Source: an uncultured Actinomycetes bacterium (lineage in GTDB: Bacteria > Actinomycetota > UBA4738 > HRBIN12). From it: a stretch of DNA of 64,000 bases. The stretch's first letter is position 1, and each line of letters opens with the position of its first letter. Of the stretch, positions 1-64,000 are shown piece after piece. A program made the position numbers and the translations under genes. The notes beneath the pieces are model-generated. The model was not told the DNA's origin. It saw only the letters and a list, made by a program, of their open reading frames with translations, and searched no databases. The stretch spans positions 774,771-838,770 of the forward strand of contig CAVROD010000004.1 in the NCBI GenBank assembly GCA_963722795.1, given 5' to 3'.

Positions 1-1
1 G

Positions 2-169
2 TTGTCGGTGCGTCAACGCCAGGCGGTCACCCTGCGCGACTGGGCGGGGTTCGACACCGACGAGGTGGCCTCGATGCTCGGCACGAGCGCGAGCACCGTG
101 CGGGTGCACCTTGCGCGCGGGCGCGAGGCGCTGCGGGAGACCCTCGGCGTGAAGGAGCCGGACGCATGA
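2..169 (+). CDS. ECF sigma factor, C-terminal region 4 (5'-truncated by window edge)
   Basis: Manual translation LSVRQRQAVTLRDWAGFDTDEVASMLGTSASTVRVHLARGREALR matches a sigma-70 region 4 HTH; stop overlaps next ATG (ATGA). Confidence 0.85.
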   Translation: MSVRQRQAVTLRDWAGFDTDEVASMLGTSASTVRVHLARGREALRETLGVKEPDA

Positions 170-1701
170 AGACCGACGACCGCGACGAGCGCCTCGGAAA
201 CGTCTTGCAGGACGCGATGCTCGGCGTGGATCTCGGCTCGCCCGACCCGGCGATCGTGATGCGTCGAGGTATGCGTCGCAGAACCGGCTCCGTCATCGCC
301 TCGATCGCCGTTGCGGTTGCGTTCGTGGCGGCGGTCGGTGTCGCCGCGACGCGATTCGGGCAGGACGCCTCTCCTTCGCGCATCAGGGATCCTCAGCCGT
401 CCATGTCGAGCGAGGTACCTGACGGATGGACAGCTGCTGTCGTGGGGCCCGGCCGATTCGCTGCCGAGGTCATTTATCCGGAGCCCTGGGCGCTCCAGCC
501 GATCGAGGGCCTGTCGTTCGATTCGCCAACGCAACCCGTCTTCCGGCTCGCAACGTCGAGTGAGGCCGTGCATGGTGTGGCATGCGGCAGTCTGGAGGTG
601 CTGCCCGGGGTACCAACGATCGCGATCGGCCGGGACCCGCTCGGACCGTACGAGGCGCTGCTGTCCGTGCAGGCATACACGGGAACCGGGTGGGCCGAGC
701 CGGCCCGCGTGCCCCGGTTCGCGCCGCGGCCAGCGTCGCTCAACTGGTCCGATGCGCAAAGGCTTCGGCTCTACAACTGCGTGAGGCCCGCGGAGACGTT
801 CACGTTCTTCATCCGCGATGGGGGACGGTGGATCTTCCATGTTGCCATGGGTTCATCGGTGATGGAATCGGATGTCGGCGATGACCTGCTGACCGTCATG
901 AACACCATCGTCCTCCCGTCGGATCCAACATCGCCGGTCACGTTCCTTCCGTCAGACGGGTGGGCGTCTGATGCGACGAACGCAGGCAACGAGGTCTCGG
1001 CGTGGACGGCGGACGCCGACATGACGGCTGGGGAGGCGACGTTCCCCGATCCGGCCGCTTTGTCGGAGGATGGCATCCTCGTCACGGTGTTCCAGGTGGG
1101 TGACGAGCCCCCCGCTCCGGACAACCCGAACTTCCCGCCGGCGAGCTTGCCGCTCGACCTGCCGGAGGAGATCGAGACCTCGTGGGAGGGGTATACCGAG
1201 GGCAGGTCTCGGAGCACGCTCTTGGTCGCGGTCAACGGCAGGGCGCTCCAGATCCACGTGTACTACGGCACGACCGAACCGAGCGAGGAGATGCTGGTCG
1301 AGGCGGAAGCCGCGCTCGAGCGCCTGATCGTCGAACCCGTGCCAGCGCCGCCCGCGTTGCCGCCGCCGGTGCGTGACGATTATCGGTCGGAGTTCGTGAG
1401 CGACGAGCGGGGCTATCGATTCTGGCCGCGGTCGGCGCCGGTCGAGCCCGATGTCGTCTATCGGTTCGAGGTGCCACATTGCGGACTGGGACTGGCTCGT
1501 CGACTTCGATGGCAGCTTCTGGGAGGGCACGGCGATCGTCGACGGCTCGGGCTGGGTGCCGGCCGACGACATCCCCGACGGCGACATCGGCACGATCGAA
1601 GCTGATCAGGAGCCGACTGGGCTGAGTACAGATCCTCCGACGGCAGTTGGACGCTGCTATCCCGGGTGGAAGGGCCAGTCGTTCGGCAGCCCTGCGAGTG
1701 A
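166..1701 (+). CDS. Putative membrane-anchored anti-sigma factor with large extracytoplasmic region (frameshifts near 1490 and 1600)
   Basis: Coupled to ECF sigma; short N-terminus, RRR-TM helix; C-terminus HCGL/DWLVDFDGSFW...VRQPCE reconstructed across frames. Confidence 0.65.
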
Positions 1702-1775
1702 GCTTCCGCGGAAGCGTCGCGGCCTCGCCGTAGACTGGCGGCTCCGAACCGCATCGACCTGGCCGGAGGCATGCC

Positions 1776-4484
1776 GTGACCAAGTACGTCTACGACTTCT
1801 CCGAAGGCAACAAGGACATGAAGGACCTGCTCGGCGGCAAGGGCGCCAACCTCGCCGAGATGACGAACATGGGGCTGCCCGATCCCGCCCGGGTTCACGA
1901 TCACGACCGAGGCGTGCCTCACCTTCCTCGCGCAGGGCGGCGCGCCGCCCGAGATGCTCGAGGAGGCCGGCGAGCACCTGCGGCACGCTCGAGGCCACGA
2001 TGGGCAGGCGGCTCGGCGACCCGGCCGACCCGCTGCTCGTGAGCGTGCGCTCGGGCGCCAAGTTCTCGATGCCCGGCATGATGGACACGGTCCTCAACCT
2101 CGGGCTCAACGACGAGTCGGTGAAGGGGCTCGCGGAGCAGACGGGCGGCGACACGCGGTTCGCCAACGACGCCTACCGCCGCTTCATCCAGATGTTCGGC
2201 AAGATCGTGATGGACGTGCCGGCCGACGCGTTCGAGCACGCGCTCGACGAGGCCAAGGAGCGCAAGGGCCCGAACGCGCAGGACACCGACCTCGACGCCG
2301 ACGACCTGGCCGAGCTGATCGAGCGGTTCCGCGCGATCTACCGCGAGCACACCGGCGACGACTTCCCGCAGGACCCCAACGAGCAGCTGCGCCTGGCGAT
2401 CGAGGCCGTGTTCTCGAGTCGTGGAACGGGCGAGCGGGCCATCGACTACCGGCGGCAGAACAAGATCAGCGACGACCTCGGCACCGCGGTGAACGTGCAG
2501 TCGATGGTGTTCGGCAACCGCGGCGATGACTCCGGCACCGGCGTCGCGTTCACGCGCGACCCGTCGCACCGGCGAGCAGGTGCCCTACGGCGACTACCTC
2601 GCGAACGCGCAGGGCGAGGACGTCGTGGCCGGCATCCGCAACACGCTGCCGCTCGCCGAGCTCGAGCAGGTCGACCCCGATTCCTACTCGGAGCTCCGCG
2701 AGGTGATGGACACGCTCGAGCAGCACTACCGCGACATGTGCGACATCGAGTTCACGATCGAGCAGGGCCGGCTGTTCGATCCTGCAGACGCGGGTCGGCA
2801 AGCGCACCGCGTTCGGCGAATGGGTCATGGCCCACGACATGCTGGACGAGGGTCTGATCGACGAGGGCGAGGCGCTGCTGCGCGTCGACGCGAACCGGCT
2901 CGAGGAGCTGTTCAAGCGCCGGGTCGACGCGACCGGCGGCCGACGCCCGATCGCGACCGGGCTCAACGCGTCGCCGGGCGCGGCGACCGGCACGGTGGTG
3001 TTCACCGCCGACGAGGCCGCAGGCGCGCGGACGCGCGGGCGAGCGGGTCATCCTGGTGCGGCGCGAGACGACGCCCGACGACTACCACGGCATGATCGCC
3101 GCCCAGGGCATCCTGACGAGCGCCGGCGGCACGAACTCCCACGCCGCCGTCGTCGCCCGCGGCGAGGGCATCCCGGCGGTGTGCGGCGCCGACGCGATCA
3201 AGCTGCACGTCGCCGACGGCCACTTCGTCGCCAGCGGCACGACCGTGCGCGAGGGCGACATCGATCACGATCGACGGCTTCACGCGGCAACGTCTACGTC
3301 GGCGAGCTGCCGCTCGAGGAGTCGGTGCTGGAGAAGGCGCGGCAGGGCGACGCCGCGGCCCGGCAGGAGAAGATCTGGCAGGCGTTCGAGCGGCTGATGG
3401 CGGTCGCCGACGAGCGGCGACGCCTGCGGGTGCGCGCCAACGCCGACACCCCCGACCAGTCCACGAACGCCCGCGAGCGCGGCGCCGAGGGGATCGGGCT
3501 GTGCCGCACCGAGCACATGTTCCTCGGCGAGGAGCGCGTGCTCGCCGTGCGCCAGATGATCTTCGCCGAGACCGCCGAGGAGGAGCAGGCGGCCTACGAC
3601 GCGCTGCTGCCGCTGCAGCGCGAGCGACTTCGTCGGCATCTTCACCGCGATGAGCGGGCTGCCGGTCACGGTGCGCCTGCTCGACCCGCCGCTGCACGAG
3701 TTCCTGCCCGACCAGGTCGAGCTCGCGGTCGAGGTCGCGCTCGGCGAAGCGAACGGCGCCGACGTCACCGAGCAGGAGACCGTGCTGCAGAAGGTGAACG
3801 AGCTGCACGAGGCGAACCCGATGCTCGGCCTGCGCGGGGTGCGGCTGGGCATCGTGAAGCCGGGGCTCTACGCGATGCAGGTGCGCGCGATCGTCGAGGC
3901 GGCGGTCGAGGTGAAGAAGGCCGGCGACGACCCGAAGGTCGAGATCATGATCCCGCTCGTCGCGACCGCGCCCGAGCTCGCCCAGATGCGCGCCGAGCTC
4001 GAGCCCGTGGCCGACCGAGATCCTCGAGCGCGAGGGCGTCACGCTCGACCACCTGGAGTGGGGCACGATGATCGAGCTGCCGCGGGCCGCCGTGACCGCC
4101 GACGAGATCGCCGAGACGGCGGAGTTCTTCTCGTTCGGCACGAACGACCTCACGCAGACGGCGTTCGGGTTCAGCCGCGACGACATCGGCAAGTTCGTGG
4201 GGATGTACGAGGAGCGCAAGCTCGTGCCGGCGAACCCGTTCGTCACGATCGACCGACCGGGCGTGGGCTGGCTGATGCGGATCGGCCGTCGACCGGGCCG
4301 GCGCGGCGAACCCCGCGATCTGCACCTCGGCATCTGCGGCGAGCACGGCGGCGACCCGGCGAGCGTGGTGTTCTGCCACGAGATCGGGCTCGACTACGTG
4401 AGCTGCTCGCCGTTCCGGGTCGAGACCGCGCGGCTCGCCGCCGGCCAGGCCGCGGTGGGGGAAGTCGAGGTCGCCTCGAGGTAG
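1776..4484 (+). CDS. ppdK: Pyruvate, phosphate dikinase (multiple frameshifts, probably sequence errors)
   Basis: [89 protein letters not shown] across successive frames. Confidence 0.95.
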
Positions 4485-4488
4485 CCCG

Positions 4489-4509
4489 GATCCCCGCGAG
4501 CGCGGGATG
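4489..4509 (+). terminator. GC-rich hairpin after ppdK
   Basis: atccccgcg-ag-cgcgggat inverted repeat just after the stop. Confidence 0.35.
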
Positions 4510-4581
4510 CACGTTTCCCGCAGGCGGGGTACAAAGGATCGTTGCTCGAGAGGCTGCCCGCATGGCTGAGAGGAGGACCAG

Positions 4582-5955
4582 GTGGGGATGCCGGACATCG
4601 ACGGCTTGAGGGAACAGGTCCGGGGCGAGATCGTGACCGCCGCCGACGAGGGCTACGACGACGCCAGAACCGTCTACAACGCGATGATCGACCGACGTCC
4701 GTTGCTCGTCGCGCGCTGCCGCAGTGCCGCCGACGTGATGGCCTGCGTGCGCTTCGCGGCCGGATACGGCCTCGACGTGGCGGTCAGGGGCGGCGGCCAC
4801 AGCGTGCCGGGTTTCGGCACCTGCGACGATGGCGTCGTGATCGACCTCTCGGGCATGCGAGGCGTGCGGGTGGATCCAGACGCCATGACCGCCCGGGCCG
4901 AGGGCGGCGCCACGTGGGGTGACTTCAACCACGCCACGCACGCGTTCGGGCTCGCGACCACGGGCGGCATCATCTCCACCACCGGAGTGGGCGGGCTCAC
5001 CCTCGGCGGAGGGATCGGCTATCTGGCCCGTGGTCACGGGCTCTCCTTGGACAACCTGGTCTCGGCCGACGTCGTCACCGCTGACGGCCAGTCGGTGGTC
5101 ACGAGCGAGCGCGAGCATGCCGACCTCTTCTGGGCGATCCGCGGTGGTGGCGGCAACTTCGGGGTCGTGACGTCGTTGGAGTTCGCGCTGCACCCGTTGG
5201 ATCTGATCTATGGCGGCCCGATGTTCTTCGAGCTGGAGCACGCCGGCGACGTGCTGCGCTGGTACCGCGACACCATCGGCGAGTCGCCGCGAGCGTTCGG
5301 CGGCTTCCCCGCCTTCCAGATCGCCCCGCCGCTGCCGTTCATCCCCGAAGATCGTCACGGCGAGCCGTTCCTGGCCTTCGTGGCATGTTGGGCCGGGCCC
5401 GTCGACGAGGGGGAGAACGCGCTGAAGACGCTTCGCGATGTGGCCCCCGTCGTCGCCGAGCATGTGGGGCCGATGCCCTATCCGGCGCTGAACGCGGCGT
5501 TCGACGGCCTCGTGCCTGCGGGCCTGCAGCACTACTGGAAGGCGAACTTCGCGAAGGAGCTGACCGACGAGGCGATCGTGGCCCATCTCGAGCACGGTCC
5601 GAAGCTTCCCGTCGTGAACTCCACGGTGCACATCTACCCGATCGACGGTGCCTGCCACGACGTGGCGTCCGATGCGACGGCGTTCGGGCACCGCGACGCG
5701 AACTTCGCCACGGTGATCGCGGGCATGTGGCCCGACCCGGCCGACAACGACGCCAACGTGCGGTGGGTACGCGAGTACTCCGACGCCGTCACGCCGCACT
5801 CGGAGGCCGGCGGCTACATCAACTTCATGGCCGAGGACGATCAGGTTCGCGTACGCGCGAACTACGGGGCGAACTACGACCGGCTGTCGGCCGTGAAGGG
5901 CGCATACGATCCGGGCAACCTCTTCCATCTGAACCAGAACATCGAACCCGCCTGA
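4582..5955 (+). CDS. FAD-binding oxidoreductase (berberine-bridge/VAO family)
   Basis: VRGGGHS, GLTLGGG.G, LFWAIRGGGGNFGVVT, Y.NF, K.AYDP.NLF. Confidence 0.93.
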   Translation: MGMPDIDGLREQVRGEIVTAADEGYDDARTVYNAMIDRRPLLVARCRSAADVMACVRFAAGYGLDVAVRGGGHSVPGFGTCDDGVVIDLSGMRGVRVDPDAMTARAEGGATWGDFNHATHAFGLATTGGIISTTGVGGLTLGGGIGYLARGHGLSLDNLVSADVVTADGQSVVTSEREHADLFWAIRGGGGNFGVVTSLEFALHPLDLIYGGPMFFELEHAGDVLRWYRDTIGESPRAFGGFPAFQIAPPLPFIPEDRHGEPFLAFVACWAGPVDEGENALKTLRDVAPVVAEHVGPMPYPALNAAFDGLVPAGLQHYWKANFAKELTDEAIVAHLEHGPKLPVVNSTVHIYPIDGACHDVASDATAFGHRDANFATVIAGMWPDPADNDANVRWVREYSDAVTPHSEAGGYINFMAEDDQVRVRANYGANYDRLSAVKGAYDPGNLFHLNQNIEPA

Positions 5956-6063
5956 GCGGGCCTGCTGGATCGGCCAGGATCGTGATGGCGGTCACCGACC
6001 GCGGGCGGCTCGCGGCGTAGTCTCGGTCGTCCTCCCACCTCCCCCCCGCAGGAGGTGGTGCTC

Positions 6064-6681
6064 ATGTTCGGCCTTCCGGCCCGCTCGCGGGCCACGTCCC
6101 TCACAGCCGCGCTCGTGATCGCCGCGAGCCTGTTCGCCGGGTCGTCGGCGCTCGCGGGTCACATGTCCGAGTGGAACCACGACCATTCCCGCGACGGCGT
6201 GCCGCCGCGCCCGAGTGGACTGTGGGAACTCAACGACGTGTTCGGCGAGCGGTGCAGCAATCGCGCCAACAACGCCCGGTCGTGGTGGCCCCACGCCGAC
6301 ACCGACCCCTTCGGCGCGGGCAGCTACGTGGAGTACCACTCCTACCTGGCGCGCAACATCGGGTTCAACGTGCGCAACCACATCAACGCCGCCCACCGCG
6401 ACGGTGCGCTGTATCCCGGCATCGGCGCCTACAACTGCCGGCTGATCGACGGCTCGACATACTGGTCGGTGCACTCCTGGGGCGCGGCCGTCGACACCAA
6501 CTGGCAGCGCAACTTCCGCTACCAGAACTACTGGAACGGACGTGGCTTCGACGGCGAGAACCACGGCACGTACATCCCCGACGTCTGGCGAGGGAGCTTC
6601 CCCGGTCACCGCTTCTTCTGGGGACTCAACTGGGACTCCGCGCCCGACCCCATGCACTTCCAGTACGTCACCAACTACTGA
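6064..6681 (+). CDS. Secreted M15-family zinc metallopeptidase (peptidoglycan peptidase)
   Basis: Signal peptide; YNCR, SVHSWGAAVD (SxHxxGxAxD), DPMHFQ. Confidence 0.85.
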   Translation: MFGLPARSRATSLTAALVIAASLFAGSSALAGHMSEWNHDHSRDGVPPRPSGLWELNDVFGERCSNRANNARSWWPHADTDPFGAGSYVEYHSYLARNIGFNVRNHINAAHRDGALYPGIGAYNCRLIDGSTYWSVHSWGAAVDTNWQRNFRYQNYWNGRGFDGENHGTYIPDVWRGSFPGHRFFWGLNWDSAPDPMHFQYVTNY

Positions 6682-6716
6682 TCGCAACCCGTGTCCGCGT
6701 TCCGAGGAGGTACACC

Positions 6717-8024
6717 ATGATGAGGAAGTTCGTGATCGGCCTGCTCGCGGTCACGTCGGCGGCTGCTGGGGTCGTGAGCGGCCAGGCGGGCGGGTCGCCC
6801 GTCGACACGGTGCGCGCCGCGAAGGGGGTCGGGTGCCCGGCCATGGCGGCGTTCCCGCACGACGACGGCGGTGAGGCGCTCGCCGCCGGCCGCGGTCTCT
6901 GGGCGGTCGCCGGGGGCCGGCTGGTCTCGGCCGGGGCCGCTCGGTCGCTTCCCGCGTCGGTGCCCGGGGGCGCCGTCAGGCACGTCGCTGCCTCGCCCCG
7001 GTTCGGCACGGCCTACGTGGTCGATCTCGCGGGCCCCGACGAGGTCGTCGTCGTCACGCAGTCGGGTACGCGACGCCTGCGGGAGCCGACCGAAGTGACG
7101 CATCCGGCGTGGGCGCCCTCGGGCGACCTGGCGTGGGCGACCGGTGACGGCATCGCCGTGCTGCGTCATCGCACCGGGCGCATCATGCGACTCGATGGAC
7201 CGCCGCGGGCCGGCATCGTGTTCTCCCCGGCCTTCCTGTCGCCCGATCGGCTCATCACTGTGGCCTCGGCTCCGCCGACGCGCCAGGTGCCCGAGGGTGC
7301 GACCCTCGACCAACTGTGGGTCACGCGGCTGGGCGCCGGTCGGTGGCACCGTGTCACCGCATTCCGTGCCACCGACGATCGGTGGTCGACGATCCGCACG
7401 CCGATCCGGTTCGGCGGGGGCGTGCGGTTCGTGCGGGTCGCCGGGCGGGCGTCGGCCACGCGCGAGCCCCGGTTCGAGCTGTGGCGCTACGACCACGGCC
7501 GGGCGGCTCGGGTCTCGCGGCTGCCCGGCGAGCGCTACCTCGCGGGGTCGCGTGCCGGCCGTCTCGTGTGGAACGTGCCAGACACGGCGGCCGGCCGGCT
7601 GACCCTTGCCGTCGAGGCAGCCCGGGGACGCCTGCGTACGATCGGATGTGGCGCGGTCATGGCCGATCCGCTCGACGCGATCGACCCCGACCGCCGCCCG
7701 GGGCAGGGCACCCACGTGCCGCCTCGGGGCGACTGGCCCGAGCTCGATGCCCCCTCGCGGGACCGCGTCGAGCAGATCGCGGTGATCGTGGGCGATTTCG
7801 CGACGGCCGCCGAAGCAGAGGTGGTCGCCTCCGACATCCGTGCGGCCTATCCCGGCGCCCGCGTCGAGGTGGTCGACTCGGCGACGGCGCCGCTCGCGAT
7901 CGAGCCGGGTGTCTTCGGTGCCCTGCTGCACCTGGCCCCAGACGCCGATGCGACCGCGGCGCTGTCCGCGTTCCGCGACCGGCTGCCCCGGTACGCGCCA
8001 CAGAGTTGGATCGTGACGCCGTGA
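6717..8024 (+). CDS. Secreted protein, beta-propeller-like N-part and SPOR-like C-terminal domain
   Basis: GGAGG RBS, signal peptide, PAWAPSG/SPAFLSPD blades, C-terminal VIVGDFATAAEAE. Confidence 0.55.
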   Translation: MMRKFVIGLLAVTSAAAGVVSGQAGGSPVDTVRAAKGVGCPAMAAFPHDDGGEALAAGRGLWAVAGGRLVSAGAARSLPASVPGGAVRHVAASPRFGTAYVVDLAGPDEVVVVTQSGTRRLREPTEVTHPAWAPSGDLAWATGDGIAVLRHRTGRIMRLDGPPRAGIVFSPAFLSPDRLITVASAPPTRQVPEGATLDQLWVTRLGAGRWHRVTAFRATDDRWSTIRTPIRFGGGVRFVRVAGRASATREPRFELWRYDHGRAARVSRLPGERYLAGSRAGRLVWNVPDTAAGRLTLAVEAARGRLRTIGCGAVMADPLDAIDPDRRPGQGTHVPPRGDWPELDAPSRDRVEQIAVIVGDFATAAEAEVVASDIRAAYPGARVEVVDSATAPLAIEPGVFGALLHLAPDADATAALSAFRDRLPRYAPQSWIVTP

Positions 8025-8389
8025 GGCCCCGCGCGACGATGGTGGCGTTGTCCCTGGCGGTCGCCCTGGCGGCCTGCAGCGGTCGGGGCGGTGGGGGTGA
8101 CCCCACCGCCTCGGCCCCGACCTCCGACGGAGTGCGGTGGCTGGCGGCCGTCGAGGTGGCGGCACGGGCCGACGACCTCGATGCCGCGACCCAGCGGTTG
8201 CGCGAGCCCTTGGGGGAGGCGCTCGTCGTCTCGCCGGTCGACTGCTTCGAGGGCTTGCCCGATGACGCCGGACAGGGGTACGTCATCGGCGCTCTCTCGC
8301 CCTCGAAGGAAGACGCCGAGCGACTCGTGGCCGAGGCGGGCGAGGCCGTGTTGTTCAGCGCTTCCGTGACGATCGTGTGTCCCGACTGA
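8021..8389 (+). CDS. Small lipoprotein
   Basis: GTG overlapping previous stop; LAAC lipobox. Confidence 0.65.
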   Translation: MRPRATMVALSLAVALAACSGRGGGGDPTASAPTSDGVRWLAAVEVAARADDLDAATQRLREPLGEALVVSPVDCFEGLPDDAGQGYVIGALSPSKEDAERLVAEAGEAVLFSASVTIVCPD

Positions 8390-8420
8390 TCGCGTGCGGG
8401 AGCATTGCTAGCCTGGGCCG

Positions 8421-9029
8421 GTGCGCCTCATCCGCAGGCACCCCATCGTGCTCGCCATCGCCCTGCTGCTGGTCGCGACGGTCGGGGCGGTCGCGTTCAG
8501 CGCCGTCACGGTGTGGCGCGCAGCCCACCACGACGACGCCAGCGAACTCGACCGCGCCGACGCCATCGTGGTGCTCGGCGCGGCGCAGTACGACGGCGTG
8601 CCTTCGCCCGTCTTCGAAGCGCGCCTCGACCACGCGGCTCTGCTCTTCGGGCAGGATCGCGCGGGCGTCGTCTTCGTGCTGGGTGCCAACCAGCCCGGCG
8701 ACCGCACCACCGAGGCCGAATCCGGCCGCGAGTACCTGATCGCCCAGGGCCTTCCTTCGACGTCGGTGGTCGCCATCCCCCTCGGCCACACGTCGTACAC
8801 GAGCCTGCGGGCCGCCGCCGCTGAGATGCGCGCGCAGCAGCTCACGAGCGCCTTCCTCGTCTCCGACCCGTGGCACAACGCGCGCATCGAGCGGATGGCG
8901 GGCGACCTCGGCATCGACGGCCATGCCTCGGCCACGTGGACCTCGGCCGCCCGCACCGAGGAAACCCGCGTGCCCGGCTACGTCCGCGAGACCTTCGCCT
9001 ACCTGTACTACCGCCTCACCGGCCGCTAG
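8421..9029 (+). CDS. YdcF/DUF218 (SanA/ElyC-like) protein
   Basis: N-terminal TM, DAIVVLGAA, RLDHA, TEA, VSDPWH..R, RE. Confidence 0.88.
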   Translation: MRLIRRHPIVLAIALLLVATVGAVAFSAVTVWRAAHHDDASELDRADAIVVLGAAQYDGVPSPVFEARLDHAALLFGQDRAGVVFVLGANQPGDRTTEAESGREYLIAQGLPSTSVVAIPLGHTSYTSLRAAAAEMRAQQLTSAFLVSDPWHNARIERMAGDLGIDGHASATWTSAARTEETRVPGYVRETFAYLYYRLTGR

Positions 9030-9084
9030 GGCATTGCCTCACAAGGGGACTCATGTCGCGGGCTCGGCTGCCGATGACCCGTAC

Positions 9085-9954
9085 ATGCTCGAGGAGTTCA
9101 TGACCCAGTTCGAGTACCAGCTCCAGGTGGCGCTGATGGTGCTCATCGCGGTGATGGCGGCGCTCACATGGCGGGCCCACCGGCAGATCTCGAAGCTCTC
9201 CGGCATGTCCAGGGAGATGCGGGAGTCGATGCAGAAGCTCGAGCACACGACCGAGGTGGTCTCGAAGATCGCCACGGCAGCTCAGTCGATGCAGGGCTCG
9301 CTGCAGCGCCTCGAGAACACCACGAACGACGTGGAGAAGCTGGCGAGCACCTCGTCGGCCATGGCCGAGACCCTGTCGCGGCTCGAGGCCGCCACCGACG
9401 AGATCACCCAACGCACCTCGGAGACCGAGGAAACCCTGCGCTCCAACCTCGAGGAGTACCGCATGGCGCAGGGCAGCACGAACGCATACCGAGAGTACTT
9501 GCAGCGCATGGGCCTGGCGCCCGCGAGCGATGTCGAGCCCATCCTCGAGGCCATCGGCGACGGCGCCGAGGCGGTCAGCACCGAGGGCAAGGTGCTGTAC
9601 GCGAACCGCGCCTTCGCCGACCTCACCTCGATCCAACCCGGCGCGACGCTCGAGGAGATCCTCTACCGGTGCCGCATCCGCACGTTCGGGGGCGACGAGA
9701 TGGAGATCGACGACCTGCCGGAATCGCGCGTGCTCTCCGGCGAGACCATCAATTCCGAGCTGGTGCGCATGCGACCCCCCGGACGCGACAGCGACGTGAT
9801 CCTGTCGATCAACGGCCAACCGGCGCGCGACCCGTCCGGCAAGGTCGTGGCCGCCGTGATGCTCGCTCGCCCCATCAGTGAGGAAGTCGCGATGGCGATC
9901 GAGGTCCGCCGCATCTCCGAGGATCGCTCCGACTCCGCCCACGGCGCTCGCTGA
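9085..9954 (+). CDS. Membrane protein with coiled-coil repeats and C-terminal PAS domain
   Basis: TM (VALMVLIAVMAALTW), helical repeats, ILEAIGDG...G.VLYAN.AF...P.RD.SGKVVAAV. Confidence 0.7.
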   Translation: MLEEFMTQFEYQLQVALMVLIAVMAALTWRAHRQISKLSGMSREMRESMQKLEHTTEVVSKIATAAQSMQGSLQRLENTTNDVEKLASTSSAMAETLSRLEAATDEITQRTSETEETLRSNLEEYRMAQGSTNAYREYLQRMGLAPASDVEPILEAIGDGAEAVSTEGKVLYANRAFADLTSIQPGATLEEILYRCRIRTFGGDEMEIDDLPESRVLSGETINSELVRMRPPGRDSDVILSINGQPARDPSGKVVAAVMLARPISEEVAMAIEVRRISEDRSDSAHGAR

Positions 9955-10014
9955 CGTTCGCCGGCCGTCGGCCGACCGAGCGGGCCCGTCGGCCCCCGCG
10001 GCTACCATGGACGG

Positions 10015-11037
10015 GTGAACGGCGCGTCCACCCCCCGAGAGCGAACCGAGCAGCTCGAACGCGAGGTGTTGTCACCCCGCGCGGTGTTGGCCGCCGAGAC
10101 CAAGGGCCGAGACCGCGACGAGCCCCACGACCGCATCCGCACCGTCTTCCAGCGTGATCGCGACCGCATCTTGCACGCCAAGGCGTTCCGGCGGCTGCGG
10201 CACAAGACCCAGGTGTTCCTGGCGCCCCAGGGCGACCACTACCGTGTGCGGCTCACCCATACGCTCGATGTCGCGCAGATCGCCCGCACGTGCGCGCGCG
10301 CCCTGCGCCTCAACGAGGACCTCACCGAGGCCATCGCCCTCGGCCACGACCTGGGCCACACGCCCTTCGGCCACCTCGGCGAGCAAGCGCTCACCCCCTT
10401 CCTCGGGCGGCCGTTCCGCCACAACGAGCAGTCGCTGCGCATCGTCGAGCACCTCGAGAACGACGGCGCCGGGCTCAACCTCACGTGGGAGGTGCGCGAC
10501 GGCATCGTGCACCACCCGTGGTCCACGCCGATGCCGGCGACCCTCGAGGCCCAGCTCGTGCGCTTCGCCGACCGCATCGCCTACATCAACCACGACATCG
10601 ACGACGCGGTGCGCGCCGGGGTGCTCGAGGAGCGTGAGCTCCCCGCCGACGCGATGCGCACGCTCGGGGCGTCGCACTCCGATCGCATCGACACGCTCGT
10701 GAGCGATCTCGTCGAGCGCAGCGACGACCGCGACGAGATCGCCCTGTCGCCGCCGGTGTTCGGGGCTCTCGACACCCTGCGTGACTTCATGTTCAGCGAG
10801 GTGTACCTGCGCGAGAGCGCCCGCGACGACCACGACCGGGCCACGAAGCTGATCCGTGACCTCTTCGCCTACTTCCTCGAGCATCCCGACGAGATGCCGC
10901 GGGAGTACCATGGGTCACCGGGTGACCCCCCGACCCACGTGGCCGATTTCATCTCCGGCATGACCGACCGATACGCGATCCGCACGTACGAGCGGCTCTT
11001 CCTTCCCCGGGGCTGGCTGTTGGACCGGGACCTGTAG
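10015..11037 (+). CDS. dgt: Deoxyguanosinetriphosphate triphosphohydrolase
   Basis: FQRDRDRILH.KAFRRL.HKTQVF, RLTH, HDLGH.PFGH.GE, D.IAY..HD.DD, DFISGMTD. Confidence 0.95.
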   Translation: MNGASTPRERTEQLEREVLSPRAVLAAETKGRDRDEPHDRIRTVFQRDRDRILHAKAFRRLRHKTQVFLAPQGDHYRVRLTHTLDVAQIARTCARALRLNEDLTEAIALGHDLGHTPFGHLGEQALTPFLGRPFRHNEQSLRIVEHLENDGAGLNLTWEVRDGIVHHPWSTPMPATLEAQLVRFADRIAYINHDIDDAVRAGVLEERELPADAMRTLGASHSDRIDTLVSDLVERSDDRDEIALSPPVFGALDTLRDFMFSEVYLRESARDDHDRATKLIRDLFAYFLEHPDEMPREYHGSPGDPPTHVADFISGMTDRYAIRTYERLFLPRGWLLDRDL

Positions 11038-11078
11038 TGCGCTGGGCCTGACGAGGCCGGGAAGGAGCCGTTGCACCG

Positions 11079-12875
11079 TTGGCCGGACGCATCCGCGACG
11101 ACGACATCCAGGTGGTGAAGGAGCGCACCGATCTGGTGCAGCTCGCCTCGCAGTACCTCACGCTCAAGAAGGCGGGCGCCGACCGCATGGTGGGCCTGTG
11201 CCCCTTCCACCAGGAGAAGACCCCGTCCTTCGGCATCTCGCCGTCGAAGCAGCTCTACTACTGCCACGGGTGCGGGGCCGGCGGCGACGCGATCCGGTTC
11301 ATCCGCGAGCTCGAGCACCTGAGCTACGTCGAGGCCGTCGAACGGCTCGCCCAGCAGGCGGGTGTGCACCTGCGGTACGAGGGCGACTCGCCCGAAGCGC
11401 GGCAAGCGGCCGCCCGGCGTCAGGCGCTCTTCCGTGCCAACGAGCAGGCGGCCGAGCTGTACGCGCGCATGCTCGCCGAGGGCAAGGAAGCCGACGAGGC
11501 GCGGGCGTACGCGGCCGAGCGGGGCATCACGCCCGAGGCGATCGCCACGTTCGGCATCGGATACTCCCCGGGGTATGCCGACTTCCTGCTGCGGCGGCTG
11601 AGCCAGGCTCGCGACCTGAGCCCCGAGATCCTGCTCGAGGCGGGGCTCGCGACCCGCGGTGACGACGGCACGGTTCGCGACCGGTTCCGTGGGCGGCTGA
11701 TCTTCCCGATCCACGACCTGCAGGGCCATGGCATCGGGTTCGGCGCTCGCATCCTGCCGAGCGACCCCCGGGCGGGCGAGCAGGCGAAGTACCTCAACAC
11801 GGCCGAGACGCCCATCTACAAGAAGCACGAGGTGCTCTACAACCTGCACCGTGCCCGCACGGCGATCGCCAAGAGCGGCGAGGTGTTCGTGGTCGAGGGC
11901 TATACCGACGTCATCGCGTTCTCGCAGGCAGGCATCGAGCAGACGGTGGCCACGTGCGGCACCGCGTTGGGGGAGGGCCACTTCCGTCAGCTCTCGCGGT
12001 TCGCCGCCCGCGCCATCATGGCGTTCGACTCCGACGAGGCGGGGGCGCGGGCGGCCGAGCGGGCGGCCGAGTTCCAGGAGCGCTTCCCGTCGGTCGAGAC
12101 GGTCGTGATGATCATGCCCGACGGGCTCGACCCTGCGGAATTCGTGGCTGCGCACGGTGCCGACGGCGTTCGTGAGGCGGCCACAGGGGCCCGGCCGCTC
12201 GTGGAGTACATGGTGCGACGCACCATCGGACGCCACGACCTCTCGACGGTCGAGGGCCAGTCGCGGGCGGTCGCCGATGCGATGCCGATCATCGACTCGC
12301 TGACCGATCCGGTGCGCCGCAGCGAGTACGCACACCTCGTCGCCGATCTCGCCGGGGTGACCGAGTCCTCGGTCGTGCAGGCTGTCGACGCCCGTCGCCG
12401 CGGGCGCCCGTCCGACGTGGTCGTGGAGTCGCCCCGGCGCATGAGCGCCCGGGACAAGGTCGAGCGCGAGATGCTGAAGCTGCTCGTGCGTGACCGCACG
12501 GTCTACGACGAGTACGCAGGCCAGCTCACCGACGAGCATTTCCGCAGCGCCACCGCCCGCAAGGCGCTCGCGGCGCTGCGAGCGGCCGGAGGCGAGGCCA
12601 CCGTGGTCGGCGGCGGTGACGATGAGAAGCTCGGCGCGATGCTCAGCTCCCTCGCGGTCGAACCGCTCGACGGCGACGGTGGCCCCGATTTCGCCTTCTC
12701 GGTCTGGTCACGATTGCAGGAGTTCGTGCTGAAACAGCAGAGCGACGCCCTGCGCATGCAGCTCCAGAAGCTGAACCCCACCACCGATGAGACTTACGAT
12801 GAGCTGTTCGCCCGGCTGGTCGCGATCGACGGTGAGCTGCGACGCCTCCGCCAGGGCATCCGCAGCGCCGTGTGA
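11079..12875 (+). CDS. dnaG: DNA primase
   Basis: CPFH.EKTPSF..CHGC zinc finger, DRFRGR.IFPI, KYLN..ET, VEGY.D Toprim, D.DEAG. Confidence 0.97.
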   Translation: MAGRIRDDDIQVVKERTDLVQLASQYLTLKKAGADRMVGLCPFHQEKTPSFGISPSKQLYYCHGCGAGGDAIRFIRELEHLSYVEAVERLAQQAGVHLRYEGDSPEARQAAARRQALFRANEQAAELYARMLAEGKEADEARAYAAERGITPEAIATFGIGYSPGYADFLLRRLSQARDLSPEILLEAGLATRGDDGTVRDRFRGRLIFPIHDLQGHGIGFGARILPSDPRAGEQAKYLNTAETPIYKKHEVLYNLHRARTAIAKSGEVFVVEGYTDVIAFSQAGIEQTVATCGTALGEGHFRQLSRFAARAIMAFDSDEAGARAAERAAEFQERFPSVETVVMIMPDGLDPAEFVAAHGADGVREAATGARPLVEYMVRRTIGRHDLSTVEGQSRAVADAMPIIDSLTDPVRRSEYAHLVADLAGVTESSVVQAVDARRRGRPSDVVVESPRRMSARDKVEREMLKLLVRDRTVYDEYAGQLTDEHFRSATARKALAALRAAGGEATVVGGGDDEKLGAMLSSLAVEPLDGDGGPDFAFSVWSRLQEFVLKQQSDALRMQLQKLNPTTDETYDELFARLVAIDGELRRLRQGIRSAV

Positions 12876-13000
12876 TGGAACCCGCGCCTCCCGGGAGCCG
12901 TTCGACCGGGAAGGTCGCCGGGGTTCCTCGTTCCGTACACTGGGGTCGTCGTGCCGATGCCTGTGCCGAACCCCCATCCGAGCACTCCTGAGGAGATCAG

Positions 13001-14320
13001 TTGGCTGTTCCGGCCCGCGATGATGTCCCGCTGAGCCTCGACGAGGTCAAGGAAGCCATCACCGCCAAGGGGCGGGAGCGCGGCTTCGTCACGAGCGAGG
13101 ACCTGCTCGAGGCGGTGCCGGTCGACGACTTCACCCCCGAGCAGGTCGAGGAGTTCCTGACCCAGGTGGGCGATCACCTCACCGCCGAGGGCATCGAGGT
13201 GATCGAGGTCCCCGGCGAGGAGACCGACGCCGCGACCCAGGTGCGCATCGAGGTCGACCTGTTGAAGGCGCCGACCAACGACCCGGTGCGCATGTACCTG
13301 AAGGAGATCGGCAAGGTCCCGTTGCTCAACGCGCCCCAGGAGATCGACCTGGCGCGCCGCATCGAGGCCGGCGAGATGTCGACCGCGCTGCAGGTCCAGT
13401 TGCGTGACGAGGACGACCCCAAGGCCGATCCCCACGCGCTGAAGGTCTGCGTCACGAAGGTCTGGGAGATCCGCGATCACCAGCTCACGGCCTTCGGCAA
13501 GGTCGAGGGCATCGGCCGGGAGAAGATGGCGAAGAGCTACCGGCCGAAGACCGACGAGGAGCTGCAGGCCTGGCTGCACCGGGTCGAGCGTGACGGTCAG
13601 CTCGCCAAGCGCAAGCTCATCGAAGCCAACCTGCGGCTGGTGGTCTCGATCGCCAAGCGCTACGTCGGGCGCGGCATGCTCTTCCTCGACCTGATCCAGG
13701 AAGGCAACCTCGGCCTGATCCGCGCCGTCGAGAAGTTCGACTACGCCAAGGGCTTCAAGTTCTCCACGTACGCCACGTGGTGGATCCGACAGGCGATCAC
13801 GCGCGCGATCGCCGACCAGGCACGCACGATCCGCATCCCGGTGCACATGGTCGAGACCATCAACAAGCTCGTGCGCGTGCAGCGCCAGCTGCTGCAGGAC
13901 CTCGGCCGCGAGCCCACGCCCGACGAGATCGGCAAGATCATGGGCATCAGCGCCGAGAAGGTGCGCGAGATCCAGAAGGTCTCCCAGGAACCGGTGTCGC
14001 TCGAGACGCCCATCGGCGAGGAAGAGGACAGCCACCTCGGCGACTTCATCGAGGACGCCGACGCGGTCGTGCCGGTCGACGCCGCGAGCTTCATCTTGCT
14101 GCAGGAGCAGCTCGAGTCGGTATTGCACACCCTGAGCGAGCGCGAGAAGAAGGTCATCCAGCTGCGGTTCGGCTTGGTCGACGGCCATCCCCGCACCCTG
14201 GAGGAGGTCGGGCGCGAGTTCGGGGTCACCCGCGAGCGCATCCGACAGATCGAATCGAAGACGCTGTCGAAGCTGCGGCACCCCAGCCGCTCGCAGAAGC
14301 TCCGCGATTACCTCGAATAG
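13001..14320 (+). CDS. rpoD: Principal RNA polymerase sigma factor
   Basis: [64 protein letters not shown]; follows dnaG. Confidence 0.97.
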
Positions 14321-14403
14321 GGTACGTACTCACCCTGCGACCACGGCCGATACCTCGATGCACGAAGGAACGGACCGACCGTTCCCGACCGAGGTGTCCG
14401 GAC

Positions 14404-14907
14404 ATGCTGGGTCGACACGATCTGCGAAGCGAGGAGGGGTTCACCCTCATCGAGCTGATGACGGTCGTGTTGATCCTCGGTGTCGTCATGGTGATGGGAC
14501 TGACGACCTTCCGTGGCTTCCGCGAGCGGGCGCTCGACACGGCCGCGAAGGAGAGCGCCGCGAGCGCGCTCGAGACCGGCCGCATCCTCTTCACCGATCA
14601 CGCCACCTACCGCGACGTGACGCCGGTCGAGCTCACCGCCGCCGAACCGTCGATGCGATTCGTCGACGAGGTCACGAACAGCAACGGCCCGAGCAACACG
14701 AGCACGTGGGTGCCCGACCGTGCCACCACCGGGCACATCTTCGTCGCCGCCGTCTACAGCGAGTCGGGACGCTGCTTCCTCGTGCGTGACTGGATCACCC
14801 TCGGCATCGGATTCGCCGTGCTCGAGGACGCGACGCCGGCCGAATGCACCGCCGACGTGGCCGGAACCCCGGCCGTCACGTTCGGCACCCGCTGGCCTGC
14901 GATCTGA
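14404..14907 (+). CDS. Type IV pilin-like protein
   Basis: EEG/FTLIELM prepilin cleavage-methylation motif, hydrophobic helix, C-terminal Cys pair. Confidence 0.85.
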   Translation: MLGRHDLRSEEGFTLIELMTVVLILGVVMVMGLTTFRGFRERALDTAAKESAASALETGRILFTDHATYRDVTPVELTAAEPSMRFVDEVTNSNGPSNTSTWVPDRATTGHIFVAAVYSESGRCFLVRDWITLGIGFAVLEDATPAECTADVAGTPAVTFGTRWPAI

Positions 14908-14922
14908 GCGTCGGAGGGGTCG

Positions 14923-15192
14923 TCAGTTCCAGGAAGCCTCGTCGAACGTCTCGCCCTCACCGAGCCGCGTGCGGATCGCGCCGCGCGCTCGCCGGATCGC
15001 CTCGAGGCTGCGCACGCTCGCCCGGTCGGCCAGCCGCTGTGCCTGCCCCGTGACGAGCTGCAAGCCGGGGGAGGCGGTCGTGGCGCGCTGTGGCCCGCGC
15101 ACGACCTCGGGGTCGTCCCGGTGCATCTTCTGCGAGATGGAGTAGCCGATGCCGATGCCGGTGGCGACGAGCACCAGCGAGCGGAGCTTCAT
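14923..15192 (-). CDS. Small membrane-anchored hypothetical protein
   Basis: MKLRSLVLVATGIGIGY, AGGAAGGA RBS upstream. Confidence 0.7.
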   Translation of the reverse strand: MKLRSLVLVATGIGIGYSISQKMHRDDPEVVRGPQRATTASPGLQLVTGQAQRLADRASVRSLEAIRRARGAIRTRLGEGETFDEASWN

Positions 15193-15309
15193 GTCACGGT
15201 CCTTCCTGACGATGGATGCATGGGATGTGCGCGACAGCCTACCGTCGCCGACGAGGGCCGGCGTCCGGGGTCCGAGAGGGCCACTGGTAGACTGCCCGAC
15301 GCTCCACAT

Positions 15310-15382
15310 TCCGGGGTAGCTCAACCGGCAGAGCGGCGGACTGTTAATCCGTAGGTTGTGGGTTCGAGTCCCACCCCCGGAG
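15310..15382 (+). tRNA. tRNA-Asn (GTT)
   Basis: Cloverleaf TCCGGGG/CCCCGGA, anticodon loop CT-GTT-AA, GGTTCGAGTCC T-arm; TAGACT -10 upstream. Confidence 0.97.
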
Positions 15383-15797
15383 CTTGCGAAATGGAGAATG
15401 CGCAGACGACGTGTCCACACTGCAACTCATCGAAGGGGCTCGGGACTTCCCGTCACCCCCCGCAAGGGTACGAGGGGCCGTGGCCTCCGTCGTGGTGGGG
15501 CTTATGAGGTGACCTTGATAGAACAGTTTTCCGTTCACGAGAATCCGGCCTGGAGGAACGGGCAGACTTCATAATCAACGCCCCTCTACGTGAGCCCGGC
15601 ACGCCGGGCACCCAGGTGGAGTTCCTGGGTGAGGTCGATGGCTCGTTCTGCCTGCGCGTGGGCATCGATCGCCGGGGTGGCGGCCGCCGAGGACCCCCGC
15701 TATTCCGCCCTGGTGCACCGTCGTCCACCGGGCGCGAAGACGTGGACCGCGTCGGAGGTGTGGTTGGGCAACTCGTGCGAGAGCGAACCCGAGCGAC

Positions 15798-17105
15798 TCA
15801 GGAGGGCGACCAGGTGACGAACACGCCGGGCCCGATCGCGACCGGGTCGCCGCCGACTTCCTGCACGACGATCTGCCCGGCGCCGTCAGGGCCCTCCGAG
15901 GCGTACGCGAACGCCGATCCGTCGGGCGCCCACGGCGTGGTGCTCAGCGCGTACTGGGTGAAGAACGGCGCGTAGTCGCGCAGCACCTCGATCGTGGGGG
16001 AGTGTCGACCGGCGACCTCGCTCGCGCGTCCACCGCTCCAGACCTGCCACAGGAAGGGGATCGTGCCGGGCGCCTCGGGCTCGGGCGCGAGGGCGAGCAA
16101 CCGTTCGCCGTCGGGGCTCCACCAGAAGGTCATGGCCCGGATCGACGTGGCTCGGCGCGTGACGCCGGTGCGCACGTCGACGACGCGCACGCCGTCGCCG
16201 GGCTGGGTCGCGCGCCGGTCGTAGAGGTCGTCGTCGTCGCGGCCCAGCAGCTGGTAGGCGACCGCCTCGCCGTCGGGTCGCAGCACGAACGAGATCGCGC
16301 CCTTGCCCTGCACCAGCAACCTCGGCGGTCCGCCGTCGACGACCGCCACGAGGCGCTGGGTGCCGCTGGCGCCGCGCTCGGCGTACACGACCGTGCGTCC
16401 GTCGGCGCTCCATGCGGGGGTCGCGAACAGCCCCGGACGCGGCGTGACCGCCGTGGTGCGCCCGGCGAGGTCGACCTCTTCAAGGCGGTCGAAGCCCGTG
16501 TGCGCCAGCACCCGCCGCCCGTCGGGCGCCCACGCGAAGTAGAAGAACGGCGAGCCGCCGGCGACCGCGGTCGCGCGAGCGGGCTCGCGCGTGAGGTCGA
16601 GCACCCCCATCTGCACGGGGGCCGCGGGGTCGCCGCCGGCTCCGAGGAAGGCCACCCGGTCGCCCGGCGGCGCCCACGAGAGGTAGTACGGCATGAACGG
16701 GGTGCGGGTGATCGAGACGTTTTGGCCGCGAGGGCCCGCGACTGCGATCGCGCCACCGACGCCGGTGTCGCTCGTGCGCTGTACGACCCAGGCGAGCCGG
16801 TCACCGCCCGGCGACCACGTCGGCTGCAGCGCAGGCCCGCCGAGCGCGGGCATGTCGACGCGCCCAGAGCCGTCGGGCTGCATCGTCGCGAGCCGCCCGT
16901 CGACGCCCACCACCGCGAGACGGCCCGGCGCCGCGACCGTGCCCGTGGGGGGCGCGTCGGTGGGGTCGGGTGTCGGTGAGGCCGGACCGTCGACCGGCGT
17001 CGCGCGCGGCTCGTCGCTGCCGCCGATCGTGATCGAACAGGCAGCGAGCGCCAGCGCGAGCGCGAACCCGACGGTGGGACCGATGGGCGGGTGCCGGTTC
17101 GTCAT
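15798..17105 (-). CDS. TolB-like (PD40) beta-propeller lipoprotein
   Basis: LAAC lipobox; repeated WSPGG/WAPDG/WSADG/WSPDG. Confidence 0.85.
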   Translation of the reverse strand: MTNRHPPIGPTVGFALALALAACSITIGGSDEPRATPVDGPASPTPDPTDAPPTGTVAAPGRLAVVGVDGRLATMQPDGSGRVDMPALGGPALQPTWSPGGDRLAWVVQRTSDTGVGGAIAVAGPRGQNVSITRTPFMPYYLSWAPPGDRVAFLGAGGDPAAPVQMGVLDLTREPARATAVAGGSPFFYFAWAPDGRRVLAHTGFDRLEEVDLAGRTTAVTPRPGLFATPAWSADGRTVVYAERGASGTQRLVAVVDGGPPRLLVQGKGAISFVLRPDGEAVAYQLLGRDDDDLYDRRATQPGDGVRVVDVRTGVTRRATSIRAMTFWWSPDGERLLALAPEPEAPGTIPFLWQVWSGGRASEVAGRHSPTIEVLRDYAPFFTQYALSTTPWAPDGSAFAYASEGPDGAGQIVVQEVGGDPVAIGPGVFVTWSPS

Positions 17106-17272
17106 CGCAGCCAACCGTACCCCACGCCTCGCACATGGGCGGCGGACCGGCTCCCGCACGGGCGAACCATCGGCACCGTGCGACGGTTCCCCGGCCCGGA
17201 GGAGTTGTGTACGGTGCTCGGGATGGACGAGACCCCCCTTCGGCACCGCTCGCCGCTCTGGATGGCAGGCCA

Positions 17273-20200
17273 ATGGTGATGCAGCAGACGGTGCGAGGCA
17301 GCCTGCAGCCGTACCTGCCTCGGCTGACCCTCGAGTGGCTGGCGAACGACCCGCGCGCGCTGCACCGCACGGTCGACGGCTCGGTCGTGTTCGTCGACAT
17401 CTCCGGGTTCACGAAGCTCTCGGAGAAGCTGGCGAAGCTCGGTCGCGTCGGCGCCGAAGAGATGGCCGACGCGATCAACACCTGCTTCGCCGATCTGCTC
17501 GGCGTCGCCTACGTCGAGGACGGCATGCTGCTGAAGTTCGGCGGCGACGCGCTCATGCTGCTGTTCAGCGACGACGACCCGGCGGAGCACGCCGCACGGG
17601 CGGCCCGAGCCGCGCACGGCATGCGAAAGAGGCTCCGCACGGTCGGCAAGCTCGAGACCGCCGGCGGCAAGGTGAACCTGCGCATGTCGGTCGGTGTGCA
17701 CTCCGGCACGTTCGACTTCTTCCTGGTCGGCGGCTCGCACCGCGAACTGATCGTGACGGGACCCGCGGCCACACAGGTCGTGACGATGGAAGGCACCGCC
17801 GACGCGGGCGAGATCGTGGTGAGTCCTGCGCTCGCCGAACGGCTGCCCCGGGGGTGCGTGGGCGATGCCAAGGGAACCGGCTTCTTCCTGCGGTCGGCGC
17901 CCGCGGGCGAACCCCCTTCGGCCGTCTGGGCGCTGCCCGAGGTCTCCGACGACCTCATGCTCGGCAGCGTGCCCGTCGCGACCCGGGAGCACCTGCTCGC
18001 GGGCATCACGGAGCCCGAGCACCGGCAGGCGTCGGTGGCGTTCATCCACTTCGACGGCACCGACGAGATGATCGCCCGGGAGGGGCCACGGTGGGTCGCG
18101 GCGGAGCTCGACCGGCTCGTGCGCGACACGCAGGACGCGGTGGACGAGTTCGGGGTCAGCTTCCTCGCCTCCGACGTGGACGCAGACGGCGGCAAGCTCA
18201 TCCTGGCCGCGGGGGTGCCTCGGGCCACCGGCGACGACGAGGAGCGCATGCTGCTCGCCTTGCGACGCGTGATCGAAGGAGAGCGGGCGATCCCGGTTCG
18301 CATCGGGGTGAATCGCGGCAGCGTGTTCTCCGGTGACATCGGCCCTCCGTACCGTCGCACCTACACCGTGATGGGCGACACCGTGAACCTGGCGGCTCGG
18401 CTGATGGCGAAGGCATCTCGCGGCGAGATCTACGCCACGGAGACGGTGCTCGAGCGCTCATCGACCCGGTTCGTGTCGACCGAGCTCGAGCCGTTCACCG
18501 TCAAAGGGAAGGCCAAGCCCGTGCAGGCATGGTCGCTCGGTGCGCCTGAGCGCGGCGCATCCCGCGAGGATCTGGCCGCGAACCTGCCGTTGATCGGCCG
18601 GAGCGACGAGATCGAGGCGCTGCGGGGCGCGCTGACCCGGGCGTGGGCCGGGCAGGTCACGCTCGTCGAGGTGGTCGGCGAGCCCGGCATCGGGAAGTCC
18701 CGGATGCTTCGGCAGCTGCATGAGGACGCCGGCGGCTGCGAACGGATCCGAGCCACGTGCGAGGCCTACACCAGTTCCACGACGTACGCGCTGTGGCGGG
18801 AACTGCTGCGTGAGTTGCTCGGGCTGGGGTGGGAAGACCCCGATCACCTCGTGATCGACCACGTCACCGGCGAGCTGCAGGAACGAGCTCCCGACCTGCT
18901 GCCCTGGCTGCCGCTGATCGTGCTCCCGTTCGACGCAGAGGTGCCGACCAGCACCCCCGAGGTGGAAGCGCTCGCCGAGACGAACCGGCGCGCGAAGCTG
19001 CACGAGGTCATGACGTCGTTGCTCGAGCGGCTTCTTCCGGTGCATACGCTGGTGGAGATCGAGGACGCCCACCACATGGACGAGGCGTCGGCTGAACTGC
19101 TCAACCATGTCGCGGAACGGGCTGGCGAGCGCCCGTGGCTGTTCGCGGTCTCGCGTCGCGCCGCGACCGACACCGGGTTCCGGGCACCCGAGCGTGAGGG
19201 TGTGCTCCGGCTCGAGGTCGGGCCGCTCTCCGAGCCCGCCACGGTCGTGTTGGCGCAGGCGGCCACGGTCGACGCGCCGTTGCTGCCGCACGACCTGCAG
19301 GTCGTCGTCGACCGTTCGGGCGGGAACCCGCAGTTCCTGCTCGACCTCGTCGCGGCGTTGGCCGCCGGCACGGTGCTTCCCGACTCCGTGGAATCGGCCG
19401 CGACGGCGCGTATCGATCGGCTCTCGGTCACCGACCGCGCGCTCGTGCGCCGCGCCTCCATCCTGGGGCTCAGCTTCCATTCCCGGTTCCTGGAGGACGT
19501 GCTGGAGGCCGACGCGCCGGCGCCGGACGATCGCACCTGGGAACGGCTGTCCGAGTTCTTCGAGCGCGAAGGTGATGGGTACCATCGCTTCCGCCGAGCG
19601 GTCGTTCGCGAGGCGGCGTACGGCGGCCTGCCCTTCCGCACTCGCAAGGCGCTGCACGAGGTGGTCGCCGAGCGCCTCGAGCGCGAGGTCGACGACGCCG
19701 ACGAGGCGGCGGGGCTGCTCTCGCTGCACTTCAGCCTGGGCGGTCGGTACGAGAAAGCATGGCCGTACGCGCGAACGGCCGCCCGCAAAGCGCAAGAGCG
19801 GTACGCGAACGAGGAAGCGGCCCAGCTCTACCAACGCGCGATCGACGCCGGACGGCGGTTGGCCGAGGTGAGCGCGCTGGACCTCGCGAACGTCTATGCA
19901 TCGATGAGCGACGCGCTGCTGCGAGCCGGGCAGATCCGCAAGGCCGCCGCAGCCAACACCACTGCACGCAGGCTCAGCAAGGACGAGCCTTTCGTGCAGG
20001 CGCACCTGCTTTTCGAGCGATCACGCATCGAGGAGCGCCTGGGGCGCTACCCCCAGTCGCTGGGGTGGGCGACCAAGGCGCGCCGGAGGCTCGAGGACCT
20101 CGATCACCCGAAAGCGGCGACGGAGCTGGCACAGCTCACGACCTGGTACGCGATGCTGCTGCAAGCCGAGGGGCGCTCGCGAGCCGCGATCGAATGGGCG

Positions 20201-21115
20201 GAACGAGCGATCGCACACGCTGAGGCGATCGACGATCGAAAGGCGCTCGGGCTCGCCTACAGCGTGCTCGATTGGGCCAAACTCACGCTGGGCGAATCCA
20301 CCGGTGGGCGGTACTGGCGTCAGGCGCTCGAACTCGCCGAGGAGACGGGCGATCTCGAGCGCCAGGCTCACGTGCTCAACAGCCTGGGCTACGCCGCCTT
20401 CTACGAGGGTCGGTGGGACGAAGCGATGGACTACTACGACCGTGCTCGCGCCACCTTCGAGAAGATCGGCGATCTCGTGACCGCCGAAGCCGTCGCGGGC
20501 AACATCGCCGAGATCCTCGTGGAACGCGGACGCTACGACGAGGCCGACGCGATGCTGCGGCACTCCTTGCGCGTCTGGCGCGCGTCGGAGTACCGATACT
20601 TCCTCGCCGGTTGCCTGAGCGATCTGGGGCGCGTCTCGGCGAGGACCGAGCGCTTCGACGAGGCCCTCGAGATGCTCGAGGAGGCGCTTGCCCTGTTCGC
20701 GGATGTCGGCGCGGAGGAAGAGGTCGTCGACGTCGTGGCTCGAACCGCGGAATGCCACATGCTGATGGGCGATGGCGAAGGCGCCTTGCGGCTCGTGGAC
20801 GATGCTCGCGCCCGTATGCAGGGCACCGAGGCGGCGACGTTGTCGACCGCCCTGGTCGGCCGCATCACGGGGTACTCGCTGATGATGACAGGAGAGCTGG
20901 CGGAGGCCGGCGAAGCGCTCGAGCGCAGCCTCGCGGCCGCGCGCGAGCAAAGGCTCGAGCACGAGGTCGCCGCGACGCTGCACGCCACGATCCGCCACGC
21001 CCGCATGCAGGGTGCTGCCCCGCCGCAGGGGGCCGCCGACGAGCGCGACGAGATCCTGCGGCGACTCGACATCCCGGCGTTGGTCGAGCCGCCGCTCAGC
21101 GCAGGAGGGTCCTGA
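17273..21115 (+). CDS. Class III nucleotidyl cyclase (two cyclase domains) fused to STAND/AAA ATPase and TPR repeats
   Basis: FVDISGFT and KFGGD in domain 1; YTVMGDTVNLAARL in domain 2; GEPGIGKS Walker A, IEDAH Walker B, GGNP.FL; TPR-like C-terminus. Confidence 0.9.
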   Translation: MVMQQTVRGSLQPYLPRLTLEWLANDPRALHRTVDGSVVFVDISGFTKLSEKLAKLGRVGAEEMADAINTCFADLLGVAYVEDGMLLKFGGDALMLLFSDDDPAEHAARAARAAHGMRKRLRTVGKLETAGGKVNLRMSVGVHSGTFDFFLVGGSHRELIVTGPAATQVVTMEGTADAGEIVVSPALAERLPRGCVGDAKGTGFFLRSAPAGEPPSAVWALPEVSDDLMLGSVPVATREHLLAGITEPEHRQASVAFIHFDGTDEMIAREGPRWVAAELDRLVRDTQDAVDEFGVSFLASDVDADGGKLILAAGVPRATGDDEERMLLALRRVIEGERAIPVRIGVNRGSVFSGDIGPPYRRTYTVMGDTVNLAARLMAKASRGEIYATETVLERSSTRFVSTELEPFTVKGKAKPVQAWSLGAPERGASREDLAANLPLIGRSDEIEALRGALTRAWAGQVTLVEVVGEPGIGKSRMLRQLHEDAGGCERIRATCEAYTSSTTYALWRELLRELLGLGWEDPDHLVIDHVTGELQERAPDLLPWLPLIVLPFDAEVPTSTPEVEALAETNRRAKLHEVMTSLLERLLPVHTLVEIEDAHHMDEASAELLNHVAERAGERPWLFAVSRRAATDTGFRAPEREGVLRLEVGPLSEPATVVLAQAATVDAPLLPHDLQVVVDRSGGNPQFLLDLVAALAAGTVLPDSVESAATARIDRLSVTDRALVRRASILGLSFHSRFLEDVLEADAPAPDDRTWERLSEFFEREGDGYHRFRRAVVREAAYGGLPFRTRKALHEVVAERLEREVDDADEAAGLLSLHFSLGGRYEKAWPYARTAARKAQERYANEEAAQLYQRAIDAGRRLAEVSALDLANVYASMSDALLRAGQIRKAAAANTTARRLSKDEPFVQAHLLFERSRIEERLGRYPQSLGWATKARRRLEDLDHPKAATELAQLTTWYAMLLQAEGRSRAAIEWAERAIAHAEAIDDRKALGLAYSVLDWAKLTLGESTGGRYWRQALELAEETGDLERQAHVLNSLGYAAFYEGRWDEAMDYYDRARATFEKIGDLVTAEAVAGNIAEILVERGRYDEADAMLRHSLRVWRASEYRYFLAGCLSDLGRVSARTERFDEALEMLEEALALFADVGAEEEVVDVVARTAECHMLMGDGEGALRLVDDARARMQGTEAATLSTALVGRITGYSLMMTGELAEAGEALERSLAAAREQRLEHEVAATLHATIRHARMQGAAPPQGAADERDEILRRLDIPALVEPPLSAGGS

Positions 21116-21120
21116 GATGC

Positions 21121-21151
21121 AAGGACGGGCGGCCGATGGCCGCCCGTCCTT
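21121..21151. terminator. Perfect hairpin between convergent genes (bidirectional terminator)
   Basis: AAGGACGGGCGGCC-GAT-GGCCGCCCGTCCTT. Confidence 0.75.
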
Positions 21152-21171
21152 CGGTGTCGGATCCGTTCCTG

Positions 21172-22455
21172 CTATCCGCGCGTGATGCGGGCGTCTCCCT
21201 CGAGCAGCACGGTCTCGGTGACCTGCATCCAGTTGCCGGTCTCGCCATCCGGGGCGGGCACGAGCTCCGCGCTGATGTCGATCAGGCACCAGTAGTGACC
21301 GTCGGGCATCGTGGGCTCGGCCGCGGTGCCGTCGCACCACACGATCGTTTCGCCCTCGGCCGGCGGGAAGACCGTCGACGCCGGGATGGGGTTCGCCGCG
21401 GGCTCGGGGTCCCAGGCGTTGACATCGACCTCGAACGCCGCGCTCGGGTCCTGGGCGGCGTCCTTGATGAAGTCGACCGTGTTCCCAGATCGCGTCAGGT
21501 CGTAGTTGATCGGGATGCAGGGCGTGCCGTCGGGGTTGACGGTCGGGTCGCCGCCGTCGAGGCGCGTCAGCGTCACGGCCGCGCCCTCGGTGGCGACGCT
21601 GTTGCCGCCGCAGTCCAGCACGCCCTCGCCGAGCTGCACGATGTGGAAGAGCGAGTCCTTCGTGCCCTTGGTCTCGCCCAGGCCCGTCACCTCTGAGTCA
21701 CCGGCCCCGTAGGCCAGGGTGCCGTCGGCGCCGGCCTCGAGGGTCACGGCGCCGCCGCTCGGACCGGTGGCATACAGCTTGATCTGGTCGAACAGCGTCT
21801 CGCCCGTCGCGGGCACCCTGACGCGGAAGTTGTCGCCGTCGCTCGAGTCAGGTCCGCAGTCCGACGTCGTGCACGAGATGGTCTCGGCACCGACCTGCAC
21901 GCCGTCCTTCCACAGCTCGACGTTGATCGTGGCGTTGAACTTCGCCTCGATGTCGAGCTCCATGTAGTCGATGTACTTGCCGCTCATCGCCTGGCCTGCC
22001 GCGTTCTGCAGGGACAGGTCAAGCACCTCGCGGCTGGCGTAGTTGTTGATCTGCGTGCACTTGCCCGATCCCTCGTTCACGCCGGTGTTGTTCACGCCGA
22101 GGCCGAATCGGCTGGCGCTGCTGGTGAGGTACCCGACCTTCGAGCCCGGCGATGGCGATGAGGACAGCGCCATGAGGTTGAAGCCGCTCGAGGGGCTCAC
22201 GGGCGTGTAGCTGCAGCTGACCGACCGGAACGTCTGTGACGTGTTCGAGCCGGACAGCGGGACGTAGGTGAACTTGTTCCCCTGCGAGTCCATCTGCAGG
22301 TCGATGTAGCCTGCGTCGGTCGGCTGCAGGGCCGTCGCGGCCGATGCCGGAACAACCGTCGCGAGCTGCAGCGGGGCGATGGCGACGACGCCCAGCGCCG
22401 CCACGATCGCGAGCACTTTCCATCGCCGGGAGAGTTGCTTCCATCGTTGCGCCAT
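21172..22455 (-). CDS. Secreted Cys-paired beta-rich hypothetical protein
   Basis: GGAGG RBS, signal peptide ending ASA, coding-like codon usage. Confidence 0.8.
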   Translation of the reverse strand: MAQRWKQLSRRWKVLAIVAALGVVAIAPLQLATVVPASAATALQPTDAGYIDLQMDSQGNKFTYVPLSGSNTSQTFRSVSCSYTPVSPSSGFNLMALSSSPSPGSKVGYLTSSASRFGLGVNNTGVNEGSGKCTQINNYASREVLDLSLQNAAGQAMSGKYIDYMELDIEAKFNATINVELWKDGVQVGAETISCTTSDCGPDSSDGDNFRVRVPATGETLFDQIKLYATGPSGGAVTLEAGADGTLAYGAGDSEVTGLGETKGTKDSLFHIVQLGEGVLDCGGNSVATEGAAVTLTRLDGGDPTVNPDGTPCIPINYDLTRSGNTVDFIKDAAQDPSAAFEVDVNAWDPEPAANPIPASTVFPPAEGETIVWCDGTAAEPTMPDGHYWCLIDISAELVPAPDGETGNWMQVTETVLLEGDARITRG

Positions 22456-22568
22456 ACCGGTGGCCTCCTGCCCTAGGGGGTAATCGCCCTACGGTAGGCC
22501 GGTCGGTGCACCCAGTCAACCGACAGCCTGCGCCGAACGGCGTAGGTCGAACGGCTAAGCTCCGCGCC

Positions 22569-23354
22569 GTGCGCCTGGTGACATGGAACGTGAACTCGAT
22601 CCGGCAGCGACTGCCGCGGTTGCTCGCCCTGCTGGCCCGTCACGAGCCTGATGTCGTCTGCCTGCAGGAGACGAAGGTCGCCGACGCCGACTTCCCGATC
22701 GAGCCGCTGCTGGCCGCCGGATATGCCGCGCTCAGCCACGGCCAGGGCGGGCGCAACGGGGTCGCGATCATCTCGCGCCTGCCGTTGGAGGAGGTCGCCC
22801 GTGGGCTGCCGGGCGACCCGACGCCCGGCGACGCCCGCGTGCTCGCAGCCCGGGCGGACGGCGTCACGATCGCGAGCATCTACGCCGTGAATGGCAAGGA
22901 GGTCGGCGACCCCGCCTACGAGACCAAGCTCGCCTGGTACGAGGCCCTGTTCGACTGGGCTCGCGCCGCGATCGGAGTCGAGGGTGCGGCGGTGCTCGCG
23001 GGCGACTTCAACGTGACCCCCGACGACCGTGACGTGTACGACCCCGATGCGTGGCGCGGCCGCAACCTGGCCAGCGAGCCCGAGCGCGAGCGGTTGCGGG
23101 ACCTCATGCAGGCGGGGTTCACCGACCTCGGCCGGCTCGATGCGGGCGAGGGCGACGCGCCGTACACGTTCTGGGACTACCGCATGGGCGCGTTCCACCG
23201 AGGATGGGGCCTGCGCATCGATCTCGCGCTCGGCACGGCCGCCGTCGCCGGCCGCCTGGCCTCGGTCACGGTCGATCGCGAGGAGCGCAAACCCACGTCG
23301 GGCGAAGGCAAGCCGAGCGACCACGCGCCCCTCATCGTGACCCTCCGCGACTGA
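22569..23354 (+). CDS. xth: Exodeoxyribonuclease III
   Basis: TWNVNS, CLQETK, GDFN, YTFWDYR, LRID, SDH.P. Confidence 0.94.
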   Translation: MRLVTWNVNSIRQRLPRLLALLARHEPDVVCLQETKVADADFPIEPLLAAGYAALSHGQGGRNGVAIISRLPLEEVARGLPGDPTPGDARVLAARADGVTIASIYAVNGKEVGDPAYETKLAWYEALFDWARAAIGVEGAAVLAGDFNVTPDDRDVYDPDAWRGRNLASEPERERLRDLMQAGFTDLGRLDAGEGDAPYTFWDYRMGAFHRGWGLRIDLALGTAAVAGRLASVTVDREERKPTSGEGKPSDHAPLIVTLRD

Positions 23355-23380
23355 TCCGCCGGGTGCTCCGGACCCTCTGC

Positions 23381-23460
23381 AGGGCAACATCCCGCTCATG
23401 AGGGCAGGTTCCCGATAGCTCCGGGCAACGAAGCGCAAACCCAGGGCAACGAATCGGAAC
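23381..23460 (+). promoter_or_regulatory. Four GGGCA direct repeats at 20-21 bp spacing (candidate activator sites)
   Basis: GGGCAAC 23382, GGGCAGG 23402, GGGCAAC 23423, GGGCAAC 23444 upstream of the SBP gene. Confidence 0.5.
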
Positions 23461-23534
23461 CCGGCCCCCCGCGCACCCTGCGTACCCACGTGCGAGGGCA
23501 CGGACAACCGTGTCCCCGACGTGAGGGAGGGTTC

Positions 23535-25409
23535 ATGCGCAGGACGTTCGCGCGAACGGCCGTCACCCTGGTGACGCTCGCGCTGCTCGCCGCCGCGTGC
23601 GGTGGCGGGAGCGATCCGGCGGCCACCGACCCGGCGCCGACCGACGAGGCGCCGGCATCGGGGGGCACGCTCCGTGTGGCACTCGTCTCCGACGTGCAGG
23701 AGGCGTTCGACCCGCAGAAGGAGTACTACGGCGTGGCGTGGGAGTACTTCCGCTGCTGCCTGGTGCGCACGCTGCTGTCGTACAACGGCAAGACCACCGA
23801 GGAGCAGGGCGCCGAGCTCGCTCCCGACATCGCGGCCGGCATGCCGGAGATCTCCGCCGACGGTCTCACGTGGACCTTCACGCTGCAGCAGGGACTGCGC
23901 TATGCGCCACCGCTCGACGACGTCGAGATCGTGGCCGCCGACTTCGTGCGCGCGATGGAGCGCACGGCGAACCCCCGCGCGAACGTGGGCGGCTACTCCT
24001 TCTACTACTCCGCGATCGAAGGGTTCGACGCGTTCGCCGACGGTGAGGCCGAGACCATCTCGGGCATTGAGGCCGTCGACGATCACACGCTGCGCGTGAC
24101 GCTCACCGAGCCGACGGGTGACCTCGGGTACCGGCTCGCGATGCCGACGGCGGCGCCGATCCCGGCGAACCCCTTCGACGCGAAGGCGCGGTTGGGCGTC
24201 GCCGACGGGCACGACCCGAACTACGGGCGCTTCCTCGTGGCCAGCGGTCCCTACATGTTCGAGGGCAGCGAGCAGCTCGACTTCTCGGTGCCGGCCGACG
24301 ACCAGGACCCGGTGTCGGGCTACCAGCCCGGCCGTTCGATGGTGCTCGTTCGCAACCCGTCGTGGGACGCGGCCACCGACCCGCTGCGCCCCGCCTACCC
24401 CGACCGCATCGAGACCGCGATCGGCGGGTCGTCGGAAGACCTGGCGCTGCAGGTCGAGGCCGACGAGATCGACCTGGTGCTCGACGGCGTGCCGCCCTCG
24501 GACCAGGTGCAGCGGTACTCGACCGACCCCGAGCTGTCCGACCGGTTGCATGCGAACCCGTCCGACGCGGTTCGGTTCATCGAGATGAACCTCGCGAACC
24601 CGCCCTTCGACGACGTGCACGTGCGCCGGGCGCTCAACTACGCCATCGATAAGGAAGGGTTGCGTCAGCTGCGGGGTGGCCCCCTGTTCGGCGAGATCGC
24701 CGGTCACATCATGGTCGACAGCCTGCAGGCGAACCTGCTCGTCGACTTCGACCCCTACGCCACCGAGGGCGGGGCCGGCGACATCGAAGCCGCGAAGGCC
24801 GAGATGGCGCAGTCGGCGTACGACCGCGACGGCGACGGCGTCTGTGACGACCCCTCGTGCACCGACATGCTCACGTTCAGCGACGCGGCGTCCCCCTACC
24901 CGAAGCAACTGGCGTTGATCGAGCAGAACCTCGAGCCGCTCGGCATCACGCTCGACGCGAAGCCGCTCGAGCGCACGACGATGTACGCGAAGTGCGAGGA
25001 CCCGAACACGAAGTGGCAGCTCTGCACAGCGCCCTCGTGGGGCAAGGACTACGCCGACGGGTTCACGTTCGCGCCGCCGCTGTTCAGCCGGAGTGCCATT
25101 GGACCCGAGTCGTGCTGCAACGACACGATGGTCGGGGTCACCGACGACATGCTGCGCGAGCGCGCCTACGACCCCGTGCCCGTGCCGAGCGCCGAACAGC
25201 AGATCCAGGCGTGCGTGCCCCTGACCGGCGACGAACGGTTCCGTTGCTGGGCGGACCTCGACACGTACCTGATGGAAGACGTCGTGCCCTGGGTGCCCTA
25301 CCTGTTCGACAACAACGTGGTGATCGTGTCGACACACGTCACGAACTGGTCGTTCGACCAGTTCGCAGGATTGCCTGCGCTCGACCATCTGGCCGTGAGC
25401 GGGTCCTAA
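23535..25409 (+). CDS. ABC transporter substrate-binding lipoprotein, family 5 (Opp/Dpp-like)
   Basis: LAAAC lipobox; S.DGLTWTFTL, SGPY, PFDD..VRRALNYAID. Confidence 0.92.
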   Translation: MRRTFARTAVTLVTLALLAAACGGGSDPAATDPAPTDEAPASGGTLRVALVSDVQEAFDPQKEYYGVAWEYFRCCLVRTLLSYNGKTTEEQGAELAPDIAAGMPEISADGLTWTFTLQQGLRYAPPLDDVEIVAADFVRAMERTANPRANVGGYSFYYSAIEGFDAFADGEAETISGIEAVDDHTLRVTLTEPTGDLGYRLAMPTAAPIPANPFDAKARLGVADGHDPNYGRFLVASGPYMFEGSEQLDFSVPADDQDPVSGYQPGRSMVLVRNPSWDAATDPLRPAYPDRIETAIGGSSEDLALQVEADEIDLVLDGVPPSDQVQRYSTDPELSDRLHANPSDAVRFIEMNLANPPFDDVHVRRALNYAIDKEGLRQLRGGPLFGEIAGHIMVDSLQANLLVDFDPYATEGGAGDIEAAKAEMAQSAYDRDGDGVCDDPSCTDMLTFSDAASPYPKQLALIEQNLEPLGITLDAKPLERTTMYAKCEDPNTKWQLCTAPSWGKDYADGFTFAPPLFSRSAIGPESCCNDTMVGVTDDMLRERAYDPVPVPSAEQQIQACVPLTGDERFRCWADLDTYLMEDVVPWVPYLFDNNVVIVSTHVTNWSFDQFAGLPALDHLAVSGS

Positions 25410-25414
25410 GCGGG

Positions 25415-25463
25415 CCGAGGCCGCGCTCCCCTCTGTCCTCTCTCTCGGGGAGCGCGGTCTCGG
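25415..25463 (+). terminator. Long hairpin after the SBP gene
   Basis: ccgaggccgcgctcccc...ggggagcgcggtctcgg. Confidence 0.55.
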
Positions 25464-25476
25464 TATCCTGCCGGCG

Positions 25477-26340
25477 ATGGCGCTGCCGGGCATGCTCGTC
25501 GACCCGAGATGGTTGCGCGCGCAACCATCGCCGGGTCTCGTGATCGCCGACGTGCGGTGGGTGCCCGGCGGGCACGCGAGCCAGCCGTTCGCCCGCGGGC
25601 ACCTGCCCGGTGCCGTGTGCGTCGACCTCGACGCCGACCTGGCGGCGCCGGCCTTCCGTGGACCGGGGCGCCATCCGCTGCCCCAGCCTGCGGCCTTCGC
25701 CGCCACGATGTCGCGGCTCGGCATCGGGGATGAGACGCCCGTCGTGGCCTACGACGACCAGGGCGGGTGGATCGCGGCGAGGCTCTGGTGGATGCTGCGC
25801 GTGTTGGGTCGCGAGGTCGCGCTCCTCGACTTGCCCTCGCTCGAAGGGTGGACCGCCGCGGGTGGCACGCTCGAGACGGGGCCGCCTCGCACCCCGGCCG
25901 CCGCGTCGTTCACGCCGGCATCGTGGCCGTCGGATCGCCTCGTCGATGCCGACGAGGTGGCTCGCGTGGTGCACCTGGGCTCTGGGCCCGTGCTCGACGC
26001 CCGCGCGGGCGAGCGCTACAGGGGCGAGATCGAACCGATCGATCCGGTGGCCGGGCACATCCCCGGCGCGGTGAGCGCCGATCGAGCGGGCGACCTCGAC
26101 GACGACGGGCACGTGCTGGACCCGAACGTGTTGCGCCGCCGTTACGAGGCGCTCGGGCTCGGCGACGGCGGCGAGGCGGTCGCCTCGTGCGGGTCGGGCG
26201 TCGCGGCTTCCTTCACGATCTTCGCCATCGAGCGGGCGGGCCTCGGTCTCGCGCGGCTGTACGAGGGCTCGTGGTCGGACTGGGTCAGCGACCGCTCGCG
26301 TCCGGTCGCGAGGGGGGCCGAGCTCGGTGGTCCGCGGTGA
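25477..26340 (+). CDS. sseA: Tandem-rhodanese sulfurtransferase (3-mercaptopyruvate type)
   Basis: GHLPGA, GRHPLP, RLWW, GHIPGA, CGSGV.A active loop, LYEGSWSDW. Confidence 0.9.
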   Translation: MALPGMLVDPRWLRAQPSPGLVIADVRWVPGGHASQPFARGHLPGAVCVDLDADLAAPAFRGPGRHPLPQPAAFAATMSRLGIGDETPVVAYDDQGGWIAARLWWMLRVLGREVALLDLPSLEGWTAAGGTLETGPPRTPAAASFTPASWPSDRLVDADEVARVVHLGSGPVLDARAGERYRGEIEPIDPVAGHIPGAVSADRAGDLDDDGHVLDPNVLRRRYEALGLGDGGEAVASCGSGVAASFTIFAIERAGLGLARLYEGSWSDWVSDRSRPVARGAELGGPR

Positions 26341-26358
26341 ACGCCGCCGGTCACCCGT

Positions 26359-26790
26359 TCAGACGGTGAAGCGCTTGTTCGGCTGCTCCACGAGAGGCTG
26401 GGTGCGCGGCGAGAAGCGGTTGACGTCGTGTTCCCAGTCGCGGCGTCGCCGGTAGGCCGAAGGGCTCACACCCGTGTGCTGCCGGAAGGTCGTCGTGAAG
26501 TGCGACAAGCTGTTGAAGCCGACGCGGTGACAGATCTGCGTGACGCTCAGCTCGGTGTCTGCGAGCAGTTGCCGGGCGCGGTCGATGCGCAGTCCGATCA
26601 GGTAGCGGTAGGGCGGCACGCCCACGAACGCCGTGAACTGGCGGGTGAAGTAGTAGGGGCTCAGCGAGGCTTCGTGCGCGATCGCCCGCAGATCCACGTC
26701 GCGATCGAGGTTGGCGGCCAGGAAGACCTGCACCTCGCGGATGCGCCGTTGCAGATGCGGGCTGGGCAGTTCGTGATCGGTCACGCTCAC
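26359..26790 (-). CDS. Small stand-alone AraC-family HTH regulator
   Basis: 143 aa; LSPYYF.RQF, RIDRA..LL, SVTQIC..VGF.SLSHF...FR...GVSP..YR. Confidence 0.9.
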   Translation of the reverse strand: MSVTDHELPSPHLQRRIREVQVFLAANLDRDVDLRAIAHEASLSPYYFTRQFTAFVGVPPYRYLIGLRIDRARQLLADTELSVTQICHRVGFNSLSHFTTTFRQHTGVSPSAYRRRRDWEHDVNRFSPRTQPLVEQPNKRFTV

Positions 26791-26863
26791 GTACGGGAAC
26801 CCCCTTGCTCCCTACGACATGGTACGTCTGCCCGGCAGGTATCGGCTTCAGGAATCCTGCCCA

Positions 26864-28255
26864 TCACACCATGTCGCGGGGCGTGACCTGTGCGTCGTAC
26901 TCCTCGTCGGTGAGGAAGCCGAGGGCGACCGCGGACTCCTTCAGGGTGAGCCCTTCGTGGTGGGCCTTCTTCGCGATGGCGGCGGCGTTGTCGTAGCCGA
27001 TGCTGGGCGCGAGCGCGGTGACGAGCATCAGCGAACGCTCGACCAACTCCTCGATGCGCGCCCGGTCGGCCTGCAGCCCCTCGATGCAGAACTCGCGGAA
27101 GGTGCGGCTCACGTCGGCCAGCAGCGCCGTCGAGTGCAAGAAGTTGCGGATCATCACCGGCTTGAACACGTTGAGCTCGAAGTTGCCCATCGAGCCCGCG
27201 ATCTTGATCGTCGTGTCGTTGCCCATCACCTGGCAGGCCACCATCGTCACGGCTTCGGACTGCGTGGGGTTCACCTTCCCCGGCATGATCGAGGAACCCG
27301 GCTCGTTCTCGGGCAGCACGAGCTCGCCCAGCCCGCTGCGGGGGCCCGAGCCGAGCCACCGCACATCGTTCGCGATCTTCATCAAGCTCGCCGCGAGCGT
27401 GGCCTCGGCCCCGCTCGCGAACACGAGCGCGTCGTGGGAGGCGAGCGCCGCGAACTTGTTCGGCGCCGTCACGAACGGCAGCCCGGTCAGCTCGCCGACC
27501 TTCGCCGCGACGGCCTCGGCGAACCCGGGCGGGGAGTTCAAACCGGTGCCGACGGCCGTGCCGCCCGCTGCGAGCTCGTACAGGCCCGGCAGGGTGAGCT
27601 CGAGCCGTTCGATGTCGGCGTCGAGTTGGGCCACGTACCCGCCGAACTCCTGGCCGAGCGTGAGCGGTACGGCATCCTGCAGATGCGTGCGGCCGATCTT
27701 CACGATGTCGGCGAACTCCTCGGCGCGCGCCGCGAGCGCATCGCGCAACGCGCGCACGTTCGGCACGAGCCGATGCACGATCGCCTCGGCGGCCGCGATG
27801 TGCATCGCCGTGGGGAACGTGTCGTTCGAGCTCTGCGACATGTTCACGTGGTCGTTGGGATGCACGGGCGACTTCGACCCGAGCGTGCCCCCGGCCATCT
27901 CGATCGCTCGGTTCGAGATGACCTCGTTCACGTTCATGTTGGTCTGCGTGCCCGAGCCGGTCTGCCATACGTACAGCGGGAAGTGGTCGTCGAGGCGCCC
28001 CTCGATCACCTCGTCGGCCGCGCGCACGATGAGCGCCGCGATCTCGGGGTCGAGCGCGCCCGAGGCCTCGTTCACGAGCGCGGCCGCCTTCTTCAGGATG
28101 GCCTGCGCCCGGACGAGCTCGCCCGGCATCCGGTCGGCTTCGGCATGGCCGATCGAGAAGTGGTGCAGAGATCGCTGGGTCTGCGCCCCCCAGTAGCGGT
28201 CGGCGGCGACGTCGATCTCGCCGATGGAATCGGACTCGGTGCGTGACTCGCTCAT
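26864..28255 (-). CDS. fumC: Class II fumarate hydratase
   Basis: [43 protein letters not shown]. Confidence 0.96.
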
Positions 28256-28349
28256 CGTCGTTCGGCCCTCCGGGACGGATGGAGCCATCCTCCCAAACCA
28301 CGACCGGGCGGCGACGGGTCGGCTCGAGCAGAGCTCACGCGGGCGATGC

Positions 28350-28526
28350 TTACCGAAGCCAGCCCAACGACTCTTGTTCGACTTCGACGAGGGGTTCCAT
28401 GGCGCACAACACCCGCTGATCGTCAGGATGGGCGGCCAACCATGCCCGCGCGGCATAGATCGCCGACGAGGTTTCGTCGGGGCTCCTGGCGGTGAGCATC
28501 TGCTCCAGCAGAAGTTCACGTTCCAT
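28350..28526 (-). CDS. Small 58-aa hypothetical protein (below ORF-track cutoff)
   Basis: Manual translation [58 protein letters not shown]; GAGG upstream. Confidence 0.5.
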
Positions 28527-28747
28527 GACCCGCCTCTACCGATCCTCCGGGTCGGCGAAACGGATCGACGGGACGGAAGAGCGTTCTTTGTCACTCTCGT
28601 CTTCGACACCCCGACGACAGGCCTGGAAGGACCATCAGGAGGGAGCGGCGCGATGTGGCCGGCGAGATGCTCTCGTAGGGTTGTCACCGGCTGCACAGCC
28701 TCTCGGTGAGGGGCGGCGTGCCGGCGTTCCCGCACGGAGACGGGTTC

Positions 28748-28821
28748 GGGGCGGTAGCTCAGTCGGTTAGAGCAGGGGACTCATAATCCTCCGGTCGCAG
28801 GTTCGAGTCCTGCCCGCCCCA
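28748..28821 (+). tRNA. tRNA with CAT anticodon, probably tRNA-Ile2 (lysidine)
   Basis: GGGGCGG/CCGCCCC acceptor with 1-72 paired, so not the initiator; loop CT-CAT-AA; Ile2 versus elongator Met is an inference. Confidence 0.9.
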
Positions 28822-28896
28822 CGAGCATCCCAACGCCCGTCGAGCCCGTATGCACACTCCGTTTCGTCGCGTTCGCGACCCGATCGGACGTGACCG

Positions 28897-29961
28897 TCAG
28901 CTGGTGAGCTCCCTCACCCGGGTGAAGAACGCCCGCTTCATATCGGTGTTCACGCCGTAGTTCACAGGCAAGCTCTGATAGCCGTCTCGGTACCGAGCAG
29001 CCCCGACGTAGTCGCCCGTGATCTCGCATCCCTGATCGAAGTAGCCGTACCCGGCCCCGGCGCTGATCACCGAGTTCATGACCTGCAGGTTCCAGTTGGC
29101 TTCGGTGACCGCGACCGGCTTGCCGAGCTGCAGCAGCGTCTTGACCTTGTTCGTGACCTTCGCCGGTGAGCGGTTCCCGCCATGAAGGCTGGTCCAGTCG
29201 ACGGCTCGAGCCAGGTCCGCCGGATACACGGCGCCGCCCGACATCGACGTCGTCACCAGGGCCGCCGGCCAGATCTTCTTGATCTGAGCGATACGTTCGT
29301 CCAGCTGCGCCACCTGCAGCACAGGATCGTTGAAGTTGTTGTCACTCGACTCGTTGGCGATCTCGATGAGGACGTTGCCCGTGTTGAGCGACTTGAGGAA
29401 TGCGGTCGCCTGATCGATCGCTCTCAGGATCGCGGCGGAACCGTTCAGGTCCTTGTCGACGGTCCGATAGAAGTACTGGACGGTGACGATGATGTTGTTG
29501 GCGTCTGCCCTCCGGATCGCGTCACCGAGCCTCACCTTCGCGTCCTCTCGCAACGTTCCGTCCGGGGCGAACATCGAGAAGTTCCGCTGACGGAGGTTGG
29601 CGTCGTCCGCGCAGTGATACCGAGGGTGCCCGCCCTGCATCCCGATGGTCACCATGTCGAGGCCGTAGCTCGCGTAGGTGGGCAGCGCAGCCATGAACTC
29701 GTTCACGTTGCGCTGCGCCGACCAAACGCTGCCGGGGTACGCCCAGTTCGGGCGCGTGCCGACGTTGTAGTCCTCGGTCGCGGCATGGATCATGCGGGCG
29801 TTCATCAGCAGGCCGGACGCGGCGGAGCCGTCGTTGACCAGAAGACCGTTCACGCGCACCTTCGTGCCGTCGAAGGAGATCGACGTCACCTCGGCGGAGG
29901 CCACGCCTCCCATCATCACGACCGTGACGGCGAGCAAGAGCGACGCACATCGTTGGATCAT
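28897..29961 (-). CDS. Secreted TIM-barrel glycoside-hydrolase-like protein
   Basis: Signal peptide ending ASA; LIEIANE (acid/base-like), SLHG, PVAVTE (nucleophile-like). Confidence 0.65.
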   Translation of the reverse strand: MIQRCASLLLAVTVVMMGGVASAEVTSISFDGTKVRVNGLLVNDGSAASGLLMNARMIHAATEDYNVGTRPNWAYPGSVWSAQRNVNEFMAALPTYASYGLDMVTIGMQGGHPRYHCADDANLRQRNFSMFAPDGTLREDAKVRLGDAIRRADANNIIVTVQYFYRTVDKDLNGSAAILRAIDQATAFLKSLNTGNVLIEIANESSDNNFNDPVLQVAQLDERIAQIKKIWPAALVTTSMSGGAVYPADLARAVDWTSLHGGNRSPAKVTNKVKTLLQLGKPVAVTEANWNLQVMNSVISAGAGYGYFDQGCEITGDYVGAARYRDGYQSLPVNYGVNTDMKRAFFTRVRELTS

Positions 29962-30364
29962 CGGGAGCCTCTCTGTGTCGGGGGTCACCTTCCCGTTACC
30001 ACGCAGCTCCCATATCCATGCACGGCTGCGGAAGATCGCCGGATCTGCGGGACCGAGGACGCTCATCGCCCGTATCCGGCTTGCCGGGATAGTTCACCGT
30101 TCCGGAACGGGAAAAGAGGCCCGCATGGACTCCCAGCGGATCGCTCGTATCACGGGGCTGTTGTGATCATCACCTTCGCGACGTCGACCTGCCGATTCAT
30201 CTCTAGGGCCCTGCGCTGGACGACGATCATCCGGAGGATCGAGCGAACCCGAGGGGATGCTGCCACGCGACAGCTGGTGACACTCGATGGCCGCGCACCT
30301 GCGGATGGGCCCACGTCGGCAACCGCGTGCCGGTCTGCGCGAACCCGGTGGTAGCGTCGCGACC

Positions 30365-32729
30365 ATGGGAGAGACCGCGGCTGCAAGCCCTGCGGCACCG
30401 CGCGACCTGAGCCGCCTCTGGCTCGGCGCATCGATCGTCGGCCTGGCGGCGGGCGGCGTGCTCGCGCTCGCCTTCGGTCAGGATCGCGCCGCCGAGATCA
30501 TCTGGGCCATCACCACCGTGGTCGGCATCGTGCCCATCGCGCGTGACGTGATCGGCGGCTTGCTCCGGCGCGAGCCGGGGGTCGATCTGATCGCGCTGAT
30601 CGCGATGGTCGCCGCGCTCGCGCTCGGCGAATACCTGGCGGGCGCGGTGATCGCACTGATGCTCGCGTCAGGCCAGGCGCTCGAGGCCTACGCCGACCGC
30701 CGCGCGCACGCGGAGCTGTCGGCGCTGCTCGCGCGCGCTCCGCGCACCGTGACCCGCTACGAACACGACGAGCTCGTCGAACGCCCGATCGACGAGGTGC
30801 GACAGGGCGACCGGCTGCTCGTGAAGACCGGTGAGGTCGTGCCGGTCGACGGGGTGCTGATGGGCGACGCCGTGCTCGACGAATCGGCCCTGTCGGGCGA
30901 GTCGAGGCCGGTCGATCGCCCGCACAACGACCTGGTGCGCTCCGGCGCGGTGAACGCGGGGTCCGGGTTCGACCTGCGTGCGACCGCGTCGGCCGAGGAG
31001 AGTACGTACGCCGGCATCGTGCGCCTCGTGCAGGCGGCGCAGGCCGAGAAGGCGCCCGCCGTGCGACTGGCCGATCGCTACGCCGCGATCTTCATCCCGA
31101 TCACCTTGGTGATCGCCGTGGGCGCGTGGATCGCCACGGGCGACCCGCTCCGGTTCCTCACGGTGGTGATGGTGGCGACGCCGTGTCCGTTGATCCTCGC
31201 CGTGCCGATCGCGATCGTGGCCGGCATCTCGAGGTCGGCCAGGCGAGGCATCATCGTGAAGGGAGGCGGCGCGCTCGAGACCCTCGCGCGGGGATCGGTG
31301 CTGCTGTTCGACAAGACGGGAACGCTCACGTCGGGCGTGCCCGCCGTCGCCGAGGTGGAGACGTTCGGCGACATCGAACCCGACGAGTTGCTGCGCCTGG
31401 CGGCCTCGCTCGACCAGGTCTCGCCGCACGTGCTGGCGGCAGCGGTCGTGCGCGCGGCCGCCGAGCACGGCGTCGAGCTCGAGTTCCCCGACGTCGTGAC
31501 CGAGAAGCACGGAGCGGGCATCGAGGGCGAGGTCGGGTCGCACCGCGTCGCCCTCGGCAAGGCGTCGTTCGTCTCGGGTGGGTTGCCACTGCCCCGGGGG
31601 GCCCGCGACGTGCGGCGTCGATCGATGCTCGACGGATCGTCGTGCGTGTTCATCGCCGTCGACGGCGAGGTGGCCGGCGCGTTCCTCATCGACGATCCCA
31701 TCAGGCCCGACACCCCGCGGGTCATCCGATCGCTGCGGCGTGCGGGCATCCGCCGGGTCGTGATGGTCACCGGCGACCACCCCGACGTGGCGGAGTCGGT
31801 CGGTGCCGCGCTCGGTGTCGACCGCATCCTGAGCGAGCGGGCGCCGGGGGAGAAGGTCGAGGCCGTGGAGGCCGAGCGCGCCGAGGGCGGCGTCATCATC
31901 ATGGTCGGCGACGGCCTGAACGACGCACCGGCCCTCGCCGCGGCCGACGTGGGCGTGGCCATGGGCGCTCGGGGGGCGACCGCGTCGTCGGAGGCGGCCG
32001 ACGTGGTGCTCGTCGTCGACCGCCTCGATCGGTTGGTCGAAGCGATGTCGATCGCGAAACGCTCGCGCACGATCGCGGTGCAAAGCGTGCTGCTCGGCAT
32101 GGGCCTCGCGTTCGGCTTCATGTTCTTCGGGGCGTTCGGCTTGTTCGGCCCGGTCGCCGCTGCCCTGGTGCAGGAGGCCATCGACGTCGCGTCGATCCTC
32201 AACGCGCTGCGGGCCCTCGGCAGCGGCACACGCTCGGCGACACGCCCCCCCGGCACCGACGTCGCGGAACGCTTCCGCGCGGAGCACCGCCACTTCGCGC
32301 CGGAGCTGCAGCGCATCCGCACCGTGGCCGACCGCCTCGACACGATGCCGCCAGACGAGGCGCGAGCCGAGCTCGAGGAGATCCGCACCTTCCTGGTCGA
32401 GCGGCTTCCCCAGCACGAGGAAGAGGAGGAGGCCGCGGTCTACCCGGTGGTCGCCAAGCTCATGGGTGGCGAGGACCCGATGGCGAGCATGGCGCGCGCT
32501 CACGTGGAGATCTCGCATCTCACCCGGGTGTATCGCTCGCTCGTCGACGACCTGCCCGCGGTCGGGCCCGAGCCAGGACGACCTCATGGACCTCCGCCGG
32601 GTGATGTACGGACTGCATGCGATCTTGCGGCTGCACTTCGCCCAGGAAGAAGAGGCCTACGCCTGGCTCGCCGCCGAGGAGGGCACCGGCGAGGGCACCG
32701 ACCCTGCACGGGAGCCCGCGCCGGTCTAG
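30365..32729 (+). CDS. Heavy-metal P1B-type ATPase with C-terminal hemerythrin domain (P1B-5-like); frameshift near 32575
   Basis: SGES, TPCP, DKTGT, GDGLNDAP, QEAID; HxxxEE...H...HF..EE hemerythrin motifs. Confidence 0.9.
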
Positions 32730-33509
32730 CTACTCGACCTCGGACAGGGTCGCGGTGTCGCCGACGCGCACCGTGCCGGGTCCCACGACGCGGGCGTACA
32801 TGCCGAAGGGCAATCCGCCGGCGCCGGCGATGCGGGGGCGGTACTTCGCGATCTGGGTGAGCGTGTCCCAGTCCTTCTCGCCGGTCTCGGGATGCTTGGT
32901 CGTGAACACGCATCTCGGCACCGGGCCCGCGACCTCGATCGTCGCCTCGCCGACGCGCACGCGTCGACCGTCCCAGGTGTCCTCCTCGTAGGGGTCGCAG
33001 CCCTCGAGCTCGAGGTTCAAACGGAAGCGGCGGCCGTCGAGCTCGCCCTCGTGGCCTCCGCGCCGGCCGAGGTCGCGCACCGACTCGGCCGAGACGAGGG
33101 TGAGCGGTTCCACGTCGGCGCCCTCGCCGTCGCGATCGCACCGCAGCAGGCGCAGCGGTCTCGCGCAGAACGCCGAGAGGGCATCGGCGAACGGGCCCTG
33201 CACGACGTGCGCGGCCACGGGTCGTCCGTAGAAGTCCGTGACCACCGCGTCGCCGAGATCATCGGCGGCCCCCGCGAGGTCGAGTCCGTCGGGCATGTGC
33301 AGGGCGAGGCGCTCGAGCGTGGCGTCGTAGGAAGCACGGACGCGCACGAGCGGACCGTGGTCGGGTCCGCTGAACAGGCCGCCGCGCTCATCCACCAGGT
33401 AGAACAGGCGGTTGCCCGGGATGCCCGCGTCGGTCAGGCGCACCTCGTCGGGGTGGTGCACGAGCGTGCCCTTCAGGGGCGTCACGCTGAGGCGGGCGAG
33501 CGTCGGCAT
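32730..33509 (-). CDS. MOSC-domain protein
   Basis: P.KG, RRFR.NL, EED.W, RC.FT, FG.YA.V...G.VRVGD. Confidence 0.9.
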   Translation of the reverse strand: MPTLARLSVTPLKGTLVHHPDEVRLTDAGIPGNRLFYLVDERGGLFSGPDHGPLVRVRASYDATLERLALHMPDGLDLAGAADDLGDAVVTDFYGRPVAAHVVQGPFADALSAFCARPLRLLRCDRDGEGADVEPLTLVSAESVRDLGRRGGHEGELDGRRFRLNLELEGCDPYEEDTWDGRRVRVGEATIEVAGPVPRCVFTTKHPETGEKDWDTLTQIAKYRPRIAGAGGLPFGMYARVVGPGTVRVGDTATLSEVE

Positions 33510-33593
33510 CCTGGGCACACGCTACCGAACGGGTTGAGCGCTCGACCGCGAGGGGGATAGCATCAGCCGACGCGTCGTACCCAGGGAGGGCAC

Positions 33594-33803
33594 GTGACGA
33601 CGATCGAACGGCCGACGCCGCAGCGGGCGGCGCTCGAGTTGCAGGCTCGGGCGCGCGACCGTGCGCTGGCCGAACGGATCGAGCGTCTCGAACGCACGCT
33701 GGCGCGGGTGCATGCGCGCATCGACGGTGCCATGGTCACCGTCGTCGCGCCCGCCGAGCTCCGAGCTCGCCGTGATGCCGGGGCACCGTCGCACGATCGA
33801 TGA
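33594..33803 (+). CDS. Small coiled-coil hypothetical protein
   Basis: GGAGG RBS, GTG start, stop overlaps next ATG. Confidence 0.5.
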   Translation: MTTIERPTPQRAALELQARARDRALAERIERLERTLARVHARIDGAMVTVVAPAELRARRDAGAPSHDR

Positions 33804-34288
33804 CCGAGGTGCTCCCCGCCCTGGGGCCGCTCGCCTGCCTGCTCGGCACTTGGCGCGGCGAGGGCCACGGCGGGTACCCGACGATCGGCACGTTCGACTA
33901 CGGCGAGTGGATGCACTTCGAGCATGTCGGCGACCCGTTCCTGATGTCGGCGCAGCGAAGCTGGTCGATCGCCGACGACGCCCCGCTGCACTTCGAACGC
34001 GGATTCTGGCGCCCGGGCGCCGCGGCGGCCGATATCGAGCTCACCCTCGCCCACCCGCTCGGGCTCACCGAGGTGGCCGAGGGCACGGCTCGCGTCGACG
34101 GCGAGCTCACGACGATCGAGCTCGTCTCACGCGCCATCGGCCGCACGTCCACCGGCATGGCGGTGTCGGGCCTGCGCCGGCGCTACGAGATCGAGGGCGA
34201 TGCGATGCGCTACGAGATCGACATGGCGACCGACGCGACCCCGATGACGCGTCACCTCACGGCAACGCTCCGGCGGGCGTCTTCCTGA
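33800..34288 (+). CDS. Nitrobindin/THAP4-like heme beta-barrel (FABP family)
   Basis: L.GTWRGEG.G.YPT, H.E.GFWR, C-terminal HL.A.L. Confidence 0.88.
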   Translation: MTEVLPALGPLACLLGTWRGEGHGGYPTIGTFDYGEWMHFEHVGDPFLMSAQRSWSIADDAPLHFERGFWRPGAAAADIELTLAHPLGLTEVAEGTARVDGELTTIELVSRAIGRTSTGMAVSGLRRRYEIEGDAMRYEIDMATDATPMTRHLTATLRRASS

Positions 34289-36188
34289 GGTCGGCCGCAC
34301 CGGACAAGAAGACGCGGAACGACGCGCCGCCGCCGGAGCGCTCCTCGACCCATGCGCGCCCTCCGTGCAGGGCCGCGAAACGAGCGACGACGGCGAGCCC
34401 GACACCCACGCCTCGGTCGAGGCCCGGGCGGGCGCCCTGGTGGAAGGCCTCGAAGATGCGTGCGCGATCCTCGGGGGCCACGCCAGGTCCGTCGTCTTCC
34501 ACCGTGATCAGGGCGCCGTCGTCCATGCGCTCGACGCGGACCCAGATGCGGGAGTCGCCCGGCGTGTGCCGCACGGCGTTGCGAAGCAGGTTGTCGACGA
34601 TGCGCTCGACCATCACGACGTCGGCGGGCATGGTGAGGGGCGCGGTGTCGAGGTCGAGGCGCCGCCCGGCCACGACGTCGGCTCCGGCGACGAGCTCGCG
34701 CACGACCGCGCCGATATCGGTCGGCACGAAGGTCGCCGTGAGCACGCCGCGTTCCAGTCGGTCGAGATCGAGCAGGTCCGACACGATGCGGTCGAGCTTG
34801 CGGGCGTTGGAGACGATGCGCGATGCGAGGTCGCGCGCGTCGTCGTCGGACAGCGAGAGCTCGGGCCGCTCGAGCGTGCTCGCCAGGCCGAGGATCGCCG
34901 CGATCGGACCGCGCAGGTCGTGGGAGACCGCCTGCAGGAACACGTCCTTGATCTCGTTGGCCTCGCGGAGCTCGTCGGCCGCGCCCTCGGCTTCCACGAC
35001 CCGCCGCTCGGCTTCCTTGCGCGAGGTGATGTCGGTCATCACGCCCTGCCAGTACGCCGGCTCGCCGTCGGCGCGACGAACGAGCCGCGCGACATCGTGG
35101 AACCACACGACGCGTCCGTCACGGGCGACCATGCGGTACTCGATCTCGAAGGGGTCGCCGGCAGCTTCCGAGCGCTCGTTCTCGGCCATCACGGCGCCGA
35201 CGTCATCGGGGTGGATCGAGCGTTGCCACACGCCCGGGTCTTCCACCCACTCCTCGGGCGTGATGCCGAGCAGCTCTGCCACGCGCGCGTTGATGTAGAC
35301 GACCTGCAGGCCGTCACCCGTCACGTTCTCGGAGTAGACGATGGCGGGCAGCTGCTCGACCAAGGTCCGGTAGCGATCCTCGGCCTCGGCCACCCGGTCG
35401 CTCTCGGTGTGCCGCAGGGTGACGTCGCTCATGATGCCCTGCCAGAACAGCGGCGTCCCGTCGTCGCCCTTGATCAAGGTGGCCTCGTCGTGGATCCACA
35501 CGACCCGGCCGTCGGCCGCGAGCATGCGGTACTCGGCCACGAACGGGCGCTCGCCGTGCGCGACCCGCTCGTATTCCTCGCGCGCCGCCTCGACATCGTC
35601 GGGGTGGAACTGCCGCGCCCAGGCGGTGGGGTCCGCGATCCACTCTTCCGGGCGGAACCCGAGCATGTCGAGCAGCTGTGGGCTCACGTAGAGCAGCGAG
35701 CCGGGCTCCCAGGACCCCTCGCCTCCGTCGGCGCTGGGGGGCTCGGCCGCCTCCAGGTAGACGATCACGGGGAGCCGCTCCACCACCTTGCGGAAGCGCT
35801 CCTCTGCGTCGGTGTGCGCGACGAGCTCGGCGTGACCGGCCGTGACGTCGATGCAGGTTCCGCGCAGGACGCGCTCCTCGCCGACTGCCACCGCGGTGGC
35901 GGTCGTGCGGATCCAGCGGGGTTCCGCGGTCGAGGACTCGACCCGATGCGTCACGTCCGTGGCCGGGCCGGCGTCGGTCGCGAGCAGGGCCGCCATCACG
36001 CCGGCACGATCGTCGGGATGCACGAGCTCGGCGAACGCCTGCGGGTCGGCGAGCAGCGCCTGGGCCGGGCGACCCAGCACCCGCTCGCTGGCCGGGCTCA
36101 CGTACCGGAAGGCGAGCGAGCGCGGGTCGGCCTCCCACACGACGACGTCGAGGTCGGCGAGCACCGCCTCGATGCCATCGTCATCCAT
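34257..36188 (-). CDS. Cytoplasmic sensor histidine kinase with three PAS domains
   Basis: Three HPDD PAS_3 repeats; VSHDLR.P, NLL.NA, V.D.GPG, G.G.GLA. Confidence 0.93.
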   Translation of the reverse strand: MDDDGIEAVLADLDVVVWEADPRSLAFRYVSPASERVLGRPAQALLADPQAFAELVHPDDRAGVMAALLATDAGPATDVTHRVESSTAEPRWIRTTATAVAVGEERVLRGTCIDVTAGHAELVAHTDAEERFRKVVERLPVIVYLEAAEPPSADGGEGSWEPGSLLYVSPQLLDMLGFRPEEWIADPTAWARQFHPDDVEAAREEYERVAHGERPFVAEYRMLAADGRVVWIHDEATLIKGDDGTPLFWQGIMSDVTLRHTESDRVAEAEDRYRTLVEQLPAIVYSENVTGDGLQVVYINARVAELLGITPEEWVEDPGVWQRSIHPDDVGAVMAENERSEAAGDPFEIEYRMVARDGRVVWFHDVARLVRRADGEPAYWQGVMTDITSRKEAERRVVEAEGAADELREANEIKDVFLQAVSHDLRGPIAAILGLASTLERPELSLSDDDARDLASRIVSNARKLDRIVSDLLDLDRLERGVLTATFVPTDIGAVVRELVAGADVVAGRRLDLDTAPLTMPADVVMVERIVDNLLRNAVRHTPGDSRIWVRVERMDDGALITVEDDGPGVAPEDRARIFEAFHQGARPGLDRGVGVGLAVVARFAALHGGRAWVEERSGGGASFRVFLSGAADLRKTPAGALP

Positions 36189-36250
36189 GTGGTGCCGTGT
36201 CACCTATGCAACCTCCGTGGGGAGCCGGACCGAGCCGCGGGACGCGGGGG

Positions 36251-37828
36251 TCACGAGGCCATCGCGCCACCGTCGGCACGCGGGTCGCTGCCGGCATCGA
36301 GCCCTCCGGCCACCGCCCTGATCATGTGCGCGTGCCCGACCGAGCCATCGCGCTCCGTCACGGTATCGACCCGATACCCGGCCGCCTTCAGCGCCGCGAG
36401 CGCCGACGCCGGCACGTCGGCCTCGGCGATCGCCTCGGGCGCCGGGCCCTCGGGCGACATGCCGCCGACCAGCCAGCGGGGCGCCGCGACGGCCTCGGCC
36501 GGGTGCATGCCCAGCCGGAACGCCCGCAGCAGGGCCATCGCGACGATCTGGGGCTGTGCCGAGCCCCCCATCGTGCCGGCCACCGCCTCGAGGCGACCCC
36601 CGCGCTGCACGACGACCGGCATGAGCGTGTGCGCCGGCCGAGCGCCGGCCAGCAGACGGTTCGGGTGATCGGGCGCCAGGGTGAAGCAGGCACCGCGGTT
36701 CTGCGCCACCACGCCGGTGTCCGGCTCGAGCAGCCCTGAGCCGAAGCCGTCGTAGAGGCTCTGGATCAGTGAGACCCCCCGGCCTTCGGCGTCGGCGGTC
36801 ACGAGGGCGATCGTGTCGCCCGACCGGTGCTCGAGACCGGGCGGCGCCCCGGGCACGCCCGCACGCACCGCGTCGGCCACGGCGCCGAGGTGTCCGTCGT
36901 CGAGCAGGGTCGAGGGGTGCACGCGCATGCGGTCGGCATCGGCCAGGTGGCGGTCGCGGTCGCGCGCCGCGGCCCGGAGCACGTCGGCGAGCACGCCGGC
37001 GTCGGACCCGAGCGGATCGGGATCGAGGCCGAGGCGGTCCATGACCGAGAGCGCCTCGAGGAGCACGAACCCTTGGGAGTTCGGTGGATGCACGAGCACG
37101 TCGACGTCGCCGAAGCGGGCGCGCAACGGGGTGCCGAGATCGGCGCGATGTCCCGCCATGTCGGCGAGGTCGATCGGCACGCCGAGCGCGGCCAGGCCCT
37201 GCACGTACCGTGTCCCGACCTCGCCGCCGTACCAGACCTGCGCGCCGTGCTCGGCGATCGCCTGCAGTGTGGCGCCGAGGTTCGGCTGGCGCACCGGCGT
37301 GCGCTCGGCTGCGGGCTCGCCGGCCGGATAGAACACCGCCGCGAGGCCGGGGTCGGCACGGAGGCGGGTCTCCTCCTCGTCGATCGTCTCGGCGAGCGAC
37401 GGAGCGACCTGCACGCCGCCGTGCGCGTACGCGACGGCGGCGGTGAACGCGTCGGCCCAGGTGAGGTTCGCGCCCTGGCGGTGCAGCGCCTCCCAGCCGC
37501 TCACGGCGCCGGGTACGGTCACGCTGAGCGGTCCGTGCTCGGGCATGGCCCCGCCACCGGCGGCCGCCGCCACCTTGGCGTCGGCGCCCGCCGGCGCCCG
37601 GCCGCTCGCGTTGATCGCGACCACGTCGCCCGCGGGGTGCTGCACGAGCGCGAACAGGTCGCCGCCCACCCCGCACATGTGGGGGTAGACGACCGCGAGC
37701 GTGGTGGCGGCCGCGAGCGCCGCGTCGAGCGCATTGCCGCCTCGCTCGAACGCGATGGCCGCCGCGTCGGTGGCCAGGGTGTGCGGGGTCGCGACCGCCC
37801 AGGTGCGACCGGTGGCACGCGTCTGCAT
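36251..37828 (-). CDS. ggt: Gamma-glutamyltransferase family protein
   Basis: GGNA.DAA, GVGGD.F, GDT nucleophile, QS...FGSG, RP.HTL, GTMGG..QPQ, DPR.DG. Confidence 0.92.
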   Translation of the reverse strand: MQTRATGRTWAVATPHTLATDAAAIAFERGGNALDAALAAATTLAVVYPHMCGVGGDLFALVQHPAGDVVAINASGRAPAGADAKVAAAAGGGAMPEHGPLSVTVPGAVSGWEALHRQGANLTWADAFTAAVAYAHGGVQVAPSLAETIDEEETRLRADPGLAAVFYPAGEPAAERTPVRQPNLGATLQAIAEHGAQVWYGGEVGTRYVQGLAALGVPIDLADMAGHRADLGTPLRARFGDVDVLVHPPNSQGFVLLEALSVMDRLGLDPDPLGSDAGVLADVLRAAARDRDRHLADADRMRVHPSTLLDDGHLGAVADAVRAGVPGAPPGLEHRSGDTIALVTADAEGRGVSLIQSLYDGFGSGLLEPDTGVVAQNRGACFTLAPDHPNRLLAGARPAHTLMPVVVQRGGRLEAVAGTMGGSAQPQIVAMALLRAFRLGMHPAEAVAAPRWLVGGMSPEGPAPEAIAEADVPASALAALKAAGYRVDTVTERDGSVGHAHMIRAVAGGLDAGSDPRADGGAMAS

Positions 37829-37881
37829 GCGCGCAGTCTGCCACGGCCCGGGGTGGGAGGGCCGCGACCCCGGTCGCCGGC

Positions 37882-38662
37882 TCATCGCTGACAGCCCGGG
37901 CACCACCAGACGCTGCGCGCCTGTTCGCCGAGCCGGCGCGTCTCGATCGCACCGCCGCACCTCGGGCAGGCTCGGCCCGCCCGGTCGTAGACGGCGAGCC
38001 CGCCGGGCACGGTGGTGCGTCGCGGCGAGCCGAGGTTGGCGCGCAGCAGGCGAGCGGCGGTGACGAACAGCTCGCGCCGGGTGTCGATGCCGACGTCGTG
38101 CACCGCCAGGAACGGATCGACGCGGCACGCCCATGCGACCTCGGAGCGGTAGACGTTGCCGATGCCCGAGGCCACGGTCTGGTCGAGCAGCGCCACGCCG
38201 ATCGGCGTCGCGGGGTCGAGGGTGTCGAGGCGGGCGAGCACGTCATCGAGGTCGGCGCCCGCCACGCAGAGGTCGGGCCCGAGCGCGGCGAGCACCGGGT
38301 GGTGGCGCAGGTCGGCCTCGCGCAGCACCTCGACGACCGGGGCCGAGAAGCACACGGCCTCGGCCACGGGGGTGCTGAGCCGGGCGACGACCGCTCCCGC
38401 TGACCGGCGCCATCGCTCGCCCCGGCCGGTACAGGTGCCACGAGCCGGTCATGCGCATGTGGGTGTGCAGCGTGAGGCCGCCTGAGCACTCGATCAGCAG
38501 ATGCTTGCCGTGCGCGGTGACCTCGACGACGCGCTCGCCAGGGCGCGGCCAGCCCGCTCGCCCGGTGCGTTGGCGCGGCAGGTCGAAGCCCGTGAGCTCG
38601 GCGCCGCCGATCGCGGCCGCGAGCGCCGTCGCTGCTCGATGGATGGTGTCGCCCTCGGGCAC
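37882..38662 (-). CDS. nei: Fpg/Nei DNA glycosylase (frameshifts near 38370-38420)
   Basis: MPEGD, GKHL, H.RM.G.W, LLDQ...SGIGN.Y, CPRC..CPGCQ zinc finger. Confidence 0.92.
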
Positions 38663-38665
38663 GGT

Positions 38666-41600
38666 TCAGCCCCGCAGCACGAGCCCGCGGTAGCCGTCGG
38701 CGAAGCCCGCGTCGCGCAGCCGCTGCGCGTGCGGCGAGCCGGCCGAGGGCTCGCCGTCGATGCGCACGAGCTCGATACGGCGCAACCGCCCGTCCTTCAC
38801 GAGGGACGCGAGCGCGTCGACCCACGCGGAGGGATCGACGCCGAACGTCGTGAGCGACCTCGCGCCGCGTTCGAGGAAGGCCGCGAGCACCCCGTCGACC
38901 AGCACGATGTAGGCGCCCGCCGCGCGAGCGGGCCGACCCGCTCCATCGGCCGGCCACGGCAGCGCGGCACCATAGGGCTGGGCCGGGTCTGCGGCGGCGA
39001 GCACGAGCACCGGTTCCTCACCGGGCTCGCGGGCCGCGCGCAGGCGGTCGACCGCGCCGGGCATCGCGAACTGCGCCGCGCCGAGCCCGGCCACGAAGTA
39101 GCCGCGGCGGACCGTGCCGGCTTCCTCCATCGCGCGCAGCACGGGATACACCCCGGCGTAGCCGCCCGGCACGCCCTCGGCGAGCGTGGCCTCGCGGGTC
39201 ACGACACCATGACGATCGAGCAGCTGCAGCGCGCGGGCGTGCGCGATCTCGGTGGGCGCAGGGGTGGGCTCCAGTAGCGACGCCGTGCTCGACCAGCGTC
39301 CGGCTCCGGCGGGGGGCCCGGCACGCCGCAGCGCCCCCGGCCGGGGGCGGCGCCCCGGGGCCGGAGCCCGCACCGCGGCCGACCCGCCCCGCACGAGGCT
39401 GCGCAACGGCGCGAAGGTGTCGTTCGTGACCTCGCCGGCCCAGACCAGATCCCACAGGGCATGCAGCAACAGCCGCTCGTCGGCGGTGCCGGTGGCCGCC
39501 ACGAGGTCGGGCCAGAACGACGCGCCGCGTTCGGCCAGGTGCTCGCGGATCGCGTCGTGCAGCGGGCCGTCGGGGTGCTCGTCGCCGGGCGCGCCGCGGC
39601 CGGCCAGCAGCGCGCGGGCCTGGTCGCGGAAGCACAGCGACACGCGCCCGTCGTCGGCGCCGAGCGTGCCGGCGCCGACCCAGACGAGGTCGCCGCTCGC
39701 CGCGAGCGCGTCGAGATCGGCGGGCCGGTAGCCCCGCACGCGCGCCGGTAGCACGTCGGTCTCCAGGATCGACGCCGGCACCGCTGCACCCTGCAGGTGG
39801 GCGATGGCCTCGATGAGCGCGTCGCTCGCACCTCCCGGACGGTCGGCCCCCTGCCACGCCGGCAGGAAGCGCGCGAGCGCGGCCGCCTCGACGGGCTCGA
39901 CCTCGCGGCGCAGCGCGGCGAGCGAGCGCTGTCGCAACCGGCGCAACACACCGGCGTCGCACCACTCGTGCTCGATGCCGCCGGGCGTGAAGCCGCCCTG
40001 GGTGAGCGTGCCCTCGGCCTCGAGGTCGGCGAGCGCCGCCTCGACACGGTCGGTCGCGACCCCGAGGCGCGCGGCCGCGTCGGCGACCGAGAACGGACCG
40101 TGCGTACGGGCGAACCGCGCCACGAGGTCGCGCAGGGGGTGCTCGGTCGGACCGGTGAACGCGCCCGGCAGCCCGCGCGGCAACGAGACCCCGAGGGCGT
40201 CGCGCAACCTCGCGGCGTCGTCGACCGCGGCGAGGCGCGGCTCGCCCGCGACCCGCACCCGCATCGCCCGGCCGTCGTCGAGCAGCAGCCGGGCGAACGC
40301 CGCGGCGTCACCGTCGGTGCGCGCGGCCGACCTCGTCGTCGCCGAGCGGTCCGAGCTCGCGCAGCAGGTCGTGCACGCCGTCGGCGTGTCGGGCGCGGCG
40401 TCCGTCGGCGAGCCGCTGCAGCTCGAGCTCGACCTCGTCGATCGCCCGCGGGTCGAGCAGCTCGCGCAGCTCCTCGGAGCCGAGCAGCTCGCGCAGCAGG
40501 TCGCGGTCGAGCGAGAGCGCGGCGGCCCGCCGCTCGGCGAGGGGCGCGTCGCCCTCGTACATGTAGACCGCGACCCAGCGGAACAGCAGCGACTGTGCGA
40601 ACGGCGAAGCCCGCTCGGTGTCGACCGTCACGATCTTCGTGGTGCGCGCGCGCAGGTCGCCCATGACCTGGCGCAGCGCCGGCACGTCGAACACGTCGCG
40701 CAGGCACTCGCGCGTCGCTTCGAGCAGCATCGGGAAGGTGGGGTGCTTCGCGGCTTCCACGAGCAGGTCGGCGCTGCGCTGGCGCTGTTGCCACAGCGGG
40801 GTGCGCTTGCCCGGACGCTGGCGTGGCAGCAGCAAGGCACGCGCGCTCGCCTCACGGAAGACGCTCGCGAACATGGCGGTGCCCGGCAGCGCCTCGACGA
40901 CCGCCTGCTCGACCTGTTCGGGCTCGAACAGCAGGTCGTCGACCGGGATGCGATCGACCGCCTCGGGCAGCCTGATCACGATGCCGTCGTCGCCCCAGAG
41001 CACCTGGGCACCGGGCCCGAATCGTTGCTCGAGCCGTGCCTCGATGGCGAGCCCCCACGGCGCGTGCACCCGGTTGCCGAAGGGGGAAAGCACGCACACG
41101 CGCCAGTCGCCGATCTCGTCGCGGAAGCGCTCGACGACGATCGTGCGGTCGTCGGGCACGGCGCCGGTGGCCTCGACCTGTTCGGCCAGGTAGGCGACGA
41201 GGTTGTCGGCCGCCCACGCGTCGAGCCCCACCTCGTCGCGCAGCCGGGCGAGCGCCGCCTCGCGCCGCGAACCGCGTAGCTCGCGCGTGAACGCCCCGAT
41301 CGCCCGCCCGAGCTCGATCGGGCGGCCCGGCTTGTCGCCGTGCCAGAACGGCATCTTGCCCGGCTCGCCCGGCGCCGGGGTCACGATCACGCGGTCGCGG
41401 GTGATGTCGTCGATGCGCCAGCTCGAGGCTCCCAGCAGGAAGACCTCGCCCCGGCGCGACTCGTACACCATCTCCTCGTCGAGCTCGCCGACCCGCGTGC
41501 CGTCGGGCAGGAACACGCCGAACAGGCCACGGTCGGGGATCGTGCCCCCGCTCGTGATGGCGAGGCTCCCGGCGCCGTCGCGCGCCCGCACCACGTCGGC

Positions 41601-43079
41601 CTGCCGGTCCCACACGAGCCGCGGCCGCAGCTCGGCGAACCCATCGCTCGGGTAGCGCCCCGCGAGCAGGTCGAGCACCGCGAGGAAGACGTCGCGCGAC
41701 AGCTCCGAGAAGTTGGCCGCCCGTCGCACCGCGGCGTACAGGTCGTCGACGCGCCACTCGTCGACCGCGCACATCGCGACGAGCTGCTGGGCGAGCACGT
41801 CGAGCGGGTCGCGCGGCACGCGCGTCTCCTCGATCGCGCCGGCGAGCATGCGTTCGGCCACCACGCTCGCCTCGAGCAGGTCGCCCCGGAACTTCGGGAA
41901 GATCTTCCCGCGGCTCGGTTCCCCGACCTGATGACCCGCCCGCCCGATGCGCTGCAGGCCGCTCGCGACCGACCCCGGCGACTCCACCTGCACGACGAGG
42001 TCGACCGCCCCCATGTCGATGCCGAGCTCGAGGCTGCTCGTGGCCACGATGGCGCGCAGCTGCCCCGACTTCAGGGCGTCCTCGACCTCGAGCCGCTGCT
42101 CGCGCGCGATCGACCCGTGGTGGGTGCGCACCAGGTCTTCCTCGGCGAGCTCGTTGAGCTGCGCGGCGAGCCGCTCGGCGAGGCGGCGGCCGTTCACGAA
42201 CACGATCGTCGAGCGATGCGCGCGGATGAGCTCGAGCAGACGGGGGTGGATCGACGGCCAGATGGATGTGCGCGAAGGACCTGCCGCAGCGGGTCCGCTC
42301 GTGGGCTCATCGAGAGGCTGCCCGATCGAGGCCATGTCCTCGATCGGCACCACGACCTCGAGCTGCATGGGCTTGCGGTGCCCGGCGTCGACGATCGTGA
42401 CGGGCCGTGGCGCGCCGTCATCGGCGTGCCCACCGAGGAAGCGTGCGATCGTCTCGAGGGGTCGCTGGGTCGCCGAGAGCCCGATGCGCTGGGGCGGCTC
42501 GTCGGCGAGCGTCTCGAGCCGTTCGAGCGAGAGCGCCAGGTGCGCCCCGCGCTTCGTGCCCGCGAGCGAGTGGATCTCGTCGACGATCACCGTGCCGACG
42601 TTGCGCAGCGTCTCGCGCGCCGACGACGTGAGCATCAGGTAGAGGGACTCCGGCGTCGTGATGAGGATGTCGGGGGGGTGGGCGAGCAGTTGCCGTCGTT
42701 CGCGCGCGGGGGTGTCGCCCGTGCGCACCCCGACCACCGGTTCGTGCGCGAGCCCGGCGCCCGCGCGCTCGGCCGCGTGGCGCATGCCGGCGAGTGGCGC
42801 CCGCAGGTTCTTCTCGACATCGACGGCGAGCGCGCGCAGCGGCGAGATGTAGACGACCCGGGTGCGGGCCTTCGGGTCGGCGGGGGGCGGCTCGGTCGCG
42901 AGCCGGTCGATCGCCCACAGGAAGGCGGCGAGCGTCTTGCCCGAACCGGTCGGCGCCAGCACGAGGGTGTGGTCGCGCCTCGCGATGGCCTTCCAGCCCT
43001 TCGACTGCGCGGGCGTGGGCGCGTCGAACGACGCCTCGAACCAGTCACGCACCGGGGGTGAGAAGGGGGCCAGGCTCAC
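38666..43079 (-). CDS. lhr: Long-form Lhr helicase with C-terminal glycosylase-like domain (frameshift near 40310)
   Basis: APTGSGKT, TTPESL, DEIH, SATQ, HHGS, SLELGID, QRIGR.GH, GTIPDRG, RRGYFV.GLG.AQF, A.DPAQPYG. Confidence 0.95.
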
Positions 43080-43152
43080 GACCCCCACGCTAGCGCGGAA
43101 CACCGACAACGCGGGTGCTCCGCGCGCCGGGCGGCAACGTAGGATGCGGGCC

Positions 43153-44199
43153 ATGTCCGGTCGGTCTTCCCTTCGGCTCGTCCTCGCCGTCTGCGCGGTG
43201 GTGCTCGCGACGGGCGGCGTCGCCCACGGACAGAACCCGTCGCCGACCCCCGCTCCCGGCGCCGATGTCGGCTCGGCCGAGGATCAGGTCGTGCTGTCGG
43301 GCACCGTCACCGTGCCGCGAGGGCGCGCCGTGGGCGAGGTCGTCGTGTTCCACGGGCGGGCCCTCATCGCGGGCGTGGTCGTCGGCGACGTGGTCGTGCT
43401 CGACGGGCCGGTCGTGATCGCCGGACAGGTGAGCGGCACGGTGGTCGCGATGAACGGTCCGATCCGCCTGGCCGCGACGGCCTCGGTCGGTGGTGACGTG
43501 CTCGGCGCCGGCGACGTTCGGCTGGAACCGGGCGCGCTCGTTGGCGGCGAGGTGCGCGACGACGTGCGGTTCACCCCGCGCGGCACGCTGGCTGCGCTCG
43601 GGGCCCTGCTCGGCGCCGTGGCCATCGCGGTCTCGGCCCTGTTGCTCCTGCTGCTGCTGCTCGCCCTCGCCCCCCGCGCGCTCGACCGGGTGGCCACCGC
43701 CGCTCGCACCGCACCCTTCGCGTCGTTCGGCTGGGGTGTCGTGGTCGCGCTCGCGCTGCCGACGCTCGCCGTCGCCGCGGCCGCATCGATCCTCGGACTG
43801 CCGCTCGGGCTCTCGCTGCTGCTCGCCTTCGGCCTCATCGCGCTCGTCGGGTACGCGCTGGTGACGTTCGCGGCCGGGCGGATGATCGTGCGGGAACCGC
43901 GCGGCCGTGCCGGTGCCCTGTTCGCCGGATGGGGGGCGGCCGCCGCGATCGGGTTGGTGCCCTTCCTCAACGTGGTCGCGTGGGCTCTCGGGTCGATGTT
44001 CGGCCTCGGCGCCGCCGTCGTCGCGATCTGGCGGGCCCGGTCGGCGGCGCCATCACGCGGGCGGCACCGGGCGGGCTACGCGCCGGCCGCGACCATCACG
44101 ATCCCTCCCGCCGCCCCGGCCGGCCGCGATCCGGCCGACCGCGATCCGGCCGAGGCGCCGGCGCCTGCCGAGGCCTACCCGGCCACCTCCGACGACTAG
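43153..44199 (+). CDS. Membrane protein with bactofilin-like (polymer-forming) beta-helix and several TM helices
   Basis: Signal peptide, G.V.GDVV..G repeats, 4-5 hydrophobic helices. Confidence 0.7.
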   Translation: MSGRSSLRLVLAVCAVVLATGGVAHGQNPSPTPAPGADVGSAEDQVVLSGTVTVPRGRAVGEVVVFHGRALIAGVVVGDVVVLDGPVVIAGQVSGTVVAMNGPIRLAATASVGGDVLGAGDVRLEPGALVGGEVRDDVRFTPRGTLAALGALLGAVAIAVSALLLLLLLLALAPRALDRVATAARTAPFASFGWGVVVALALPTLAVAAAASILGLPLGLSLLLAFGLIALVGYALVTFAAGRMIVREPRGRAGALFAGWGAAAAIGLVPFLNVVAWALGSMFGLGAAVVAIWRARSAAPSRGRHRAGYAPAATITIPPAAPAGRDPADRDPAEAPAPAEAYPATSDD

Positions 44200-44210
44200 T
44201 CCACGCTGGA

Positions 44211-44627
44211 CTACTCACGGCCGCGGCGCACCATGCGGGCCACCGCGAGGATCGCCGCGCTCACGACGGCACCGAATGCCAGCGCCTGCGGCGTGGAGCA
44301 CAACACCCGGGCGCCCGGTTCCACGGTGACCCTCGGCGACAGCACGAAGGCCACGAAGCTTCGCTCGCCGAGGGTGGCGCCTCCGGCTGCGAGGATCGTC
44401 TGAGCGCCTCCGTTCGTGATCGACACGTTGCCGCCGATCGCCATGGGGCCGCCGCCCCCGTTCGTGATGGTGAGGTTGCCGGCCGCCGCCAGCGCTCCCG
44501 CACCGCCGTTCGTGAGGAAGAGATCGCGCGAGGCCGCCGCGGCGCCGACCGCGCTGTCGCGGATGTCGACCTCCTCGCCTCGCGCCGCCCCCACGAAGCC
44601 GCGCTCGATCTGCGTGTGCTCCTGCAT
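44211..44627 (-). CDS. Gly-rich repeat protein with C-terminal membrane anchor
   Basis: GGAGG RBS; 16-aa TNGG repeats; C-terminal TM plus RR. Confidence 0.7.
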   Translation of the reverse strand: MQEHTQIERGFVGAARGEEVDIRDSAVGAAAASRDLFLTNGGAGALAAAGNLTITNGGGGPMAIGGNVSITNGGAQTILAAGGATLGERSFVAFVLSPRVTVEPGARVLCSTPQALAFGAVVSAAILAVARMVRRGRE

Positions 44628-44670
44628 GTCGTCCTCCGATCGGTCGTGTGAGCATGCTAGGGTCCGCGCC

Positions 44671-46312
44671 GTGCCGGATGCAGCCCGCGCGCCCGCCGAC
44701 CTGATCATCGCCGACGCCGTCGTGTGGTGCGGTGACGCCGCTCGCCGCCGCGCGCGGGCGATCGCGGTCCGCGGCGATCGCATCGTGGCCGTGGGCGCCG
44801 ACGACGACGTGCGCGCGTTCCGCGGACCGGCGACCGAGGTGCTGAGCCTGCCGGGGCGCATGGTGGTGCCCGGCTTCCAGGACGCCCACGTGCACCCGTC
44901 GGTCGGGGCCCGCAACCTGCTGAACGTGAACCTCGACGACCTGTCCACGAAGCAGGACTACCTCGAGTCGCATCGCGGCGGTGGCCGCCGCGAACCCCGA
45001 TCTCGACTGGATCGTCGGCGGCGGCTGGCTCAACACCGTGTTCGCCGAGACCGGCGGCCCGCGCAAGGAGGATCTCGACGCGGTCGTGCCGGACCGGCCC
45101 GTCTTCCTGCTGAACACCGACGTGCACGCGGGGTGGGTGAACTCGCGGGCACTCGAGATGGCGGGCTACTCGGCCTCGACGCCCGACCCGTGGGACGGCT
45201 ACCTCGTGCGCGACCCCGACGGCTCGCCGACCGGCACGTTGCAGGAAGGCGCCGCCTACGACGTGCTGCGCACCGTGGCGGCCCAGCCGACGGTCTCGCA
45301 ATGGAAGGCTTGCCTGCTGCGCGCCCAGCAGGAACTGCACGCCCTCGGCATCACCGGGTGGCATGACGCATGGGTCGAACCCGACCTGCTGCGCGCCTAC
45401 CGCGAGCTCGACGACGAGGGCGAGCTCACGGCGCGGGTCGTCACCGCGATGTGGTGGGACCGCCATGCGGGCATGGAACAGGTCGAGCGCCTCGTCGAAC
45501 AGCGCGCCTGGGCGAGCGGTGGCCACGTGCACGCGAACACGATCAAGCTGATGCTCGACGGCTGCCCCGAGAGCTGCACGGCCTCGATGCTCGGGCCCTA
45601 CGAGGGTGCGTTCGGCGAGCGGCACGGGCGGGGCATCCAGTTCATCGACGCCGAGGCATTGACCGAGGCGGCGGTGGCGCTCGACGCGCGTGGGTTCCAG
45701 CTGCATCAGCACGCGCTCGGCGACCGGGCGTTGCGCAGCGGCCTCGACGCGATCGAGGCCGCCCGCGCGGCCAACGGCTGGTACGACGCCCGCCATCACA
45801 TCGCGCACATCCAGCTGCCCGACCCGGCGGACCTGCCGCGCCTGCGCCGGCTCGGGGTCGTCGCGAACCTGCAGCCGTACTGGGCCCAGCTCGACTCGGA
45901 GCTCGCCGAGGTCACCGTGTCGCGCGTGGGCGAGCGCGCGTCGCGCTTGTACCCGATCGGCTCGATCGTGGCGTCGGGGGCGCAGGTGTGCATCGGCAGC
46001 GACTGGCCGGTGACGACGCCGAACCCATGGCTCGAGCTCGAGGTCGCGGTCACGCGCCGCCCACCCGGCGAGCCCGACGCCGAGCCGCTCGACGAGGCCC
46101 AGCGCATCGACCTCGCCACCGCGATGGCCGCGTTCGCCCGCGGCTCTGCGTACGTGAACCACGACGACGAGGCAGGCGTGCTCGCCCCCGGCATGCGCGC
46201 CGACCTCGCCGTGCTCGACCGCGATCCGTTCGATCGCTCGCTCGGGTCGATCGGCCAGACCAGGAACGAGCTCACGATGGTCTCGGGCCGCGTCGTCTTC
46301 GAGCGGTCGTAG
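44671..46312 (+). CDS. Amidohydrolase 3 (YtcJ-like); frameshift near 44970
   Basis: PGFQDAH.H, H..WVNS.AL, K..LDG, HALGD.A, GSDWPV, G.L.PG..AD..VLD. Confidence 0.92.
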
Positions 46313-46320
46313 TCGGAGAC

Positions 46321-48060
46321 TCAGGCCAGCAGGTATCGGCGGGAGAGCGGCACCTCGGCCACCGGCTCGCATGCGAGCGGGCGCCCGCCGAGCGTGACCT
46401 CGCCGTCGTCGGGGGAGACCTCGATATCGGGCACCGCGGAGTTGGCGACCATGTCCGCCCGCGTGAGCCCCCTCGTGCCGCGCACTGCGGCGAGGCGCCG
46501 GCGCGACCCGGGCATGCCCGAGTCGAGCGCGGCCGCCGACACGAACGTCGTCGACAGGCGCGCGGCCGCCTCGCCCGTGCCGCCCCAGTCCGGCCCGTAC
46601 CGCGTGGGCTCGGCGCCGTGCACGCTCGCGTTGCCCTCGCCCATCGCGCTCCACGCCACCGCGCCGCCCTTCAGCACGAGGAATGGCCGCACGCCGAACC
46701 GCGTGGGTTCCCACAACACGATGTCGGCCAGGTGCCCCGGGGCGAGCGAGCCCACCTCGCCGGCCAGGCCGTGCACGATCGCCGGTTCGGCCGTGTGCTT
46801 CGCGAGGTAGGCCAGCACGCGCTCGTTGTCGTCGGGCCCGAGTCCGTCGTCGTCGAGCGAGGCAGACGGGCGCGGTCGCAGGCGACGCGCGCTCGGCAGC
46901 CCGGGCCAGCCGGCGCCGAGCTCGCTCGCGCGCCAGGCCTTCATCACGTGGGCGAGCTGCCACGTGCGTCGGATCGTCTCGCCGATGCGCCCCATGCCCT
47001 GCGAGTCGGAGTTCACGATCGAGATCGCCCCCAGGTCGTGTAGCGGTCCCTCGGCGGCCATCGTGGTGGCGCGCACGCGCTCCCGCGCTCCCTCGACGTC
47101 ACCGGGCACGGCCGGGTTCCCCTCGTGCACGATCAGGATCATGTCGGTGTGCTCGAGATCGGCGGCGCGGCCCCATGGCAGGCCGGGCGTGGTCGACGAG
47201 CAGAGCACGGTCGGCACCCGCACGAGGCCGAGCACGTCGGGCACGTGGCCGCCGCCGGCGCCCTCCACGTGGTAGGCGTGCATCGTGCGTCCCGCGATCG
47301 CCTCGATCGTTCCCTCGAGCTCCGTCGACTCGTTGAGCCCGTCGGTGTGCAGGCACACCGCCACGTCGTGGGCCTCGGCCGCGGCCAGCGTGGCATCGAT
47401 GATCTCGGGGTAGGCGCCCCAGTCCTCGTGGATCTTCAGCCCCACCGCACCCGCCGCGATCAGCGCGTCGAGCGGCTCGCGCCGATCGGCCCGAGCGCTC
47501 GCCTGCAGCCCCAGGTTCACCGGCAGGAACTCGAACGCCTCGAGCGTGCGGTGCATACGCCAGGCCGGCTCCTCGAAGCCGGCGGTGATCAGGGTCGTCA
47601 CGCCGGCGCTGAGGGCCACCGGCACGAGCCGCGGGCTCAGCAGGTGCACGTGGCTGTCGATGCCGCCGGGCGTCGCGATGAGCCCGTGGCTCGGGATGGG
47701 CCAGGTGCCCGGCCCGATCGTCAGGTCGACGCCGTCGGTGATGTCGGGGTTGCCGGCTCGTCCGATGCCGGCGATGCGGCCGTCCTTGATGCCGAGGTCG
47801 GCCTTCACGACGCCGAGCAGCGGGTCGAGCACGATCGCGCTGCCGATCACCGCGTCGAGCTCGCTCTCGCTCGTGGCGCCGTCGCGCTGGGTCATGCGTG
47901 AGCGCAGGTTCTTGGCGTAGCCCCACAACGCCTGGTCGGCGGGCTCGGTGAGGTCCTCCTCGATGCGGATCCACAGGTCGGTGTCGGCCAGTCTGATCCG
48001 GTCCCCGGTCGTCGGACCGTGGCGCATGGCGTGCTCGGCGCGCGAGATCGACCGCGGCAT
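46321..48060 (-). CDS. ureC: Urease alpha-subunit homolog (divergent)
   Basis: GPTTGDRIRL.DT, GGIDSHVH, GLKIHEDWG, HTD..NE, H.EGAGGGH, SDSQ.MGR. Confidence 0.85.
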   Translation of the reverse strand: MPRSISRAEHAMRHGPTTGDRIRLADTDLWIRIEEDLTEPADQALWGYAKNLRSRMTQRDGATSESELDAVIGSAIVLDPLLGVVKADLGIKDGRIAGIGRAGNPDITDGVDLTIGPGTWPIPSHGLIATPGGIDSHVHLLSPRLVPVALSAGVTTLITAGFEEPAWRMHRTLEAFEFLPVNLGLQASARADRREPLDALIAAGAVGLKIHEDWGAYPEIIDATLAAAEAHDVAVCLHTDGLNESTELEGTIEAIAGRTMHAYHVEGAGGGHVPDVLGLVRVPTVLCSSTTPGLPWGRAADLEHTDMILIVHEGNPAVPGDVEGARERVRATTMAAEGPLHDLGAISIVNSDSQGMGRIGETIRRTWQLAHVMKAWRASELGAGWPGLPSARRLRPRPSASLDDDGLGPDDNERVLAYLAKHTAEPAIVHGLAGEVGSLAPGHLADIVLWEPTRFGVRPFLVLKGGAVAWSAMGEGNASVHGAEPTRYGPDWGGTGEAAARLSTTFVSAAALDSGMPGSRRRLAAVRGTRGLTRADMVANSAVPDIEVSPDDGEVTLGGRPLACEPVAEVPLSRRYLLA

Positions 48061-48644
48061 CAGGGCGCGCCGGCACCGCCGTAGGCGACGAGGTCGGCCT
48101 CGCGTTCCTCGCCGGGGGCCCACCGCAGCGAGTCGCCCGCCGGCAGGTCGAGCCGGAAGCCGCGTGCCGCCTCGCGATCGAACTCGAGCGAGGGGTTCGC
48201 CTGCCAGAGCGGGAAGTGCGACGAGACCCTGATCGGCCTGCGCCCCGCGTTGCGGATCGTGATCCGCCGTCGCTCCCGGTCGGGCACGAGCGCGACGTCG
48301 CCCGGCGCGAACCGCACGGCGCCGGGGTCGCCTTCCTTGGCCGAGCCGAACGGCGCCCGCAGCACGATCAGTCGCGTGCCCTCCTCGAGCAGCACCTCGA
48401 CCCTGATCTCCGGCGCGATCGAGGCGACGCCGTCGAGCACCGGCGTGCGTCCGGCCACGGTGCGCCCGGCCGCGACGACCTCGTCGAAGGTCGCGCCCCC
48501 TCGTGCGGCCAGGTGCATCTCGTCGCACACGAGCGCGATCGCCTCGGGCGCGTTGAGCGGCAGGCCGCGCGCGAGCGTCTCGCGCGCGAGCTGGGCCGCG
48601 GTGAAGACCAGCAGCCGGTCGTGCTCGGTCGGGTTCAGCTGCAC
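48060..48644 (-). CDS. ureAB: Fused urease gamma/beta subunit homolog
   Basis: L.P.E.DRLL..A......RGL.LN.PEA then N.G.RPI.V.SHF...N..L.FDR..A.G.RLD.PAG. Confidence 0.85.
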   Translation of the reverse strand: MQLNPTEHDRLLVFTAAQLARETLARGLPLNAPEAIALVCDEMHLAARGGATFDEVVAAGRTVAGRTPVLDGVASIAPEIRVEVLLEEGTRLIVLRAPFGSAKEGDPGAVRFAPGDVALVPDRERRRITIRNAGRRPIRVSSHFPLWQANPSLEFDREAARGFRLDLPAGDSLRWAPGEEREADLVAYGGAGAP

Positions 48645-48746
48645 GGCGCCATCACGAGCGGAACAGTGGCGCACCGGGCGCGCGGTCGCAACCCTTCGCC
48701 TCCGGTCGATGGTGATGGAGCAGGCAACGGCATATCGTGGCTCATC

Positions 48747-49194
48747 GTGATCCGGCTCATCCCGCTCGTCGTGCTGTTCGTGCTCGCGCTCTGGGGGTTC
48801 CGCCTCGCTGCGCGCAAGGCGCAGGCCTACGCGCTGCGGCAGCGTCGCGCCCGCATCGTCGGTGCCGACCGCCCGGGCGCCTATGACTGGGACCGGCGCA
48901 CCGACCAACTCAAGCGAGAGGTCAAGGGCATCGCGGGGCCGGCGGAACGGCGCGCCGAGATCGCCGGCTGGCTCGACGCGCACGACGGCGTCGAGGCCTA
49001 CGTGGAACCGAAGACCGTGGTCTCGCCGCTCTCGGTGGTCTTCGTCGACGGCGTGGGGGAGTGGCGCCGGTTCGAGCTGGCCGAGGACCGGTTCCTCAAG
49101 GATCTGGCGAAGCAGCGTCGCATCAAGGTCATGGACGCCACGCGGGTCGGCTACCCCCCGCGCATGCGTCGCCGGCCCCCGCCCGGACGCCTGA
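48747..49194 (+). CDS. Actinobacterial-type hypothetical protein with N-terminal TM (3' end probably frameshifted)
   Basis: GVEAYVEPKT...DG.GEW.R...GYP.RMR pattern. Confidence 0.6.
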
Positions 49195-49203
49195 ATCACC
49201 GGA

Positions 49204-50385
49204 TCAGCCGGCGTCGGTCGCGGACCCCGCTCGCTCGGCCTCGAGCGCCTTCGGCTGCAGCCGCACCGCGAGCAGCGGGAAGATCGCGACCGACAGCACG
49301 CCCGCGCCCACGAGCGCGGCAGCGTTCTCGGGCAGCATCGACCCGTTCTGCAGGCCGATCTCGCTCAGCGCGACGAGCAGCGGCAGCGCGGTCGCCGTGA
49401 GCAGCATCATCTGCACCCGTCGCGGCGCCGGCAGGTCCTGTCGGTAGACGAACAGCGCGGGCACGCCGCGCACCACGAGCAACAGCGCGAAGAACACGAA
49501 CAGCCGCCCCGGCGATTCCACGATCGAGACCACGTCGAGCCCCATGCCCGACGACACGAAGAACACCGGGATGAAGAACCCGTAGCCGACGGCGTCGAGC
49601 TTCTTCTCGAGCGTCTCCACGTCGCCGGGCGCCCACCGCTTCAGCACCATGCCCGCGAAGAACGCGCCGAGCACGATGTCGAGGCCGAACTCCGCCGACA
49701 GGAACAGCAGGGCCACGAGCAGCAGCACCGTGAGGCGCAGGGTCGTCTGCGAGGTCTCGTGCTGGCCTTCCTCGATGACGCGACCGAACCGCGTGCCCTG
49801 CGTGAGCCGCGGCACGACCGAGAGCGCGAACGCGGCGCCTGCGACCGCGGCGACGCCGATCACCTCCACGATCGAGCTGTAGTGCCCGAGCAGCAGGGCG
49901 ATGCAGAGCACCGGGCCCATCTCGCCCACGGCGCCGGCGGCGAACACGTACCGGCCGAAGCGCCCTTCGAGCATGTGGTGGTCGCGCAGGATCGGCAGCA
50001 GGGTGCCGAGCGCGGTCGTGGTGAGGCCGATCGCGACCGGCAGGAACGCCTTCACGAGCCCGGCCGCCTCGAGCGCGCCGACGATCGCGATCGACAGCAC
50101 GATCGTCATCGCCCAGGCGATCATCGCGAGCCGGCCGGGACGCGCCTTCAGCAGGCTGGGCTCGAGCTCGTAGCCCGCCAGCAGGAAGAGGAACCCGAGC
50201 CCCAGGTTCGCGAACAGCTCGATGTCGTCGGGCTGGGCGAGGTCGAGCACCTCCGGACCGATCACCACGCCGCCGGCGATCAGCAGCACGACCTGCGGCA
50301 CGCGCCCCGGCAGGAACGCCACCACGATGGGCGCCGCGGCGACGACCACCATGGCGGCGAGCAACGCGCCGAGCCCTTCGAGCAT
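49204..50385 (-). CDS. Cation:proton antiporter (CPA2)
   Basis: ~12 TMs; LFLLAG.E, TTALG...PIL, LGAF.AG, GFFIPVFF..SG. Confidence 0.9.
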   Translation of the reverse strand: MLEGLGALLAAMVVVAAAPIVVAFLPGRVPQVVLLIAGGVVIGPEVLDLAQPDDIELFANLGLGFLFLLAGYELEPSLLKARPGRLAMIAWAMTIVLSIAIVGALEAAGLVKAFLPVAIGLTTTALGTLLPILRDHHMLEGRFGRYVFAAGAVGEMGPVLCIALLLGHYSSIVEVIGVAAVAGAAFALSVVPRLTQGTRFGRVIEEGQHETSQTTLRLTVLLLVALLFLSAEFGLDIVLGAFFAGMVLKRWAPGDVETLEKKLDAVGYGFFIPVFFVSSGMGLDVVSIVESPGRLFVFFALLLVVRGVPALFVYRQDLPAPRRVQMMLLTATALPLLVALSEIGLQNGSMLPENAAALVGAGVLSVAIFPLLAVRLQPKALEAERAGSATDAG

Positions 50386-50460
50386 GCCGCAGGCTACCCC
50401 GTCCTCCGTGGTGCGCACAGGCGTCCCCCGACGAGGTCGACACCGGTATCCTTGCGAGCC

Positions 50461-50730
50461 GTGAGGCCGATCGACGGTGCCCTCTCGACGGGCGACCGAC
50501 CGGGGTGTTCCCTGTGCGGCCGACCCACCTACGACCCCGACAAGCGGGAGACGCCGTGGGTGCGGGCGGTCTCGGGCGGGCGGCAGGTGCTGATCTGTCC
50601 GGCCTGCCAGGCGGAGCGTCCGGACTGGGCCGAGGGCCTGGACCGGTGCCGCGCCTGCGGAGGAACGCGCCTGTCGGCGCAGCTCGGGGGAGTGGTGTGC
50701 CGGGCGTGCGGCCACACGGAACTCGCGTGA
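50461..50730 (+). CDS. Small protein with four CxxC motifs (double zinc ribbon)
   Basis: CSLC, CPAC, CRAC, CRAC; start uncertain. Confidence 0.65.
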   Translation: MRPIDGALSTGDRPGCSLCGRPTYDPDKRETPWVRAVSGGRQVLICPACQAERPDWAEGLDRCRACGGTRLSAQLGGVVCRACGHTELA

Positions 50731-50737
50731 GGAACGC

Positions 50738-50810
50738 GGGCGCTTAGCTCAGCTGGCAGAGCGTCGCCCTTACAAGGCGAAGGTCGGGGGTTCGAGACCC
50801 TCAGCGCCCA
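50738..50810 (+). tRNA. tRNA-Val (TAC)
   Basis: GGGCGCT/AGCGCCC acceptor, CT-TAC-AA loop, GGTTCGAGACC. Confidence 0.96.
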
Positions 50811-50824
50811 CCGAGGAAGCCAGA

Positions 50825-51442
50825 TCAGTCGGAAGCGATGATCCAACGGGCGATGCCGTCGATCGAACCTTCCGGGAGATGAACGAGATCGGAGATCACG
50901 GGAGGGCTTGCGCCAACGAAGAATCGCAGCCTTGCAGCTTCCAGGAGATCGCGATCGTTAGCCGAGTCCCCGACTGCTGCGACCTGATCGAGCCGAAGCC
51001 CGAGCCGCGCCGTCAGGTCTCTCAGCCACGGACCTTTGTCGGATGGCCAGACGTGTTCGATCCCGCCTTCGCCGTGCCGGGTCCCGAGAGTGTGCTCAGC
51101 GCCCAGCCGACGGGCGAACCACTCGACCGCGACGCTCCACGTGATGGAGACGATCGCTGTCGTTATCCCCTTCGCTCGTAGGAGGTCGAACGCTTGCTCG
51201 GTGCCGGGTGCGAGGTCGAGGTCGAGTAGTCCGGCAACCAGCTCCTCCTCGGCGTAGTCCCGGTACCACTCGGCCATCGCCTCCCGAGCAGTCGTCACTT
51301 CTTCGACATCCCGGCTGGCGTCCAACCCCTCGAAGGCTGCGCACTCTTCGGTCCGTCCGATCCGGCGGGCGATGGCCTCGACACAGGTCTCGCCGCGGAC
51401 CAAGGTTCCGTCGAGGTCGAAGGCCACGAGCGCGATCGCCAT
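50825..51442 (-). CDS. HAD-family phosphatase (SerB-like)
   Basis: FDLDGTL, IVS, K, VGDSAND. Confidence 0.88.
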   Translation of the reverse strand: MAIALVAFDLDGTLVRGETCVEAIARRIGRTEECAAFEGLDASRDVEEVTTAREAMAEWYRDYAEEELVAGLLDLDLAPGTEQAFDLLRAKGITTAIVSITWSVAVEWFARRLGAEHTLGTRHGEGGIEHVWPSDKGPWLRDLTARLGLRLDQVAAVGDSANDRDLLEAARLRFFVGASPPVISDLVHLPEGSIDGIARWIIASD

Positions 51443-51615
51443 CCAGCAGGTTATCCCACGGGCCGACCGAGAGATCGTCCTCCGCTTCGTGCGGGTGGCT
51501 ACTCGTCGCGATCACTGGTCTCTCGGCCCGCGAGGATGTGGATTCGGAGCGAACAAGCGGGGAGGTAGCCCGTGTCAGAGCGCGTCACTAGCGTGTACCG
51601 CCAACGATCCTCCTA

Positions 51616-51641
51616 GGTCCGGGGGGTGACGCCCCCGGACC
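51616..51641. other. Intergenic hairpin
   Basis: GGTCCGGGGG-GTGACG-CCCCCGGACC. Confidence 0.5.
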
Positions 51642-51698
51642 GAGCACCCTGGTTCTCCATTCTCTTCGCCGTCGGCGGCCTGTGCGATGATCGACGAC

Positions 51699-52478
51699 AT
51701 GCGCGAGATCGATGTGCTTGTCGCACATTCGGAGCGCGTGACGCTGCGCGTCGGCGATGTGTTCCTGAAGGTCGACACGGATCAAGCGCGCATCGACCGA
51801 GAGGTCGAGGTGATGGCGAGGGCACCGATCCCCACCCCCGAGGTCCTTTGGCGCAAGCCGCCGGTGCTCGCCCTCGCGGCAGTTCCTGGAGCGGCGCTCG
51901 GCGTGCTCAAAGAGCCTTCGCGTGCGTCTTCGGCGGCATGGGTTGCGGCGGGTGCCGCCGTCCGCACGCTGCACGACGCTCCGCTGCCACCGTGGCCGAG
52001 CAGGCAGTGCCAGCAGCAACCCGCTCTCAGCAGTCAGGGCACGGTCGAGTTTCCGCCACTGCTCGACTCGGAGTGTGCGTGGCTCGTCGCCAACGATGTC
52101 GTGTCCGCCGACGTTGTCAGGCGCAATCGTGAGGTCGCGGAGGCGGCGCTGCGGCCGTGGACACCGGTGTTCATCCACGGCGACCTGCAGATCGTCCACG
52201 TCTTCGTCGACGGTGACGAGGTGAGCGGCGTCGTCGACTGGTCCGAGGGCGGCCAGGGCGATGCGATGTACGACCTCGCCACGCTGACTCTCGCGCACGA
52301 GGAGCGGCTCGACGATGTCATCGTGGGCTACGGCGGCGACGTCGAGGTCGACGTGGTTCGCGCGTACTGGTCGTTGCGAAGTCTGATGGTGATTCGCTGG
52401 CTAGCCGAGCACGGCTACGGTGCTCCGGCGACCTTCCCAGAGGTCGCCGTGCTCAACTCTTTGTCAGCCAGTTCTTAG
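51699..52478 (+). CDS. APH-family phosphotransferase
   Basis: VFLK, P.PEVL, LH, HGDL, G.VDW, DLA. Confidence 0.88.
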   Translation: MREIDVLVAHSERVTLRVGDVFLKVDTDQARIDREVEVMARAPIPTPEVLWRKPPVLALAAVPGAALGVLKEPSRASSAAWVAAGAAVRTLHDAPLPPWPSRQCQQQPALSSQGTVEFPPLLDSECAWLVANDVVSADVVRRNREVAEAALRPWTPVFIHGDLQIVHVFVDGDEVSGVVDWSEGGQGDAMYDLATLTLAHEERLDDVIVGYGGDVEVDVVRAYWSLRSLMVIRWLAEHGYGAPATFPEVAVLNSLSASS

Positions 52479-52502
52479 AGAAGCGCCGTTCTTCCGAGAC
52501 TG

Positions 52503-52574
52503 CAGCCGACCACCCGCCTGCCGATACCGGCCTCGCGGGGCCTCATCCTGGGCGGAAGGCGGGATGAGGATTCC
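52503..52574 (+). repeat. Cassette-boundary repeat R1
   Basis: cagccgaccacccgcctgccgataccggcctcgcggggcctcatcctgggcggaaggcgggatgaggattcc. Confidence 0.85.
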
Positions 52575-52611
52575 GGCCTCGTGGCAGGGTGAACTCACCT
52601 CAGGCGGTGGC

Positions 52612-52637
52612 GTAACGAATCAGGTTGCTCCATCGTT
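52612..52637 (+). promoter_or_regulatory. ECF-type promoter GTAAC-N17-CGTT
   Basis: 9 nt upstream of the sigma ATG. Confidence 0.55.
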
Positions 52638-52646
52638 CATGGTCCG

Positions 52647-53180
52647 ATGCTGACCGACGACCCAACGACGCACTCAGACGTGTCGAGGCTCACTCCCGAC
52701 GATGGATCCTGGTCGTTCGAGGACCTGTTCCATGCCGAGAAAGACCGCCTCTATCAAGCGATGGTCATGCTGACTGGCAACCGCCAGGAGGCAGAAGACC
52801 TGATGCAGGATGCTTTCGTTCGCGTCTTCGAGCGGTGGGATCGTGTGAGTAGCGTCGAGGACCCCATCGGCTACCTCTACCGCACGGCGATGAACGGATT
52901 CCGAAGCCACTATCGGCGTTCGGCTCTTGCGCTTCGCAGGGCGATCCCGCCTCGCGATCGTCGGGATGACATCGCCAGATCAGACCAGCATCTCGACCTG
53001 ACGCGCCGGTTGGCTCAGTTGACCAAGAAGCAGCGCACCGCGTTGGTCCTCACCGACTTCTTGGAACTGTCCTCCGAGGAAGCCGCTGAGGCGATGGGCC
53101 TCAGTCCCGGTGCGGTGCGAACCCAAGCGTCACGAGCCAGGACCCAGTTGAGGAAGGACGTAGGTGATGAGGATGCCTGA
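52647..53180 (+). CDS. ECF sigma factor (SigE-like)
   Basis: AEDL.QDAF...W, YLYR.A.N, L...QR.A.VL...S.EE.AE.MG...G.VR..ASRAR. Confidence 0.93.
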   Translation: MLTDDPTTHSDVSRLTPDDGSWSFEDLFHAEKDRLYQAMVMLTGNRQEAEDLMQDAFVRVFERWDRVSSVEDPIGYLYRTAMNGFRSHYRRSALALRRAIPPRDRRDDIARSDQHLDLTRRLAQLTKKQRTALVLTDFLELSSEEAAEAMGLSPGAVRTQASRARTQLRKDVGDEDA

Positions 53181-54353
53181 CGCGAAGAGTGAACTCCGAT
53201 CCCTCGCTGACAGTGTCGGCCGCTCTAACGTGCGATACGAAGACGTTCTGAAGTCCTCGGCACGTCGCGGCGGCGTTCGCCGACTCTCGGCGGGCACCGT
53301 CGCCCTCATCGTCGTGCTCCTCTCGGGTTCCTTCCTCGCCCGAGCGTTCGACGACAGCCAACGTCAGCCGAGCGCACGCTCTGTGAGTGGCGTGAACGGG
53401 GCGATCTCGTTCACGGTGGCCAAGAACGAGCGAGTGGCTGAGGAAGAGACCATCGGCATCGTCCAAGGACCAGGATCCCCGATCGTACTCGTCACCGGGT
53501 ACCCCGATCCCGACACCGGCGGATGGTCGCCCGATGGTCGATGGATCGCGTTCACCCGACCGGCAGGTAACTCGCCGGAGAACTTCGACATCTGGCTCGC
53601 CGCCGCCGACGGCTCGCATGAACGACAGCTGACGAGTGGCCCAGCCGCTGACTTCGCGGCGCAGTTCTCGCCCCAGGGCGACCAGGTCATGTTCGAGCGG
53701 ACCGCAGCTGGCCGCTCACCGGCACTGATGCTGATCGGATGTCGGACGGCGGAGGGCTTCGCCGGATCGCCGGAGCCGACGACGAGGTGATCTTCGATGC
53801 GTCCTGGTCCCCGGACGGCAGCCGGATCCTGATGATCGGACACCCAGGCGAGGAAGGTGAGATGAACTGGTTGGCGGTCATGGATGCTGACGGCACCGAT
53901 CGCCGCGTCGTCTACACGGGTGCGTTCAACGAGCCTTCATGGTCACCGGACGGGAACCACATCGTCATCAGCGCCAGCGGCCGTCTGCTCGTCGTGCCCG
54001 TCGACGGAGGCGGATCCGTCGAGGTGCTCGATGGGATCGACCGCCAAGGCTTGGCGGAGGTGGCTTGGTCACCGGACGGGGCAAACATCCTCTACACACG
54101 CCCTATCAACTCGATCCAGGGTGAGGAGTTGTGGGTCGTGCCGGTTAAAGGGGGGTCGCCGCAGAGGGTGGCCGAGGGACTGCAATGGCGAGACGCCTCA
54201 CCGGCGTGGGCACCCGACGGGACCGCGATCGCGTTCGTCCGGGACGGAGACATCTGGACGGTGGACCTCTCGACGAACCAGCAGAGCCGGATCACGTCCT
54301 CGACTGAGTACGAGAGCAATCCGGCGTGGGCCGTGTCCCACGAGGGCGCGTGA
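53173..54353 (+). CDS. Putative anti-sigma factor with TolB-like propeller (frameshift near 53740)
   Basis: Overlaps sigma stop; RR-TM; WSPDG/FSPQG/WAPDG blades. Confidence 0.8.
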
Positions 54354-54448
54354 TGGTGGCTACCGAGGTAGGACGAGGTGCAAGTCGGGTAGATAGGTTC
54401 GTAGCCATCTATAGCCAGGACCTTGTCTCGCCCCTGACGACCTGCTGG

Positions 54449-54530
54449 CAGCGGCTCACAGCCGATCACCCAGCCGACACCGGCCATTGCGGGGACCCCC
54501 ATTCGGGGCGCAGGCGGTCATGAGGACTCC
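54449..54530 (+). repeat. Cassette-boundary repeat R2
   Basis: cagcggctcacagccgatcacccagccgacaccggccattgcggggacccccattcggggcgcaggcggtcatgaggactcc. Confidence 0.85.
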
Positions 54531-54538
54531 TATTCTCT

Positions 54539-54564
54539 GGAACCTATCGGCACTTCGGGACGTA
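54539..54564 (+). promoter_or_regulatory. ECF-type promoter GGAAC-N17-CGTA
   Basis: Just after R2, before the lipoprotein gene. Confidence 0.55.
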
Positions 54565-54575
54565 GTGGTTCGTGG

Positions 54576-55304
54576 GTGAACATGATCCGGCGCTTGATCT
54601 TGATCTCGGCGATGACCGTACTGACGGCGTCATGCGCCAGCGGGGAGTCGTCCCACGCCCAAGGCGGAGCCGGGCCCGCCGCAGCGGCGCCGAGTAGGGT
54701 GACGGAGTCGGCAGCGTCGGTTGCTCAGGTGGTGTGCAGCAAGGCGTCGATCACCCTCCACACCCCAATCGTTCAGGCGCAGCGGGACGGAGTGCATGTT
54801 CAGATCGAGAACCTCGGCGGAGTCTGGGGGTTCGAGTTCCGCGACGTGGCGAATCAGGACATCGTTTGGAACGGCGGTCCGATCGGGCGTGGAACCACAC
54901 GGCTGACGGATTCAACCGGACCGGGAGAAGTGCTCCTCGCCTGCCTGCGGACCACACGTGATGATCACGACGACGATCCTGCCCTGACCGCCAAGCTGAC
55001 CATCGTCGACCCCCAGGACCTCTATGTTCCCTTCGATCTCTCGTGCGGGTTCGGCGAGCAGTTCCGCATGACGATCTGGGCCGGTGACCAGAGTCCCGAA
55101 GAGGTGTTCAGGCGTGTGCCGGGGGTCCGACCGTCGGACGAGTTGATACCTCCGAAGTACCCAGAATCCCCGCAGTACTCGTCCACCGACAGGATGGTCA
55201 TCCGCGACGGATCTGTGGTTGCACGCTTCCTGTTTGGCGGGATCGGACCGGAATGGACGCTGCTGGTCAACGCTTGTCCTGACAGCGGCATCGTCCCCGA
55301 CTAA
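54576..55304 (+). CDS. Hypothetical lipoprotein
   Basis: LTASC lipobox-like signal; four further Cys. Confidence 0.75.
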   Translation: MNMIRRLILISAMTVLTASCASGESSHAQGGAGPAAAAPSRVTESAASVAQVVCSKASITLHTPIVQAQRDGVHVQIENLGGVWGFEFRDVANQDIVWNGGPIGRGTTRLTDSTGPGEVLLACLRTTRDDHDDDPALTAKLTIVDPQDLYVPFDLSCGFGEQFRMTIWAGDQSPEEVFRRVPGVRPSDELIPPKYPESPQYSSTDRMVIRDGSVVARFLFGGIGPEWTLLVNACPDSGIVPD

Positions 55305-55333
55305 CCCGAACTGTCCCGATGCGATCCGCCTTT

Positions 55334-55380
55334 GCGGCTCACAGGCGAACACGCGACGCAGCCGACTATCGGGGGACGCC
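55334..55380 (+). repeat. Cassette-boundary repeat R3 (degenerate, partial)
   Basis: gcggctcacaggcgaacacgcgacgcagccgactatcgggggacgcc. Confidence 0.65.
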
Positions 55381-55409
55381 GTCCCGGACGGTTTCGCCGG
55401 TTCGTGCTG

Positions 55410-56414
55410 TCAGCCTTGCTCCCGAGCCGGATCGGGAAACGGCACATGGTCCGCGTCGAGACTCGGCACGAGGTTCTCGATGACATCACCGGTCTCGGTC
55501 GAGACGATCCGGTCATGGGCCACGATCTGAGTCTGCCGCCCCGGCCACCCCGGCCAGACCAGAGCCAGCGGGGCGAGTGTGGTCGGGTCGGCGTAGATCC
55601 ATTCGTCGGCTGACCCCCAGCCCTCGATGTCGTACACGAGGTGCAGGGCGATCGCTGGTCGGCCAGCGGGATCAACACTTGTGCGGTCGACATCGACGGC
55701 CTGGAGGCCCGAGGCAGCCTCAACGGCAGCCGCTCGCACTGCCGGTGAGCCTGGCCCAACGGGCAGAATCTCGTAGAACAGCAGGTGCCACATACCCGCA
55801 TCCGTCTCGGAGAGCTCCTCCAACGCCACGCCAGCATCGATCGCCGGTGTGTCTGCTGGGTTTCCATTGCCTTCCCGCAACCACTGCATCAGCTCGAATG
55901 CGGTCACAGGAGCGTCACCGAAGTCATTCTGCACACTGGTCGTCAACGAATCGTCTCCACCACCGGTCCCAGGGCCACCGGGGAGTTGCCAGCCAGTCTC
56001 GACGTCATTCGCAGCCTCATAGGCTGCCCGGTCCGCAGGATCGAAGAAGAAGAGTCGGCCTTCCGTCAGCGACGTCCCCTTCCCCTTCCGGTCCCACACG
56101 TAGTTGTGCTTCAGCTCGGTCACGGACCTTCCCGAGTCGTTGAGGTTGTAGATCCGCACCTCGCGTTCGTAATGCTGTCCGGGACTGGCCAAGAGAGTGG
56201 TGCCGGCAGCAGGGCGAACTGTTTCGCCGCCATCAGGACGAATCGCGAGCACTCCGGCGATGAGAGCGACCGTAAGCGTCACACCGAGAGTCCCGGCGGT
56301 GAATCGCTCCCTCCTGGCGCGCCGGTCTTGCGCCCTACGAAGGACCGTCGTTGTGATGTCGCTTTCAGGCAGATCCTGAGCTGCCCGTCGCAGGGCGTTC
56401 GTCACGTTACTCAT
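55410..56414 (-). CDS. Putative anti-sigma factor (CU044_5270-like extracytoplasmic domain)
   Basis: Overlaps sigma stop; RRARRER-TM; P.VRAA...D..GRP.IA...DP.T...L. Confidence 0.75.
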   Translation of the reverse strand: MSNVTNALRRAAQDLPESDITTTVLRRAQDRRARRERFTAGTLGVTLTVALIAGVLAIRPDGGETVRPAAGTTLLASPGQHYEREVRIYNLNDSGRSVTELKHNYVWDRKGKGTSLTEGRLFFFDPADRAAYEAANDVETGWQLPGGPGTGGGDDSLTTSVQNDFGDAPVTAFELMQWLREGNGNPADTPAIDAGVALEELSETDAGMWHLLFYEILPVGPGSPAVRAAAVEAASGLQAVDVDRTSVDPAGRPAIALHLVYDIEGWGSADEWIYADPTTLAPLALVWPGWPGRQTQIVAHDRIVSTETGDVIENLVPSLDADHVPFPDPAREQG

Positions 56415-56931
56415 CTCGGTTACTCATCCCTTCGCGGAGGTGTGCTCGGCCACGTGAGGCGAGCTCACGCGCCGTCGATGCCCGAATGCCCAGGAGTTCG
56501 CCAGCTTCCTCAGAGCTGTAGTCCAGGACGTCGATAAGCACGACGGCTGCTCGCTGCCTGGCTGGCAGGCTCCGGACTAGCTGAATCACGATGTGCCGAC
56601 CCTCGACCTGGGCGATCTCATCCGGTGTCATCGCGACACTGAACATTCGTCGGCGGAGCGCCACCGTAGCTCTACGGCGACGGCTCAGGAAGGCATTGAA
56701 CGCCACACGGTGCAGATACGCCGTTGGTGCATCCATGCGAGAAACGCGTGTCCATCTCTCCCATACGCGGAGGAAGGCATCCTGTGTGATCTCCTCCGCC
56801 TCCGAGGCGTCCCGCGTCGCAAGCACCAGCACTTTGAACAGCCGATCTCGTTCGCGGATGAAGAACTCTTCGAAGTCGCCGCCACTGATCTGAATCGCTT
56901 CTTCCGTCTCCAGCACGTTGTCCATCATCAC
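56407..56931 (-). CDS. ECF sigma factor
   Basis: AEEITQDAFLRVWERW, YL.R.AFN, LP.RQRAAVVL, S.EEA..LLGI. Confidence 0.93.
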   Translation of the reverse strand: MMMDNVLETEEAIQISGGDFEEFFIRERDRLFKVLVLATRDASEAEEITQDAFLRVWERWTRVSRMDAPTAYLHRVAFNAFLSRRRRATVALRRRMFSVAMTPDEIAQVEGRHIVIQLVRSLPARQRAAVVLIDVLDYSSEEAGELLGIRASTARELASRGRAHLREGMSNRDE

Positions 56932-57191
56932 CCGTCTCAACGCGTTGCTGGCTCCCGACGCCTACGGGTCGGCGAGATTCCTTGCAGCTCGGTGCCCCGA
57001 CGTGATCATCGGCACCGGCCGCACCTCGGAGGAAGCTGGACTGCCATCGGCACGGACAGTGGGCAGCCGAGGATGGTGCGGGCCATAGGGTGAAGGCGAG
57101 GGCGTTGAGGCCGCAACCAGGATGCGCAGCGTGGTCCACCAGGAAGCAGCGGGACGGTTGTTTGAAGCAATGTCCTTGGGACGGAACTGGC

Positions 57192-57275
57192 CAGCAGCGG
57201 CTCACAGGCGACCGCCCGCAGCCGACACCGGCCTCGCGTGGACCATCGGGACGAAGGGCGGCATGGAGACCTGAT
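57192..57275 (+). repeat. Cassette-boundary repeat R4
   Basis: cagcagcggctcacaggcgaccgcccgcagccgacaccggcctcgcgtggaccatcgggacgaagggcggcatggagacctgat. Confidence 0.85.
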
Positions 57276-57303
57276 CCACGCCACTGATCGTGACGGTGAG
57301 AGA

Positions 57304-58345
57304 TCAAAGATCGACGGCACCCCCTAGAGGCTTCCTCCTCAGCTCTTGCTCCGGATGCATCGAACGCCACGATCTCCCCTCCCGGAGAAATCTCGGTTCC
57401 CTCCGCTGTGATCTGTCCCCTGAACGCGGCAACGAAGAGACTCGTCCCTTCCAGCAACGATCGAGGCACCGGGTGCAGTCTGCCCGTGATCGTGGAGCCG
57501 TCGGTCATCCGCATCTCCACCCGATCGACCGCGGGAGACACGGGCTGTACCACCAGCAACGCGTCTTTCCCGAACCCCGCGATCATGGTTTGTCCCAAGA
57601 CCTGATCTCCAGGCGGTTTCACCACTAGCCCCGCGACCGCGTCCGATCCTCGGACACGAATCACCTGGCCGTAGGGTTCGTCGATCCCGTAGATCCACCA
57701 TGGGCCTGCGACCGGGTCTTCGCCGCGGGCGAAGATCTTGCCCACGGGGAAGACACCTTCGATCTTCGGTTGCGCTCGCTGCCCGCGGTCCTTCCACATC
57801 AGCGAGAACTCGGTCAAGGGGCTGTCCGCTTCGTCCAGGAAGGTGATCATGCCTGGTCCGCTGCCACCGAGCGGCACCGCGTAGAGCGGATAGCCGACGC
57901 GCATCCGCGGAGGGGCTGGGAGGACAGCGCCGACGAACGGCTCCGCTGCCCCCTCCGCGAGGACCTCGACGCTGGCGGTGCCTGGAGGCGCTGCACCGAA
58001 CGCCATCTCTCGGGATCGGATCTGCGTGAGATGGATGTCTGGGAGCGGCGTGGAAGCATCGACGCAAAGGCGTGGTTCGGGGAGACCGACTCGACGGATG
58101 CGCTGGCATCGCGTCGTGCCGTCGTCCGACCCGAGCAGCTCCCAGACTCCGCTGAAGGTGTCGATGTCTCCGGCCAGATACTCCTGGCCCGTGGGTGACA
58201 CAAGCGACGGGGTGACCGCAACATCGGACGACGGCCTCGCGCCACTGGGCTTCGGGGCGGACGGACTCCCGGTGCACGCGATCAACGCGCTCGCGAGGGC
58301 GAGCCAGACGGCTCCGGATCTCAGTCGACCCGACAACTTCGCCAT
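57304..58345 (-). CDS. Hypothetical lipoprotein with two similar beta-domains (3' end inferred across a frameshift)
   Basis: LIAC lipobox; G..PP...SVEV and V...V.RVE....DG domains; C-terminal IVAFDASG. Confidence 0.65.
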
Positions 58346-58424
58346 CTGAGTAGGACCATCGCGACGCTCGAATGGTTCCCTCGTCCTTCGGTGTTCCGCC
58401 ACCGCGGACTCCAACCCGCCATCC

Positions 58425-58504
58425 GCGGCTCACAGGCGACCGCTCGCAGCCGACACCGGCCTCACGGGGACGCCAAGCCGGGCGAAGGCCGGAAGGAGAG
58501 CCTG
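58425..58504 (+). repeat. Cassette-boundary repeat R5
   Basis: gcggctcacaggcgaccgctcgcagccgacaccggcctcacggggacgccaagccgggcgaaggccggaaggagagcctg. Confidence 0.85.
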
Positions 58505-58513
58505 CTTCGACGG

Positions 58514-59112
58514 CTAGAGACCCTCTCCACTGATGCTCTCGACGATCTCTGTCCAGTCGTGTCCAGGATGGACCGTCCTCAACGCAGCCGAGAGCCACCG
58601 AAGTTGGCCCGCGTCGAGGGTCGGCAACACGTTCGCGAAGTCAGCCTCGTCGTGTTCTCGCCGGTTCTTCGCCTTGAATAGCAGCACTATCTCCGGGACC
58701 AGGATGGGGAACCCATCTGATGACGCGGAGCCGATATTGGCCAGAGGGCGACGGATCGTGTAGTCGCGGCGGAACATCCACTCGGTGCCGACGGACTCGT
58801 TCATCAGCAACTCGAAGACCCAGGAGCCTCCGCGTCTCGTCGGCACCAGAGCGCGTGCAGAGGTGGAGCGAGCGGCTCGTCGCGAGGCAGCGGTGAGAGC
58901 GTGCCCTCCTCCGCGATGTGTAGGTCCCAGCCTTCGAGACGGTGACGCACGAGCCACTGATCCATACGCAGGATGGCGATGTCCAGGTCGAGGTGTTCTC
59001 TCGTCTCCTTCCCCAGCCACAGATCGAGCGCCCAGCCGCCAGCGACCCACCAAGAAGCGGGCACTCCGCGCATGAGACGAGCAAAGTCGTCGGGGCGATA
59101 GGTCGATTCCAT
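58514..59112 (-). CDS. Nucleotidyltransferase, ANT(2'')/Lnu-like fold (frameshift near 58820)
   Basis: WWVAGGWALDL.LG..TREH.DLDI; PEIVLLFKAK..R..DE.DF...LP.L. Confidence 0.8.
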
Positions 59113-59157
59113 CGCGCACCTTCCGGGCGAGGAATGCGAGTCTAGGCTGCTGGCCGC

Positions 59158-59243
59158 CAACAGCGGCTCCCAGGCGACCACCCGCAGCCGACACCGGCCT
59201 CGGGGGACCCGTAGAGGGGAATGGCGGCATGAGGACTCTGATC
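59158..59243 (+). repeat. Cassette-boundary repeat R6
   Basis: caacagcggctcccaggcgaccacccgcagccgacaccggcctcgggggacccgtagaggggaatggcggcatgaggactctgatc. Confidence 0.85.
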
Positions 59244-59314
59244 GCCGTTTCCCGCTTCGGCGCGACTTTGGCCTTCACCTAAGCGAACGGCCTCCCGTCG
59301 GCGTTCATGCGGCG

Positions 59315-59872
59315 ATGGATACCTTCCCACCCGTGTCCACAGCGCCTGCTGGGACGACAGAAGCTAGGGAGGACGTGCTGAGGCCAAGCATGGACCCACC
59401 TGCCGATTTCGAGACCTTCTACCACGAGCACCATCAGCGACTGCTCCGAGGGTGCTACGTCCTCACCGGCAACGTCCACGAGGCTGAGGAACTCACCCAG
59501 GACGCCTTCCTCAGCGTCTGGCAGCGGTGGGACCGGGTCGCGTCGATGGATGAGCCGCTCGGGTACTTGTTCACGACGGCCCTCAACAGGCATCGAAGCG
59601 CCCTGCGCCGAGTAGCGCGGCAAGCTCGACGAGCGATCGGCATGGGCACTGGCGGAGACTCGTTCGCAGCGGCTGATGAGAGCGACGCCGTCGCTCGGGC
59701 CTTGGCGACGCTGCCGTTGCGCCAGCGGCAGGCGATTGTGCTGACGGACCTCCTCGGGTACGACTCGGCCTCGGCTGGGCGCATCCTCGGTATCAAGGAC
59801 ACCACGGTCAGGGCGCTGTCATCCCAAGCGCGAGCGTCACTTCGGATGCGACTGGAGCTGAACCATGACTGA
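59315..59872 (+). CDS. ECF sigma factor
   Basis: FETFY, AEELTQDAF..VW.RW, YLF..ALN, LP.RQR.AIVL, LGI...TVR. Confidence 0.93.
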   Translation: MDTFPPVSTAPAGTTEAREDVLRPSMDPPADFETFYHEHHQRLLRGCYVLTGNVHEAEELTQDAFLSVWQRWDRVASMDEPLGYLFTTALNRHRSALRRVARQARRAIGMGTGGDSFAAADESDAVARALATLPLRQRQAIVLTDLLGYDSASAGRILGIKDTTVRALSSQARASLRMRLELNHD

Positions 59873-60455
59873 CATGGACGTGAAGGACCGGCTCAACCGG
59901 ATCGCGGATCGGGTAGCGGACAGGAAGCCCTCGCTCGCAGAGCTGGACCGTGCTCGCACCCGCCGAACAGCGCGTCGGCGGATCGGAGCGGGGGTGGTCG
60001 GACTCACCATCGGGGCTGTTGGCCTCCTAGGCATCGCGGTCTGGTCAGCATCCGACTCACGTACGCAGTTGGCCGTTGGTGGAGGTCTGACGCCATCCCC
60101 ATCTCCGACCATGAGCTGCCCGGATGCTCGCTCCACGCCACTCGTGCTCAGGGGTCTCGCGTTCGAGGTCGATTGCCTCTCCGCGCCAGCCGGAGAGACC
60201 TTCGACCTCCACTTCGAGAACCGCGATCAGGGCATCCCGCACAACCTATCCCTCGCGGCTGTCCGGGACTGCGAGGTCACCGATGGAGGGTCGAACGTTA
60301 GGTGTCCCCCAGAATCGGTCATCGTCCAAAGCGAGGTGGAGACTGGTGATCTCGTCGCGGTCATAGAGATACCCCCGTTGCGACCCGGCGACTACTACTT
60401 CTACTGCGACGTTCATTCATATGCGCCCGAGTTCGGGCGCCTCACGGTGACTTGA
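59865..60455 (+). CDS. Putative anti-sigma factor with C-terminal cupredoxin domain
   Basis: Overlaps sigma stop; RRR-TM; F.N.D...PHN...PG.YYFYCDVH. Confidence 0.8.
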   Translation: MTDMDVKDRLNRIADRVADRKPSLAELDRARTRRTARRRIGAGVVGLTIGAVGLLGIAVWSASDSRTQLAVGGGLTPSPSPTMSCPDARSTPLVLRGLAFEVDCLSAPAGETFDLHFENRDQGIPHNLSLAAVRDCEVTDGGSNVRCPPESVIVQSEVETGDLVAVIEIPPLRPGDYYFYCDVHSYAPEFGRLTVT

Positions 60456-60459
60456 ATCA

Positions 60460-60525
60460 ACCACCCGCCGCCGACACCGGCCTCGCGGGACGCCATCTGG
60501 GGCGCAAGGGCGGATGAGGACTCCG
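60460..60525 (+). repeat. Cassette-boundary repeat R7
   Basis: accacccgccgccgacaccggcctcgcgggacgccatctggggcgcaagggcggatgaggactccg. Confidence 0.85.
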
Positions 60526-60743
60526 TCTTGCAGAGACGATCGGACAGCCAAGCAGGAACCTTCCACGGCTAGTAGGCAGCCGAGGGCGGCAAGGGGGCGT
60601 CGGGGCGTTCAGGGCGCTGAGGCGAGCCTGCAGGAGGCGGCCCGTGCCGGTCGGTCAACGTCGTCGTGCAGTGGTGACCGGCTCAGCGATAGCCCATAGC
60701 GAGACACGCTCAACTCGGACCGGGGGAGGGCGATGATGACGGC

Positions 60744-61025
60744 ATGCTTCGGAGAGTTGGGTGGAGTCTGGTCGGTCTGCTTCTCGGTGGGGTCGCAGGC
60801 TTGATCGTTGCGCTTCCCATCCTGGTGGTGACGGATTGGCTGGGCATCACCAACCATGTCGAGGATGAGCCGCTGCACGGCTGGATCGTGTTCGTCGCCA
60901 TCCTCGACGGCTTGATCCTGGTGGGCGCGTGCGTTGGGGCCGTCACGGGGTGGCGGCGAAGCATCTTGGTGAAACGTGCTAGGCGACCGCTCCCCGTTAC
61001 GAACGCCGATTCCACGGATTCGTAG
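60744..61025 (+). CDS. Small two-TM membrane protein
   Basis: Two hydrophobic helices with basic flanks. Confidence 0.55.
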   Translation: MLRRVGWSLVGLLLGGVAGLIVALPILVVTDWLGITNHVEDEPLHGWIVFVAILDGLILVGACVGAVTGWRRSILVKRARRPLPVTNADSTDS

Positions 61026-61216
61026 GTCAACATCTCAATGGTGCCTTCCGCCTACGACGGTGAAGGCAAGGTGGGGCACCGAATGGGGGTCACGGGTTGC
61101 CGAAGCCGGATCTTGCGTAACACTTCGCGTAACAACGCACCGACACCCCGAGGTACGCAGCGGTACTCAGCGACACAGCGTTTCCGCAGCTCAAAGCCCT
61201 GACCAGCACGTCTTTC

Positions 61217-61264
61217 TCGCCCTTACAAGGCGAAGGTCGGGGGTTCGAGACCCTCAGCGCCCAC
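61217..61264 (+). repeat. Duplicated 3' part of tRNA-Val (attR-like)
   Basis: tcgcccttacaaggcgaaggtcgggggttcgagaccctcagcgcccac; lacks 5' acceptor strand and D-arm. Confidence 0.92.
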
Positions 61265-61449
61265 AGAGAGTTCAGGCCCTATTGGGCTTCTGCGGCCGCC
61301 CCTCTTGGACGCTGTGCCCATCGGCGCGAAACTCGCCCTAACACACTGGAGTGAAGAAGGGTGAGCCAAGAAGAGCAGACCGACGAGGACTTTGATCAGA
61401 TCCGACTCGAAGTGCCCGAGTTCGAGACGTAATCATCATCGATTCTGCA

Positions 61450-62825
61450 TCAGTTCCGACTGGCGGCCTCGACCAGGTCAACGATGGTGGCGTCATCCAG
61501 TCGACCGTTCCTCGTTTGAACCGAGATTACGACTTGCCTGCCGCTAGGTGTGGTCCAGTAGACCGTGTCCTCGTCGTATCTGGTCACGACGGTTCCTGCA
61601 ATCGTGTCGTTCGGTTCGGCAGAGGCTGGGAGTTCCGGGTCAGCGACGAACGCCGATACGAGCAGTGTCCCCCTCTCGGCGAGGAGGGCGCTACCGGTGT
61701 CCCCGACCATCGTGAAGCCGGAACGCTCCAGCAGGTCGACCAGGAACGTGTGGTCCGGACAGTCCGGATCGAGGAACGTGCAAGCCGGAGATGGCGTCGT
61801 GGGTTGAGGCTCCACGAGTTCTGGCGTCCCGGCGAACCAGTAGGCGTCTGGACCGCCGACGACCTGACACGAGGGCGGGATCCCGCCAACGACCTCGGAC
61901 TCGGCGTGGGCGAGGTCCCTACTCTCTCCGTCCATCAAGACGTAGTCGCCGATCTTGGCGATCCGGTTCCCAGAGTCGTCGACGAGCCACACGTCGTCGC
62001 CCTCCTCCGCCAGTGAGTAGCCGTTCGGCCATACGACGAACAGGGGTGAGTCATAGCCGGAGACGGTGAGACATCCGTTCTGGCTCGTGAGCGTCCCTCC
62101 CGCGACAGCCTGACCGCCTGACGGTCCCGACGAGGAGACGAGGAGCGAAGGATCGGCGTCGCAAGTAGCAAGACCAAGCTTGGTCGCATCGACCGTCGAG
62201 GTCGGGTCGAGGGCCGAGTCATGGTCGAAGACCTCACCGACGGTCTCCGCCTCGAATCGCACGCCCGTGTTACCCCATGGCCATTCGACGAAGATGAAGT
62301 AGGCGGAAGCGCCCGGGCCAGGGAGAGTGCGCAACGCGCCAGGAACGATGCAGGCTCCGTTGGCGACTTGCTCGCCAGACGCAGGCGCTAATACGAAGAG
62401 GCTGATGGTCTCCGCGTAGTTGAGGTTCTCGAACTCGATCGGGGTCCCAGTAGGCAACGTCATCGGCGCTTCCTTTGTCGGTTGCTCCAACTCGGCCCCC
62501 GGCGTCTCGATGGAGTCGAGTGGGATCTCGACCCCCTCGTAGGTAGCCTCGATGGATGAGGAACCTCGCCGTACCAGACCCTGATTGTGAGGGGAGACGA
62601 GGGTGGCCCGGCCGTGCCCCCACCTGGCTCAGACCGGAACGCGAGGACCAGGAAGGCGAGAGCAGCGATGGAGATGATCGCCGCCACAAGCCCGGCGGCG
62701 AGCCGATGACGAAGACCCTGTCGATCGCCCGGTGACGACTGCGCAGGGCGGCTCGCGATCTCGTCCCAGAGGTCCGGCGAGGGGTTCCGTTCGATCCGAC
62801 GCAGACGCTCGGCAAGGTCATTCAT
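61450..62825 (-). CDS. Putative multi-domain anti-sigma factor (frameshift near 62550)
   Basis: MNDLAERLRR..PSPDLW..I, RHR-TM; G.L...GCL...VVWP.GY...G..IA..GD.V...G domain. Confidence 0.7.
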
Positions 62826-63293
62826 CGTCTACCTCCAGGAGTTCGTGAAGCCGAGCGCGCCCTCGATGCAGGTGTGCGCCGATCGTTCCCTTGCGGGTCC
62901 CGAGGATCGTGGCGATCTCGTCGAGGGAGTAGCCCGCGTAGTAGTGAAGGACGATCGAGGCTCTCTGACGTTCGGAGAGTTGTGCGAGTGCCTCAACGAG
63001 GTCCTGCGGCTCCGGAACCGGGCGTTCTTCGATCTCGGAGGCGTCCGTCAGCCGCTTGCGGTCCTTCAGGTCGGAAGAGGCGAGCCGGAAGGCGACCTTC
63101 CAGACCCAAGGCACGACGTCACGGATCGAGGATTCGGAAGCGAGGGCGCGAGCGAACGACTCCGCGACGGCCTCACGCGCGACGTCCGGGTCGCCCGTGA
63201 TAGGCGAGGAGGGCGTAGTAGAGCCGGTCGCCCTCATCGCGGTAGATCTGCTCTATGTCGGCGCTCTGGCGTCACTCGGGTTCCTTGCGTCAC
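62818..63293 (-). CDS. ECF sigma factor (two apparent +1 frameshifts in the 5' part)
   Basis: IEQIYR....RLYYALLAY/TGD..VA.EAVAE.F, W.WKVAFR, LS.RQR..IVLHY..GYS..EIA..LG. Confidence 0.85.
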
Positions 63294-63415
63294 GCCATAT
63301 TGAGCGTGGGAAGGGGCAGATGTTTTACACGGGACGACACTTCTTCTCAGCCGACAGGCGGATTGGCCGTGCCGCCCTAGCGGCAAAAGAACGGGCGCGG
63401 CAGCTCGACCAAGGT

Positions 63416-63495
63416 CAGCAGCAGATCACAGCCGACCACCGCAGCCCGACACCGGCCTCGCGGGGACCCGTCCCAAGCGTAGGCGCTTCACGAGA
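63416..63495 (+). repeat. Cassette-boundary repeat R8
   Basis: cagcagcagatcacagccgaccaccgcagcccgacaccggcctcgcggggacccgtcccaagcgtaggcg. Confidence 0.8.
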
Positions 63496-63523
63496 CGCGA
63501 CACCGGACGGCTCTCCGGCTCAT

Positions 63524-63802
63524 CTAATCCCGGCGACCTCTGATCAAGGCGAGGAACTCGTCGCCCCCGTCGTCGTCGATGTCGATCAGAGGCCGCGACT
63601 GGATCGAACGTCTCGCGCTGTCCGAGAACGATTCGGGCAGCTCTTCGAAGACGACGAGCATCGGGTATCGATTCTGAATCTTGTTCTCGCGAGGTAGCGA
63701 GAGCCGCCTCCAAACGCCACCTTGGCCGTAGTCGTAGACGCACCAAAACTCTCGCTTCGTCGCTGCCTGGACTTCGTCACTCACAAGGAGGACCTCCCGC
63801 AC
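63524..63802 (-). CDS. Small hypothetical protein (YDYGQGGVW motif)
   Basis: Protein-like ORF following R8; internal compensating frameshift possible. Confidence 0.55.
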   Translation of the reverse strand: MREVLLVSDEVQAATKREFWCVYDYGQGGVWRRLSLPRENKIQNRYPMLVVFEELPESFSDSARRSIQSRPLIDIDDDGGDEFLALIRGRRD

Positions 63803-63844
63803 CCACGGTCGCAGCCCCTGCGGAGGGAAGGCGAGGCGTGATGC

Positions 63845-64000
63845 TTACATGCCGAGAGGGAGAGTTGCGATGGGTAGGAACAAGATCGACACCGCGAGCG
63901 AGATGAACGCAGCGATGCTGACCACTGCCCGCACGCTGGAGCGTCGAATGCGTCGGACTCGAACGGCTGCCAAGACTGGAGCGACGACCCCCAGGGCGAG
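63845..64000 (-). CDS. Membrane protein C-terminus (5'-truncated by window edge)
   Basis: LALGVVAPVLAAVRVRRIRRSSVRAVVSIAAFISLAVSILFLPIATLPLGM-stop. Confidence 0.5.
   Translation of the reverse strand, partial: LALGVVAPVLAAVRVRRIRRSSVRAVVSIAAFISLAVSILFLPIATLPLGM

Follow-up and report, generated by a model that had tools for sequence, protein, structure and literature searches.

A 24-kb stretch of a soil actinobacterial genome that looks like a gene-collecting array on a non-integron site

Introduction

Sedentary chromosomal integrons, such as those of Vibrio with their VCRs, consist of short modules bounded by homogeneous, co-oriented repeats of ~60-140 nt. Xer-dependent modules include the IMEX at dif and the pdif modules of Acinetobacter plasmids, whose pdif sites alternate in orientation, and REP/BIME, MITE and mycobacterial MIRU-type repeats are dispersed genome-wide. 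Tandem accretion at tRNA or tmRNA genes has been described for the tycheposons of Prochlorococcus (bioRxiv 10.1101/2020.12.28.424599) and the ssrA islands of Dehalococcoides (PMC3146451), and the additive flexible islands of 'Ca. Actinomarinales' have direct repeats made of tRNA fragments (PMC7771536). In these islands, small modules are reported to be stacked in one direction by a tRNA gene, mostly without an integrase of their own, with direct repeats at their joints and a content that varies among close relatives.

Here we describe a 24-kb stretch of a soil actinobacterial genome that looks like a gene-collecting array on a non-integron site. We tentatively interpret its ~90-base repeat, at a little under even likelihood, as a double-strand site of attachment type, or as its scar, derived from the serial insertion of modules by a trans-acting recombinase.

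A repeat family confined to one stretch

The repeat is found at 18 loci (15 strong and 3 partial), all 18 on the + strand and all within one 24-kb low-GC stretch. This stretch starts at position 52490 of the window, as we call the whole 64,000-nt piece of DNA analysed, and reaches ~12.9 kb beyond its last base (64000), with ten loci, R9-R18, lying past the window at C4:839046-851632. The eight copies reported by the first-pass annotation are all present on the + strand, no more than ~20 nt from where it had placed them, with cmsearch E-values of 5e-12 to 2e-22, and the consensus it had drawn by eye is borne out by MAFFT:

52490-52581, + strand: R1, first copy (cmsearch 63.6 bits); left ~10 nt non-homologous to the family
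54442-54536, + strand: R2 (73.4 bits)
55326-55407, + strand: R3 (39.9 bits), most divergent of the strong copies
57189-57279, + strand: R4 (70.3 bits)
58416-58511, + strand: R5 (65.2 bits)
59153-59247, + strand: R6 (69.5 bits); a 2.1-kb duplicated segment begins within it
60440-60530, + strand: R7 (65.1 bits); left ~16 nt non-homologous, and the ORF before it extends over them
63413-63505, + strand: R8 (61.2 bits), last copy in the window

The last locus, R18, retains only its left ~35 nt. In the whole 3.08-Mb assembly, credible matches of the nhmmer profile are confined to C4:827268-851632, in agreement with the earlier statement that the first 50 kb hold none, and all other matches have E>2; a covariance-model scan gave the same confinement. 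Like REP/BIME, MITE and MIRU-type elements, which are intergenic repeats of 40-100 nt abutting ORF ends, the repeat has the size (~90 nt) and the intergenic position expected of a small transposable element (MITE, REP or another kind) piled up by chance. However, the 24-kb stretch holds every copy, the orientation is the same in 18/18, neither terminal inverted repeats nor a stable hairpin were found in the repeat, and plasmids, phages and viral contigs hold no array and match the seed motif at most, which makes this origin very improbable. Genome-wide scatter, the alternative that the first-pass annotation had named, is thus not seen in this strictly clustered and co-oriented family, which corresponds to no Rfam family.

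Sequence of the repeat

The copies are 79-89% identical (BLAST pairs), the genes between them being mostly unrelated, and they are intergenic and tight against ORF ends, which we count in favour of a recombination site. Mean pairwise identity is 85% in the central 14 nt, 71% in the left part and 58% in the right part. The best-conserved central block, around GCCGACACCGGCC, shows imperfect dyad symmetry about ACAC and forms a small palindrome, GCCG-ACAC-CGGC, with a 14-nt quasi-repeat to its left; in R16, where the 14-mer is doubled, there is a tandem triplication for which slippage is the best explanation.

A classical integron cassette array or CALIN with an unusual attC would account for short, mostly co-oriented modules of mostly unknown function between homogeneous repeats, a pattern familiar from sedentary chromosomal integrons, and integron arrays also share the presence of some duplicated modules and a foreign base composition. 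Contrary to such arrays, RYYYAAC or GTTRRRY ends occur in 0/18 copies, no stable fold was obtained for the repeat (z-scores -1.2 to +0.15), just 6 pairs, without covariation, make up its consensus fold, and conservation peaks at the centre of the site instead of its ends. Furthermore, 7/17 modules are inverted and several carry two genes, with a regulator of their own. No IntI, attI or Pc was found for the array, nor any integron integrase in the 67%-complete assembly, whose two tyrosine recombinases reach 99-115 bits with the integron-integrase model (cut-off 265). An integron origin is therefore scarcely credible, and the repeat is neither attC nor CRISPR, as had been proposed from the start.

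Gene modules between the repeats

The modules are 0.3-4.4 kb long (median ~1.1 kb), in a stretch of 61-68% GC compared with 70-76% in the flanks. Three tandem islands at a tRNA-Val gene, all without an integrase, enclose the array, a nesting absent from the first-pass annotation. Besides the repeats, the following features lie in the window:

50738-50812, + strand: tRNA-Val(TAC), left anchor of the tandem islands (ARAGORN; Rfam tRNA, 69.5 bits)
50825-51442, - strand: HAD hydrolase, island A left of the array (Pfam PF12710, 1.9e-18)
51687-52478, + strand: APH-family phosphotransferase, island A left of the array (PF01636, 7.2e-18)
52647-53180, + strand: module 1, ECF sigma (Pfam Sigma70_r2/r4_2)
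53164-53790 and 53739-54353, + strand: module 1, PD40 beta-propeller (TolB-like) partner in two frames (Pfam PD40)
54576-55304, + strand: module 2, family-less 242-aa lipoprotein (lipobox-like N-terminus in translation)
55410-56414, - strand: module 3, 334-aa membrane partner (weak NCBIfam CU044_5270 match)
56407-56940, - strand: module 3, ECF sigma (Pfam sigma domains)
57280-58345, - strand: module 4, lipoprotein (signal peptide and lipobox in translation)
58804-59181, - strand: module 5, partial ANT(2'')-like nucleotidyltransferase (PF10706, 2.1e-8, 40/149 profile positions)
59315-60455, + strand: module 6, ECF sigma and cupredoxin-domain partner (Pfam), duplicated beyond the window
60744-61025, + strand: small 93-aa membrane ORF (hydrophobic sequence)
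61095-61268, + strand: end of island A, tRNA-Val-family att, made of a conserved arm (61095-61216) and a 52-nt tRNA-Val 3' fragment (61217-61268)
61450-62490 and 62270-62821, - strand: module 7 right part and start of island B, two overlapping family-less ORFs
62818-63237, - strand: module 7 right part and start of island B, sigma region-4 protein (Pfam)
63524-63802, - strand: module 8, first ORF, 92 aa, family-less

The cargo comprises mainly ECF sigma pairs, lipoproteins and small membrane proteins, and most of its ORFs have no match in Pfam, NCBIfam or PHROGs. The module 2 lipoprotein, without a Pfam or NCBIfam match, is the one cargo gene whose homologues were sought, the best of them showing 39-50% identity and lying outside the genus. 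The module 4 lipoprotein, without a Pfam family, starts near 58345 in a frame that is open through R4, with support from the GC3 frame plot. The second copy of module 6 has 100% and 99.5% protein identity; the 93-aa ORF has a weak Holin-X match (E 0.0038) under the Pfam cut-off, and the 346-aa ORF of module 7 has none in NCBIfam, PHROGs or Atlas. The gene content first assigned to the R1-R8 intervals (sigma pairs, lipoproteins, nucleotidyltransferase, small membrane ORF and tRNA-Val copy) stands, as does the view that the repeat bounds low-GC, mostly family-less cargo; in the phrase 'sensory and detoxification modules', it is the detoxification part that was overstated.

In ten of the 17 modules the genes point to the right, away from the repeat, the other 7 being on the opposite strand. 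This direction would suit a non-recombinational operator, promoter or 5' leader with a translation-initiation region, common to co-regulated envelope genes, and spread and homogenised by ordinary homologous recombination or duplication. The palindrome is what would be expected for the operator of a dimeric regulator, the right end resembles GAAGG followed after 4-5 nt by ATG (ATG then AGG or GAG in 11/17 copies examined), and at R1 and R2 the end of the short ORF that starts there overlaps the next gene's start codon. However, the + orientation is kept even beside the - strand genes of 7/17 modules, no such ATG is present in 6/17 copies, the short ORFs are unrelated past their first 3-4 residues, and none of the copies coincides with a sigma-70-like promoter or a terminator. 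The lack of a stable fold also argues against a leader or operator of this kind, which would leave unexplained the half-copy with which the array closes, the foreign composition and the confinement to one island. We consider this regulatory role unlikely, though still a serious rival.

Joints and a putative recombinase

As an attachment-type site, the repeat would mark the joints left by successive insertions of small cargo modules, made serially and in the same orientation into the island at tRNA-Val by a recombinase that would not be encoded in the locus but act in trans, the business end of the site being likely the central block. The anatomy of the array, its confinement and co-orientation, its foreign base composition and its nesting in the tRNA-Val islands are direct observations; we infer that recombination at the repeat built the array, the identity of the enzyme being equally putative.

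The right ends of islands A and B match over 2.1 kb (C4:833941-836038 and 845829-847924, 98.9% identical). This homology begins inside a repeat copy, at GACCACCCGCAGCC, and to the left of that point the islands carry entirely different modules, 5 in one case and 8 in the other. The array-end copies R1, R7 and R18 look like hybrid sites, although the left ends of R1 and R7 may reflect simple overwriting by the adjoining ORF ends. The absence of co-variation between the left part of a copy and its right part (r=0.16, reached by 1270/5000 permutations) is consistent with hybrid sites, with little power. The junction points derived from R1, R7, R18 and the duplication fall at repeat positions ~10, 16, 30 and 15, and their inexact coincidence counts against a recombination site.

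In L020, an independent metagenome contig, the joint module 9 - R10 - module 10 is confirmed at 99% identity, and left of module 9 the contig has another gene. This only strain-level breakpoint is placed 28 nt ahead of the module-9 start codon, 138 nt from the partial copy R9 and outside any recognisable repeat, the model finding none there on either sequence, instead of inside a repeat as had been predicted.

No tyrosine or serine recombinase is present on the 908-kb contig, on which the first-pass annotation had advised looking for a linked enzyme beyond 64000; the assembly (67% complete) has only two, Xer-like tyrosine recombinases, on contig C3. These XerC/XerD-like genes, the sole tyrosine recombinases seen in it, recall Xer modules, where recombinase-less cargo between short sites is moved by a host tyrosine recombinase. 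Contrary to the alternating pdif sites, the copies here are all direct, and their GC-rich conserved core is, we presume, unlike the dif site. No excision product of the modules was seen, and the proposed comparison of cassette order among relatives found no second array in 36 same-genus genomes, a 150-genome draw from the order or a pattern scan of 185,579 species.

The interpretation as an attachment-type site thus counts in its favour the co-orientation and confinement of 18/18 copies, the low GC and mostly family-less cargo, the hybrid-like ends, the start of the duplication within the repeat, the missing left/right co-variation, the L020 joint and the mini-islands of the genus at tRNA-Val. 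Against it we count the 7/17 inverted modules, the slippage in R16, the place of the L020 breakpoint, and the lack of a recombinase on the contig and of a second array in the genomes searched.

The tRNA-Val islands and their attachment site

The 3' 52-59 nt of tRNA-Val recur at C4:835987-836038 and C4:847873-847931, and the locus holds three tRNA-Val fragments, each after a conserved arm or an arm remnant. An att profile built from relatives matches 61095-61268 (8.5e-54), and the arm is kept in 6 loci of 5 relatives. The host locus is exactly such an accretion structure as those known at tRNA and tmRNA genes. Compared with these islands, 15 joints here consist of a ~90-nt sequence instead of a tRNA fragment, and the modules are smaller (median as above). 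The repeat has no significant similarity to tRNA-Val or the conserved arm and is confined to this species, whereas the tRNA-Val site is genus-wide.

The repeat could also be a diverged tRNA-Val att (arm plus tRNA fragment), an old or variant site of the same integrase family, since locus, kind of cargo and direct-repeat logic are those of the relatives' att arrays. A colinear local alignment of both consensuses scores 36, against 25.0 +/- 4.2 for dinucleotide shuffles (reached by 32/2000), and an arm remnant follows R18 at a distance of 22 nt. However, the att profile matches 0/18 repeats, the repeat profile matches att units only at E 0.4-2.4 (5-kb target), and the array itself also contains intact att copies, whose tRNA fragments are 92-100% identical. 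Moreover, the 18 copies share derived features and must therefore have multiplied after diverging, so that a site-specific process is needed again. We judge this descent rather improbable, and continue to prefer an attachment-type site distinct from the tRNA-Val att.

At least 21 of 36 same-genus relatives use tRNA-Val as a hotspot for mini-islands, parted by the conserved arm and a tRNA-Val fragment, with similar cargo that includes a sigma and PD40 partner at 46% identity. An integrase adjoins tRNA-Val in only 2/36 relatives and the mini-islands are stacked, which makes trans-mobilised accretion the local norm. The tRNA-Val island context of the array is new, and the genus builds comparable arrays on a different site, the conserved arm plus tRNA-Val fragment, which the first-pass annotation had missed.

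The repeat array

The repeat array is real beyond statistical doubt and has a cassette-like anatomy. The window corresponds to C4:774771-838770 of the assembly. The first-pass annotation had described a cassette array bounded by a direct repeat in at least eight copies, and the eight that it listed are all present on the + strand, no more than ~20 nt from where it had placed them. A profile built from these copies and run against the whole assembly (four contigs, 3.08 Mb, 70% GC, completeness rated 67%) gave credible matches solely at C4:827268-851632, all others having E>2, and a sequence-only covariance model agreed with it, its matches being confined to C4:827260-851632. With the filters off, the covariance model recovered 15 strong loci (40-84 bits) and three partial ones, numbered here R1 to R18 in order, with 18 of 18 on the + strand; the gene-bearing intervals between them are modules 1 to 17. 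The partial copies, as delimited by the covariance model, are the following:

R9, partial copy, model positions 13-64
R13, partial copy, model positions 25-78
R18, partial copy, model positions 4-38

Since this inventory reaches C4:851632, the array extends ~12.9 kb beyond the end of the window. The spacers between repeats have a GC content of 61-68%, and the DNA flanking the array one of 70-76%. The repeat consensus is ~85-95 nt long, with a mean pairwise identity among copies that peaks at 85% over the central 14 nt (GCCGACACCGGCCT in R4) and drops to 71% on the left of this block and 58% on the right. The 14-nt unit GACCACCCGCAGCC stands three times in tandem in R16 (C4:845784-845830, equivalent to ~71014-71060 in window numbering) and once in its twin R6; this triplication looks like slippage on an internal quasi-repeat of the element.

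Comparison with known elements

The repeat is not part of an integron, a CRISPR array, a REP/MITE or a known RNA, and the site is unlike any known one. The claim of the first-pass annotation that it is not attC is borne out, as none of the 18 loci carries the end motifs RYYYAAC or GTTRRRY, searched up to ~20-30 nt from the matching end. No conserved hairpin beyond GCCG-ACAC-CGGC was found either, RNAalifold giving only 6 pairs at -3.96 kcal/mol with no compensatory change, and all eight copies folded singly as DNA were no more stable than shuffles (z -1.20 to +0.15). No protein encoded on contig C4 matches PF00589, the 67% completeness leaving room for a distant intI, and the two PF00589 proteins on contig C3 are typed as Xer-like by NCBIfam, scoring 99-115 bits against the cut-off of 265 of the integron-integrase model. 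The lack of attC ends, of an attC hairpin and of IntI on C4 speaks against an integron cassette array or CALIN. Integrons are not known from Actinomycetota.

The earlier dismissal of CRISPR holds equally, with repeats of ~90 nt instead of the expected 25-50 nt, and coding, gene-bearing spacers of 324-4411 bp instead of non-coding ones of 25-70 nt. A MITE or REP element was rejected on the lack of dispersed copies (all lie at C4:827260-851632), of terminal inverted repeats and of a stable palindrome; the genome-wide scatter in random orientation that the annotation had set against its own proposal was not found, all copies lying in one stretch and one orientation. The comparison with Rfam 15 that it had suggested returned no family for the repeats (window 50000-64000, E<=1), only the tRNA and one chance miRNA match. 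BLAST of one copy with its flanks against plasmids and phages gave no match, and a looser 17-base pattern hit 13 viral contigs by the seed motif alone.

Alternatively, homologous exchange could have spread the repeat as a regulatory leader or operator, a reading that we consider unlikely. Short ORFs that start at an ATG within the repeat would favour it but are inconsistent among copies, and a scan for sigma-70-like promoters and intrinsic terminators found none that coincides with any copy.

Copies in other genomes and metagenomes

The array clusters in relatives that the annotation had proposed to look for did not appear: no second array is present in 36 same-genus genomes, in a draw of 150 genomes from the order, or in an exact-pattern scan of 185,579 species. 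The covariance-model scan also gave a weak single match in genome G020, on which nothing here is based; this genome otherwise adds rows to the tRNA-Val and right-flank comparisons. The exact-pattern scan of genome contigs returned two single chance matches in unrelated taxa, and the pattern scan of metagenome contigs returned four contigs, three of them with true copies (L020, and L022 and L023, which overlap each other). The independent contig L020 matches module 9, R10 and the beginning of module 10 with 99% identity. To the left of module 9, it has a different gene, 55% identical to a gene beside a sigma gene on contig C1, and the breakpoint lies 138 nt from R9, outside any recognisable repeat. 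A "degenerate repeat" seen there by eye was dropped, having no model support.

Single divergent copies occur in two relatives, G017 (contig C33; loci L008/L024) and G036 (contig C2). No array surrounds either copy with the filters off, and no repeat pair lies beside tRNA-Pro in G036. The copies in G017 and in L022/L023 are each found beside a PD40 gene (the two genes being 81% identical) at a distance of ~300 nt, but on opposite sides of it and in otherwise different contexts, and they yield no module boundary.

In the contigs of a public soil-metagenome run, 9% of the sampled words of the stretch are present, and 167 contigs match it (20 at >=99%, 64 at 95-99% and 83 at 90-95%). They yielded four joints, including R14-R1 and R14-arm joints with a shorter side of 31-34 nt and one skip with a 21-nt side. 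The simplest explanation for these is that relatives, or further copies of the repeat, map there in two pieces. At the repeats, the contigs gave nothing but weak matches of this split kind, from which no circular junction can be claimed.

Tandem islands at the tRNA-Val gene

The main addition to the first reading is the larger island context in which the array sits, anchored on its left by the following gene:

window 50738-50812, tRNA-Val gene, left anchor

The 3' 52-59 nt of this gene recur at C4:835987-836038 and C4:847873-847931, so that the tRNA-Val 3' end occurs three times in the locus at 98-100% identity, and every fragment is preceded by a common ~130-nt arm, with which it forms an attachment (att) site. 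An arm remnant without a tRNA fragment lies at C4:853724-853771 and another arm piece at C4:851655-851701, 22 nt past R18; the two are contiguous in the profile and form the arm of the third island (C4:851655-853771; L001:13655-15771), parted at one position by a 2022-bp insertion that encodes a 623-aa secreted protein with InlB B-repeat domains. These fragments and arms therefore delimit three tandem islands, A, B and C, with the 90-nt repeats inside them. None of the three holds an integrase.

Islands A and B have a common right end, a 2.1-kb segment present at window 59171-61268 and at C4:845829-847924 with 98.9% identity. It comprises the right part of a repeat, a sigma/cupredoxin module, a further repeat, a small membrane ORF, the arm and the tRNA fragment. 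The homology begins within the repeat, and the modules to its left are entirely different.

Unlike the joints of additive islands, the 90-nt repeat is not a tRNA 3' fragment, and the att profile does not match it. It could still be a variant of the tRNA-Val att site, a reading that overlaps with serial insertion at the repeat and that we regard as quite improbable. Aligned locally, the two consensus sequences match colinearly with a score of 36, where shuffles give 25.0 +/- 4.2 and 32 out of 2000 reach that score; this is a hint and not evidence of homology. The att profile recognises the three true att sites (1e-20 to 1e-56) and none of the 18 repeats, and the repeat profile touches the att units at E 0.4-2.4 only.

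DNA from the right flank of the array (C4:859000-862000; L002:1000-4000) lies in relatives on other contigs or far from tRNA-Val, as in G026, where it is found at C1:2340768 and tRNA-Val at C1:154920. The DNA now to the right of the array is therefore not what adjoined tRNA-Val ancestrally.

The tRNA-Val hotspot in the genus

Extra co-oriented tRNA-Val 3' fragments, 1.5-15 kb apart, are present in 21 of the 36 same-genus genomes among the matches listed, and their number and spacing vary among the five relatives inspected at the fixed tRNA-Val locus. The arm was inspected at seven loci in six relatives (G004:C57, G004:C11, G014:C8, G009:C7, G023:C6, G036:C4 and G017:C8), where it is conserved over ~130 nt, with two GCATAAC and two GGTACTCA motifs. 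It precedes 19 of 21 fragments (six loci of five relatives plus G017), the exceptions being the tRNA gene itself and one divergent copy in locus L029. An island in G004 contains a sigma and PD40 pair 46% identical to module 1. A cognate tyrosine integrase directly follows tRNA-Val in two of the 36 relatives, intact in G017 (407 aa) and broken into two overlapping ORFs in G036; a search of the studied assembly gave none. The split integrase of G036 occupies L046 (G036:C2) 4462-5686, and an island sulfatase in L047 (G017:C8), at 6626-8193, is also split in two.

The host tRNA-Val locus thus shows the marks of an additive island, namely tRNA 3' direct repeats, a cognate integrase in some members and variable content. 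Such tRNA-Val arrays conform to what PMC7771536 and the tycheposon preprint (bioRxiv 10.1101/2020.12.28.424599) describe for additive islands, also called site-specific accretion. With its conserved ~130-nt arm and a tRNA-adjacent integrase in 2/36 genomes, the hotspot offers a clean natural system for the study of integrase-less accretion.

Possible recombination at the repeat

The best-supported mechanism, which we put forward tentatively as a quite possible one, is serial site-specific insertion. Cargo modules would be inserted one after another at a ~90-nt double-strand att-type site by a recombinase encoded outside the locus and acting in trans, within a tRNA-Val locus where accretion is the rule in the genus. 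Gain, loss or reordering of modules would then be expected to leave breakpoints within the repeat, most of all in the part that runs from GACCACCCGCAGCC to GACACCGGCC.

Several observations argue for recombination: the strict co-orientation of the copies, their confinement to one stretch and its foreign base composition; repeats more conserved than the genes between them; and the lack of co-variation between the left and right repeat parts. Some copies also have hybrid-looking ends, the left 10-16 nt of R1 and R7/R17 being non-homologous and R18 retaining the left third only. The right end that islands A and B have in common counts in the same sense, as its homology starts in the repeat with different modules leftward, and so does L020, the one variant contig on which strain-level variation of the array is based, which keeps the joint of module 9, R10 and module 10 next to a different gene. 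Against recombination stand the lack of a second array, the L020 breakpoint outside a recognisable repeat, inferred junction positions that differ from one another, the slippage-like 14-mer triplication of R16, the inversion of seven modules and the weakness of the matches at repeats in the soil contigs. Nor was the linked recombinase that the annotation had proposed to look for found on C4; searches with PF00589 and PF00239 across the 67%-complete assembly gave the two Xer-like genes on C3 and nothing else. The evidence on the array comes from one incomplete genome.

In Actinomycetota, the known stacking mechanism uses tRNA fragments. A bolder reading, which we consider rather doubtful, is that the array represents a new gene-collecting platform of this phylum, with a ~90-bp double-strand site unrelated to attC or tRNA, a ~30-bp quasi-palindromic core and a recombinase whose gene lies elsewhere, perhaps the Xer pair of the host. 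This platform would be nested in the tRNA-Val additive island and would stockpile envelope-sensing sigma/anti-sigma modules and lipoproteins. It might resemble Xer-dependent (IMEX/pdif) modules, in which each joint carries a dif-like 28-bp XerC/XerD site; XerC/XerD-like genes are present in the studied assembly. If the platform were real, a second site that is neither tRNA nor attC, bounding 17 modules in one genome, would mean that cassette-style gene storage arose more than once, and it would provide a short, testable DNA site for finding the enzyme.

Cargo of the modules

Six different ECF-type sigma genes, of which one is duplicated, are recognised by Pfam along the array, and each adjoins a gene for a membrane partner; PD40 repeats occur in one of these partners and a cupredoxin domain in another. 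The other Pfam matches are a DUF6174 protein, a partial ANT(2'')-like protein and an amidase fragment, and the majority of the remaining ORFs belong to no Pfam family. Ten of these family-less ORFs gave one weak match in NCBIfam, none of ten matched PHROGs, and an Atlas search with a 346-aa ORF gave no usable match. Among the family-less ORFs, seven have an N-terminal signal peptide with a lipobox-like cysteine, and three encode small hydrophobic proteins. The cargo is unusual in consisting of complete sigma/anti-sigma sensing units, not single enzymes, which suggests that regulatory capacity for the cell envelope may be traded as ready-made modules.

For the 242-aa lipoprotein of module 2, the best homologues (39-50% identical) come from outside the genus, in other genera and other families of its order, and the same-genus homologues are ~31-39% identical. 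This is based on G052, G279, G112 and G051; G085, G218, G268 and G276 are also among the matches listed, and G085 is not needed for it. Ten of the 17 modules lie on the + strand and seven are inverted; in seven of nine cases on the + strand, the stop codon either overlaps the next repeat by a few nt or precedes it by up to 34 nt. The PD40 protein that partners the first sigma gene (window 53164-54353) is broken into two overlapping ORFs in different frames, through either a frameshift or a long-read indel error. At window 56672-58414 (- strand), the frame of the module 4 lipoprotein stays open through R4 into the next module.
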